Assembly (NCBI GenBank): GCA_051294905.1
Contig: CM119372.1
Coordinates: forward strand, 26,104,001-26,168,000
Reading direction: 5' to 3'
DNA: 64,000 nt
Origin: Botryllus schlosseri
Taxonomy: Eukaryota
Shown: positions 1 to 64,000 of the stretch, one piece after another
Layout of the letters: every line of letters begins with the position of its first letter
Position numbering within the stretch: position 1 is the first letter of the stretch
The notes under the pieces: generated by a model
What the model was told of the DNA's origin: nothing
The model's input: only the letters and a program-made list of their open reading frames with translations
Databases searched by the model: none
Made by a program: the position numbers and the translations under genes

Positions 1-347
1 AATTCCAGAGCCAACACACTATTGGGATTTCGTCTGTTCGTACTGGTACTTGAAAATGCGACCAGAAACTGCTAAGAGTGAGGAAAATTGGTATATTTTA
101 AATGCGAACCATTCGATATCACCAAACAGAGTTATAAAAAGTAGGTTTACCAAGATTTTAACTGGAAACTGAACAGTGAACACAGTGACTTGGACTCGGA
201 CTCGAGTCATCATTCCATGACTCGGACTCGACCCTTTGCTCGCTGACTTGGACTCGGACTTGACTCGGTGGTGAATTGAAATGACTCGACTTGACTCGAG
301 TCAAAACTATAAAAGTGAGATTGACTTGTGACTTGGTTGCAACCCTG
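1..347 (-). mobile_element. partial hAT-type MITE with GACTCGAG-like subterminal repeats
   Basis: Ends in GGTTGCAACCCTG; reverse-complement match to 42308-42800. Confidence 0.75.
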
Positions 348-959
348 AAATTTACCTGACACAATTCCAATTGCGCAGATAGAAAATAGTATTTTGGTAA
401 TTTGTGATTATCCATATTGAATTAAGCCTATGGAGTTCTCGATTACAGTCAAAAATAAATAATCATTAATTTCGATTCTAGAGGTAGACTGTATATATCT
501 CGTAATTTCAATTTGCCTGACATAAATCAAACTGGGTGTTAGAAAAAGCGAAAGTAGAACATATTTTCTGCGGTCTAGAAAACCGATTAGAGGAATATGA
601 TGCATAGGAAAATTTGAAAACGTCATATCGTATGTTACTCAGCATCTGTTGATATACTAGACGGCGGAATGGCGTTGTAGTAAAAATGCAAAATGCAATG
701 ATGAGCAAAGGTTTTGATAAATCACATTATACTGGTTGCCAACATCATATTATCGAGTCATAAATCAGATATCATAGTTATGCAATCCAACGTCTTGAGC
801 AGGGGTGGGCAAACTACGGCCCGCTACGCCGTTCTGTGCGGCCCGCGAGAGTCCAAAGAAACTTTTTAAAAAATTTGATAAAATGAGTACTAAAAATCGA
901 ATTAATGCATGGACTTGATTAACTTTTTCTTAATATATTTCACCATGATAATTCTAAGA

Positions 960-1544
960 CAGTTGTTTTCAAACTGGTGGGCGCGCCCTTCTTGGGGAGA
1001 GAGAGAAAGAGAGATGATATTCTTTTTCGCCTGCACCATCGAGATGCTTTTGACGACGGAGTTGCGATACGGCCCCATGAGGTCATCTAGTCTGCGCCCC
1101 CGTTTTTTTTTCTCCTCCATGCTATCCGAGATTGCTGAGCGCCTAGCAGGATAGCTGCGGATACCAATTTTCGAGTCTTTTGTATGACCCGGCCGGGGAT
1201 CGAACCCACGACCTACCGCTCGAGAAGCCGGACGCATAACCATTACACTATCTCGCTCGGTGGGGGCGTGAAAGCATCTGAAGATGGGCACGAAGCTGAG
1301 GTAAACTGAAAAAAAATTTCGCGCTCGGCGCGATTTTAATCCAATTCATAGTTATTGCTATGTATTTAGTCTGAATTACATATTTGAAAATCTCTCATCC
1401 ACAGTCGTAACCTTCCATGGCATCAAAACCCGTTAGGTTTGCTAGCATCCTGTTTGCGTTTTGTGATATGACGGTGAGGGGGGCGCGAAATCTCTGACCA
1501 TCATACGGGGGCGGGGCGTGTCTTAAAAAGTTTGAGAACCACTG
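960..1544. mobile_element. nested hAT MITE
   Basis: CAGTTGTTTTCAAACT ... AGTTTGAGAACCACTG; TSD degenerate. Confidence 0.75.
996..1258 (-). mobile_element. tRNA-derived SINE, family A
   Basis: Minus strand: A box TAGTGTAATGG, B box GGTTCGATCCC, conserved central domain, (CT)n tail; degenerate second copy ~9000-9100. Confidence 0.85.
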
Positions 1545-2532
1545 ATCCAAGGTAAATACTTAATATCACAGCGGGATAGCTGCAACGAGATTGACATAAT
1601 TTGGATCACCAGTGGGATTTCAGATTGGCCACTTCATTTTCATTTATTTCAGTGATATGCTTATAAAAAACGATTCGGGCGTGTCTTAGGTAGATTCGTT
1701 GTCTGTATGCGTAGAATGGGGGTATTTATATTTTATCTACACATAGTAGAAGCGTGTTTGAAGCTAACTGGTTATGATGCTGTCAGCATTGTGTGTCCTG
1801 GAACTGAGCCAAAAGTAGAATTCGAAAAATCTATGAACAGATCGCTGCTCACAGATTTATATTTCAATCCTGTTCTAAGAATCGGGCCAACCGACTTTCA
1901 ACTCTATAGTTTTAAAAAATTGGTTATTGAGGTCCGCCAGCCTATGAAATCTCGCCACTATATGTTTCTAACGCATGTACGATATCATCAAAGCAATATT
2001 TGGCTAGTTTTAAATAATAATATATATTGTCTCCATGTCCTCACTATATAATCAAATATCAATATCGCATTTTAGTTTATAATCCACATTTTATATAGTG
2101 CGGCCCGCGAGTGAATGCAGATGTTGAATGCGGCCCGTGAGCTCAAAAGTTTGCCCACCCCTGGTCTTGAGCATATCCAACTCTCAGCTACAAATTTGGA
2201 GATCATGCGGTAAAACACTACGAAAACTTGGTACAATTCCCAAGCCAGAAATTCAGATGAAAATATTAGAAAACTGAGGATGGAGGGATGATTTTATGTT
2301 TATCTTTAAGCTGTGCAGAGCATGCCGCTCTTTCAAGGAAAATCGTAGATTGCCACTAATCAAATGACATAAACGTCCATCTGAACGCAATCCAAGATGG
2401 AGCTCAAGGGCGATGAATACGTACTTCCAAATCCCCAGATGGAGAGCAACTCGGGAGATATTATGCTTAGTCATCGCAAATTCGTGTTAGGAAGTCTGGT
2501 ATTTTAACCAGATGTCTAAAGATATAATATAC

Positions 2533-2953
2533 TAGAGCCCGACCGATTATTATCGATTCGCCGATACTATCGAGATGATATCACACTTTGGAATAATTAT
2601 CGGTAGCGGCCATTGGAGGTGAAAAATCATCGGCAGTTTTCGTGGCGTCACAACGTGGCGATAGTAAGTCAGAAAACTATAATGTTCGAACACTAGACTG
2701 AGAATATTGATATATTTCATATGGCTTACAGTTTACAGGTGTCCAGATGCAGCCTTTCAAGTTTATTTCACGTTAAAGTATAATAATAACTGTGAAGCTG
2801 TACAAATAAATGCCATGATGCTTTGTAAACGTGCTTATTAAGGTATATTCCACTTATTTTGAATATCGGCTTAATGTATGGGGACTATCGGCAAATGTGT
2901 GAGATATCGGTTTTATCGGTATCGACCCAAAATCCAACACCGGTCGGGCTCTA
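2533..2953. mobile_element. hAT MITE
   Basis: TIR TAGAGCCCGACCG / CGGTCGGGCTCTA; TSD TAATATAC/CAATATAC; related remnant ends at 41858. Confidence 0.88.
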
Positions 2954-4706
2954 CAATATACCAAAGATTATTTGCTGCCATCTTTGAGCTCGAATGTCCT
3001 GCAGCGACCCCATTGAAAGTCGGATCAATCTGTTGTAGATGTACCTGGCACTAACATAATTACAGAAAGGCAAGTGAAATTGATGGAAGAACTTTACCAG
3101 AAGTGCAAAGGGACGAATATTTGAACATTAAATTTGTGGCAAAGAATAATCTTTGAATTTACATTTTGTTCTTTATTTGGACCAATATCGAAAATTGAAG
3201 TTAGTTTGTGCGTGATATTTTATACGATTTGAACAAAATAATTATAATTTTATTAATGTATAACAAAATGATCATCAATTCCTGCTACAGGCAAAATAAA
3301 TTCACGTCATAACCCTAATGTATACTCATACACATGCTTTATAGCAGGCAACCATTGAACTTTAAGAGATAACACTAATCGAACTAAATTAAGATTAGTT
3401 AAGGGATTAGGATTTATCGAACAGCAACAGTAGTTTATATATTGCACCGATGATGGACAATTCCAGATTTCAGGATGATATCCACCCCGCACATTGTAAT
3501 TGCGTAAACGCACAAAGAAAACGAAAGTGGAAGTCCATTGGCCTACTTCATATGACAACTTCACATCAAGCGGCTATCATCAGGCTAATGCAGTGATTCA
3601 CAAAGTGGGCGCCAGCGTCCCCCAGGGCACGTTCGCGATTGCGAAAGGGGCGATGGCCATGAAATGGGCGATTGGGCAGCGGTGGCTGTAAAATTGAACG
3701 GTAAGGGGGCAATTAGAGCTAATGGGTGCGGTATAGCTCTAGAAGACTACTGTGCTGGGTAGTGTTGAGACGATTGATGAATAGAGCAGCTGAATACGCA
3801 CTAAAAATGCAAAATCGGCTCAAGTGAGTCGTCCGTCGTACCGGAAAAGTCCATTGTTACTTGAATATGTTGATCCCGCCCATCAATGGACTAATTTAGT
3901 AGTCGACCGAATCCCAAGAAAGCGTGGTTCATTGTGTGCCGTGAGAACTACGAATTGTTTGAGCATTTATCACCCAATGCGAGGTGTGACGGCATGCGTT
4001 ATTTCAATCTCTGTTTCAAACGATCGTGGATTTCACCCAGTGCTGCGACCGTGGTCTTCGGCACGGCGTTCTGGTTGCGAGAAACGATATCGCTTCTACT
4101 TAACGGACATATTCTCCAAAATTTATCAGTAGAATACATCCATTCTCACTAATTATGAAACCTGAGCAAAGTGAAAATGGCACTATTCGCATTCAGTGAA
4201 AAGCCAGTGATGTATCACCGAAAGTTTGCGAGACGCTAACTATTGCAATTCGCAAGCTTGCCCGAGCTTCCCGTGTAGCTCGCATACCCGATTTTGACGG
4301 AGATACATAAATTATTCATCTCCGAAAACTGCATGAGGATATGGTGATTTGATTTTAGGATGTATTCCAATTGGAAATTCCCCTACTGGATGATCTATCC
4401 ATTTTGTGCAGTAAACGACCATTTAATGATCGAAGAGCTGCGGTTACATTGTAGAACAATTTTGAGTTCAAACCAAAGTTCAATAACTCTAATCAATCCT
4501 TCTGGATACACAATTAAATCAATTAGAAATACTCTAAATTTCTGACTTTCTCATCGTTGCCCCTCCCCCTCATTTCAGAGAACGTTTTTCAGTGCCGCGA
4601 CCAAGTTTTTTGACTCACAGCAGAAACCAACTTGGCAGTACGGGATGTGGAGATTGCAGCGAATTTCAGAATGACATTGTATTTGTCAAAACTCAAACCT
4701 AATATG

Positions 4707-5654
4707 TAGGGATGGTGTGAACCTCTGAAAGGTTCAGGTTGGTGTGAACCTCTGAAAGGTTCAGGTTCGTGAGAACGCGAACCTTTCTGAAAGGTTCTGT
4801 GTGAACGCGAACTTTTCTGAAAGGTTCCGTGTGAACGCGAACGTGAACGTGAACCTCATGACGTCACGTTGCGTCATATTGCTAATTTCAACCCGACATT
4901 TCAGTGAAGTGAGAGCCTATAATAATGTACACGATACCTAGCGACGACTCGTGCCACTTAATGCCACGATGCTGAAGTACATATTGACGATTTAAACGTC
5001 ACGAACTGTATCAACTGGGGCAATCAAATGATATAATAATCCCATAAAATCAATATCTTCCGCCGCTTTGCCAACTATTTCGACGACGACTTGCATGGGA
5101 GTATAAGCTTACGCCTTAACGGTCTAGGCCAGACTGGGCAATGTATTGGGCGTCTGAGCATTGCTATGCTGATATTAAGCAAAGTGTAAAACGGGTTTCT
5201 ATATACTTGCTACTGATGTTACCCCATTAACAAGTTATACAGCAGTAGCCATCATTCGCTGACTGACTACGTACCTACATGTAGTGTATTTCGCTCTTGA
5301 TGTTTTGTGATTGCGGGTCAAGCTCACAGCAGAGAGTCACTCAATATTCACGAACGGATAGCGGGATATATCGAGCTAACTTTTGTAACAAAGCAAGTAA
5401 AATTTGTGAGATTGTCAAGGTGCATGATCGTTTAGTGTTAATTTTTTTATGTTGCCAGCGCAATTCATAGAGTGACCCGCAGTTGAAATGCTATAAGTTT
5501 CAACCAAAGAAGATATAGTGAAGTGAAAATTGTAATATTTGAAACAGGTTCACAGTGCAGAACCTACCTAGGTTCGTTTGTGAACGTGAACCGCTAAATT
5601 TCGGAGGTTCGCAAACAGAACGCGAACGTGAACCTCGCGTTCACATCATCCCTA
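4707..5654 (+). mobile_element. hAT MITE, TAGGGATGGTGTGAAC family, copy 1
   Basis: TIRs; perfect TSD CTAATATG; GTGAAC subterminal repeats. Confidence 0.93.
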
Positions 5655-6775
5655 CTAATATGACCAGCGTGATGGTAATAATACACCAGCACCATCCGTT
5701 TCAATAGCCAAGCTGTCATAAATGCAGAACAAGTTACGTTTTATTATTTACAACGTGGTGAGGGGCGTCGGGAAGCGCCCGGGGGCCACCAGGGGTGCGG
5801 TAGCTCAACAAAGTTTGGGAAACACTGGCCTAATGTCTATATCGCTTAAGGGCGCTTCTGAAATCGTGAAGAAATTGTATGCAAATCAAATTACTTGTGA
5901 CAAATGCATGAACGTACGCCTGTCACATACGCGGCTATGTTTTGAGGTATACTTGTCATATAGACAGATGAGAAGAGCACTTGCATATATGATATATTAT
6001 TATATTAATAAATAAAAAACGGCCAGTTTCCGTCTTTCGATTCGCTATAACCACAATCGAAGACGTAGTACAATCGTGCAAAGTTGTCCATATGCAAGGC
6101 ATGTATGAAAAGCAGTCATCACGTTGTACTTTAGTACTCATATGCATACGAAGTTTGCTCCTATGAATCGCACTCGTTATCTTTTATGGGTTCGCACCCG
6201 ATGTAGTATTACCCTGGTAATATTATTACTGGTATGGGACAGGCAACTCCATCCCTATTGCTAGATCAAAAGTCAGCGCTATATGGTACGAGGTTACCGA
6301 TTTAATATTGTAGTCAATAAGATTTAGCACTAGGACATTATTGTGAATTATCCTCGACGACTTCATATGATGCTAAATGGGTCAGAAATACCACAGGCCT
6401 ACAACTATGTTAATTGGCACCATTTTTGTGATACAATTTCTAAGTCACTGAAGTGGACACCAAAGTTAGATGCTGCTGTCTTCTTGATGTTCAAGCAGAT
6501 AGGGACGTCAAAGCTTAAATAAGAACTTCTGTAGTACTTCAAATGCAATCTAAAACAGTGAGAAATATTTGGGAGGCACGTGTTTTGTGTAGTAGATTCG
6601 TTTTTAATGTATTGAAGTAATATGAACATTCCCGTGAGTCAAGAGCTCCTGAAACTTGGTGTGTACGCAGAGACAGATCATCGTTCCCGGGTGATACGAG
6701 ATCAGGGGTGGTATGAGAGTTCTGATTTGATATTATATATATATATTGCTGTTTTGGAAGTAACTCAAATTTTAC

Positions 6776-9700
6776 CATTTTTGATATTCGTTACTTGGTA
6801 ATGATTGGACGCTTCAAGATAGGCGAGACTATCCATATTCGAAATTCCATTCGGTAGCTTGAAAAAGGCGTTGCGACTTATCGACAGCCATGTCAAACTG
6901 CTCGCTATTGAACTCCACGCTGTGTCGGGTATCGTAGTGAGGAGATTTGAAGAAAGATCAAGCTTCTCCAACCTGAATCGGGGTTCAATGTATGCGGGAT
7001 TAGTGAATTGATCATATATTTGCTATGAAGTGCAGAATGAATGTATTTATTGTTAAATGTTGAATAAAATTGAATGTTCGTAATATATACGGTAATAAAC
7101 GTATTGTAAAAACATCGCAACAACTTGACCAGTCAAGTGGGTGACTGCATACTGCATAGCACAAAAGTCAATGGCTGTATAGATACGGAATTTGGTACGA
7201 TTTCATTCCCTTGCGCACGACCTAATTATTAAACCTAGCTCACCTTTGCAGGCCTGTAAAAGCACTCTTTTCAATTGTATACAATCGGTTTCCGCTCATG
7301 TTTAGTAGTCTCAAATCTTCGAACATGATAAAGTCATTATCACGAATCACGCTGATAAGGTTGAATTCCAGAAACAAGTTGCGAATCTGACGATATTAAC
7401 GTACGCATGACACCAAAAGCGACGCGAGACATGCGAACTAAGGATGGTGTGAATCTCTGAAAGGTTCAGGTTCGTGTGAACGCGAACCTTCTTGAAAGGT
7501 TCTGTGCGAACGCGAACGTGAACCTCATGACGCCACGTGACGTCATATCGCTAATTCCAAATCTATATTTCAGTGAAGTGAAATATCAATGTACATCATA
7601 CCCAGCGACGAATCAGGTCACATAATGTCACAATGCTGAAATTCAAACAGACTTTTTATATGTCGCCAGAAGTATCAGCTGGGACAATGAATTGTTGATA
7701 TAATAATCCCATAAAATCAATATCTTTAACCGCTTTGCCAACGATTTCGTCGAAGACTTGCAAGGGAATATAAGCTTACGACTTAACGGTATGGGCCAGA
7801 CCGGACAATGTATTCGGCGTCTGAGCGTTGCTACGTTGATATTGAGCAGAGTGCAAAACGCGTTCTTCAATTTGCTACCGATATTACCAACATTAACAAG
7901 TTATGCAGCAGTAGCCAACACCCCGACGCACGGATTCGGTTTTTATGATAAAATAAACATATGAAATCGAGATGGATCCCGTATGCCTGCTAGATTTTTT
8001 TACATCAGACAACAATATCAATTTCATTGATTGGTTGAATAAGCATCATTCGCTGACTACATACAGGTTGCGTATTTCTCTCTTGATGTTATGTGATTGC
8101 GGGTCAAGCTCAGAGCAGAGAGTCACTCAATATTCACAAACGGAAAGTTGGATATTTCGAGCAAACTTCTGTAACAAAGCAAGCAGAATTTTTGATATTG
8201 TCAAGGGGCATGCTCGTTAAGTTTTGATTTTTTATGTTGCCAGCGCCATCTATAGAGTGACTCGCAGTTGAAATGCCGGAAATTTCAACAAAAGGTGAAA
8301 TACATCAAAAAGGTTCACAGTGCAGAACCTACGAAAGTTCGTTTGTGAACGAGAAGCCCTACATTTGTGAGGTTCACACACAGAACGCGAACGTGAACCT
8401 TACGTTCACACCATCCCTAATGTAAACATCATGTCTTACATCAGTCACCAGGCTAGGAAAAGGAACTTCCGTGAAGTTGGAAGCTGCGCAGTTAGCCGTG
8501 ACGACACCTTCAAACTTGACGCATGCACAGTGTTGAATGCAGTCGTAAGCAGCTAAATCACTGCGCATGGTGGCAATCTGTAAGGATATTGCTATGAACA
8601 ACATCAGGCGGGGCGAGATTGCGTAGTGGTATGATCCACAGCTACAACACCAATGGGTTGTTGGCTCGAGTCCGACCGAGGTCGACTCCAGAATTCCTAT
8701 CTAAGTGTTGGAGGTTTATCTAGGCTCTTCCTCGCCACGGGATCTGCGTAAGCAGTGTCTTATAAAAACCTAGAAGTGGACCATGCTAGAAGTCGGTAAA
8801 TACGGAATCAAAAATAAAGAATATCGGTCTGGTGTGAAATGACAAAAGTAGACGAAACACCATAAACATCAAACAAACAAACAACATCATGCAATCGAAT
8901 GCAGAAAATGGCAGATAGGTATGAATTAAGACATAGCAGTTGTTATTATGGAATGAGCTATGACTGGCAATCATGCACCTATAATCTCTTGCGACTTATT
9001 GATCGGTAGCTCGTCGGCTCAAAAAAACTCGATCGTATATTTGGTATCAGCAGCTTCTCTGGTAGGTGCTCAGCACGCCAGGATAGCGTAGAGAGGACAA
9101 ATGGTGGTGTAGTCAAAAATAAACTGAATTGCGTCCTAGCCAAGTGAGATTCACAAACTGAAAGTTAGAAATTGTACTTGTCGCATACTACTAACGAAAT
9201 CTGACTAATTAGTAAGGTTGTTTCAGTATAACTGTCAGAGAAAAGAGTCGTCCGTAGGTTACACATTTAGGGTTGCATTTAAAACAAACGGTGTTTTAAA
9301 ACACTATGTTTAAAACATGTTTTAAACAGTGTTTCAAACAAATGACTTTCTGAAAAAAAATGTTCTTATTCAGATGTTATCTAATTGTGTAAATACGTCC
9401 GAAAAACCATGTAGTAAGAGCCTACGGACGATGTGCAGTGTGCACCCAAAATAGTCGATCAATACGATGTGGGGTGGCTGGAACCTTCGAAATCTTCGTC
9501 GGCTCAACAGTTCTCGAACAGATATAGATCATTGGTACGGAATGGGTGTTCTGATGATGCTGACCACCGACTGTGAAAATACTGCATAACGGTATAGTTC
9601 TGGTTGAAGATGTTTTTCGTCTGTTTATGACAGTGATCGGAAGCCCTTTTCGTCGATGGAACCATATTTACCCTACAAGTTCAATTGTCAATGCCAATCC

Positions 9701-10349
9701 ACTGTGACGTCACAATAAATATTCGTGACGTCATGGCTAAGAAAAAAAAACAATAAAAATATGTTTTAAACAAGGGTCTTGTTTTAAACAAGTTTTGATT
9801 TTTGTTTTAAATGCAACCTATACAGTATACACCAGTGGTTCCCAACCTTACCAACGGACATGATGTAGAAACCGAGGTCAACATAAGAGCTCAACGCCGA
9901 ACATCGCCCCTCAAATTTTGTGAATCGAAAATTCGGTATACAAACTGTAATCGCCGGCGGCTTGACTAAAAAAATAAAATAAAATAAAAAGTTCAACTTT
10001 GCCGTTCGATGTCGAATTTTACACTTTTGCAACTGAATTTTCGTGGGATGACTAAAATAAAAAAAAAACGTCGGTCATTTCTCCGACTTGACTCCAATAT
10101 AGCCGTTTTAACACGTCATCGCCCCCCTATCGCCCCTTCGCTATTTTCACCCCCCGTCGCCCCCTTTGTCCATTTTCACCCCCTTCGTCATTTTCGCCCC
10201 CCTAGACCGCCAAATCGCCACCTGGGGGGCGATATCGCCCACGTTGGGAACCACTGGTATACACATTGCCTGTATTGTACTCCTAAAGTTTGAAGTTTCG
10301 CGTAACATTGTGCAATACTTACCAATAGAGACAGACTCAATATCCTCAT
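6776..10349 (-). CDS. secreted/membrane leucine-rich-repeat protein (signal peptide, LRRNT, LRRs), 5' exons; possibly a pseudogene
   Basis: Exons 10323-10349 (MRILSLSLL), 8440-8577 (IATMRSDLAAYDCIQHCACVKFEGVVTANCAASNFTEVPFPSLVTD), 7244-7386 (IRNLFLEFNLISVIRDNDFIMFEDLRLLNMSGNRLYTIEKSAFTGLQ), ~6776-6972 (LEKLDLSSNLLTTIPDTAWSSIASSLTWLSISRNAFFKLPNGISNMDSLAYLEASNH). Phases are compatible; the donor of the last exon is uncertain. Confidence 0.8.
7439..8419 (+). mobile_element. hAT MITE, TAGGGATGGTGTGAAC family, copy 2 (in LRR gene intron)
   Basis: Colinear with copy 1; TSD ATGCGAAC/ATGTAAAC. Confidence 0.9.
8610..8888 (+). mobile_element. tRNA-derived SINE, family B
   Basis: A-box and B-box-like motifs, shared body, (CAAA)n tail; homologous to four other copies in the window. 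Confidence 0.85.
9268..9820. mobile_element. MITE, TAGGGTTGCATTT family
   Basis: TAGGGTTGCATTTAAAACAAA ... TTTGTTTTAAATGCAACCTA; related copies ~17615-18167, ~32287-32410, 59126-59499. Confidence 0.82.
9833..10256. mobile_element. hAT MITE
   Basis: TIR CAGTGGTTCCCAAC; perfect TSD GTATACAC. Confidence 0.92.
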
Positions 10350-11350
10350 CGCTTCTGTTATGATCTGTGTATTCAAATTTAGAACTATGATTAAGCACAA
10401 GGCAAGAATACCTCACAATTCTACCAACATTCAACATAGAAGTTGAATAAGTGAGTAGAGGACTTGTCAACTTAGATAAGAAACAATGATGCCTCGAGAA
10501 TTGAGGGGTTGGGTGCACAAAATAAGAATCATTTTGTTTGCACCACAGGCTATTTCCGTTCTATGGTATATCAGTAAATAGCAGGGGTGCCTACTATTTT
10601 GCGGGCTACGAGTTACTTTTCGAATGCAGATGTAACTGTGATCTGCCAACGGACTGACTAAGCAAAGGTCAACACACATATATTTGATCCACATTATGAC
10701 TTATCTTCTCATCCGGCCGATGATAGCAAAACTTTGCCGGCCTCTAAAATATTAGTGTTTTCCAAACTTTTTTACACAATGCCTCCCTTTTATGTTGATG
10801 TAATTTATTGCCAGTCCGATATATATCATACGCTATGTCAGAGTTACAGTTTTGTACGACTTCTAGTACAAGCAGTGGTGGCCCTACGAACGGGGTTTGA
10901 ACGGGTCCGCCCCCCAGACCTCCCTTTCGCATCTGTTATTATTATCTATCCTTCACCACGGCAAGGTTTGACCAGGTGCTGGATTCGGCCATATCTATTA
11001 TTGCATGTGTGCAAGGATAGACTACATCAAAACTAAGCAATTCTACCGCGTGCAGAGACGTGATAATTATCGGTATACGGGACTTTTCTAATAAATGCAG
11101 AGATTTGATGATGATTGACACATCTGTACGGAATCATATTCTTGCTTGGTACACGGATTTCCATGTTTATTCGTAATTATCCTTGAAAAAAAGCGCATAA
11201 TCCGAATAGGGGGGGAGCCTTCAACCAGGGGGGCTCCGGGCGACCGCCCACCTCGCCCACCCTAAAAGCACAATCAGGGGAAATATTCAAACAAGGCAAC
11301 TTCTTCCACAAATAATTGTACTTCGTTTTGCTGCGATATGCGCTTAAAAC

Positions 11351-12359
11351 TAGGGATGGTGTGAACCTCTGAAAGGTTCAGGTTCGTGTGAACGCGAACC
11401 TTTTTCAAAGGTTCTGTGTGAACACGAACGTGAACCTCATGACGTCACGTGACGTCATTTTGCTAATTCCAGCCCTACATTTCAGTGAAGCGATATATTA
11501 TTGTACAGTAGTACACGATACTTATCGACGACTCGAGCCGAATAATACCACAATGCTGAAGTATAGGCCTACTGACTTTTTAAACGACGCCAAATGTATC
11601 AACTGGGGCAATCAAATGATATATTAATCCCATAAGATCAATATTTTCCGTAGCTTTGCCAACAATTTCGACGGGGACTTGCAAGGGAATTTAAGCCTAC
11701 GCCTTAACGGTCTAGGCCAGCTCGGACAATGTATTCGTAGTCTCAGTGTTGCTACGTTGATATTGGGCAAAGTGTAGAACAGGTTTCAATATACTTGCTA
11801 CCGATGTTACCCCATAAACAAGTTAAACAGCAGTAGCCAACCCCCCAATTGCACTGATTTGGTTTGTATGATACAATTACCATACGAAATCGAGATTGAC
11901 CCCATGCGCTTGCTAAATTTGTTCCATCAGACAACGATATCAATTTCATTGATTGGTTGAATATGCCTCATTCGCTAACTATACCTACAGGTAGCGCATT
12001 TCGCTTCGCTCTTAATGATTGCGAGTCAAGCTCACAGCAGAAAGCCACTAAATATTCAGAAACGGAAAGCTGGATATTTCAAACAAGCTTCTTTAACAAA
12101 ATAACTAAAATTTTTGAGATTGTACAATGCACAGGTGCATGCTCGCATAGTGTTGATTTTTTTATGCTGCCAGCGCCATGCATACAGTTGAAATGCAATA
12201 AATTCTAACCAAAGATGTTGTAATGAGACGATAAATGTAATGTATGTAAAAGGTTCACAGTGCAGAACCTACCAAGGTTCGTTTGTGAACGCGAACCTCT
12301 AATTTTCTGAGGTTCACACACAGAACGCGAACGTGAACCTCACGTTCACACCACCCCTA
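11351..12359 (+). mobile_element. hAT MITE, TAGGGATGGTGTGAAC family, copy 3
   Basis: Colinear with copy 1; perfect TSD CTTAAAAC. Confidence 0.93.
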
Positions 12360-12411
12360 CTTAAAACCTGATCGGCCTCGTTTTATATGCCTTTGCATCT
12401 CTGCTCATAAT

Positions 12412-13196
12412 CAGGGTTGCCAGATTGGCCCTTTCGGGGCCAAATTCGTGAAATTTGGCCCTTTGTAGAGGCAGTTGGCCCCAAAATAATAATTTGGCCC
12501 CTTGGCCCTTTATTTTCAATTTTTGGCCCTTTTTGGAAGCAGCTGAGACATACCGTCAAACTAAGTATTCAAATAAATCTATCTCGCAAATTGAGCTGAC
12601 AATGTTTATGCCAATGTCAAAGATTCGAGTGGAAACACTGTGGAAGATTGGGATTTGTTTTTGTAGAATGTAGACTGTTTTGGAATTGTAAATACAGATT
12701 TGTGAACAGGTGGACGAAAAAGCATAGAACATGGCTGGAAACTATGTAGCAGAAAAAGTCTGAAGAAGAGCACTCTTATAGTACTTAATGATTGATAGAA
12801 ATTTCAAAGAAAAAAATTCAATATAACCGAAGAGTTTTTTGGTGAAAAACCTAAAAATTAGGTATATAAGTTGGATAAGTTTCAAATGTAAAGAAAATAT
12901 TCTCTCAATGTTTAATTAAAATTCATAAAATTTAATCACTCTCATATTATAGCATATTCAGTCGGAAAAGGCTTGAAATAATGAAGCAGTTATTGTAGTA
13001 GGATCCAGTGTAGTTGCAGGTAGTGGATTTGGTGTCCTACAACAGTATCAACAATATAAAACTGGAATTCCAGGTGTCTATGGGTAATGTTGCAACGTTA
13101 TTGACGTTGTTGAACAATTTGGCCCTTTTTGGCCCCTTTTGGCCCTTTTTCCGGCGCTGTTTGGCCCTTTTTCGCAAAAGATGTCTGGCAACCCTG
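12412..13196. mobile_element. hAT MITE with TTGGCCCT subterminal repeats
   Basis: TIR CAGGGTTGCCAGA / TCTGGCAACCCTG; perfect TSD CTCATAAT. Confidence 0.93.
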
Positions 13197-14054
13197 CTCA
13201 TAATTTGCGCTCAGTAGGCTAAAGGCTGCTGCACACTGGTTCTCGCGACACGACAACACGAGAGAATCGCGCCTGTCTGTGACAAAACTATTAACACCGC
13301 GTCGCCAGACTACGCAACAAAGCGTCGGCGAGTGGGCTGCGCAGCTCCGCGACAAAGTTGAAAATTTTCCACTTTGTCGCGAGTTGCGGGCTCAGTTGCA
13401 GTAAAAAATAAGCAAGCGCTCTTATTTCGACGGTGCTGCTGCAATCTTTTCTAATCGTTCAACTTTCTAATTTACCATTCTCGTGTACCAGATGCGTAAT
13501 TTTTCTTGGGTTACATGGTGAAGGCTATGCGGGATTGACGCGGTGCGCTGTATGATATCCAACAAGCCCAGAAAAAGAATGATTCACACTCAAGTTGATA
13601 ACTTGAAGTTGGAAGAACGAAATGAAGATATATTTGATAATTGGATTACTATGCGATCACAATACAAGATGAATAACAGAGAACATGACCGCTAGCCCGC
13701 CAATGCTACTGAAATGCTTGACATTACGAAAGTACATGTAGGCCAAGAAGAGTATAGGCCTATATATTATAAAGATATCTGATTGATGGACTATGTCAGG
13801 GCGTTTCAACGATTAGACACCATCTTGTTTATATTCTTTGTATCTTGCGTACTGTATATTGTGCATCTGCGTCTTGAGTTGAAATAGTAAACTGAGTTTT
13901 CGAATTTGAGAATATCTCAGTGGCATTATAGTGCATTCCTTATATAATTCGGAGCATCAGCAAAATGCTGTCAGCACACATAGAAATCACATATGTGTAG
14001 GAAGTATCTTGATGTGTTCTTCAATAGTAATAACCGAGAACCTATACTGTTACG

Positions 14055-14737
14055 AAATCATTCCACCCGCTTTGAAAAACAATTGATTTCTGCTGTCGGT
14101 AAATGTTACGATACAGTCAAAACCAATGTGATTTTTACAACAACACAACTGCTCCCTTCAACACGCAAAGACGTGCTTCCTGCACTTCAACAAAGTAATG
14201 TAGTGTACGAATATAGGTGCCACTGTGATTGTGGCTACGTGGGAAGAACGTCAAGACGTCTGCAGGACCGCATAAACCAACATGTCCCCCAGATTTATCA
14301 GAACACGTGCGTCACGCGATGTGAAAAGCTCACCCTTAACTCATCCACTTAAGATTGATGCTGATCGATCAAAGGCAATTAATTCTGCCATCGGCAAACA
14401 TCTGTTGGATAATCCGATTTGTGCGAATAATTATCGAGACGACCGATTTCGAATCGTAGGTCGAGGCCGTTCACAATTCCATTTGTGTGCCTTGGAATCA
14501 ACTTTTATCAAAATACACCAACCAAAACTCTGTCAACAAAAGGAGTTCGTGTATCACCTAAAAATAGTACATTGAACGCTCTCTCATTCGAAATTTCATG
14601 CTGGTGACGTCATATTTTGTGATACGATTGTTGATATGCAATGTTCTTTCCAATTCTCTACTAGTTGCTGACGATTACCCCTGACGAGTGTCAGCCGAAA
14701 ATATTCGGGTTCATTTCAATATGAATATACTATTTAA
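14055..14737 (+). mobile_element. Penelope-like retroelement 3' fragment: frameshifted GIY-YIG endonuclease plus 3' UTR
   Basis: SNVVYEYRCHCDCGYVGRTSRRLQDRINQHVP / SAIGKHL...LCALESTFIKIHQPKLCQQKEF across ORFs 13993..14352 and 14282..14575; one frameshift near 14290. Confidence 0.9.
14667..14710 (+). ncRNA. minimal type I hammerhead ribozyme motif (Penelope-associated)
   Basis: ACCC-CUGACGA-G(UGUCAGC)C-GAAA-AUAU-UC-GGGU: complete catalytic core, palindromic AAUAUU stem III. Confidence 0.8.
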
Positions 14738-15495
14738 ATCATTAAGTTGGTACAGAACAGATAGGCCTACGTTACAACTCGGTGTCTCAATGTGCAGCAG
14801 AACGCAACTACCGCGATCGTGAGCGCGACATGATCGGGGAATTACCTGTTTTAGTCGTGTTGCAATGCCAGTGTGCAGCAGCCATAAGTGTCACTGAATA
14901 ATTAGTCTTTTCGTTGTTTGCTTGATTGTTTGGATGAGGGAGATGGTGTCGATTTTCGATTAAATGCACCTTCTACGACCGCAAGCGACGTGAACACAAT
15001 TACATAAATCTGACTTTTGTGCACAGGAAGAGCTATTAACATATGGAGTTTCTCAATCAGTTTTCCATAGTCCATAGCGACTACATTTACTCTCAGCGCC
15101 CCAATCGCCCAATTAGCATCTAGCGCCCCCTTCGAGGTGGCAAATGGCCACACTTTGGGAACCAGTGAACTACACATTTGCTATAACCCATACCTGGCGA
15201 GTGAGAGTGACGAATGATTATCATATAATAGCATATAGAGATTGTCTAATTTCGTTCGGACACGCCTATATCCTGAAATAATTCACCTAAAATTCACACA
15301 TTGCGTAATAAAGGCTGCTTCACCTTTAATAGCCTGTTGAACCTATTCGCTAATCTCCAAACCTTCGGTGAACCCCAAATTTTGGCTGAACCACAAGAAT
15401 AGAAATCTATCACACGACACATCAACTACAAATCGAGTACATTACTATAGATTACGGGCGTACAAATGAACTGTGCATAAAAAGTGTGTCAAAAA

Positions 15496-16776
15496 CAGAG
15501 GTGGTCAAAGTAGTCAAGAAAGCTACTCAAGTAGAAGTAGAAGTAGCGACGGAAAAATCTACTCAAGCGCGAGTAGAAGTACTTCTTCCATGAGCAACCT
15601 AAAACTACTTGAAGTAGAAGTAGAATTTGCTGGCTTTAAATCTACTCAAGTAAGTAAGTAGTTTTGAAAACAGTCTTAATTCGTTCGCATGGACTGTCAA
15701 AAGCTGCGAATTGAGCTATGCGGAAGGTGCAAAGAGCTTATTGATTCGTCGGAAGGTGAAGAGAGCTTCATGTATAATGCATATTGATGCATCCCAGAAT
15801 GTATAAATTTCCGACAGCATGAGCAACAAATGATATTAGTGATATAGAAATGAGATACCAATCTTTTGTTTACTCGAACATCCCGTTTTAGAAAATGTCA
15901 TGGCTTGTTCCCTCACCCATATTACGGCCTTCAGTTTAGTTGAAGAGCAATACGGAGAAGTTGTATGAATACGATGTTAACACTTTGTGCGATTCGTATA
16001 CGATGATCAAAAAAATATGTCGTAACGTAAAAATGCCATATAGCGTAATTGTATTTTGGGAAAGTAGACGGCGATGCAACACTTGCTTTTAAACTTAAGC
16101 ATGTATGTTCTGCAGACAAAAGAAATGAAACTAATTAGGACTTTTATTAATGATACTTCGAATTGAACGAGAACTACCAATACTACATCAGAAAAGCGGG
16201 AAATGTATTCTATGTCTTTTGTCGAGACAGTTTTAACGGTGGTCTGCTAAAACAGATATAACGCTCATAAAGTCACAGTTCACTTTTCCAGATTAGGACA
16301 CGCCATGGGCTGCTAGATTACGATATGATAGTTAAATGCTACACTGCGAAACGGTTGTTTCAAACGTTATGATGGGCCATATTTACTGTGATGAAATACG
16401 TCATATGCGCGACAATGCGGTGCAATGCAACCTGCAACCTAAATAATATTACCTTTCGTGAAAACATATTCGTAACTCTATATCTACTTCATGTGTAGCG
16501 CGACGGATATTTTGGGTTTGACTTAAATTTTCCTAAAATTGAAAGTTAAAACTCCGTGAAAACAGCCCGAGAATTCCCAAGTTTCTCTTTCTAGTTGGAG
16601 GGTTACACTACTTCTACTTGACAAACTGAAAATAGCGAGAAGTAAGTAAGTAGATCACAAAATATTACGAAGTAGAAGTAGCGAAGATTATATCTACTTG
16701 AGTAAGTACCAGAAGTAGAGGAAAACTACTTGAGTACTTCGAAAAAGTAGAAGTACTTCGTTACTGACCACCTCTG
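15496..16776 (+). mobile_element. hAT MITE with AAGTAG subterminal repeats
   Basis: TIR CAGAGGTGGTCA; perfect TSD GTCAAAAA; second copy at 46732-47798. Confidence 0.93.
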
Positions 16777-17082
16777 GTCAAAAATACAAAACCATTAATA
16801 TATAATATATTATTATAATTTTCACACACAACGAAAAAAAAGGTTATGAATATTTATTGCAAAACTGATTGACTTCTGTTGTTCCATTTCAGATACGAGT
16901 TCAGAAATGCGGGACTTCGCCTTAAAAAGTGCCATCATATTGTTCGATCGAAACGCAAAAGCATGATACCAACTGCTTAGTAGCCCATGAGATGATAACT
17001 TTAGCAGATACAATCGGCATTTCAGAATAACAGGAGTTTTTAAAGAAAAAATCAATTAAATAGTATATTCATATTGAAATGA

Positions 17083-17126
17083 ACCCGAATATTTTCGGCT
17101 GACACTCGTCAGGGGTAATCGTCAGC
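17083..17126 (-). ncRNA. hammerhead ribozyme motif, left arm of palindrome
   Basis: Reverse complement of the 14667-14710 motif. Confidence 0.78.
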
Positions 17127-17499
17127 AACTAGTAGAGAATTGGAAAGAACATTGTATATCAACAATCGTATCACAAAATATGACGTCACCAGCATGAAAT
17201 TTCGAATAAGAGAGCGTTCAATGTACTATTTTTAGGTGATACACGAACTCCTTTTGTTGACAGAGTTTTGGTTGGTGTATTTTGATAAAAGTTGATTCCA
17301 AGGCACACAAATGGATTGTGTGCCTTGGAATCAACTTTTATCAAAATACACCAACCAAAACTCTGTCAACAAAAGGAGTTCGTGTATCACCTAAAAATAG
17401 TACATTGAACGCTCTCTTATTCGAAATTTCATGCTGGTGACGTCATATTTTGTGATACGATTGTTGATATACAATGTTCTTTCCAATTCTCTACTAGTT

Positions 17500-17543
17500 G
17501 CTGACGATTACCCCTGACGAGTGTCAGCCGAAAATATTCGGGT
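17500..17543 (+). ncRNA. hammerhead ribozyme motif, right arm of palindrome
   Basis: Same sequence as 14667-14710. Confidence 0.78.
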
Positions 17544-17614
17544 TCATTTCAATATGAATATACTATTTAATTGTATATTGAAGTTCTGTACCTCCAAGAA
17601 GCTCTTCAAAAAAT

Positions 17615-18167
17615 CAATTTAAAACGAACATGTTTAAAACATGGCCCTTGCTTAAAACATGTTTCTATTGTTTTATTTATTGTTTGTAAGCCATGACGTC
17701 ACGCATACTCAATTGCAACGTCATCGTGGATTGATATTCACAATTGAAAATATAGGGCAAATATGGCTCCTTTGACGAAATAGGCTTCTAACCCCTGTCA
17801 TATACGGACTAAAAATATCTTTAACCAGGACTAACTATACATCGTCTTGCAGCATTTTTACGGTCGGCGATCACCATCATCAGAACATTCATTCCAATGA
17901 TCTATCGATATCTACCTAATATAGCTGTTGAACCGCCTATTTCGAGGGTTACAAACCTCCCACATTTTCTACGTCGGCTATATCGGGTGGTATAATCGTC
18001 GTCCGTTGGCTCATACAACATGTTTTGGAAAGTATTTGCACAATTATGACATGATTATACAACTTGAAAAACAATTTTTTTTTTCAAAGGCCTTTGTTTA
18101 AAACACTGTTTAAAACATGTTTCTGACAGAGTGCTCTACACAACCATTTGTATTAAATGAAACCCTA
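17615..18167. mobile_element. MITE, TAGGGTTGCATTT family (inverted relative to 9268)
   Basis: Right end AAATGAAACCCTA; internal reverse-complement similarity; left end degenerate. Confidence 0.7.
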
Positions 18168-18383
18168 CCCGTTACGTACATCATTGCAACGACGTTCAAC
18201 ATAACAGTAAAAATTCGACTTCTGATCGCGCGTAATTGCGTGTAGCAATGATGACCAAGACGCGCGTGTGATCAGTAATCATATATAAGAGTTGAGTGTA
18301 TGTCCTAATCTTTCTGAGACTTCTCAGGGAACCCTGGTTAAGAGTAAGACCAATTGGCCTGATGTTAGGAAAATAGGCTACAT

Positions 18384-19240
18384 CAGGGGTGTCAAACTCA
18401 AATTGCGTCGCGGGACGGATTGAAGCCTTCAAATCCCTCGCGGGCCGGATCAGTCAACTGATTCCAAAATGTTACTTCGTGCTCTTGCGTTTCACTTAAA
18501 TGCCTTAAAAACATATAGATAATACACGGATAATAGGGTTTTTAAAGTAGCAAGTCGCAACACCTTTATTCTCGAACATTGGAATTGGCAAAAATACGAT
18601 TGTCCGGTTATATACAGTTAAAAACCGCTAAAACAGTGTCGTTTGGTTAAACGACGATATAAGTTGGCATATTCTATGCCGTATGTTCCCTTTGATTTAG
18701 TCGTAATTTGGAGTTAGCCCTGCATATGCGTTGTGAGGAATACAAGATATTCAATTGGAAACGCGGACGTTGGAATTTGGTCTATTATTAAACCACAAGT
18801 CTGGTTTCGCTCATGTCTGGGGATCTATTGGGTCGAAAGTGACACAGCAGTGCGACCATAAATATTTCATTATTATAATTGTGCAACTTATATAACATAT
18901 TTCATGCAAACTGTATATAACAGTTCCACATTGGCGTTTTTGCTTCTGTGAACAACTACTTTTCTGTCGATATTTCTATAAAACTCTGAATTACGTGTTC
19001 ACTTTTTGCCTTCTTGAATGTCAATTTCACCGACATATTAGGCTATAGTGGTAACTATAGTAAAACCACAGCGCCGTAGTTGGGTGGTTATAATGGGGCC
19101 TGTGAACAGGGAATTATTTCGTGCAGAAAATCTCGACATTTGCTGCAAATGCAGTGCTGGAAAATGTAAGAATTTTTCAATCTACTCAGAATGGCTTCGC
19201 GGGCCGGATGAAATCGTCTGGAGTTTGTTTGACACCCCTG
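18384..19240. mobile_element. hAT MITE, CAGGGGTGTCAAAC family
   Basis: TIRs; perfect TSD GGCTACAT; inverted homolog of 25208-26397. Confidence 0.93.
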
Positions 19241-21161
19241 GGCTACATGATGCTTTTACGATATATTGATGTTGCATAAAGATGAATCCAACACGCTTTC
19301 TACAAGAAATTGACCGACTTTGTTCGCGCTCTATAATTGAATTTGAATGAATCTATCATGGTTAGTGGTTTCAAGACCACTGCTCTAACGAATTTAGGCC
19401 GAAATCTAACCCAGGTTGTAATACCGAAACGAAAATTGAACTGTTTCGTCATAATTAAATGGCGATTCACGTATAATCATGAGAGGATAAAGCTTGACAG
19501 CTGCTATACAGAAAAATGGATGTCAGAAAGTATTTGAAAACCTATTCTAATTGGTCATAGACTTACGGAACAATGAGGTAAGACATCTGTCTAACAACAT
19601 TAAACGATCATGTCACAATCTTGGTAGCGTCAGAAATAAGTGCTAGTAGCTGCGATGGTAACCTGGTAAACTGGATTTCATGGATTTTCAACGCATGATA
19701 TACTTTTAAAATATTGCCACAGTGTAACATACAGTAACGATTATGGCCACTGGCCAGTTGTTGTCCTGGGGCGAAAAGTCAAGCAGCTAAACCCCAGTAT
19801 TTCCCTAATACCTACTTACTCTCACTGAAGTAGCCTATATCGGTCTACTAATCGGAATAGTAAATGTAGACTGCTTCCCGTGCCATTTAACAAATCGAAT
19901 GTTAGTGGATCATATATGTTTGAACTGTCAGGCAATGAAGCTCCCATATACCATAATAAATTTATATTCTGGCCGTTATTTCCCAGCTGATGCACTAGCA
20001 ACGTTTCGAATTGATCGTTTGCTTCTTCCGCTATATTTGATAATGTTATAAAGAATGCGCCACTGTCTTCTAAACAGACTTCGACTCGCTAGAGCATTTC
20101 CAATGATTCACACCTTCTCCTCCTATTACTAGGTTGTGCCACAAGTTTCTTCGACAGCCTCCTTTCCTGTGGTTGTTATCGGAGGTCATTCGATTATAGC
20201 GGCCTCCGACTACCTTAATACCTTCAGTGAAATGACTTCAATTACTAGATATTCACTTCTCTCCTTACTGAAAGCACGTATGATTGGAATCATGAGCATG
20301 ACCTATAAAACAACCACACGAGCTATAACTAAATACACGCCAAGGTAATACGATATTACCACCGCACAGATGAATCCATTTCGCTATTCCTTCTAGACAG
20401 TGTATTTGACGATTCACCGAGTGCTCTTGGGACCAATATTGTTTCCGGCGATTGACGCAAGTCGCAGAGCCCCATTTGTCGTGAATTCGTTTTCAGTATG
20501 CACCAGGTCAACTCTGGTTATCGGCCTATAGCATTCATGTGAAGCATAACGTAGATATATGTTTCGATGTATGACCGTTTCCAAGTACCAGGATCGTATG
20601 TTATACCCAATCTAAAATTAGTGGACATTGACGTACTCAAATCACTTCGCGGTAATCAATTTTTGCCGGTCGATATTTCTTAACTAACAGAAGCTATATT
20701 TCCACTGATTACGGTAGACTACTGAGCCTGACGCTCTTCGGTAGTTTTCTTCGTAAAAATGTTGGTCCGCGACGACGTTCCTGCCAGTCCGCCAGGTATA
20801 TTACAATTTTATAGGCTTGTCCATTGATAATATAAATAAAACATCTAATTTTAAACTGATTCAGGTAACATTAGTGCTGGAAACATGTTCGATTTGACTT
20901 GAAGTTCAAGACGTGTCATTTGACGACATGCGAGTAACAAGTACGAGCTGACTCGCTTAACCGCGCAGTTTGCGCGATCATTCGTTTTTGATTCATTCAT
21001 TTTGCGAATGACCGTAACTGGTGCACCCTACCCCCCAAATTGGAGGGGGGCTGAGCTTGAAGGTGACCCAAAATTATTTCGCAAATCAACATAAATCATA
21101 GAGTATTTTTTGAAACTTTTTCCAACATTTTTCAATTTCTTTTCATTCTTGTGCGATTTAA

Positions 21162-22982
21162 CCCTAGAATGCATAACAGGGGTCAAAATGACCCAAACGG
21201 TGCTATTCATCATAACAGCTCAACACATATTGGGAATTAAGTCCTGCAATTTCTTGACTTTGTTAGTCTTTTATACTTGTACATGATGGGGAAAAATTGT
21301 TCTGTAAAATTCTACCTTTGACAAGAAAAATGCATTTTTCATCAAGTACCCCGAGAATGCATAACGGGGGTCATTTTGACCCGCAGCATATTGAAATAGA
21401 AAAATAGCCAACAAATGAGGCCTGAGATCATCAGATTTCATAACCAGACAAAGATTGTGTGGTCTTGATTGACCAAATGATTCAAACATATACTTGCAAA
21501 CGACAAACCTGCCGATGGCCTCTAGAAATGGGGCGAGATGTCATGGATGGCGAGACTGATGTGTCAGGTCGTGGTTCGGTAATCTTGAAGATGGTCTAGT
21601 ATTAATTTAGTAGTAATTGCTTGTATTTCAACTTCCATGTGGACATGCTCGTCGGATGGCCGGCGGGATTCTGTTCCACACAACAGATTCGGCATATTTG
21701 ATAGAGTGATGAACTTCGGTCGATCATGTGATAGTTGGACGACGTTGACGCGCGTGTGTTGTACTTGTACTCTTTTGCTTCCGAGGTAAAGAAGTCATTG
21801 AAATATTCGGGGAAATGGCCGCAGTTGAACTGAAACATAAACTTGGCGATTTCTAGTTTCCGCATATCTTCTATGTTTAGAACACAGCAGCGACTTGTTG
21901 GATGGACAACCAGTCCCCTTTGGGGTCCTAGCTGCGATATGGAGTACGTTATGTTGTAGTTTTTGCAGTGGCTCGAGTGCAGTTTTACTAGCAGCCCCTC
22001 AACAGAGGACGGCATATTGTAGCTTGGATTGGATTAAGGATTTAAAGAGTATCAGAAGAACCCAGGCTGGCATGAAGCGTCTAATGCTGTAGAACAGGCC
22101 GCACTTCGCTGATAATGTAATGTCTAGGGACTGAATATGACTATTGCAGGACATTTCCGAATCGAGTAAACCCTGAGATATTTGGCATTTTCTGTGTTGG
22201 AGACGGGCTGACCAGCGATGTCAACGGTTGGGTTATTTTTTTAATTTACTGTCAGCAATTAGGATTCCGAGGCGTTTATGCAAAGGTTATTTTGGGCCGT
22301 CCACTTATGCACTTTGGGCATTTGGTCACTCGTCAGGGCATCCAGCTCTGCCGTCGAAGATGCGGAAGAGAGGAGGTGAGTATCATCAGCAGACAGTGCG
22401 GTGTTCAATTAGGAGGTTTTAAAATGTCGTTGACATATAAGTTGAGGTGGACTGGTCCCAATACTGAGCCTTGGCATATAATGACAAGACAGACGAGACA
22501 ATGCCGCAGAGCCACAAGAAAGGCTATGGTGAGATGTGGCTTAGATTTTCGCAGTTAATCCCTGCAAACAGCAAACACGTTGCTGAAGAAGAAGCGGTGT
22601 TCCTATCTTCAGACCCAAAGGATAAGAAAGCTGCAAAATGTTGCTCTAGATGTTGCAGATTCGTGTGCTCTGAATACAGCGTGACCATGATTACAGGAAA
22701 CAAATGCAGTGTATGAATCAGGCTATTCTTCGTAGTGTGAGCTGTTCTGGACTTTTCTTTCATTTTACCATTGGCTTCTTTATACTATTTTTCGTGGGTT
22801 GTTTCATTAGAATGAAGCAAAAACTGTAGATATGTCGTCTTCATGCAAATGGAAGATCCGTGGAGAGGCCAAAAAGAAAAATATTCAATGTCTTCATAAT
22901 AGAATTGCAAGTAATATCAGTACGGGTCAAAATGACCCCTGTTATGCATTAGCGTAAGTTTTCTCGCGTATGCATTCTAGGG
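21162..22982. mobile_element. piggyBac-type non-autonomous element
   Basis: TTAA|CCCTAGAATGCATA ... TATGCATTCTAGGG|TTAA; subterminal GGGTCAAAATGACCC motifs. Confidence 0.92.
21525..22475 (-). mobile_element. CR1/L2-type LINE reverse transcriptase fragment (decayed)
   Basis: QGSVLGPVHLNLYVND, LSADDT and C-terminal KLEIAKFMFQF..P.YF...YNTR motifs; homologous to ~48270-49220. Confidence 0.88.
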
Positions 22983-24313
22983 TTAATGTCACTAAATGTC
23001 TTGCATATGGGATGCTCTTTTCCAATAAATGCGCATAATTTATAGAAATAAGCATTTCGGCTTCAGCCATCACCGCGTCACTACTCACCAACACATAATG
23101 AAGTTGAGGCTAACATGGAACTCCAGATTCGGCAGCGAGAAAACCTGCCCGAAGAGGACTGCGTGGACCATAAATTTCGATTAACATGAATAATTGCCCA
23201 TAGGCGCCTAAATGGCTGGCGCGGAATCTTGCTGCCCCGGTAATCTGTAGCCTACCCCACATGACAGATGCCATCACAAACAGCAAAAGTATTTGCCAGT
23301 GAAGAAATACCAGTTTGGAATAGTCTGCGGCTTTTAGTTAGGTACCATTGAACGATTTCAATTTCTCTTCACAATATAACAGACATTATTAGGTCACGAA
23401 ATAATGACATGCAAAGAAGGGATTATTTCAAAAGGCCCACCCTAATATGTTTAAGCTCGATATTTTCCAAGACGACACCTCCCTCAACTCTACCAGAAGA
23501 TCTGACAATTCTGAGAGGATGAAAAAATTATGGCAATATATATGCAATTACCAATATTATTGACCGATTGAATGATCGAAATTTGTTGCTATTGGTACGA
23601 TTAAGCCTTGGCTATAAAACTCTCTGCTCACACTAAGTGGATTTAATGTGCTCACGAGTAAAGATGAAATCATCCATCCAACTGTTGGGTCTGATTTATT
23701 GCCCTGTCAGGGCCCAAGACCGATTTTTAGTGGGTTGGCTGAGGAAGTGCTTTTTCGGCCCGGATTTTGCAGGTGTCCGCGGTATAACTGTTATCAGGTG
23801 TTTTCGTGCGGCACATTGTACACGCAGTTGCCAGAGTATAGGCTACGTCTGACGGTCGTGGGCAATGAGCAAGGTAGCACGACAAGGTGCTTGTTTCGAC
23901 TCCGAAACTCTTCTTCTTTCGATGATGTCAAAGAGTAGAATATTATCCGAGTTGGTGTGGTCGATTAACCACGGCCTTCGATAAGAAAGACTGTAAACGA
24001 CTGTCGGCGGTAGCACGTTTATCTGGACAAGGCAATTTTAACTCGACTCAGCAGACTCACTACCTCAAAATCACATGGATGCCATCATGGACATAATTAA
24101 TTACGTGAATAGTCCTCTAAATGTCACTCTCTAGCACCATAAACTTGCAAAAAACTTTTTTTTATATTCGATTGATTGATTAATTTCAATTTTAGAAAGT
24201 CCACCGGTCCGCCAAACATTTTTTGAAATGTTACCGGTACGCGAGGTGATAAAGGTTGAGAACCACTGGCTTACATAACATATTTTGTGGACGAGCACTC
24301 TATTTCCCGTCTG

Positions 24314-24618
24314 CAGTGTTTCTCAAACTTCTTCCGATTACTTACCACTAATTCGTTTTACCACACAGCGTACCACTAATTTGTTTTCCACTACACGGCG
24401 AACCTACTGAATTACTTAGGTTGCTTGAATGATCCGGCGTTTATTGGTTATTCCTCTTAGAATTGCACCACAATACCAATGAGATAATTGCCACTGTTTC
24501 TTATGCAGAAGCTTTTCAATCCGGGGTATGCTGGCATTACTCACAGCACTCTTCGCGTACCACATCAGAAGCTCTCGCGTGCCACCAGCGGCACGCGTTC
24601 CACAGTTGGAGATCACTG
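24314..24618. mobile_element. degenerate hAT MITE
   Basis: CAGTGTTTCTCAAAC ... GTTGGAGATCACTG; no TSD recognisable. Confidence 0.6.
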
Positions 24619-24947
24619 GCCTGTATCATGTAAGGTGAACAGCACCAGGTTTTTACATTTTATCAAGCTTAATATACGACTAAACTGATATACCCGCTTT
24701 CTTCAAATCTCTAAGCAGAAACAGCTGAGCAGACTGGCTGCGATGCAAAAGACACGTATCCACTTTGAATGCGTCGCCTTTTTATAACATATTTATCAGA
24801 TCAGTTGCTTTTCCGATACTTACGTCTTACAACAAGCGTCTGTGATTAAATATATCTATTCCGTCTAATACAAATGAATTTGTATAATATTTTACTAATA
24901 AATTATCGGATTCAAGTGCCTCTAAGGAATTTAGTGGGTGACTTTAG

Positions 24948-25051
24948 TTAGAAGAGGTTGCTTTCCTCGGTTTCATCTTTTTTACCGCACGGTTTTTCGA
25001 CGTTTTCCGGAACATCACAGTGATCTGCTCTACTGGAAGTATATAGTTTTC
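24948..25051 (-). CDS. CBM14-vWA gene terminal exon, completes CBM14 #6
   Basis: GKLYTSSRADHCDVPENVEKPCGKKDETEESNLF*; strong polypyrimidine acceptor. Confidence 0.82.
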
Positions 25052-28000
25052 CTGAAAAATAAAGGAAGGTGATTGCCAAAGGAGCAGATAAATCGAAGGA
25101 TATGTTCCGCGTTTGCGAGTCCTATGTTAAATGTAATTCCGCGTTCGGGTAGCGGTATATTCTGAGGTAATGGTTGGTTCTAAAAGAGACGGGCGTATTC
25201 TATAGAGCAGGGGTGTCAAACATAAGGCCCGCGGGCCGCATCCGGCCCGCCAGACGATTTCATCCGGCCCGCGAAGCAATTCTGAGTAGCTTGAAAAATT
25301 CTTATATTTTCATCACATTTGTAACAGATGTTGAGATTTTTTGAAGGATATACTTCCATTTTAATATGCCCCATCATAACCACCCGACTATACGACGCTG
25401 TGTTTCACTTTAGTTACCACTAGTAACAACAAGTCTGTGAAATTGATATCCAATTTCAAGAAAGTTAGGAGTGCGCACTGAGTTCATATCGAGTTTTATA
25501 CAAATATGGACAAAAAAGTAGATAGAGCCAATTAAAAAATAAGGCCATATTCGGAATCAGTGCCCTTCAGAACCCCAAAAACCACTCTTACTTTGTCTGC
25601 CTAAAAATATGTGTTGACCAGTAATAAACCAAATTGAAACGTCCGCGTTTCCAATTAAATATCTTGTATTTCTCACATCGCACATGCAGAGCTAACATCA
25701 GATTAAGGCTAAATCAAAGGGAGTATGGAATATGGTTACCATACGTCCTCCTTTAGGCGGATTTGTCCTCCTTTTTCAGGTCCTCCTTTTTGAGATTTTG
25801 TCCTCTTTTTTGAGAATTTTGGTCACATATAGGGCAAAATTTGACTGAGATACTGTAAATCAGCACCGAAGTAACGCTCTGGGGGCTATTTCGGGAGCCG
25901 AGCGGAAAGTTGGCCCTTTTTTAGTCAATGAATTGATGAAGAGAAATACTGTATTCCGGGCGCTGAGCGAGAAAGTTAGCCTTTTTTTAGTCAACCGACC
26001 ACGAAGTGGGAAAAATTTATCATTTTTTCAAGATTTTCCTCCGTTACTCTACGTTTGAAAATTTTGAAATAGTGTCCTCCTCTCCCGATTCCAAAATATG
26101 GTAACCCTAGTATAGAATATGCCAATTTATATCTTCGTTACCGCCATTGTTTTAGTAGTATTGAACTGTATTTAGCTGAACAATATTTTTGCTAATTCCA
26201 CTGTTCGCGAATAAAAGTGTTGCTACTTGCTAGTTTAAAAACCCTATGATCCGCGTATTATCTATTATGCTTTTGAGGTATTCAAGTGAAAAGCAAGAGC
26301 ACGAGGTAACATTTTGGAATCAGTTGACCAGTCCGGCCCGCGAGAGATTTGAAGGCTTGAATCCGGCCCGCGACGCAATTTGAGTTTGACACCCCTGCTA
26401 TAGAGTATATACAGTTAAGTGCTTTGTTAAATGCGATAAAGTCTACATAAATTTGGTCCAAGGAAGGAAGAAGTGTATATGTTTGGAATTTGACTGATAG
26501 CACATACACTAACCAGCGCTAGTGATACAATTGTGAGAAGTCTTGACACTGGAAATTCTTAATCCACCGATCTAAATTAAAACAAACTTTGAAAGTTGGT
26601 ATGTTGCGGTAATTTGCATTGCCTTGCAATGTTTAGTTTTACATAGTAGAAATATCTAACTATATCATTGGGGTAGTATTCCAATACGTTCCTCTACATT
26701 ATAATAATATTGTATACGTAAATATTAAAACCCGAAGTTAGAAGTAGTTAGATAAAAGTTTTTGAAATTCCTCTGAGGAGTGCCTGCTCGAAAAGCTTCG
26801 GATTTTAATATATGTTGGTAATGCATATAATATTAGAATGGATATTGATGTTCTGCACCAAAACAAGTCCCTCCGATTTTAATACTGTACCTCAATGGTA
26901 GGGATATTACTGCTCTAATTTCAACGTGATAATCATATGATACCGCCTATACTAAATATATTGACCATTGAATTTATTCAAACCTTCTTCACATTCATGG
27001 TGGGTGGCCTTCCCCCATTTGCACGTAAAGAACGCGTCACAGCGCACAGAATCCACGAAGTAGTCTTGGGAAACGTTTGGATGACATAACACGTGGCCCC
27101 TTGCGTTCGTGCACCGGGAACGATGCTCCGGAATAAGCTCAGTGGCGCACTTTCCAACGGCAGGACAAAAGCATCTGCTCAACGACCGGTCCCAGCACAT
27201 CTTCATTGCGAGACACTGTAATGTGAATATATTTCCTAACAACGCTCTTCTCACATTAGTCGTGTACCGGGTTGATCTGGCGTGCCATTTACGACGTCAA
27301 GACGGACGAAAATCACTCAGAGAGTTGTATGGGAGATGGCACACTTTTGACACCAGCTCGATCGAGAAAGTTCTGTGATTGAAGTGATTGGCGTAACATG
27401 TATTACAATCCGGTTTGCTGATCTCATTAAATGTCATGAGTGGGGCAGTTTTTTTACCTAAAAAAACGGAAGATTTTGACCTAAAAAATCAAAATTTTGA
27501 CGTTTTGTCACCTTAAAAAACTTAATTTGGCCAAATGTTGACCTAATGTATGCAAATTAAGTTTTTTCCCCATATGATGTTAGAATTGTACTACTTATAT
27601 TCATTTCTGGTTCTAACTGTTTGTCCTTACGATTTACTTCAGCGTGAAAAAACTTTTTGGACTCAAAAATTGACAAATTGTTACGTGAAAAAACTTTATT
27701 TTAACGAAATCTGGCCCTATGAAGAATTCCAGTAGTTACATTACGTATTATGGCAGAAATAATTAAAATTTGTTGCAGTACAACGAACGATACTTTCCTA
27801 CATTCTTGGGTCGAAAGTGACTGTAATTACCAAGCATCTTGCTAAGAATGGAGAAAGAACGTTCAACAGTAGCAGTTGTTGGTTGACAACACTGAAGCTG
27901 TGCGTGCGTACACTGATGGTGACACACCTAGTTGCTTCATTCTGACAAACGTGTCTACATCACGATTTTTCATAATGCGCTGCTTGATGCCCACGCAATT

Positions 28001-31000
28001 TCGTTTCAGTTAGTATATTGCGGTACGTTGAGCATAACATCATATCAACCTATTTGTTTCATTTGAATGTTTATGATTCAGAATGAACAGGCAACGGTAG
28101 GCGTATAAAGTAGGCTACAAACTGTAAAATTCCAAACGATAAGCTCAGCGACAGTGCAAAATCTACGATACAAACGAAATGCAGGTTGCAAAATTTTTTT
28201 GAGTTGGTTACCAATTCTGACATTTTTGGACCTAACGCTACAATTTGAGCTAATTTTGACTGTTTTCTACATCTAAAAAAATTGCTCTAGTCATGAGACG
28301 GTTCTTTAGAACCGGTGCGAACGGGCGGAATCCGACCATCGCGCGATTAGATATGTGCTCTTGGTTTTTGGGTCATCATTTGACAGAAGAATAAGTTCAG
28401 ACTTCACTATAATGTTATTCACAAACTTCAATCTAAAACGATTATATAACTTGCGGGCGCATTATATACTATTAATTCTACCAAGAATCTACTTACGTCA
28501 GCTTCACATAAATATTCGCCCTTGGAAGGTCCAGCGACAATGCTCGTACCGCATAAACCTGTATCATAATATGGTGGTCATAATGACATAAAATATAGTT
28601 TGTATGTACTCCATGAAATGTTGTTTTCGCAATCTTTGCATGGTTATTTCACTCTAGCTGTAGGTAAGAATATTAACGTATCACGTGCACATTAGCGTAT
28701 TGGTAGATTTAGGATTACAAATCGCATCCTAAAATTGTACAGGACCGCAGGCACACCGGCAATATATTTTTATACGCCCTATGTCACTATGGTTTGGCAG
28801 AAAAAAGTTTCAATGACAGCAAAGTAAACTTTTAGTTGTGTTCTACGAGAGTACGATCAATAGTCCTACCCGCCGTAGAAACTTCTTCAAGGACACTGGA
28901 CATTTTATTTGGAGTTTCGGGCTTCGGCAAAATAAAGATATCCCCTCCGGTTTCTTCTGCTAATTCATAGAAAGCTTTCTCCATTCTGTCGCTATAACCT
29001 GCCATGGAAGATCACAGTAACATATTCGAATTACTGAGTTGATTTGAAGTCGTTTAAAGTTACCTGTTGACCGCTTCCTTCTTAGCGTACGCGTTCTTTC
29101 AAAGACATGCTGCTTACAGAAGTCAGAACCCGTAACCATGCAAGGCCAGAGGCACTTTCCACAACAGGAAGTCAGCACCGGTATGAATGCACACCCTGCA
29201 AACAGTAAATGCAAATTACAACGCCTGAATATAATGACAGTTTTTTTTTTGGGGGGGGGGGCGGTATAAAATAGCGGATTAAGTGCACCTACACAGTAAG
29301 TCGACCAGTAAAAATTAGTGTATCTATCAGGTTCCACAGCATTGGGTGTACATCAGATTAACGACAAAACGCAGAGCCTATACACTCTACGGTTAGCGAA
29401 AAGAGAATGTATTCACACCATAAAGGAGGTAGACAACAACAGAACCTATACTGCGGTATAAATCAAACATAATATTTCAATACAAATGATGTCTGACAAA
29501 CTAGAATAACTACAAATGGAGTAGTGAGGAAAATAGGCACATCCGGAGGGACGTTCGAAAGTATATGCACATAGGTATGTACTATGCAGTAGGCCTATAA
29601 TGTGTAGCAATGCCTTTAAGTTAACCCGTGAATCAATCACAAGCCCCTGTTTCGAAAAGTAACCAAAAGAACCAATCTAGCGATTGAATGTAGGCATAGA
29701 AAGAAAAACACCGATTGATAATGATGGTTGGACCAGACCGTGATAAAATAAATTGAAACACACCGATAAGGAAATACTGTTCAGTCAATCACAAGTCCGG
29801 TATTCCATCGACACCCTAAGAGTGGATTTTCTAAATTCAGAAGTAGTTTTTGTTTTCCTGTATCCTCTGAAGGGTTTGAATATACACTATTTTCGTTAGA
29901 CGTGTATATACCTCTGTCTTCATGTTGAATATTAGGTTACGTGGGCAGCTTACATGCTAAATAACGAGAGACAACCCATTCACTTGATGACATATACTTG
30001 ATGAGGAGTGTTGCATGTTCATTGTTCAGTTAATACACTGCGGGTCTAAACTACGAAACCGCACTACGTAGTTACCATAGCTTAGCTCGAACGTACACCT
30101 ATGCATTTCAACGTTCACCTACTTTTTCTCAGTAGAAGTTGTAAAACTTCATACGCTCTGTCGACATCTTTTGCGACCGCATCGCTGAATAAAAATATCT
30201 TGCACCCGTCGTTATCGTCAGGAACCTCGTGTAATGCTTTCTGAAGACGATAAATTGATAGCAATTTTGCTCGACGACACGGAAAAGCTATTACGCAACA
30301 TTACTCGCCATTCGCGTACATAACGAGTAGGGAATACAGACAGAAGATGTTATTCTGACCAGAGTTGGATCAATTACATTATTTCAGTTCAATTACAATT
30401 ACAATTACAATTACTTTCATGCATGTTTCAATTACATTACAATTACAATTACTCCATGCTAAAAATATCAAATTACAATTACAATTACAATTACTCCTTG
30501 CATGCTTCAATTACATTACAATTACAATTACAATTGCTGCTGTTAAACATGTGATTGAATAATCATAAATTCAACCGTGCTCCTTGACAACCGTAGTGTC
30601 GTATTTAACAACAATTCAAGTCTAGTTCAGATTGTGTAGTAATAAATGCGTTTATGTGCGTACATAGTATGCTATGTAAGATGTCATTGTGACGTAATAT
30701 AATCGTGTTTTGTATGCTCGGTAATTATGGCTCACGTAATTGGAAATGTAAAATGTTATTTACCTAATTTCCTATGGGTTAGGATTAAGGATAGGGTGCA
30801 GTATGTCGTTGAAAAAGTATTATAATATATGCGCGTGTTGGTTTGCGTATATAGTATATAATTGAAGAAATAATATTATTTTTATCGAGGGACGTAGGAA
30901 TTAGGATGAGGAGTAAAAACAAAATCGTGCTTTGTCAGATAAGACGTTATATAATATCCAGTGGTCTGGTTAGTTAGCCAGACGAAGTAACGATGCAGCA

Positions 31001-34000
31001 TCGTGATCTGAAATCGTATTGCAGATTGCCAACCCACGGATAGATGCGCAAGATGTGAGTCACGGATGAATGCACCGACAAACGTACTGCAGAGCCGGCT
31101 AAAAGCAGCAAACTTTGTAGTCCTAGAGCTGGCGATCCATGCGTCCAAATTTGATGCATCTGGTTTTTATCGTAAGCTATTGATGTACTAATTCCGAAAA
31201 TACAAAATAAAATCTCGTCAGGGCAATGTAACTGCTCCAAAATAGCCGCTTAAGGCCGACTGTTCTGAAAAGTGAGAGCGCTGCAGCAGCATGACCACAA
31301 CAATTACCAATTACGCCCAGCGATTGTTCAGAACAATGCCGATTCCCAGACTTTCACGACTATTTTGGGATGGTACCATTGCCTGGAAATATACTTTTAT
31401 TGCGGTATCAGTGCGACACTAGCTTTTGATTAGGACCATACATATCAAATTTCGACGCTTGGATCGCCAGCTATGGGACTATCAATTCTGCTGCTTTTAG
31501 CCGGCTCAGCAGTCCGCTTCTCGGCGTATTTAATCGTGAGTCACGTGTTGCGAATCCATCCGTTGGTTAGTAATCTAAAAATTGTATACAATGGCAGCCG
31601 AGGCCAGCATAGCGGTAAAAATTTAAAAAAACTTCGCCCGTAAGGGCGCAGTCAAGGGCTTCGGCGAATGGATTCACCAAATTCCTTGTCGACATTTAAA
31701 GAGAATGCATTATAAGTCAATTATTTTATGTTGTGCTTGTCAGGTTTCAATAGCAATTTAATGTAATTGAAATTGTAATTGAGCAAAATTTTTGTCAAAT
31801 TACAATTACAATTACAATTACACAAAATAAAAATGCTTCAATTACAATTACATTACAATTACATTGAAAAATGTAATTAATTACATTCAATTACAATTAC
31901 AAATTACAATTGATCCAACTCTGATTCTGACTACCCGTAAAGGGGTGTGTAAAGATAATAACATGCTATGCGTTTATGGAGAATCCTACAGCGCAACAAC
32001 GATGCATATGAGTCCGGGTGCGAAATATAATTAATGTAGCGAGCGATGACCCGTCTGGTTAATGACGTCTTATCCAAGTAAAGACGGTTCAGAGTCTTTG
32101 ATATTGATCCAGCGTAGGTGGTTTTACTTTCCGGTGTATACTGCTTGAGAGAGGAACGCACAAAACTCATGCGTATGCTATAGCTGAAGTAGGAGATGAA
32201 AATCAATATTTAAAAGTTTGATCGATCAATTAGCATTGGAAATGATTGCAGCCTATGCATCTGCGTGTTTTACACATCATTGCCATTAGGGTTGCATTTA
32301 CAAAAATGATATTTTAAAACACTTTGTTCACAACATGTGTCGAACGGTGTTTTTAAAAATGCCTTTTAATAAAAAAAATCGTGTTTTTTCAGACGTTGTA
32401 TAATTATGTTATAATTGTGTAAATATGCATTATGCAATTAGCGAGTTCAATTCCACCACTAATTCAAAATGGTGTCGAAAGCAATTCCATTACAAAACTA
32501 AATTCAGCTATCGTGCTAAAGTGAGAGCGTGATGGCGATTTCACTCGTAAAAACGAAGATATTCCGTCATGAAAATTATATCCTGCTCCAGAAAAAGTAA
32601 TAATAATACAAAACGGCATCTAGTATACTCTGGACTGAATCAACGTTAGTTCAACTCGGCTCTCAATGCAGATCTAGCTCATGCATAGTATATGCATGGT
32701 ATATCAGCAGGCAACCTCATTAGATACTGATGATCGTGACCAATCATACCATAGTATGTTGGTATATCATACGTAGAATAGTAAAAAAATGGTACAGAAT
32801 ATCATAGCGAAACACGTATATTGGACTCAGATAGCAATTACCAAGGATAGTATATTGACGTTGGAACATCAAGGAATGATCAATCCATGTGATTAGGGTT
32901 TACATTTCGAGGAACGGCCCTGCTTGAACTTAACACGAGCGTTGACAGAAGCAATTCGAGACCGCGACCTCCCCGAGCATTGACTTGTGACTTGAAAGTT
33001 TCATACCGACGAAAAGTATCGCATCAGTTAAGTAGAATTTCAAACTATTGTTTCAACCTTGCAACTTCTACTCGTCTTTCGATAACTGCAAAGTCCGCTA
33101 TGTAACTCAGGGATATGCTGTTTCATGGAAATCTGTGAAATGGCGAACGGCATGCAGCATTTTCACAATTTGACAGATCGCTTTTCCTGGTTGTTATTTA
33201 TTAACTTTTTTCGATGAAGACGGAGTTGCATTATATTCATCGTGATGAAAGACACATATATGCTCTTAACTCATTCTGGGTTACAATGTAATTTGTGTTA
33301 CTCTATCCTATCTCGAACACATTTCTTTCGGGCTTAATATTTATATGGATTATTCATTCCCCGCGACCCTGCATGTTTCTTACATTTCTTATCGCAGCGG
33401 CATACTGACATGGCATCAATTGATCGTCACATTCTAGCATAGAGGAATGACTTTAAAACGTTATACTGCAATCCTGCACGCTTGTGAGTCTTTGTAAACT
33501 TCATAGTCACTCATATTCATACCAGTATTCCAGCCATGGCCATTTCAGGGCAATCCCATCCTCCTCGTGTTTGCAATGAGTTAATTGCGTTGATAGCATC
33601 GTCAGAGTTAGTCGTTGGTCCGATTTCTAACTTCGCATCTACAAAGTGATTAAAGAATTACTTACTGTACGTACAATTAAACCAGCCTTATAACATGGCT
33701 TCCATACACAAATCAAAAGTACTGCTGGAATCTTCTCAGCAGTGAGCGCTTTTAGAACTTTATAGTCCACGAAAGTCCGATTACAAAAGATTATTTATTC
33801 TCAACTGGGATATTATAATCTGTTCAAAGTGAAAATTTTAAGAGCTAGTGTTCTGAGTTCTGCCCTATGATGCAATCAAACTGGCAAATATTGAGCATTA
33901 ACCATATAAAATTTACTACGAATGATAAAATATATTTGACGTAACTTAGAGTTCAAAAGTGTTGGATTCTACCGGCTCGATGTCTCTTCTCTCATTATAT

Positions 34001-37000
34001 TACGGCAATTTGCATCTGAGTCAGCAGTCGCTCAGCAAATATCAGTAAATCTCTTTCTTCTTAGTGTAATATGATAATAACTAGCTTTTGGAAGCTATGA
34101 AATTAAATGCGAAAAAGCAATGGCTTACGCTTTTGACGTGTGACAGGAGAAAGTCACTTGATCAAGGTATATATATACATATACGTGGAAATGTACGCGA
34201 TAATTCCTACATCCGACGGTGCCAAATCTATTGCTGGCATATCATACCGATTAAATACATCAACGCATACCTGGGTCATTAAATGTAGAAACAATCCATC
34301 CTCCTGTGGGCTCGGAACCGCATAAGAATTTTGTTCCTTCCACGCACCCTTTCAGCCACTGCTTCACAGCTTCAATCTCGTTCGCCATGGAACCGCTATC
34401 GTCAATCACAAAACCGACGTACGTTCGTTCTGTAAGGCACACGCAGTTTCACGGATAGCATACGCACTTGTTTTGATTGTGACAATCATCATGGTCATCA
34501 AAGACATTGAATAAAACAAGCTTTGTCTTCGTACGTGCGATAGGAGTCGTTCTGCTATCACGATTACAGTATTGAGTGTTGTTACTATAGGAATAATTCC
34601 ATAATTTTATAGTCAATTGCAAGCAGAAGTAGCCTCTTCCAAGACATGTTCGAATTATTTCAAGTGGTAGTATGGAAAATGGAGGTCTGAAAATTAAGTA
34701 AGTAGCTTAAAGAGGAGATTTGGTTGAAGAGTCTCATACTCTTAGCAAATAATAGAAGGTGACTATAGTTCCAAAATTTACGGCTGCATCTTCGCAGCTG
34801 ACACACATCGATTAATGACCAGTGGTGGTCGGGAAGGAAGTATATATGCTTCTACTTCCTCAAGTGGATATAATTGTAGACTACTTCTACTGCATAGTTT
34901 TAAGTTTTTCAGGCACTACTAGGCGTGGAATTTCCGCTTTTATGCTTACTTACAACTTCCCCTTGAGTACTAGCTATAATAGGGTTACCATACGTCCTCC
35001 TTTAGAAGGACTTGTCCTCCTTTTTCACGAAATCTAAAATGTCCTCCGATAATGCCTAAATGTTCCTCATTTTGGCAATTCGTTATCCTTTATACAGCTT
35101 TGACAGCTAGGCGATTGTACAGGCACCACTAGAAAAGAGCATAAATGTCGCGAAAATACTGTATTTTCTGGATCTCAAAGTATGGTAACCCTGAACTATA
35201 CCTACCTTGCGCATCTCTCTTAATGACAAGGCTAGGTATACCATATTCAGAAATACATTCATTTACCGTAATGCGTGGGCTATTTCGCTCAGTGGGCTAT
35301 TTCACTAATAAAAGTGATGTAAACATATCCCAAGACTACTTTCTAGTTCTACTACAAAATCCAAAGTGCAAAGGTAAGTCGGTTTACCTAAGATCTGTTT
35401 GGTAGGAGAGGTAGTAATCTACCAACATAACCTCTTGGGCTAATAGTACATGCGAGTGGGGCTGGGCACAATGATTCGAGTACTCGAATCTGAATCGAGT
35501 ATTAATTTTAATGATTCGAGTCGAGTAGTAAAAGACGATTTTTTTTGAGTACTGAAATTATACGCTCCTCGCCACTGAAAGTTAATTTATTAACGATAAT
35601 TATAGTTTCGATACTATACTTGAGCCTTGAAACCTTGATTGGCATAAAGTAACATAAAGTAGAAAGCTACGAACGTTATTGGCAATAGCACATTTCCGAA
35701 ATCATGCTCATCCCACAACATTGTCATCACGTACAATGAAATCGGTACGGTCGAAAGAATACCAAAGTATCTTTAATGTGATGGAAAACAGGCATTATAT
35801 TCCTAAAAGTTACATATTGGAACTTCGACATATTACATTTTGTTATGACGTCATAATGAGTGATACTCGATTACTCGACTCGACTCGAAGCATATTACGT
35901 GATTCAGAATCGAATCACTCAGGTACTCGATTTTGCCCGGTCCTACATGCGAGCAAACTAATTTCAGAACTCCAAAATAGTACTTCGTTACGAACGACAT
36001 TTGCGTTTCCCCATGTCATTTACTACATTAAACCTACGAATGCAACAGCAGTTACCTCGTGACGCTTCGGTAGTAGTGGTACTTTGCTTAGGTGCTTCTG
36101 AAATATATTAAAGTAAAAGAATGAAATGAGGGAGGTACACAGGATGAAAACGTCGAGGTATAGGCCTACCCTACACATAATGTTCAACTATCATCGCCTT
36201 GCATTTGCGGAGACTGAATCACTGGACGCCGCACACTGAGCTTGTATACAATATATTTCTCGTCTTTTGGAATCGAGGAATGATAGTAACTTCAGGTGTG
36301 TCAGCCTAAAGGTGAAACTAAATCCTGTATCAAACGGAAGCTGGCGTTTATTTGATGCCTAAATCTGATTAAATGGAATGAGGCCAGGGTACACCGGAAC
36401 CTCTCAAAATCGCCTTCCAATTTGGAATTGTAATTGAGAATGGCATTTTCGTGAAATGTCGTGCTATTGTCGTCACGTACAGGTCCGATAATTTCGGGAA
36501 AAGTTGAACATAGTTGCTGAGAGTCAGAACATTCATGTTGACTCTCCGCGCGCAACGTCTTGGCACACCCTCTTGAGTTGTGCAATGACAACATTGCTAA
36601 TGCCAATTTGGATGGGGTGTCTCGAGTACACTATTTGTATTATGTATTACGTCCCACTATCATCTTCAAAGAAAATTAAAACAGAAAATTCTTCTTACCT
36701 GTAGTTGCTGGCGGCTCCACATTATGAGGAGGGGTTGTTTTACTCCCAGATTCTGGATATATGTCATGATATCGTTATTATATTGAATAAACTCTTCGCG
36801 TATCTACGAAAAACTCACGTCCGTCACACCCTTGTACCTCCGATGGCCAGTTGCACCGTAAAATATCCGTGTCAAACACCAATCCTTCCGGACATGGCAT
36901 CTTATATGCTTTCCCTGGAGTAAACAAGGAAGATGATTAATTTGTTTCGGCAAATATACTAATACTAATAATCCTACCATGTACACATTGATAAAAGTAA

Positions 37001-40000
37001 GGATAACAATTATTATCCAGGATGTACAATTCTCCGTGATCGTGACCGTGGCATCCTTCGTCTGGAGGAAGTAAAGATTTTCTGTGTCTGCAAATGCTAT
37101 TAGGAAATCACCAACACAGCGAATACACTGACCTGCACCACAACCTTCTACGTTATGAGGATGATCGCAAATGCTGTGATCCGGGTTGAATATCGTTCCA
37201 GGCGCGCAGGGCTGTTTGACAGGTTTGCCTGGAAACAAAATAATATGGCTCGCTAAAGGAACAAAACAATAGTGCCTATGTCGAATTTTTTCATAGCGAT
37301 AGAAGGAATGTGAAGCATGCATGGATAAATGCTGAACTGAGTGAAAGCTCATTAGAGTGCCAAGTCATGTTAGTGGCCAATGATAACGACGTTCCATCGA
37401 GTTCAAGTTAAAGTTCAGGTTATTTTTGCTTCAGCATATTTGGCTTATCTGGGAATTCGATACTTGAATTGTGGTCCGGAATGGTGCATTCACAAATATG
37501 ATAATCCTGTCGTCAAATCTGAATAATATCAACTTCAACCTTATCAGTAGAGTTCAGACCTGACCGCTATCTGTGTTATACCTGCCAACCTGCATCAACG
37601 TGTCGTCAGCAAAATGAATGAATGATTTGTTAGCGGTTATAAAATCATTCACCCTTCTCATACCAAACACTGTCATCGATGCATCTAATAGGTTGGTTAG
37701 TTTTTTTATGTGAAGACGTTCATTTCAAATTCAACACGGACGTGGAGTCTGCAGCGATGACATTATTGTCTATACCTATACATGCGTACGTCTTCATTCA
37801 GAATACATTATTCTATCACATATTTTCAAGTCACCATGGTTGCAAATGTAATAGAATGCGAAGCAGCCGTCTCCATCCACGTACAATTCCCCATTAGAAT
37901 GTCCATTGCAGCCGCCGTTACCTGAATATGGAAACGAAAAATGATTCCCTACCATTGTTTTCTCCTGCGCACAGAAAATCTAAGCAACGCATCAGAAATC
38001 CAAAGTGATGACCTTTCTAGTCGTTACGCACTGCTGTCCCAGGGACCGCGCAGTGAGTTGGTGAGTGCGCGTAGACTCGTGAAAAATTAGAGGGAACATT
38101 GTCCCTACCCAACTCAAGAGTTGGTGATGTAAAGTGAAAAATCATTAATGACTTTACTTGGATAACTCAAGCAAGGCCGCTAAAGTTGCATTTTCCATAG
38201 GTGTTGTGTGAATCTTTGAAATGTGAACACAAACTCATGAAGGAATCTCTGGAAATACGATGTGATTCCAAACACAGTGTAAATATATTCAAAACTTGCG
38301 AGTCGTAATGGCATAATCTAGAAGCGCAACATCAGTGTCGTTTGAAAATAATGTACATGCATCAAGTAGGCTACTCTAGGTGCCCTTTATAAGATGTTAC
38401 CCGTAATGACATATCTCATCAGTGTTCTATATCAGTTTGTAGATTATTTTTTATCAGTATGGTTCGCGCATTCACACTGAGTATTGTTGTGTTGGTCCGC
38501 TACTCTGCAGAGGCCTGGAACTATATTTTGCACCGCGGATCCAAACATATTATTTCCGGTTGCGTCTGCCATAGATAGCATTGTCGCCTTTCAGGAGTAT
38601 AGGCCAAACACTTAACACATAGAATAGTGACGGAAACTACTCATGTTATTACTCGCAGCCAGAACATGGTCATATATCAAGCGAAACTCTCAAAAGTCAA
38701 TATTATTCATGACCACGAAAAGCATCGATAATGTTTACACAGCTAACCTTTTAATGTCTATTTATAACGCCTTAGACTTATACGGGGTTCTACCATCAAA
38801 AAAATCGAATTGGTCAGGCATTACCATGCTCGCATGTAAATGATACTATATTGCCCCGTATCGAACCTGACTATATTCCTGAGTTGGACTGATTCAACCA
38901 TGTGAACGATATCTTCGTCAACATTAGTTCCGATTATTTATACTTCTTCTTTAAGTAATTTCGCTTAAGTTTTAGCTTTAGTAATATAGTGATTTATCAA
39001 TTTCTACCTGTACTTGACTGCATAATTGACGACGTCATTGATACCCGAGTAGTATAAATGGGAGTCACCAAATTATCAAATCTAACAATAGGCCGTAGTA
39101 ACTTGATGAATGCTTACCTGAATTACAAATGCTTACGTCAGAAGGCCAGTTGCAAATATCCAGAGAGTCATCGAATATGAGGCCTTTCGGGCAATCCATT
39201 TTATAAGTAGTGCCTAATGCAAAAGTTGTTACATGCAACAATAAGTATTCGAATGATTAGGATGTGTAGCACCATCCAGTGTAAGTTCAAATACCATGTG
39301 AGCACTGGTAGAAGTATGTGAAACAGCCATCGCTTGGAACGTACAATTCTCCGTGATCGTGCCCATGGCAACCGTCTGTATCCTCTGTGCCTAAATGTCA
39401 ATAGTGTGTTAAGGCGTCGTTGGGTTATTTGTGGCGATAGGTGGCTGTATAAGTTGTAAATATAAATGTATGCTGTACTCCGACATTTCAGTCGTATTAT
39501 AATTGACTATGAATACTTTTTTGAAGGATGAATTATTTCGCACGTTCCAAATACTACAACCAATGCAGTCTGATTTAACCAAGATGTTGCCTACAGCCAT
39601 ATAATCAGAGAAAAAGCGAAAACGACGTAGGCATTGTAAGCATACTATACCAGCATGTATATAACATGCCGGTGTCTAAATGTTCGAATTCACGGGCCAG
39701 TACTGAACTATAAATATACTTCGAAGAAGCACATACATAACGTATTTCTGGATCCGGATCGAATCCGATGTAATCATACATGGATTCCCAATCGAACCAG
39801 GGGCTCCCAAAACTAGATGGAATCGGATTTGACGTTAAATAAAGTACAACCGGGTGGTGAAGCGTTCCAATTCACAATTCAGTAAATATTCAGATTTGTT
39901 TTAGTACTGAAACACATTGACTAGAGAGTAGCTAAGTAGGAACTTTTAGATTTAGCAAACCACAGTCATATTTGCGATTTGCAAATTCCAAATTTTATTT

Positions 40001-43000
40001 TAATCTGAACTTGATTCTTAATTAAAGACGGTAATTCAGATATTCAAATCCTTTTTTATCGACCAAATACCCGGATTTGTGTTAGGTTATCATCTCATAT
40101 CACTGCATGTCACGCAGTGCGAAAAAGTACTTTTGATCACCTTTTACAATACTATGTCATGGCGTGTAGTTTGACATTTTGAGTAATATATGAAATTAAA
40201 AATTCGAACCGGTCAGCTCACCCGTGCAGCCGTCAACGTCTCTGGGATGGTTGCATACGCCGACATTCGGATCAAATACAGTACCAGGGGCGCATGGCCG
40301 TTTCATAGTTTTTTCTGGAAACACGCGATCAGAATGTCAACCACAAACAGATAAGTAAGTCCAAACTACTATTTTAAAATTATGGTTACCAGTGGTATCA
40401 AAAATCAAAACATTAAATATCATATATATCTGAACACAGAATCCCTCATTCGAATACACGAACCATATCCAAGGTGTGTTCTGGTAACTATAGCTCCACG
40501 CATAGTCAAGATGGTCACGGAGAAGCAACAGTAGCCATCTCACTGATGATGCTTTGTGCATGATTCGAATAAATGAGTATTAGGTTCAAAAGAGTTGAAA
40601 GGGGAAGCCACCATTGCATGAAATTTTCTAGACCGGGTTGTTGAGGTAGAAAAAGTTTAGAAACGCTGTTCCACAGCAAAACTATCATTTGCATCCAATG
40701 GTGCGGTCGAATTCTTACGGTGTGTAAATATAGACTTCTTGAGATGTAGCAGTACGAACCAATCACACTGCACCCTCCGCATAGCTTAATTTACCTACTT
40801 ACCTATAGTTACATAGGCCTACTCACTTAGTTACTTGATTAGATTCAAAGTCAGCCAGTTTTATTTCTATTTGAAGCAGTTATAAGTTGATCTTTAAAGT
40901 TCTATTTCTATAGTCCTATTTTGGTAGATATTGGCGTGGCTAATTCCACCTTTACTGGACCAGCTTACCTCACTACTTTGACGACAACTTTCACTATAGT
41001 ATACGCACATAATCGTAATCAGCCTCCCACATATGCGTGTTTAGGTCTGGGCGGAAGTGATTCTGCTTACTTTTTTTAGTTCTTGTTGTTTGTGACATTC
41101 ATGGTGTTTTCGACTACAATGACCCTTTACACCACGCCGATATTTCTTTTTTCACTCTGTAGCTGCCGACTTGTAGCACGGTCTACTTCTACTCTTTCTG
41201 TAAGACACCGCTTACGCGGATGAGATGGCTAGGAGGAGCCTAGATAAACCTCCAACACATTTTTAGTAATAAGCCTGCCAAACTTAGTGGTGGCTCGCGG
41301 AACCTTTCCAATCGGGTCCCGAACATAACAAGATTGTGAACCCCTGTTACACCGAATACTCCAATGATTATTGTTGCCATTGATTCAATGCAACTTTCGT
41401 GGTCGATTAAGCTGAATGTTATGTCACACTTTGCCACATTTGATCACTTCTAAATCTGTTTCTATCCTTTTAGTAGATCCTGGTGTATTATAATAATCGG
41501 TTCACCGATAATGGCGAGTTCATATTACACTTTGAAATAACTAAAGGCATCGGCCATCAGAAATTAAGAAATAATATCGGCAAGAGAACTATAATAATCT
41601 GCGACAGCTAGACTGAGTATACAGATCAACTTATAATAGCTTATGCAGATGTCCATATGCAGCCATAGTTTATTTCATTTCCAAGCAAAGTAATAGTTGT
41701 AAAGCTGTTCAATGACATGCTGCGAAATTTTAGAAATGCGTCTTAAGCTAGATGCCATATATGTTGCCTATCAGCCGAATATACCGGGGTATCGATGAAC
41801 TTGCTAGTTATCTGATTAATCGGCATCGGCTCAAAAATTCAATATCGGTCAGGCTCTATCTTTTAGTGTACCAATAACTTTTCGTAAGATGCAACTGAAA
41901 AGACTTCAATTTAATGTTAAGGTATTCTTGTACTTGTAGGGTTACCATATTCTGGTATCCGAAAAGGAGGACACTTTTCACAAATCAAAAAGTTACATGA
42001 CCGGAATAGAAAACTACTTTCAGAATTTTTACTGGAAATCTTCCAGTGTTGACTAAAAAATGGCATTTTTTCCAACTCTACTTCCGCATGACCCACCCTT
42101 CTACAAATACTGTTGTGTTGACAAAACAAAATTCCGAAAGACCCTTATTTCTCGCCATTTATGGCGTTTTTAGTTCGGCCTGTCCACTGGCTGTTAAAGC
42201 TATAAAGGAGGACGAATTCCCAAAAACGACGACATTTAGGCGTCCTCCATTTAGGCCTTTCAAAGAAGGACATGATGAAACCCTATGTAGGTTACTTGGT
42301 GCTGCGACAGGGTTGGAACCAAGTCACAAGGCTCCAAGTCGCAAGTCAATATCACTTTTATAGTTTTGACTCGATTGAAGTCGAGTCATTTTTAATTCGC
42401 CACCGAGTCAAGTCCTAGTCCAAATCAGCGAGCAGAGGGTCGAGTCCGAGTCGTGGTATTATGACTCGAATCCGAGTCCAAGTCATTGCGTTGACTGCTC
42501 ATTTTGAGTTAAAGTCTTGTTAAAACCATTTTTTAGAACTCTGTTTGGTGATATCAAATGGTTCGCATTTAAAATATACTAATTTTCCTCAATTTTAAGG
42601 GTTTCTGGTCGCCTTTTCACGCGCCGGTACCGATAGGTGAAATACCAACAGTGTGGTTACATTACTATTCTTCGAAATTACAATGAAATTTCGGTCTTGG
42701 CCGTCTGAGACCCGTGTCATATGACTTGGTCCGAGTCATGCGCAGACAAGTCGAGTCACGTCAAGTCATCAGCAAATCGCGACTCGAGTCACTGCAAACC
42801 TGCTGCGATGAAAGCAATCCTCAAGTTCTGCACCACCAACCAGCTGTTTTAATTCCAAATATTTTTCGAAATGCGATTCCCATAACTCGGTTGTCCATAG
42901 AAACGCAGTATTACTTTCGAAATGCTAATTCATGCGAATACATGAAACCTAAGTCTCATAGGGCCTGATCAGCGAAGGCATGTCTCAAGAACTTATATAC

Positions 43001-45197
43001 TTCATTTGAACACTCAAGTATAGGTTGCGCTCACGGACAGTAATTCATACTCAAGCGGTGTTGCTTGATAGACCGGTTTCATCTTCAATTCAATGATCTT
43101 GAGGTTACATTTTTGAATGAATTACATAAATACTGAAAAGCTTTTACAGACCACGGATACTCAAAAATCGTCTTTCAGTAGAAAAAAAGTGTTATTACTT
43201 GTTATATTGCATCTATAAATTATGACATCCTGGATTTTCCATTCTCTAACAGGCTAACCATATAAAGTCTGCATTATAATATCAGCCTTACTGTGTACGC
43301 ATTCATTGTAGAATTCAGAGCATTCTTGATATTCAAAAAGTGTCCCTTCCTTGAATTCGCCTTCGGAGCAAGGATCTCCCTTGATCACATCTATTTTAGA
43401 ATGAAATATATTCATAAGTAGTTAACCTTCTACATGAGAAGCATGCAATGCATAGTAAAATCTTACTGCCGCATCCCATGCTATCAGGGTGGTTGCAAAC
43501 ACCTATCTTTGTGTCGAACATCGTTCCTGCCCCGCATGACATCCTTACGGCGTTCCCTGTCGTCAGTGAATTGATCAGCTTAAAGCAGTGTACGGGTACT
43601 GTATTTCGGCCTCCTTACCGTGTACGCATTGATAATATGTTATACTGCATTCTTCAACAGTATATAGACTGCCGTCTTGATAAGTTCCATCCGCGCAAAG
43701 GTCTTTCGCGGTGATGCCTGGAATGGCAAACAGCGCGTATTGCAGTTAGTATAGGATAAAAAGCTCACTAGATAATATACCGTGGGAATAAATTCGCTCC
43801 TTTCACAAGCAACGAGAGTCGCAATCCTGTTAATTGCGCATTTCGGTTGATAGTGAACCGTTCATGTCTTTACAGCGGAAATATTTTGATGAATATGAAG
43901 AAACAAAGCATTCGGTGCGAGTTGGCTCCCAAGTAAAGTTTATAGGACTTATGATAATTCAAAATTATTGGGATCGTTTTCTGACGGCCGTTTACGTAAT
44001 TGCCTAACTTGTTTAACTATATGTTATCAGAAATTGTATTCATTCTGCCTGATATCAATTGTGAAATTTTTCCCAAACAATATTTGTGAGCGTTACTTAC
44101 TCAAATGATTTGTTACGAAGACGATGCTATAAAACACAACACACTCCTCCAGCTGTCTCTGTGACCATTTATCAGTGTTTTAAAAGCAGCGTTCGTTGCC
44201 CCAACCTGTTGTCAATCTCGTTGTATAGGCACATCCTTGGCCAGCAGATCTCATTATAGCACGGCCCACTTTTAGCCTTTTTTTTGTAAGACACCGCTTA
44301 CGCGGATGAGGTGGCGAGGAGGAGCCTAGATAGACCACTTAGGTATTATAAATCTGAAGTCGACCTTGGTCGGACTCGAACCCGCACCCATTGGTGTTGC
44401 AGCCGCCGAATATACCACTGCGCGATGTTGCCACGCATAAGAAGAGGTAGTTTACGTGCAAATACGATGCATAGCTAACCCTGATATCGATTATTTAGTC
44501 GCTTACAGGTGTTATCAGGTGCTCTGCCCATAGTTCGGAATAAAATGAAAGTGGTGATCATGATATTTTTTGTTGTATTCCAATTGTTTTTTGAAAATGA
44601 GCCATTCGTACTTGTTAAAGAGACAGCATTGTGCTGACCTAAAGTTTCAAAAATTCGGTTGTTAAATTGTGTTGACTATTTTATCGCGATGTTGATTTCA
44701 TGCGCCCCGCGGCCTCTACGATATTCGAAAAGTGGCCCGCGACCCGTTTTGAGTGGCGACCCCTGCAGTAAGCGAACTCGCATACCTCCATACGTCATTA
44801 ACTGCATTACATTTGCCATTAAAATAATTGGTTATATTTCTCAATGAAAGCGTTAGATGATAGCTTTCCAAATTATAACGAAGTTCGCAAATATAATATT
44901 AATTTAATTCATGCGCATATCTGAATACAATTAAAAGACAGCAATAGATTAATAAGCCCTTAATAATTGACTTGGTTTAATGTAGCCTAAAACATTGTAT
45001 ATGATCATCAAAACGACCATCATTGCGGTATGTTTGATACCTCGAAAGCGTCACTTTGTGGCAGAGTATCAAGAATGCAAGAGTCTACCATATATTAACG
45101 CTGGACCTTCCAACAAGCATAAAATCCACAATAACTTTATCTTACCTGCAACAAATGAAACATAAAGTAAGAACAAGCTACGTAAATGTCGAGACAT
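24948..45197 (-). CDS. 21-exon gene: secreted protein with 6 peritrophin-A/CBM14 chitin-binding domains and a hemicentin/VWA7-like vWA domain (711 aa)
   Basis: Manually spliced GT-AG exons: 45146-45197, 43619-43717, 43467-43556, 43292-43390, 40222-40314, 39295-39390, 39118-39213, 37835-37921, 37133-37228, 36978-37061, 36819-36914, 36699-36752, 36056-36097, 34271-34429, 33523-33638, 30123-30240, 29064-29195, 28870-28998, 28497-28558, 26984-27215, 24948-25051. Total 2136 nt, phases compatible, no internal stop. Six-Cys CBM14 pattern and MIDAS DDSGS present. The 28497->27215 junction is the least certain. Confidence 0.85.
25208..26397. mobile_element. hAT MITE, CAGGGGTGTCAAAC family, in last intron of CBM14-vWA gene
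   Basis: TIRs; perfect TSD CTATAGAG. Confidence 0.93.
25731..26109. mobile_element. nested hAT MITE, TAGGGTTACCATA family
   Basis: TATGGTTACCATA ... TATGGTAACCCTA; TSD GTATGGAA/GTATAGAA; GTCCTCC repeats. Confidence 0.85.
26984..27215 (-). CDS. CBM14-vWA gene exon 20, Cys-rich segment and CBM14 #6 first part
   Basis: CLAMKMCWDRSLSRCFCPAVGKCATELIPEHRSRCTNARGHVLCHPNVSQDYFVDSVRCDAFFTCKWGKATHHECEE. Confidence 0.8.
27435..28295. mobile_element. TIR element with CATGA termini
   Basis: CATGAGTGGGGCAGTTTTTTTA vs reverse-complemented right end CATGACTAGAGCAATTTTTTTA; no TSD found. Confidence 0.55.
28497..28558 (-). CDS. CBM14-vWA gene exon 19
   Basis: GLCGTSIVAGPSKGEYLCEAD; tacag acceptor, gtaagt donor. 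Confidence 0.7.
28870..28998 (-). CDS. CBM14-vWA gene exon 18, end of vWA
   Basis: GYSDRMEKAFYELAEETGGDIFILPKPETPNKMSSVLEEVSTA; LAxxTGG motif. Confidence 0.88.
29064..29195 (-). CDS. CBM14-vWA gene exon 17, vWA with Cys-rich loop and RRKR site
   Basis: RCAFIPVLTSCCGKCLWPCMVTGSDFCKQHVFERTRTLRRKRST. Confidence 0.85.
30123..30240 (-). CDS. CBM14-vWA gene exon 16, vWA
   Basis: KALHEVPDDNDGCKIFLFSDAVAKDVDRAYEVLQLLLRK; F[TS]DAxxKD motif. Confidence 0.9.
30360..31923. mobile_element. hAT MITE with (AATTAC)n arrays
   Basis: TIR CAGAGTTGGATCAATT; perfect TSD ATTCTGAC. Confidence 0.93.
33523..33638 (-). CDS. CBM14-vWA gene exon 15, vWA
   Basis: DAKLEIGPTTNSDDAINAINSLQTRGGWDCPEMAMAGIL; GGxDCPEM motif typical of hemicentin-type vWA. 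Confidence 0.92.
34271..34429 (-). CDS. CBM14-vWA gene exon 14, start of vWA domain (MIDAS DxSxS)
   Basis: ERTYVGFVIDDSGSMANEIEAVKQWLKGCVEGTKFLCGSEPTGGWIVSTFNDP. Confidence 0.92.
34980..35193. mobile_element. hAT MITE, TAGGGTTACCATA family
   Basis: TIRs; degenerate TSD AGCTATAA/AACTATAC. Confidence 0.8.
35457..35945. mobile_element. hAT MITE with ACTCGA repeats
   Basis: TGGGGCTGGGCA ... TGCCCGGTCCTA; perfect TSD CATGCGAG; right-end remnant also at ~61790-61834. Confidence 0.88.
36056..36097 (-). CDS. CBM14-vWA gene exon 13, Thr-rich linker
   Basis: EAPKQSTTTTEASR; tttcag acceptor, gtaact donor. Confidence 0.72.
36699..36752 (-). CDS. CBM14-vWA gene exon 12, Pro/Thr linker
   Basis: QSGSKTTPPHNVEPPATT; gtaaga donor. 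Confidence 0.75.
36819..36914 (-). CDS. CBM14-vWA gene exon 11, CBM14 #5 second half
   Basis: GKAYKMPCPEGLVFDTDILRCNWPSEVQGCDG; gtgagt donor. Confidence 0.9.
36978..37061 (-). CDS. CBM14-vWA gene exon 10, CBM14 #5 first half
   Basis: DEGCHGHDHGELYILDNNCYPYFYQCVH. Confidence 0.88.
37133..37228 (-). CDS. CBM14-vWA gene exon 9, CBM14 #4 second half
   Basis: GKPVKQPCAPGTIFNPDHSICDHPHNVEGCGA (lies within ORF 36804..37352). Confidence 0.92.
37835..37921 (-). CDS. CBM14-vWA gene exon 8, CBM14 #4 first half
   Basis: GNGGCNGHSNGELYVDGDGCFAFYYICNH. Confidence 0.88.
39118..39213 (-). CDS. CBM14-vWA gene exon 7, CBM14 #3 second half
   Basis: GTTYKMDCPKGLIFDDSLDICNWPSDVSICNS; gtaagc donor. Confidence 0.9.
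39295..39390 (-). CDS. CBM14-vWA gene exon 6, CBM14 #3 first half
   Basis: GTEDTDGCHGHDHGELYVPSDGCFTYFYQCSH. Confidence 0.88.
40222..40314 (-). CDS. CBM14-vWA gene exon 5, CBM14 #2 second half
   Basis: KKTMKRPCAPGTVFDPNVGVCNHPRDVDGCT; gtgagc donor. Confidence 0.9.
41070..41262 (-). mobile_element. SINE family B, 3' portion
   Basis: Matches the body and tail of 55828-56105. Confidence 0.8.
41937..42285. mobile_element. hAT MITE, TAGGGTTACCATA family
   Basis: TAGGGTTACCATA ... GAAACCCTA; GGAGGAC repeats. Confidence 0.72.
42308..42800 (+). mobile_element. hAT-type MITE with CGAGTC repeats
   Basis: Starts CAGGGTTGGAACC; flanked by direct repeat TGCTGCGA. Confidence 0.85.
43292..43390 (-). CDS. 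CBM14-vWA gene exon 4, CBM14 #2 first half
   Basis: NVIKGDPCSEGEFKEGTLFEYQECSEFYNECVH; gtaagg donor. Confidence 0.9.
43467..43556 (-). CDS. CBM14-vWA gene exon 3, CBM14 #1 second half
   Basis: GNAVRMSCGAGTMFDTKIGVCNHPDSMGCG; gtaaga donor. Confidence 0.9.
43619..43717 (-). CDS. CBM14-vWA gene exon 2, CBM14 #1 first half
   Basis: GITAKDLCADGTYQDGSLYTVEECSITYYQCVH; ccag acceptor, gtaagg donor. Confidence 0.9.
44258..44434 (-). mobile_element. SINE family B
   Basis: B box GGTTCGAGTCC and shared body. Confidence 0.85.
45146..45197 (-). CDS. CBM14-vWA gene exon 1, signal peptide
   Basis: MSRHLRSLFLLYVSFVA(G), then G|GTAAG donor. Confidence 0.75.
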
Positions 45198-45325
45198 CGT
45201 CAAAAGATTAATTAGACTGTCTTCACGCAACTGGTGACTGTAGTGTAACGTTCAAACCTGCGACAGGGATATCCTTGTATCCTAGACCATAAATTTCGAA
45301 CACTCCTTCTGTCATAAATGTTTCA

Positions 45326-45331
45326 TTTATA
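45326..45331 (-). promoter_or_regulatory. possible TATA box of CBM14-vWA gene
   Basis: TATAAA on the minus strand ~130 nt upstream of the ATG; motif only, in an AT-rich background. Confidence 0.25.
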
Positions 45332-45854
45332 ATAGCCACGGCCGATGTACGCATAGATCAATGTTTGCTTGTATGGCCAGACTCTCTTAAAGTGAGTAAA
45401 AGATCTGGTAATACCGCCTTGACGGTACGTTTATAGAAGCGACGCCGTGTAATGATTTTACATTAATCGGGCGGCGCAAACAGTGGTGATGTTGAAATCA
45501 ACGTTTACTAGACATTTTATAAGATATCATTCTTTGCACATCTCTCGTTGCCCGCGAACTCTAGGAATGGAGAACTGATTCATCTATTATTTTCATGAGT
45601 ACGATGACGGCTCAGCACAATGAGTAGTCGAATCCGAATCCAGTATCTATTATAACGGTTCGATTAATATTGAGGGTTAGCGATTTCTAGTTACGAGATA
45701 ATGCTTTCCGTAGAAGTAACTATTATTTTAACAGCAAAAAAGTCTGGAGACTTTATTCCCAACCTGAAAGCCTAGTATCGACGGTTTGTCTCGAAAGGTG
45801 TCATGAGACTATGTATATTCAATGAAAACGCCATTCAATTAAATTTATTATTAC

Positions 45855-46255
45855 CAATTTCATCATTTCAATAAATCACAACAATGGGATGCAATGAAAA
45901 GATAGAAAGGTGTCGATACGACTTGGAGTAGTCTTTGAAATCAGCCACCCACCTGGCCTTTGAGTCCATATACAATTCAGCCTGTTATTGAATTCGTATT
46001 ATTCACCCGGTCAATCTAATTTTTGCGGATGTAATATTTTCGAATTGGTCTGATGAACAAGACCATAGTCGTCAAGCACCATTAATCCACATACAGCAAC
46101 AACCCGCCTGGCCGATGCGACGTAAAAGTGAGGGAAACATACTGAATGAAAAGTAAACGGAGATATAGATAATATAAAAGGACAGGCGACAAAAATGGTG
46201 ATACGTGTCGGAAGGCGAGATCGATTTGTCAGGTTGTGGTTCGGTAACTCGCTAA
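45855..46255 (-). mobile_element. LINE 3' UTR fragment (same family as 46625-49433)
   Basis: Two blocks reverse-complementary to ~49300-49400 and ~49165-49240. Confidence 0.7.
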
Positions 46256-46624
46256 GCGATCAAACCGCATCGTCGTCACAAAGTATAGCCCTGATAAAGA
46301 AACACAAGACTATTTGCGATACCGTGTACTAGAAACAAACTCGACTCGGTTCGAAGCTTAATACGCAATTCGGGATACAATCGCTCAGGTAATCGATTTT
46401 GTCCATCCGTACTGCTTGTAGTATCGCCTCATTATACAGTAGTATATGTCTACAAAAAGAAGTATTTTTATGGTAAATTTTTCTTCCGACTTTGTACTTC
46501 GGACGGCCCACCGTGTAGTTCTAGTCGTGACTCGCCCGCCGTGTGCATTTTCATGTAAATAGTCATTTCTTGTAATACAACCAATACGAAACCAATAAGT
46601 AAGACGTTAACAGGTTCACGTTTA

Positions 46625-49433
46625 TTGATGTTCACATAGCCATCCACAAACTGAAATCGCACAAGGCCGTCGGCTATGACCAAATCCCATCATGGTTTTT
46701 AAAAAGGATGAGCTTGCATATCGGTCAGTATCAGAGGTGGTCAAAGTAATCAAGAAATCTACTCAAGTAGGAGTAGAAGTAGCGACGAAAAAAATCTAAT
46801 CAAGTACGAGTAGAAGTACTTCTTACATAGGCAACCTAAAACTACTTGAAGTAGAAGTAGAAGTGTCTGGCTTCAAATCTACTCAAGTAAGTAAGTAGTT
46901 GTGAAAACGATTGAAATTCGTTCGCATGGACTGTCAAACGCTGCAAATGGAGCTATGCGGAAGGTGTAGAGAGCTTGATTCATACTGATGCATCCCAGGA
47001 GACGTCAATTTTGGAGGCACAATTAACACTTTGCACGATTAGTATACGTTAATTAAAAATATGGCAGATCGCAAAAATGCCATATAGTGTATAGCTTTAT
47101 GGTCGGAAAGTATAAGGCATTTCAACATGTATGTTCTCCGGACAAAAGAACTGAAACTATAGTTAGAAGTCAACGTATAATACTCGTAATTCAAAGAAAA
47201 ATACAAATACTACTTCCAAAAAGCGGAAAATACATTTCATGTCTTTTGTCCAGAAAGTTTCAACGGTGGTCTGCTAAAACAGGTCTAACATCAGAAACAG
47301 TTTAGTCCACTTTTCCAGATTAGGACCCGTCATGGGCTGCTAGGTATAATAGGTAATTTCTAGATTGTGAAACGGTAGTTTCAAACACTATGGGCGCCAT
47401 ACTTACTGTGATGAAATATTTGATATAGGCGACAATGACGTCTGAACGGAACCAGGCAGCCCGGTATCTAAAGTATATTCAGCGATACTTTCGTTAAAAC
47501 GTAGTTGCCACTCTATCTTAACTCTGCGCGAAGCGCAACGAACATTCTGGGTATTTCATGACTTTTATGAAAATTAAACAGCCCCGAAATTCCTTAGGCT
47601 ATATTTCTTATTGGTGGATTAAATTACTTCTACTTGATAAACTGAAAATAGCGAAAAGTAAGTAAGTAGTTCACTAAATATTACGAAGTAGAAGTAGAAG
47701 TAGCGACAAAAAGATATACTTGAGTAAGTATCAGAAGTAGAGGAAAACTACTTGAGTACTTCGAAAAAGTAGAAGTACTTCGTTACTGACCACCTCTGGC
47801 TCAGTATATCGCCCATTTTTTCAACTTCATAATAGAAAATCAAGTCTACCAATGCTGTCTAAAAAGCCAGAGTTCCTGTAGTCCCTGTACACAAAGCTGG
47901 GGATAGAACTAATGTTACCAACTACCGTCCGATATCCGTTCTCCCATGCATCGGGGTTGTATTCGAAAAGTTGCTCCTCTACCGCCTATCCTCATTCCTC
48001 GCCAAAATGTTTGTCATTTCCCCACAACAATTTGGCTTCCGAAGCAAATACCAAACCTCACATGCCCTCCTACCAGTGGCAGAACAGTATTATGATATCT
48101 CAGAGAAGCGAAATGTCGGACGTAGCATTTTTTACGATCTAAAAAAAGCGTTTGAATTCTTATCTTGAAATTGGCGCGTTACGGGATCCGGGCCCACAAC
48201 TTGAGCTCATGACGCCAACAAATAGTTGCGATCTCAAACACATTGTCCTCTCCTCACCTCATGACTTGTGGTGTACCCCAAGGCTCAGTACTTGAACCGG
48301 TCATCTTCAACTTATATGTCAACGACATTTTTGAAACCTCCTCATTGAACACCACACTGTTCGCTGATGATACTCACCTCCTCTCTTCCGCATATTTGAC
48401 GGCAGAGATGGATGCCCTAACTAGTGACCAAATGCCCAAAGTGCATGAGTGAACTGCCGAGAATAACCTTTGCATAAACGCCATGAAATCTCAATTGCTG
48501 ACAGTAAATTCAAAAATGAACCTAACCGTTAACATCGCTGGTCAGCCCGTTTCCAACACAGATAATGCCAAATATCTCGGGGTTTACTGGACTCGGACAT
48601 GTCCTGGAAGAGTCATTCAGTCCCTAGACACTAAATTATCACCGAAGTGCGGCCTGTTCTACAGCCTTAGGCGCTTTATGCCAGCCTGGGTTCTTCTGAT
48701 ACTCTTTAAATCCCTAATCCAATCGAAGTTACATATGGCATCCTCTGTTGGGGGGCTGCCAATAAAGCTGCACTCGATCCGCTGCAAAAACTGCAACATA
48801 AATTACTCCGTATCGTAGCTAGGGCCACAAAGGGGCCTGGTTGCCCATCCAACAAGTCGCTGCTGAAGAGATTCGGTGTCCTAAACATAGAAGATATGCG
48901 GAAACTAGAAATCGTCGAGATGTGTCAGTTCCACTGCGGTCTTTGCCCCGAATATTTCAATGACTTCTTTACCTCGGAATCAAAAGCGCTCAAGTACAAC
49001 ACACACGCGTCCAAGTCGTCCAAATATCATATGATCGACCGAAAAGATCATCGCTCTATCAAATATGCCGGACCTGATGTGTGGAACAGTATCCCGCAGG
49101 CCATCCGACAGTCAACGAGTATGTCCACGTTTAAATCGAAATACAAGCAATTACTACTCCATCCTCAAGATTACCCGACCACAACTGACCTGTCGATATC
49201 GCTTTCCATGACATGACGCACCATTTCTTGTCGCTTTCTTTTTTCTATGCTATCTTTTTTACTTTTCGTTCAGTGTGCATGCTTCCTCTTTAGATCGCCT
49301 AGCCCTAGGTGGGTGTCGGATTGCATAGACTACTCCAAGTCGCTTCGACACCTTCCTATCTTTCCATTTTATCGCATTTTTGTGGTGTAACAAACTGACA
49401 AAAATTGCTAATAAACCAATGATGATGATGATG
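46625..49433 (+). mobile_element. 5'-truncated CR1/L2-type LINE (decayed RT), interrupted by a MITE
   Basis: KAVGYDQIP, VPVHKAGDRTNVTNYRPISVL, GVPQGSVL, LFADDT motifs with frameshifts; AATAAA followed by (ATG)n tail. Confidence 0.92.
46732..47798 (+). mobile_element. hAT MITE, CAGAGGTGGTCA family, copy 2 (inside LINE)
   Basis: TIRs; flanks GGTCAGTAT/GCTCAGTAT; LINE ORF resumes after it. Confidence 0.92.
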
Positions 49434-50017
49434 TTATCACACCTCACTAATTAATTGTAGTTAATCTCGCTATTGTGTATGAGATGGTGTGCGGTATCCG
49501 CAAGCTAGCGCCACGTGAACATAAGAATCATGATAGATTTGAATTTTATCATGAAGCTCTCCCCTGCTCACAGATCTCGTCTATCATGCGGTATTCGTTA
49601 TGTAGCAGATATCCATGATCTATAAGTATTAGTGACTTTCAATGCGAATAAACAAATTCGAAATTTTCCAATGCGATCGTGACCCTAATGACCTAATCTA
49701 CCATAACACAACAACAAATAAGCAGGTTTCGTCTTTAAAATCAGTCATCGATATTGCCAAAGGGTGGATAAACTAATAAATGTATATTTTGGAATGATAA
49801 AATTTAATCCACAGCTTCAACACATTACATAATCCTTTAAGCATTACCGCAATTCTGGAGTCAAACATTTGGACGAATAGTTTGAAAATCTAATAAAATA
49901 TTTTTGTCCGGTAATCATATACGTAGAATAAATGGAATTGGTTTAAGGCGGGCCTACACTACATAATACGTATTACTTAGAGTCTTAGACCCAGGTTTGA
50001 GTAGAAAGTGTGTAGAT

Positions 50018-52898
50018 CAGCGGTTCCCAAAGTGGACAATATATTCCCCATGTGGGCGATTTTGAGAGACAGGGGAACAGTAAAAACGAAGGGGACGATC
50101 AAGGGACGAAAACATGCGAAGAGACAGAAAGTGTTAAAACAGTGGTTCATGACCAGTGGCCACCACGAACTTACGGAACACTTCAGCATGCACAACTAAC
50201 TTGATGCCTGACTCATCCCAGCCCGCGATATTTTGTCTCTCAATATTCATAGTGTTTCGACTGTTTTGGTCATTTACTAAATGCTTATATCCTTCATTGT
50301 GATGCCTGAAACGCCCACCTTTTTGGCACTTAATACGTAAAAGTATTGACTCGCGAACGCCTTCTAACAACGCTCAGTTGCGGTACAACAGAGACAAACT
50401 CCTCCATAAAATAACCGAATGTCAACACAACACTAATGAAATGTTCCCGGAGTTTAGAGATTTCCTTTCTGAGAGCACTGGTTCAGCTGTTGCCGCTTTA
50501 TCATGGATGATTTATGAACTTTAAATGACGGAAGAGAGCGGCCACAAGACAATATCGAAAATTGATTTATATCTCCGATAATTATTGGCACATTCAGTGT
50601 GCTTTAGAACCTGTTGTCCGCTGGAAGAATTTCAAGCCGTTAAATGTGGTCATAGTCCGTACAGTAACTATGGTGTTGGCATAGAATTGTTATCATCCTG
50701 AGATTTTCTAAATCGACTTGGAACGTGTTGACGAATTCTTTGTTGTAAACGCTAAGTCGTGCGACCCACATACCGACTTTCACATGCACTCGTTAAGTGG
50801 CAAATGAATTACTTTGTTCGAAAAAATTTGTATTTCGTCATCAAAAATTTGTCAAATTAGTATATAAACAAACCTGATTGAGTAACTGAAACAAGTGGAT
50901 AAACCTATACTTGAGTCCTATAGAAAGGTAGAGGTAGTTAACTTAGTAACAGGGGACCTATGCCTTTTAGAGGTGATGCAGATATATTGCGCTTTGATAA
51001 GGGGGCGATGAGTCAAAAAAATGTGTAGTGGTTCTCAATCTTTTTCCCCTCGCGGACCGGTAAAATTTCAAAAAATATTTGGCGGACCGGTGCACTTTCA
51101 AAAATAGGAATCAACCCAAAATGTGATGTATTCCACAATTTTCATGCAAGTATATGGTGCTGGAGAGTGACATTCCGAGGGTTTTGATGGTAATTAATTA
51201 TGTTCAAGATGGCATCCATGTGATTTACGGTGGTTAGTTGAGGTAAAATGGCCTTGACCAGAGCAACGTGCTACCGCCGAGAGTTGGTCACAGTCTTTCG
51301 TTCCGAAGGCCGCGGATTTAACAGATCATGATAACTCGAATAATATTGTTCTGTTCGAAAATATCGGGAGAAGAAGCGTTTCGTGCTACCTTGCTCATTG
51401 CCCACTCCAACAGACATAGGCTACTCCGGCTACTACGAATACGATGCGTTGCACGAAAACACATGACAACAACTATAACCCGGAGATCCGCAAAACCAGG
51501 GCCTAAAAAGCACTTTGTCAGTCCACCCCCAACACAATTTGGGTCTTGGCCCCCCACATAGGGCGATAAATCAAACTTATTTGGGAATTCGTCCCCAGAC
51601 CCCACAGTACTTGTAAGCACATTCATTCTACACGGTGGAGGGAGGCAAGGCGTGTACGTGACCTAATCGCGCGAAGCGCGAAAATTTTCTATAATTCATG
51701 ACTTAATCGGTCAATAATACTGATATTTGCATGTATATTGCTATAATTTCTTTTTATCTTTTCGCGATTTCAAATAAGTCTTTCTTCACTGGCAAATAAG
51801 TTTTCTCTGTGTTACGGCATTTTTCCTGTGGGGGACAGATTGCCAGGACAGCTAGACTCATCGCCAGCCATTTAGGCGACTATGGGACAAGTAGACATAC
51901 ACATATCGAGGTTTTCGGTCAACAAAGGGCAGTCCTTTTCGGCCTAGGTTTTCTGCTGCCTGTTTTGGCACACTTTTCGGAGTCCCATGTTTGCCTAAAC
52001 TTAATTATGTGTTAGTGCGACGTGGAGCGGTAATGGCTGACGCCGAAATGCCTATTGCTATTAATCATGCGTATTTATTGGGGGAAGAGCATCCAATAAT
52101 CAAGACATATAGTGACAATATTTAATCGTGCAAGGCGCGAAAAAAATGAATGAAGTTGGATAAAGTTTCAAAAAACTTCTCCATCATTTATTTTAATTCA
52201 CAAAATAATTCTTGGCACCTTCAAGTTCGGCACCGCTCCAATTTCATTTCCATCTGAACAAGTCACACACATCCGATAAGACACAATGCGATGTCGAACG
52301 ACACGCAGTTGCGATCCTTTTAATCTAACATCCACCTCAGCCTAGAGTGCCCGATGTCACAGTTCTTTTCGATGTTGATCTTTTTGAAGTTTCTACCTGT
52401 TCTTTCCATTCCTTGTGAGTGCTTTCTTTCGTCAGATCTTTTTCAGGGCTTTTTTTGTCGCCGTAAGAACGGCAACGGTGGGTGAAGTGGAGCCCAGATA
52501 AACCTCCGACAGGAATCGAAGTGGGTCCGTCTGATTAGTAGGCGCTTATCGTCACCACTACGCTATGTCCCCCGGTGCAGCAGTTACGGTCCTTGTACAA
52601 AATAAATTATTCGAAAACGAATGATCGCGCAAACTGGGCGGTTTAGCGAGTCCACTTTCACCTGTTACTCGCATGTCGTCAAATGAAACGGCTCGAACTC
52701 CAAGTCAAATCGTATATGTTAGCTACGTCACGAAGTTCTGAATCAGTTAATAATTAGATGTTATATTTATTTCATCAATGGATAAGTAGTCAACATATTG
52801 GATCTAAAATTAAGGTATTAGATTGTTATGTACCTGGCGGACCGGCAGGAAAGTTGTCGCCGGCACCGGTCCGCAGACCGGCGGTTTGAGAACCACTG
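50018..52898. mobile_element. composite of two hAT elements bounded by one TSD
   Basis: CAGCGGTTCCCAAA ... TTTGAGAACCACTG with perfect TSD GTGTAGAT; a second element start at ~51026; SINE-like remnant ~52450-52573. Confidence 0.82.
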
Positions 52899-54417
52899 GT
52901 GTAGATCATTGATCTTTTAAGATATCGCTAGCAAACATGCCACACTATATGATAGTAGCAACTTGGGCTGGTATGTTGTGTGACTGTTCCCGAAATTCCA
53001 ATGTCTGAAGTCGCACTTATTCGGTTCCAATGATTCACAAAAACTCACCGCCCATTATCTCCCAACCGATTACCTTCCCTAATAGTATTCTTGCAAGCCC
53101 ATGCATGCACCGCAGATGGCTATCCGTATCTGGACGCTCGCACCGTTTGTAGACATAGGCAATATGTGTCAGACTTTCCTCTCGCCGATATAATCTTACT
53201 GTTAAGTCACAGTCTAGAATTATTCAACCATATACTCAACTTGATTATTGGAAATTAGGCAGTCCATTTTGACACCACGGTAGATCCCAATCAACACTAA
53301 CGATCGTAACAGACACGAGAAAATCAAAGGGAATTCTTAGTCAAGTGATTCGAATATAAACATATTTTGTTATGTTGGCGCATTACCTGGTGATCAGAGC
53401 GGTTATCTGCGAATTACGTTATAAAACGAAAGATTTTCTCCGCGAACAGGTGGCCTGATATTTCGTTCCTATATTAAATCGATTTTGGTTGTTTTGTAAC
53501 CTTCACAAATAAATCCTTCAACACCTGCATCAATTTCGATCGCCGGTTTATTTGTTTGGAGGATTCGCATCAAGGAATTCGGCTATTTGCTCAGCGTTAC
53601 TTCATTTTTTATTTCTTGTAATGGATTGAGGCACGCTTCATAAAAGGGGATGCCTGTCAAGATGGAACGTACCGGCTCGTTTAGGTAACGGCGCGGCAAA
53701 AGACAAACTACGGCATATTTTACCAGTATTGTGCTAATTTTGTGCACTTAAATTTTTTGGGATAATATCGAATATTTAGTTAAAACGTTGACCTACTTAT
53801 GCCGCCTTTATTGTTGGATCAGTTAGCGGTAATGATCTCATAATTGCGGTCAACCTTGTCCAAATAAATTAGGAAAACGGTCGATTATCCCCACTTCGAA
53901 GCGTGCGATTAACTTAGTGAATACAGTTTATAATATCTTGTGTGGCGTGCCGCAGTGCTATCAGCCGATGTATCGAGTATGGAGTACCAATAAACATGCT
54001 TATCTTGGGAATTCGTCACGACCGATTACCTCCGATACAAGCAAAGATGGAGACAAATTCACCGACGCGTCATTACCAGAGCCCAACCTATATCAAAACT
54101 CTGAGCCGATACGATATTATTTGCCGATTAACCGCTGTCTTGTTCTGATATCAAAACGTGGCATAATGCGACATAAATCAATTTCTAATTAGGCACAATA
54201 ATTTGAAAAATACATCCCATGCAAACTTCTTTTATATACAATATATCATCAGATTAGTAGGATATTAATAAGCACAGTCCAACAGGCGTACTCGTAGTTC
54301 AGGAAATTAAAAAGTCGATAAATAAGTGAACTCCTATTTTCCTCGTAAATCACTCCAGTAGTACCAAAGACTCTAACCTTTAGAATAATTGTAGGACTGC
54401 CACTCTGAGCGAAAAGA

Positions 54418-54698
54418 GTGTGTGTGATTGTTTATGTTATTCATGGTGTCTGTCGACTGTACAATGGTCATTTATACCAAAGCGATTTTCTGTATTTTGA
54501 TTCCGCATCTGCCGACTCGTAGCACGGCCCACCTCTATGCTTTTTGAAGACACCGCTTATGCGGATGAGACGGCGATGAGGGGCCTAGATAAACCTCCAA
54601 CACTTAGATCGAAATTCTGGAGTCGACATCGATCGGACTCGAACCCGCAACCCATTAGTGTTGCATGCGTGGATTATACCACTCCGCTATCTCGCCAC
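54418..54698 (-). mobile_element. SINE family B, full length
   Basis: A box TAGCGGAGTGG, B box GGTTCGAGTCC, body and tail. Confidence 0.9.
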
Positions 54699-55827
54699 AA
54701 AAGAGTGTTCTGATGTACAGGTGTGAATATACACCCATGGCACGCGAAACCAAAACCTACCTCAGACTTCGACAGCTGTATAAATCGAGTACAACATTTC
54801 AATCCAAATTTTGCACGGACTTTGGAACGTTGGTGTGTAGCGATTATACTGTTGCCGTAGCGTATGAGTCAATTCAAGTCCCACTAATGAAGTCGCTATA
54901 TGTTATCGAAATGTTCAAGTTCATTTTCAAATAGTCCAGCCAAAAGTAATGCCAGTAATGTTTCGGTAATTCCTATTTGCGCCACATGCATATCAAATGT
55001 TAACGAAAATTTTCACTGTTCAGTTACATTCGCAGAAGAGAAATTTACCACGCATAAACTGTTAAATGGAATGCGACTGGTCGTGAAGGTAGTACTTGTT
55101 ACCTAATCTGCGCCCGTGATGAGGAACGCCTTAGTTAAAAGCAAATAATGCGACTATGAGTATAGTATTCATGTACCCGACTGATGGCCGATTACGAAAC
55201 CTGACTCATTTTCCAATATCCTTGTACGATAATGCAATTCCAAAATATTGTTCACCAAACAAACACTTGACCCGACCATGACGTATACGGCCTTGAAATT
55301 CTATATGCTATCTTGACATTAGCTCCTTGCTGATCTAAGGATCTAAATTGAGTGTGTAATGCATTCGAGTTACCTACATGCTTATAATGAAAGTGCGCTC
55401 TGCAAACAATTGTGATACCATAATCCTTTAAGTTCCGAACTCTGGATTATATAAATCGCCGCGGCTAATTCGGTGTTGTTCAAGCTGGTATTTATATGAT
55501 ATCGCGGGGAACTAACTAAAATTCATGGGCACTTGAGACCAGTTTGAAAATAGTAGAACATGCGTATAATCCGCTTTGTTTCAAAGGAGAAACAAATAAA
55601 ACACGGCACTTCGGTGGTATACTGTATCATCGCAAAACCAACTGCCTGTCCCGCTGTCCAGACACCTGTAAACTTCAGCTCAACACCGAACAAAGAACCT
55701 TCAACCTACCGTTCCAACTAGGGTAAAAGAGGTGATAAAGAACATTACTATATAGCTGTCGTTGAGCTCTTTCGCCAGAATATCAGATGTACATACTTGG
55801 AACATGGTAACACTCGTCCCTGTTGAG

Positions 55828-56105
55828 GTGGCGAGATAGCGTAATAATATAATCCACAGCTGCAACACCAATGGGTAGTGGGTTCAAGTCCTACCGAGGT
55901 CGACCCCAGAATTTCGACGAAAGTGTTCGAGGCTTATCTAGGCCCCTCCTCGCCATCTCATCCGCATAAGCGCTGTCTTCAAAAAGCCTAGAGGGGGGTC
56001 GTGCTACAAGTCGGCAGATGCGGAATCAAAATGCAGAAAATCGCCCTGGTGTAAATGACCATAGTAGTCGACATACACCAGGAATAGCACAAACAACAAC
56101 AAAAA
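55828..56105 (+). mobile_element. SINE family B, full length
   Basis: GTGGCGAGATAGCG head, GGTTCAAGTCC B box, (CAA)n tail. Confidence 0.9.
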
Positions 56106-56385
56106 GCCGTCCCTGTCCGCGAGACGCATTCATCATTCCCCAAACGATTCCCTACGCAATTTGGGTATTTGGGACATCGAGGCGTAGGCATTTAACCTGA
56201 ATTCTGAGTTCGGATCTCATATGCGATGTAGGTCTATATCAAACCGATAGTCCGGAGCCAAGCATTTTCCGAGAATTTCAGTCAGTTTTATAGCATCGCG
56301 TGTGGGTGGATCGAAAGCGTTCGAACCAATGATATGATAGATTGACGTGACTCTTTTGCTTATGGGCTAGAGTTGCACATTTACG

Positions 56386-56864
56386 GTGTCCGGACAATAC
56401 CGAGAAAACCATTACCGAGAATGCCATTACCGAGAATGGACACCACCGAGAATGGACATTACCGAGAATGGACACTACAGAGAATGGACGTTACCGAGAA
56501 TGGACACCACCGAGAATGGACATTACCGAGAATGCAATATATGCAATGCAGGCATGTTATGCATATGCACAGGTCGTGTGTGTGCATCACGGCGTTGCCA
56601 CATTCGGTATCGATGCTCAGGTATAAATTTCTCGACAACGTCAGTCCCAGTAAGCTATATTCTTGACATTGGCGACAACGTCAGTCCCAGTAAGCTATAT
56701 TCTTGACATTGGCCATTCTCGGTAATGCCCATTCTCGGTGGTGTCCATTCTCGGTAATGACCATTCTCGGTAATGTCCGTTCTCGGTAATGTCCATTCTC
56801 GCTAATGGCACTCGCGGTAATGTCCATTCTCGGTAATGGTTTTCTCGGTATTGGTATAGAACCC
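56386..56864. mobile_element. foldback-type (Mutator-like) element with TIRs built of ~16-bp tandem repeats
   Basis: (ACCGAGAATGGACATT)n at ~56399-56534, inverted at ~56714-56852; possible 9-bp TSD ACATTTACG/ACAATTTCG. Confidence 0.8.
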
Positions 56865-57586
56865 ACAATTTCGACATCGAGGCATTAGATAAAAATGTAT
56901 ACGAAGTATATCAGTGATATATCTATTTATTGCGAATTCTCCGAATATATGTATGTATTAGAATGGGAACAGTAGTATGGCGGAGAAAGCAATTTTATAG
57001 ATTTATTTAATGTACATTAGCACATATTGTACAGGTAAATATCAAGTTATCAACACTAGCATATATTTGAGTCATTGGTACCACGTTCCGCGAGTCGTAA
57101 CAATAACATAATTTTACCGCACATCCCCCACTTTCCTATTTGAGCGAATATGACAATGACTGAGGTCAGTTGATGTTGTCTGTCATTACGAAATACCGTA
57201 ATGGATAGTGCTTATAAGAAGCAATGAGACGTAAATGACAAACAACTGACATGCGTTCAGGACTTGAAAAGGCGCCGCTTTAAATGGAAATACATCGTAT
57301 ATAAGACCAAACACAAGTAACCTCGCATAACACGAAATGATTTGGAGTTGTGTTTATGGGAAACCATGTTCTTAGGGTGATATTACGCCGTGTTCCCTGT
57401 CATTATAGCTTTAGTTTTTGTATGGTTATGCGTAATAGGATAAATCATGGCATATACCATTATTCAATACATAGAATTACTGGTTAAACGTTGAGATTAC
57501 GCTACCGCGGATTTACCCTAACAAAACGTACACAGTAACTTTGCAAATACTTAGCATTGTGTTGATATTCGTGACTGAATATATAC

Positions 57587-59013
57587 CAGTGGTCGGGAAC
57601 CTTTTTCGTCCTAAGAGCCATATTGACCCTATATTTTCCATTTCCACTCCCAAAAGAGCCATACATGTCAATCAACTCTTACGTCACAATTGAAAAATCG
57701 TGACGTCATGGTAGCACAAATTCGAAATTACTACATGGGATTCGTCATTTGCACCTTATTGTCTCTGTAAAAACTCGTACTAATCATGCTGGTTGCCTTG
57801 TTTGAGTTGTGAGTAAGCGAACCTAGAGTTACGTAGATATTTTGCAAGTTATATATTTTAAATTGTATTGCACTGAGATGGATATGATATTTTTCGAAGC
57901 TTAAGACAATTAACAGACTTAGACAGCAGTAAAAGTATTAATATACTTTTTACACGCTTTTTGCAGTTAGTGCGTCTTTTGGTGGTGTTGCATGGTATTC
58001 CTGCTGGCTTTGTAGTCTGATTGTTGATAATTGTTGAGGTAAAGCTTCATACAAAATTCCGTCTTTCGTCAGTGATACGAAATCGTAGGTTCGTCTTGAT
58101 GATATTCCAAAATTCGAGGCCCCATGATGGCATATGTAGGTGGATCCAAACATGGTCACTATACATCAGTATACATACCCATTGTAATGTGTGGTGCGTC
58201 AGTGAGGTGGGGTCATGGGAGGCACGTAGGGCAGTGCATCACCTGCCTACCAGATTTTGAACATTTGTACTACCAAAATGACGCAACTTACCAAACTATT
58301 GTTCGAAAATAAAGCGTGAAAAGAGAGGTTAAGCATAGGTGAGGAACGGCCGGGCTTCACCTCACCTTTGATAGCGCAATTAATCGTAAATACCGTATAA
58401 TTTATAATAACTGTTATTAATCGAATGTAATTGCCGCACTGATTCCAATTCGACTTTTCCATTCTCAAAATATTCGGCGGTAACATAACGTTGAGCCACA
58501 CGCCTACATTTCTAAAGCGACTACAAAGCTACGTTATCAATCAAGAACGTGGATAGCAATGGCGTTGTTTGTAATTTGAATTTGTAATTGCGAATATCAC
58601 TTCACGGCAGTTCATTTCTCGTCGTGGACCAGAAAGACAATGTGTATGTGAAAACTGCATTGTGATACAGGCGCCGCCATATCTCCTAAATAAACTCTTT
58701 AATCAATCAACGTATCGTGCAATCCAAGATTTCGTGGCGGGTACATCGAATTCAGGAATGATAGTGGTCGCCGGCGCGACAGCAACTTGAATTATATAAT
58801 ATAAATATAATATAAATAAGCCACTGTATTAAACTCTCAAAGACATGTTTATATTGCCACAAGAATAAAATATACAGGTCGTGATGAAGATTTAATAACA
58901 AGCTGCTGCAATATTGATAAATTAGGGACCAAAATTTAAAAAATCGCAAAGAGCCATATGTTCTGCCCAAAAGAGCCATATATGGCTCGCGAGCCATAGG
59001 TTCCCGACCACTG
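57587..59013. mobile_element. hAT non-autonomous element
   Basis: TIR CAGTGGTCGGGAACCT; perfect TSD ATATATAC; AAGAGCCAT subterminal motifs. Confidence 0.93.
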
Positions 59014-59125
59014 ATATATACGATACACTTCGGTTAGTATACTTTTAGCGACAAAATTTTTTGTAAACGCCGGGACAATAACCTTAGACGTAAATATAGC
59101 ACATAACAAATTATCGCGTATACTC

Positions 59126-59499
59126 TAGGGCTGCATTTAAAACAAAATCAATTAAAAACAAACACGTTTAAAACATTGCCCCAGTTTAAAACTTTTTTGT
59201 TTTGTTTCAAGTCATGACGTCACGACTATTCAATTGAGACGTCATAGTGGATTGATATTAACAATTGAAAATAGAGGGTAAATATAGCTCCTTTGACGAA
59301 ATATCTACGTACTATGGCTGTTGGACCGACTATTTTGAGGTTTCCAACCATCCCATATCGCATACGTCGGCTATATCGGGTGGTAATTGTCTGTAGGCTC
59401 ATACAACATGTATTTTTGGAAGTATTTACACAATTATGGCATGACTTTACAACTTGAAACACACAATTATTTGAACAAAGTGTTTCAAATGCAACCCTA
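59126..59499. mobile_element. MITE, TAGGGTTGCATTT family
   Basis: TAGGGCTGCATTT ... AAATGCAACCCTA; TSD GTATACTC/GTTTACTT. Confidence 0.82.
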
Positions 59500-62400
59500 G
59501 TTTACTTGCATTTCGCCTGGTGTTACCGAAAAAAATACTTGACAGGCGTAATGCTGGTAGGTGCTTCAAAGAAAGAGGTATCACACAAACGATTCCAAAC
59601 ATAAATAAGGTAAATAAACGATAATCCGCATTGTAATGCCTACCGAAATAAGTTGTCTAGATGCGGGTCAAGCTTGGGATGTTGAGAATGTTAATACCTG
59701 AGCCAAGGAAGCTGTACTGTGGATGAGCGACAAATTGGCTTTAACGCGATTATATCTTAGCATGTTATCCGTTAACGATGTCCAGAGCCATGATCTGAGT
59801 ACTTATCCAATCGTTGATGAAGGATAATGAGATTTTTCGTGCCGGGATCTAGCGTTAATGGGCCCGAAACTGAATGTAAATTTCTAAGTTACCTAATCGG
59901 TTGATGTACATGAATTTTACGAGAACCGATCTCGTTCATTGTGCACCTTCTCAAACTGTTGTAAGAAACATTACGAAGACTCGCGAAAGATTAACTGGAC
60001 ATGACTTGCGACATCATAGAACACGTATGGAGGCATGATTATTGGAAGTATATAATCTATATAGGACTAGAGACTGTAGGACAACAAGAAGTGACGAGTC
60101 GCGTGTCGCCTTTAGTGTATGCCCTAAAATCAACGGTATAGTTGTTGGAGCATTGTTAGTAAATGCACACAGACATAGTAAACCAGAGGTCACTGACACA
60201 CGAGTCCTGCGACCTGATTTCAAATTTCGGACAATAGTGTGATTATAGATTTATAAATGCTGAAAATAACTTCAATTTTCAATTGTTAAACAGGAACAGA
60301 ATATCAGGTGTCGATATTTACATGTTGTGGCGTCTATCAAGTTCAGAAAGTGACCCGATACCCATTCTGAGTTGGAGACCCCTGCAGTACACAAATTGCT
60401 CACACAGTAAAGTAATGATATAATTTAACGGTACGAATCTACGTTACATCTATTGTTTGTAATCGTTGAAAATATGTGATTTATTTAATGAGAGGAGTTG
60501 CGTTCACTGATTTCGCCGCCTTCGCACGAAATGGCGAGATAATCTTACGGCGACCCCTTGCAGAGAGAGTATCAAATTTAATATATCAGCAGCTTAATAA
60601 TGATTGCAGCTGTGATTACGAACTAATTAAATCTATTGTCCAAGTCAAATTTTGATGAGATTATGTTGCATTATGGGAGAGATGGGAGACGGATCGATCA
60701 AAAAATACAAAATGATCTCTGGCACCCAAGCCGTCAGCCGACAACAGAAGAACTTTCGGTTATATAATAGACTTTAAGCTACCATGGATATATCCAGAAT
60801 TCACCAGATTCTCAAGGGATTTATGGAATGTTAAAAATTGATGCTCAAACAAAGTATCGGTCTCCGTCTAGCGAGTACAACGACACGTGCCCTGAGTACT
60901 GATGAAACACGCTCAAGTACTCACACGCTCAAATAATTACGAGGTTAAGCTAAATCGCGCACAGTGCTAAAACAAATTCAATTGAATATTTTGTCAAACA
61001 TAATCAATCATGAGCTATGGTGGCATGTAGCATTTACATATTTTAGCGATTTTGGAGTCTAATCCCTTCTAACACCCCAGTTGGGCTGAGCTCAAACGTG
61101 CCTAAATGGGCGCTAAATCAAAAAGCAATGGCGAGGACCCACACCATTCAGACTTGACACGTCTTCACGGAACAAACATTTTTTCTCTGCGGGTCGCAGG
61201 TGACCGGCAACAGAATAATTCAACTTAGTACTTTGGGCTACCATAATATGCGCATTCTATCAAACGTGCCCCAATTGAGTATATTGGAAGTAGCTATACT
61301 CCGACGTTATTGTAATTCACTTCGGCTTAAATACAGGTTTCTTCGATTTATAAGACTTGTTATACATGGCATATGACACAACCTTGTAAGTATATATTTT
61401 AGACCTATTTCTACATCAATTTGTGTCTTTCTACTCACTCTGCGCGAGAGTTTGACAGACAGACCAGAGCGCTAGCTTGCACCTACACGCATTCACCAGT
61501 AACTCTTCATTCAGAGTCATATTCCGGTCGGTGCGAGGTCCTGTATAAGTCAAAATCTAGATTCATTGTATAGGGATAGCACGTCGCAATTATGACATTT
61601 AAATCTTAATATAGTAAAGATTATTGCCTTGTCGAAACATGGAAGTTTCACCACAAATTGAAGCCATTCCGAGGTCAATAAACATTTTCTTCTCAGGCGG
61701 CTTCGTGCCCCCTTTTGGATAATTTCACGCCCCCAAGGGGGTGGGCACCCCCAGTTCGAGAACCAATTTTCTACTCGAAACCTAACAGTTGATTCAGAAT
61801 CGAATCACTCAGGACTCGATTTCTCCCAGTCCTATATCGACGACAGATAGCAGTCGCGGACTGTAAAGCTGTCATGTAGCCAGAGTAGATCGGAAGCCTA
61901 TCGCCAAAACCGGCATTGTAATTGTGTTTTACCACGCAAGTAGCAATCGCTTTGTATACATTCAGATTATTTAGTTTACTGAGATTTGCTCAATCGCGAT
62001 AACTAGAACCAAGAAAGCGGTCTTTTGCGATGAATAAATGTTGATAGATCGCCAATATCATTGACTTCGCGAACTCAAACTTAATCTCTGTGCCAATATT
62101 AAACAGCCGAAAATGCTGCCTGGAGTCAGATGACATATTGCGTTGCATTTCGCCGATACATATGAAAGTATATAAACCCGTGTTTGCAGAACCTCTTCTC
62201 GTAATGGACGGTACGGGAATAAAAATATAGAAAGGATTAGTTTTTAAGTATTGACTCCTCACGCATCGCACGCGTAAATGTATTGAGTAAATCCGCTGGA
62301 TTACAAAAATGTGTGATATCGTATTAGTGCTGATTGAGTAGAATCGTTTGGGTGGGGGAAGAGTGCATCGATCGTTGCGGCGCTCATTTCAAGTCCAGGT

Positions 62401-64000
62401 TAATATATTGCCCTCGTCTGTAGAAGGTTTGTAATACCGATCTATTCGCATTGACACCTGTCGGTCGAGGATAGGTGATAATCTCCTTCCCCGCACGTTT
62501 GGCAACTCATCAAACCCGACTGAGTAAACACAACGTGTCCGTCTTATTCGCATTAGGGTCACGTGTTCGAAATCAGTGCTAATGACCCCAGAATTGATCC
62601 GCCGAAAGGGTGGAAATCGTTCTAGAACTTGATACGAACCTGTAATTGCGAGGTTAAGGCGAACATGATACATCATTCCTGAAAAGTGCGGTTTTGGTGG
62701 GAATCTGATCTAAGTCTGGTCGCATTCACGGTTGAATTCACGGAAGCGACTTTCCCCTTGTCACTTCAAGGATCGCTCGAATTTGGTGGCGACGGTTCAT
62801 ATGATGTGAGCAGACACCTGCAGGTCGAAATCAGTACTATACCGCGTGGGACTAAATTTACGCAATTGTCCTTTTCAACAGAGATCAATCAAACCGCATA
62901 ATACAGATTACCGATCGCGGAACGAGTGTTTCCCACGAAGTGATAATTATCATCTTCATTACCCCTATAACCTTTAACATCACACTTGCATATAACAAAA
63001 TAAAGACAATCTGTAATAGTTGTCGGTATCACGAGGCGCCTTGAATAGACTCCCGATGTATACTGTCAATTATACTATCACCGCAGCAATCCGATATTGA
63101 ATCGACCGTAACACCAAAATTTATCATATTAGCATGAAGCAATTCTTATACGTTATATATAATTTTATGACCCTATAGCACTTGTACCGCTTATTATGTC
63201 GCAGGTAATCTTATCGATTCATTTCGACAGAGAAATGTGTTGTCGTAGGCTAATCAAAATACATGCGTTTTGTGTCCGTATATGAATGATTGCTCGCATA
63301 ACCTATTCAAACAATCGATATACCCTGCTTCATGAGGATTATGCTTTCATAGATGTGGATTTTAAGACTTCCCAAGAGTTCCAAAGACTTACAAAATGAT
63401 AACAAGAACATCTCAGATGAGAGTGATGTGATGTCACCATGGAAGAATATACATCAGTCGGATTTGAAACTTTACAAGAGTTGATATCTTTTTTTGCACC
63501 TCGCAGGCATAAAAATCGAAGTTTTTCGTCCCTAAGTAAGGCTAAAATTATAGCTGTCTATCGTTATCACGGTGTCCAAGATCGCAGAGTCATTGCTGAT
63601 GCAGCGACGGCGACGCTGTACTATTAATTTGACTTTTTATCCTGTCCGAAAAGAATGTTTGCATTGAAATTGACCAAGTCAGATGAAGTGTGCCGGTCAT
63701 GCTTCCGCATGCCGCGTAATACATCATTTTCGAGGGATGGGGATATGCGAAAACATGACTGAAAATTTCTTGTTAAAGGGAGTACAGACGTTGACGTAAT
63801 GTATTTTTCCTTATTATCCGTTCTATAATTATGCTGGAAAATCCGGATCGTCCATTTAATACCGACATGTCCTACTTATACAAAGTAGGGGTCTCAAACA
63901 AGCGACCCGCGTCGAAAACAAACGCAAGAACAATTTTATTCAAATATTTAAAAATGTGAATTTTATTTCGTGGCAGGCCTAAATTGCTTGATAGTAGATC

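Follow-up and report, generated by a model that had tools for sequence, protein, structure and literature searches.

The gut barrier of tunicates serves as the main model of the replacement of chitin membranes by mucin layers in chordates. Hemicentins carry a vWA domain at the N-terminus, with GBD_Hemicentin and long arrays of Ig and EGF domains after it. The N-terminal position of the hemicentin vWA is described in PMC4968443, where the function of VWA7/NG37 is given as unknown. Pif and BMSP are secreted mollusc shell matrix proteins, in which vWA is followed by CBM14 (PMC11291548). The Ciona gut membrane consists of a mesh of chitin, in which MACPF1, VCBP-C and GFM1 rank as the three leading proteins (PMC6109156), and chitin staining reaches from the stomach to the hindgut (PMC4757023). 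Besides chitin, hyaluronan and N-glycans are ligands of CBM14 (PMC6109156). Here we describe a locus of Botryllus schlosseri, located in a window of 64,000 nt (the whole stretch of DNA analysed, contig CM119372.1). The gene is genuine and expressed, and it encodes a secreted-type, non-catalytic mosaic protein with CBM14 modules on both sides of a vWA head.

The gene is located on the minus strand. Its model was built from six-frame translations and lists of AG and GT sites and consists of 21 exons, from the ATG at position 45197 to the TAA ending at 24948. The spliced coding sequence of 2136 nt encodes 711 aa plus stop. An earlier sequence-only reading had claimed the same 21 in-phase exons and 711 aa, which were recovered by an independent reconstruction from the coordinates. 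All 20 introns (62-3282 nt) have GT..AG borders and 18 of them are in phase 1. An open frame resulted from one of eight boundary combinations tried, and none of 5000 models was open when boundaries were drawn randomly from AG/GT sites within 30 nt. The region is AT-rich (36-43% GC). Stop-to-stop frames of at least 100 aa which overlap the gene contain at most one exon plus intron each; the gene is indeed hidden from the ORF track, as had been noted, which merely reflects its exon lengths of 42-232 nt.

The protein is composed of a signal peptide, five CBM14 units, a P/T linker, the vWA domain, a Cys module and a further CBM14. Exon 1 (45146..45197) provides the start codon and a signal peptide (aa 1-17) predicted from the hydrophobic N-terminus. 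Six-Cys units with CBM14 spacing were found at aa 25-79, 88-143, 152-206, 213-267, 273-327 and 644-699, with Cys gaps of 14-15, 5-6, 9, 12-13 and 7-9. Each unit is spread over two exons with phase 1 borders, and duplication of a two-exon module would suit this split. Pfam was run on the translations of 18 exons; the other three (1, 12 and 13) were too short. CBM14-1 is encoded by exons 2 (43619..43717) and 3 (43467..43556; 25.4 bits for CBM_14), CBM14-2 by exons 4 (43292..43390) and 5 (40222..40314; 26.2 bits), CBM14-3 by exons 6 (39295..39390) and 7 (39118..39213; 31.7 bits), CBM14-4 by exons 8 (37835..37921) and 9 (37133..37228; 30.6 bits) and CBM14-5 by exons 10 (36978..37061) and 11 (36819..36914; 31.3 bits). 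Exons 3, 5, 7, 9 and 11, each with half a domain, are the five of the 18 which pass the CBM_14 cut-off of 22.1. CBM14-6 is divided between exon 20 (26984..27215) and exon 21 (24948..25051), which also contains the stop codon. Its half domain in exon 20 scores 17.7 bits, under the cut-off, while the C-terminal CBM14 of relatives clears it (P0018, 32 bits). The six CBM14 (PF01607) are predicted chitin binders.

A P/T/S-rich linker is encoded by exons 12 (36699..36752) and 13 (36056..36097). The vWA domain starts in exon 14 (34271..34429) with the MIDAS residues D371-x-S373-x-S375, the family Cys pair, GGW and FNDP, and continues with the DCPE motif in exon 15 (33523..33638) and the SDA motif (D473) in exon 16 (30123..30240). 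Exon 17 (29064..29195) encodes the last vWA strands and a Cys-rich insert ending in RRKR, a possible convertase site (aa 531-534), and exon 18 (28870..28998) the C-terminal helices (LAEETGG). Exons 14, 15 and 16 match VWA_4 in profile order (3-48, 56-85 and 94-122), each alone under the cut-off of 27. The MIDAS is intact in the family vWA, and the structure model of P0002 showed a vWA fold and no barrel in fold searches. By profile match, fold and MIDAS, the domain is of the hemicentin/VWA7 type (VWA_4, PF25106). All five vWA motifs quoted by the sequence-only reading were found, and its assignment of six CBM14 and a hemicentin/VWA7-type vWA agrees with Cys spacing, Pfam and the vWA tree. The first part of the Cys module is encoded by exon 19 (28497..28558), the second part (CWD) by exon 20. 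Formerly described as a Cys-rich segment, it is present but is actually a discrete, repeatable module, which occurs in three copies in P0009 and P0051. Pfam Trefoil matches two of 13 modules (best E 0.045; listed score 11.9 bits versus a cut-off of 21); the modules also match EGF_2 and other profiles, and the trefoil likeness is weak. Catalytic Pfam families, including GH18, are absent from the 18 exons and from every family member scanned.

Transcription was analysed in four of 24 RNA runs without tissue label (contigs of X1 and X3; X13 and X17 among the runs) over positions 24900-44899, with exon 1 and intron 1 outside this range. At least 10 of the 20 introns (10-13 and 15-20) were directly seen as RNA joints which skip exactly the modelled lengths. 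These ten are among 15 joints listed, are all CT..AC on the plus strand and occur in both X1 and X3. They comprise a 63-nt joint at exon 10 (three of four runs), joints at exon 11, and joints skipping 66 and 601 nt at exon 12, 601 and 1626 nt at exon 13, 3282 and 927 nt at exon 16, 311 and 1281 nt at exon 19 and 1932 nt at exon 21 (three of four runs). Seven were also found in raw reads of X13, where first mates of the joint reads lie on the plus strand by 38 versus 3, as expected for minus-strand RNA. The joint of intron 13, from linker to vWA, was present in contigs, with no raw reads among those listed. Of the junctions claimed earlier, at least these ten stand by direct observation, intron 14 and introns 4-9 by contig offsets only, and introns 2-3 are outside the joints listed. 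Record 7 of X3 (776 nt, depth 22.6) contains exons 17, 16 and 14, with a gap of 116 nt that has the length of exon 15. The other 211 nt of the record correspond to exons 13, 12 and 11 (192 nt) and some 20 nt of exon 10. Since it spans exons 17-10, CBM14-5 and the vWA are located on one contig, although this is a contig and not a single molecule. The claim of one gene is borne out by this shared contig, and separate genes for the CBM14 and vWA exons were not seen. By arithmetic only, the 833 nt ahead of exon 14 in record 4 of X1 fit exons 5-13 (744 nt) and 89 nt of exon 4. RNA contigs extend beyond exon 21 into the 3' UTR, past 24906. In X13 depth is low across the gene; in X17 none of its joints is among those listed and depth is zero in most exon bins. 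This low to near-absent expression, seen in runs without tissue label, does not look like that of a bulk structural protein. Ten runs of one organism, none of them recorded as RNA, contained 0.05-0.17 of the words of 36690-39400, which is about the exon share expected. Among the nine exonic variants listed, six are silent, three change a residue and none creates a stop.

When exon 14 was compared by phmmer with 1.84 billion representative sequences, 35 matches at E<=0.001 were obtained, 17 of them at <=1e-10. Of 8000 candidates scored in a profile search, 22 matched, and a wide gap in score separated them from the VWA7-type proteins. The close named members are all ascidian: two loci in Styela clava (LOC120329598, XP_077975042.1; LOC120329748), three in Clavelina lepadiformis (LOC143450601, LOC143449433, LOC143450764), two in Ciona intestinalis (LOC100186095, F7AAC8; LOC101242049) and one fragment in Ciona savignyi (H2Z259). 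Several family paralogs are present per genome. The exon search extended to VWA_4 proteins of scallop and flatworm (E ~1e-4), and therefore a close named member outside ascidians should have scored. Judged from sequence, confinement of the family to tunicates is likely only, not firm, because many members are metagenome or run-derived proteins without assigned origin. The gene is not an isolated assembly, a point on which the sequence-only reading needs correcting; it belongs to a conserved ascidian family that already exists as NCBI/UniProt gene models. No match to a characterised family appeared in the searches made, and no description of the family was found in the open literature; Supplementary Table 1 of PMC6109156 was outside that search and may list it. 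Thus, the family consists of known domains and public gene models, yet it is apparently undescribed.

For a comparison of layouts, 16 long family proteins were chosen out of 72. The order CBM14(n)-vWA-module-CBM14, the architecture pointed out earlier, recurs in nine of these 16 relatives, with two pairs among the nine being near copies. The vWA is followed by the module in 15 of 16, and the remaining protein stops just after the vWA. Four of the 16 lack any CBM14, so the core function does not depend on chitin. The fixed core of the family is the vWA with a Cys module of about 45 aa, and the N-terminal modules vary (0-16 CBM14, trefoil, EGF): P0017 has a trefoil match and P0016 EGF matches at the N-terminus, and P0018 is without N-terminal CBM14. 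Five named proteins share the full order, with 16, 3, 2, 2 and 1 N-terminal CBM14 versus 5 here, and LOC101242049 contains two vWA-module units. The vWA tree comprised 26 rows (18 family, 8 hemicentin/VWA7-like), was rooted at the midpoint only and contained no Pif sequence. All 18 family rows are on one side of a branch with support 100/99, and the Botryllus protein is sister to Styela LOC120329598 (support 99/98), a position that suggests a stolidobranch ascidian. The two proteins are 52% identical in the vWA and 45% in the N-terminal CBM14 array, and the head of the named ascidian members is ~41-52% identical. Six extra Cys, W386 and GGW are invariant in all 18 family rows and occur in none of the eight outgroup rows.

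The explanation we favour, with confidence about evenly balanced, is that this member of the tunicate family is tethered to chitin and serves the gut barrier as a cross-linker or adhesin. Once the protein is secreted, its CBM14 arrays on either side would hold chitin fibrils with high avidity, and the O-glycosylation-prone linker would space the arrays from the vWA head. The disulfide-reinforced vWA and Cys module may bind a protein or glycoprotein partner (a mucin, a matrix protein or itself) via a metal ion, and partner capture would cross-link the chitin mesh to a protein matrix. A convertase may cut the basic site in the vWA insert, with disulfides keeping the pieces joined. The likeliest site would be the gut barrier, with its membrane framed by chitin and its mucus. 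Several observations weigh against this reading: three other proteins and not this family are named where PMC6109156 describes the proteome of the Ciona membrane in its main text, expression is low in X13 and near absent in X17, CBM14 has ligands other than chitin, and four of the 16 relatives are without CBM14. A more far-reaching version, which we regard as quite improbable, describes a tunicate-specific family with a fixed, disulfide-locked, convertase-cut vWA and a reduced trefoil-derived module, aimed by exchangeable modules and fixed to chitin from either side in the majority of members. If the Cys module were a mucin-glycan-binding trefoil lectin, the family would link the chitin mesh to mucin in the gut barrier of chordates, a role so far unrecognised, and would, if true, foreshadow in function the trefoil-factor/mucin cross-linking of vertebrates.

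The same parts could serve recognition. A VCBP-like protein would be anchored by CBM14 on gut, fungal or prey chitin, with the vWA and Cys-module head catching microbes or triggering immunity. VCBP-C, by which bacteria are tethered to chitin beads, follows this logic of anchor plus head (PMC6109156). The conserved head with swapped N-terminal modules (CBM14; trefoil in P0017; EGF in P0016), the multiple paralogs per genome and the low, sample-dependent expression would fit as well. However, no Ig domain was found in the 18 exons, and the head is strongly conserved, with ~41-52% identity among named ascidians, and not variable; we consider this role doubtful, but a serious candidate. Unlikely, in our view, is a matrix or adhesive protein elsewhere (tunic cuticle, egg coat, pharyngeal mucus net or attachment glue), with CBM14 bound to N-glycans or another polysaccharide. 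It is in line with the mollusc shell matrix, built by vWA and CBM14 proteins (PMC11291548), with the not strictly chitin-specific binding of CBM14 (PMC6109156) and with hemicentin/VWA7-type proteins as the closest general vWA relatives, but no Pif-type laminin-G domain was found in the 18 exons, and most chitin production is described downstream of the pharynx (PMC4757023). UniRef names would point to a chitinase or another chitin-modifying enzyme: the 'chitinase' label is attached to F7AAC8, H2Z259 and three Clavelina entries, the other database labels of named members being 'uncharacterized' or 'unnamed'. None of them has a chitinase domain, neither GH18 nor another catalytic Pfam family was found in the 18 exons or the scanned family members, and the modelled P0002 resembles a vWA fold, not a barrel. 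An enzyme is thus extremely improbable and the labels on these UniRef entries are unsupported. Compared with these alternatives, the cross-linker or adhesin remains our preferred reading. With its predicted chitin anchors at both ends and metal-dependent head, the conserved multi-copy family is a candidate tie of chitin to matrix or microbes, and the Ciona members make it experimentally tractable.

The vWA motifs DxT/SxSM, FNDP, DCPE and S/TDA are common to the Botryllus protein, hemicentin and VWA7/NG37; in contrast to the latter two, no VWA7_N, GBD_Hemicentin or Ig was detected in its 18 scanned exons. It is not a hemicentin, since the vWA is central, GBD_Hemicentin, Ig and EGF are absent from these exons and the protein ends at aa 711. 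VWA7/NG37 was rejected as well: VWA7_N, GBD_Hemicentin and Ig_VWA7 are present in P0057-P0059 and in none of the family members scanned. As in Pif/BMSP, a CBM14 (CBM14-6) is located downstream of the vWA. Unlike Pif/BMSP, the protein has CBM14 on both sides of the vWA, which is of the VWA_4 type, and is without laminin-G; the stop codon follows 12 aa after CBM14-6, with no laminin-G part downstream. The contrast in domain order with Pif/BMSP, as put forward earlier, is therefore half true: N-terminal CBM14 are present here, but the C-terminal half has vWA then CBM14, and P0018 has no N-terminal CBM14. The resemblance is probably convergent, although the vWA tree was calculated without Pif. VCBP (amphioxus, Ciona) and Ci-GFM1 are, like this protein, secreted chordate proteins in which a chitin-binding domain is combined with a module for binding or scaffolding. 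They differ from it by Ig-V or VWD/C8/TIL in place of vWA and Cys module, and by one CBM14 instead of six. Identity with VCBP, which has two Ig-V before one CBM14, was rejected as no Ig match was obtained in the 18 exons. Arthropod peritrophins share the tandem CBM14 with P/T-rich spacers (PMC6109156). As described in the available part of that source they are without a vWA head, whereas the Botryllus protein carries one.

Within intron 15 of the main gene (introns are numbered in its minus-strand order), an element of about 1.56 kb with inverted ends and repeats was identified (window positions 30360-31923), which looks like a non-autonomous DNA transposon. The ends match in inverted orientation over 35 nt (74%), AATTAC arrays are located close to both of them and an inner inverted repeat of 177 nt lies inside. 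Long contigs from the mapped RNA runs cover the element, with a depth above that of the main gene. Related short repeats, representing both orientations, were found in introns 20 (25729-26109), 13 (34978-35027) and 4 (41937-41985). Read depth is also high over these copies, which probably belong to one MITE family. A dispersed repeat pair (41195-41250 and 44281-44434; 93% over 56 nt), at which loose read ends occur, is possibly SINE-like. No tRNA genes were found in the window with ARAGORN.

On the plus strand, a decayed retrotransposon reverse transcriptase with broken frames is located at 47863-49216 (Pfam RVT_1, E 5.9e-7). A second reverse transcriptase frame, on the minus strand (21602-22033), reads like a copy of the frame at 48710-49216. 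At 56392-56838, a perfect 40-bp duplication lies between two 16-bp tandem arrays that run in opposite directions.

Among the relatives collected in the protein searches, the match of several unnamed short fragments (P0003-P0007, P0014, P0019, P0021, P0023, P0024, P0027, P0034) ends directly after the FNDP-type motif of the vWA domain; the next residue is C, S or G, and the sequence beyond it is unrelated. This is expected if they share the phase-1 intron 14 of the main gene.

Five family members (F7AAC8, H2Z259, A0ABP0H497, A0ABP0H5N7, A0ABP0H6H8) are named "chitinase" in UniRef; the four of them that were scanned (P0053, P0055, P0037, P0012) gave no glycoside hydrolase match. Three JGI metagenome proteins (P0057-P0059) show the complete VWA7 layout, consisting of VWA7_N, VWA_4, GBD_Hemicentin and Ig_VWA7, and one of the three carries PKD and bacterial Ig tails.
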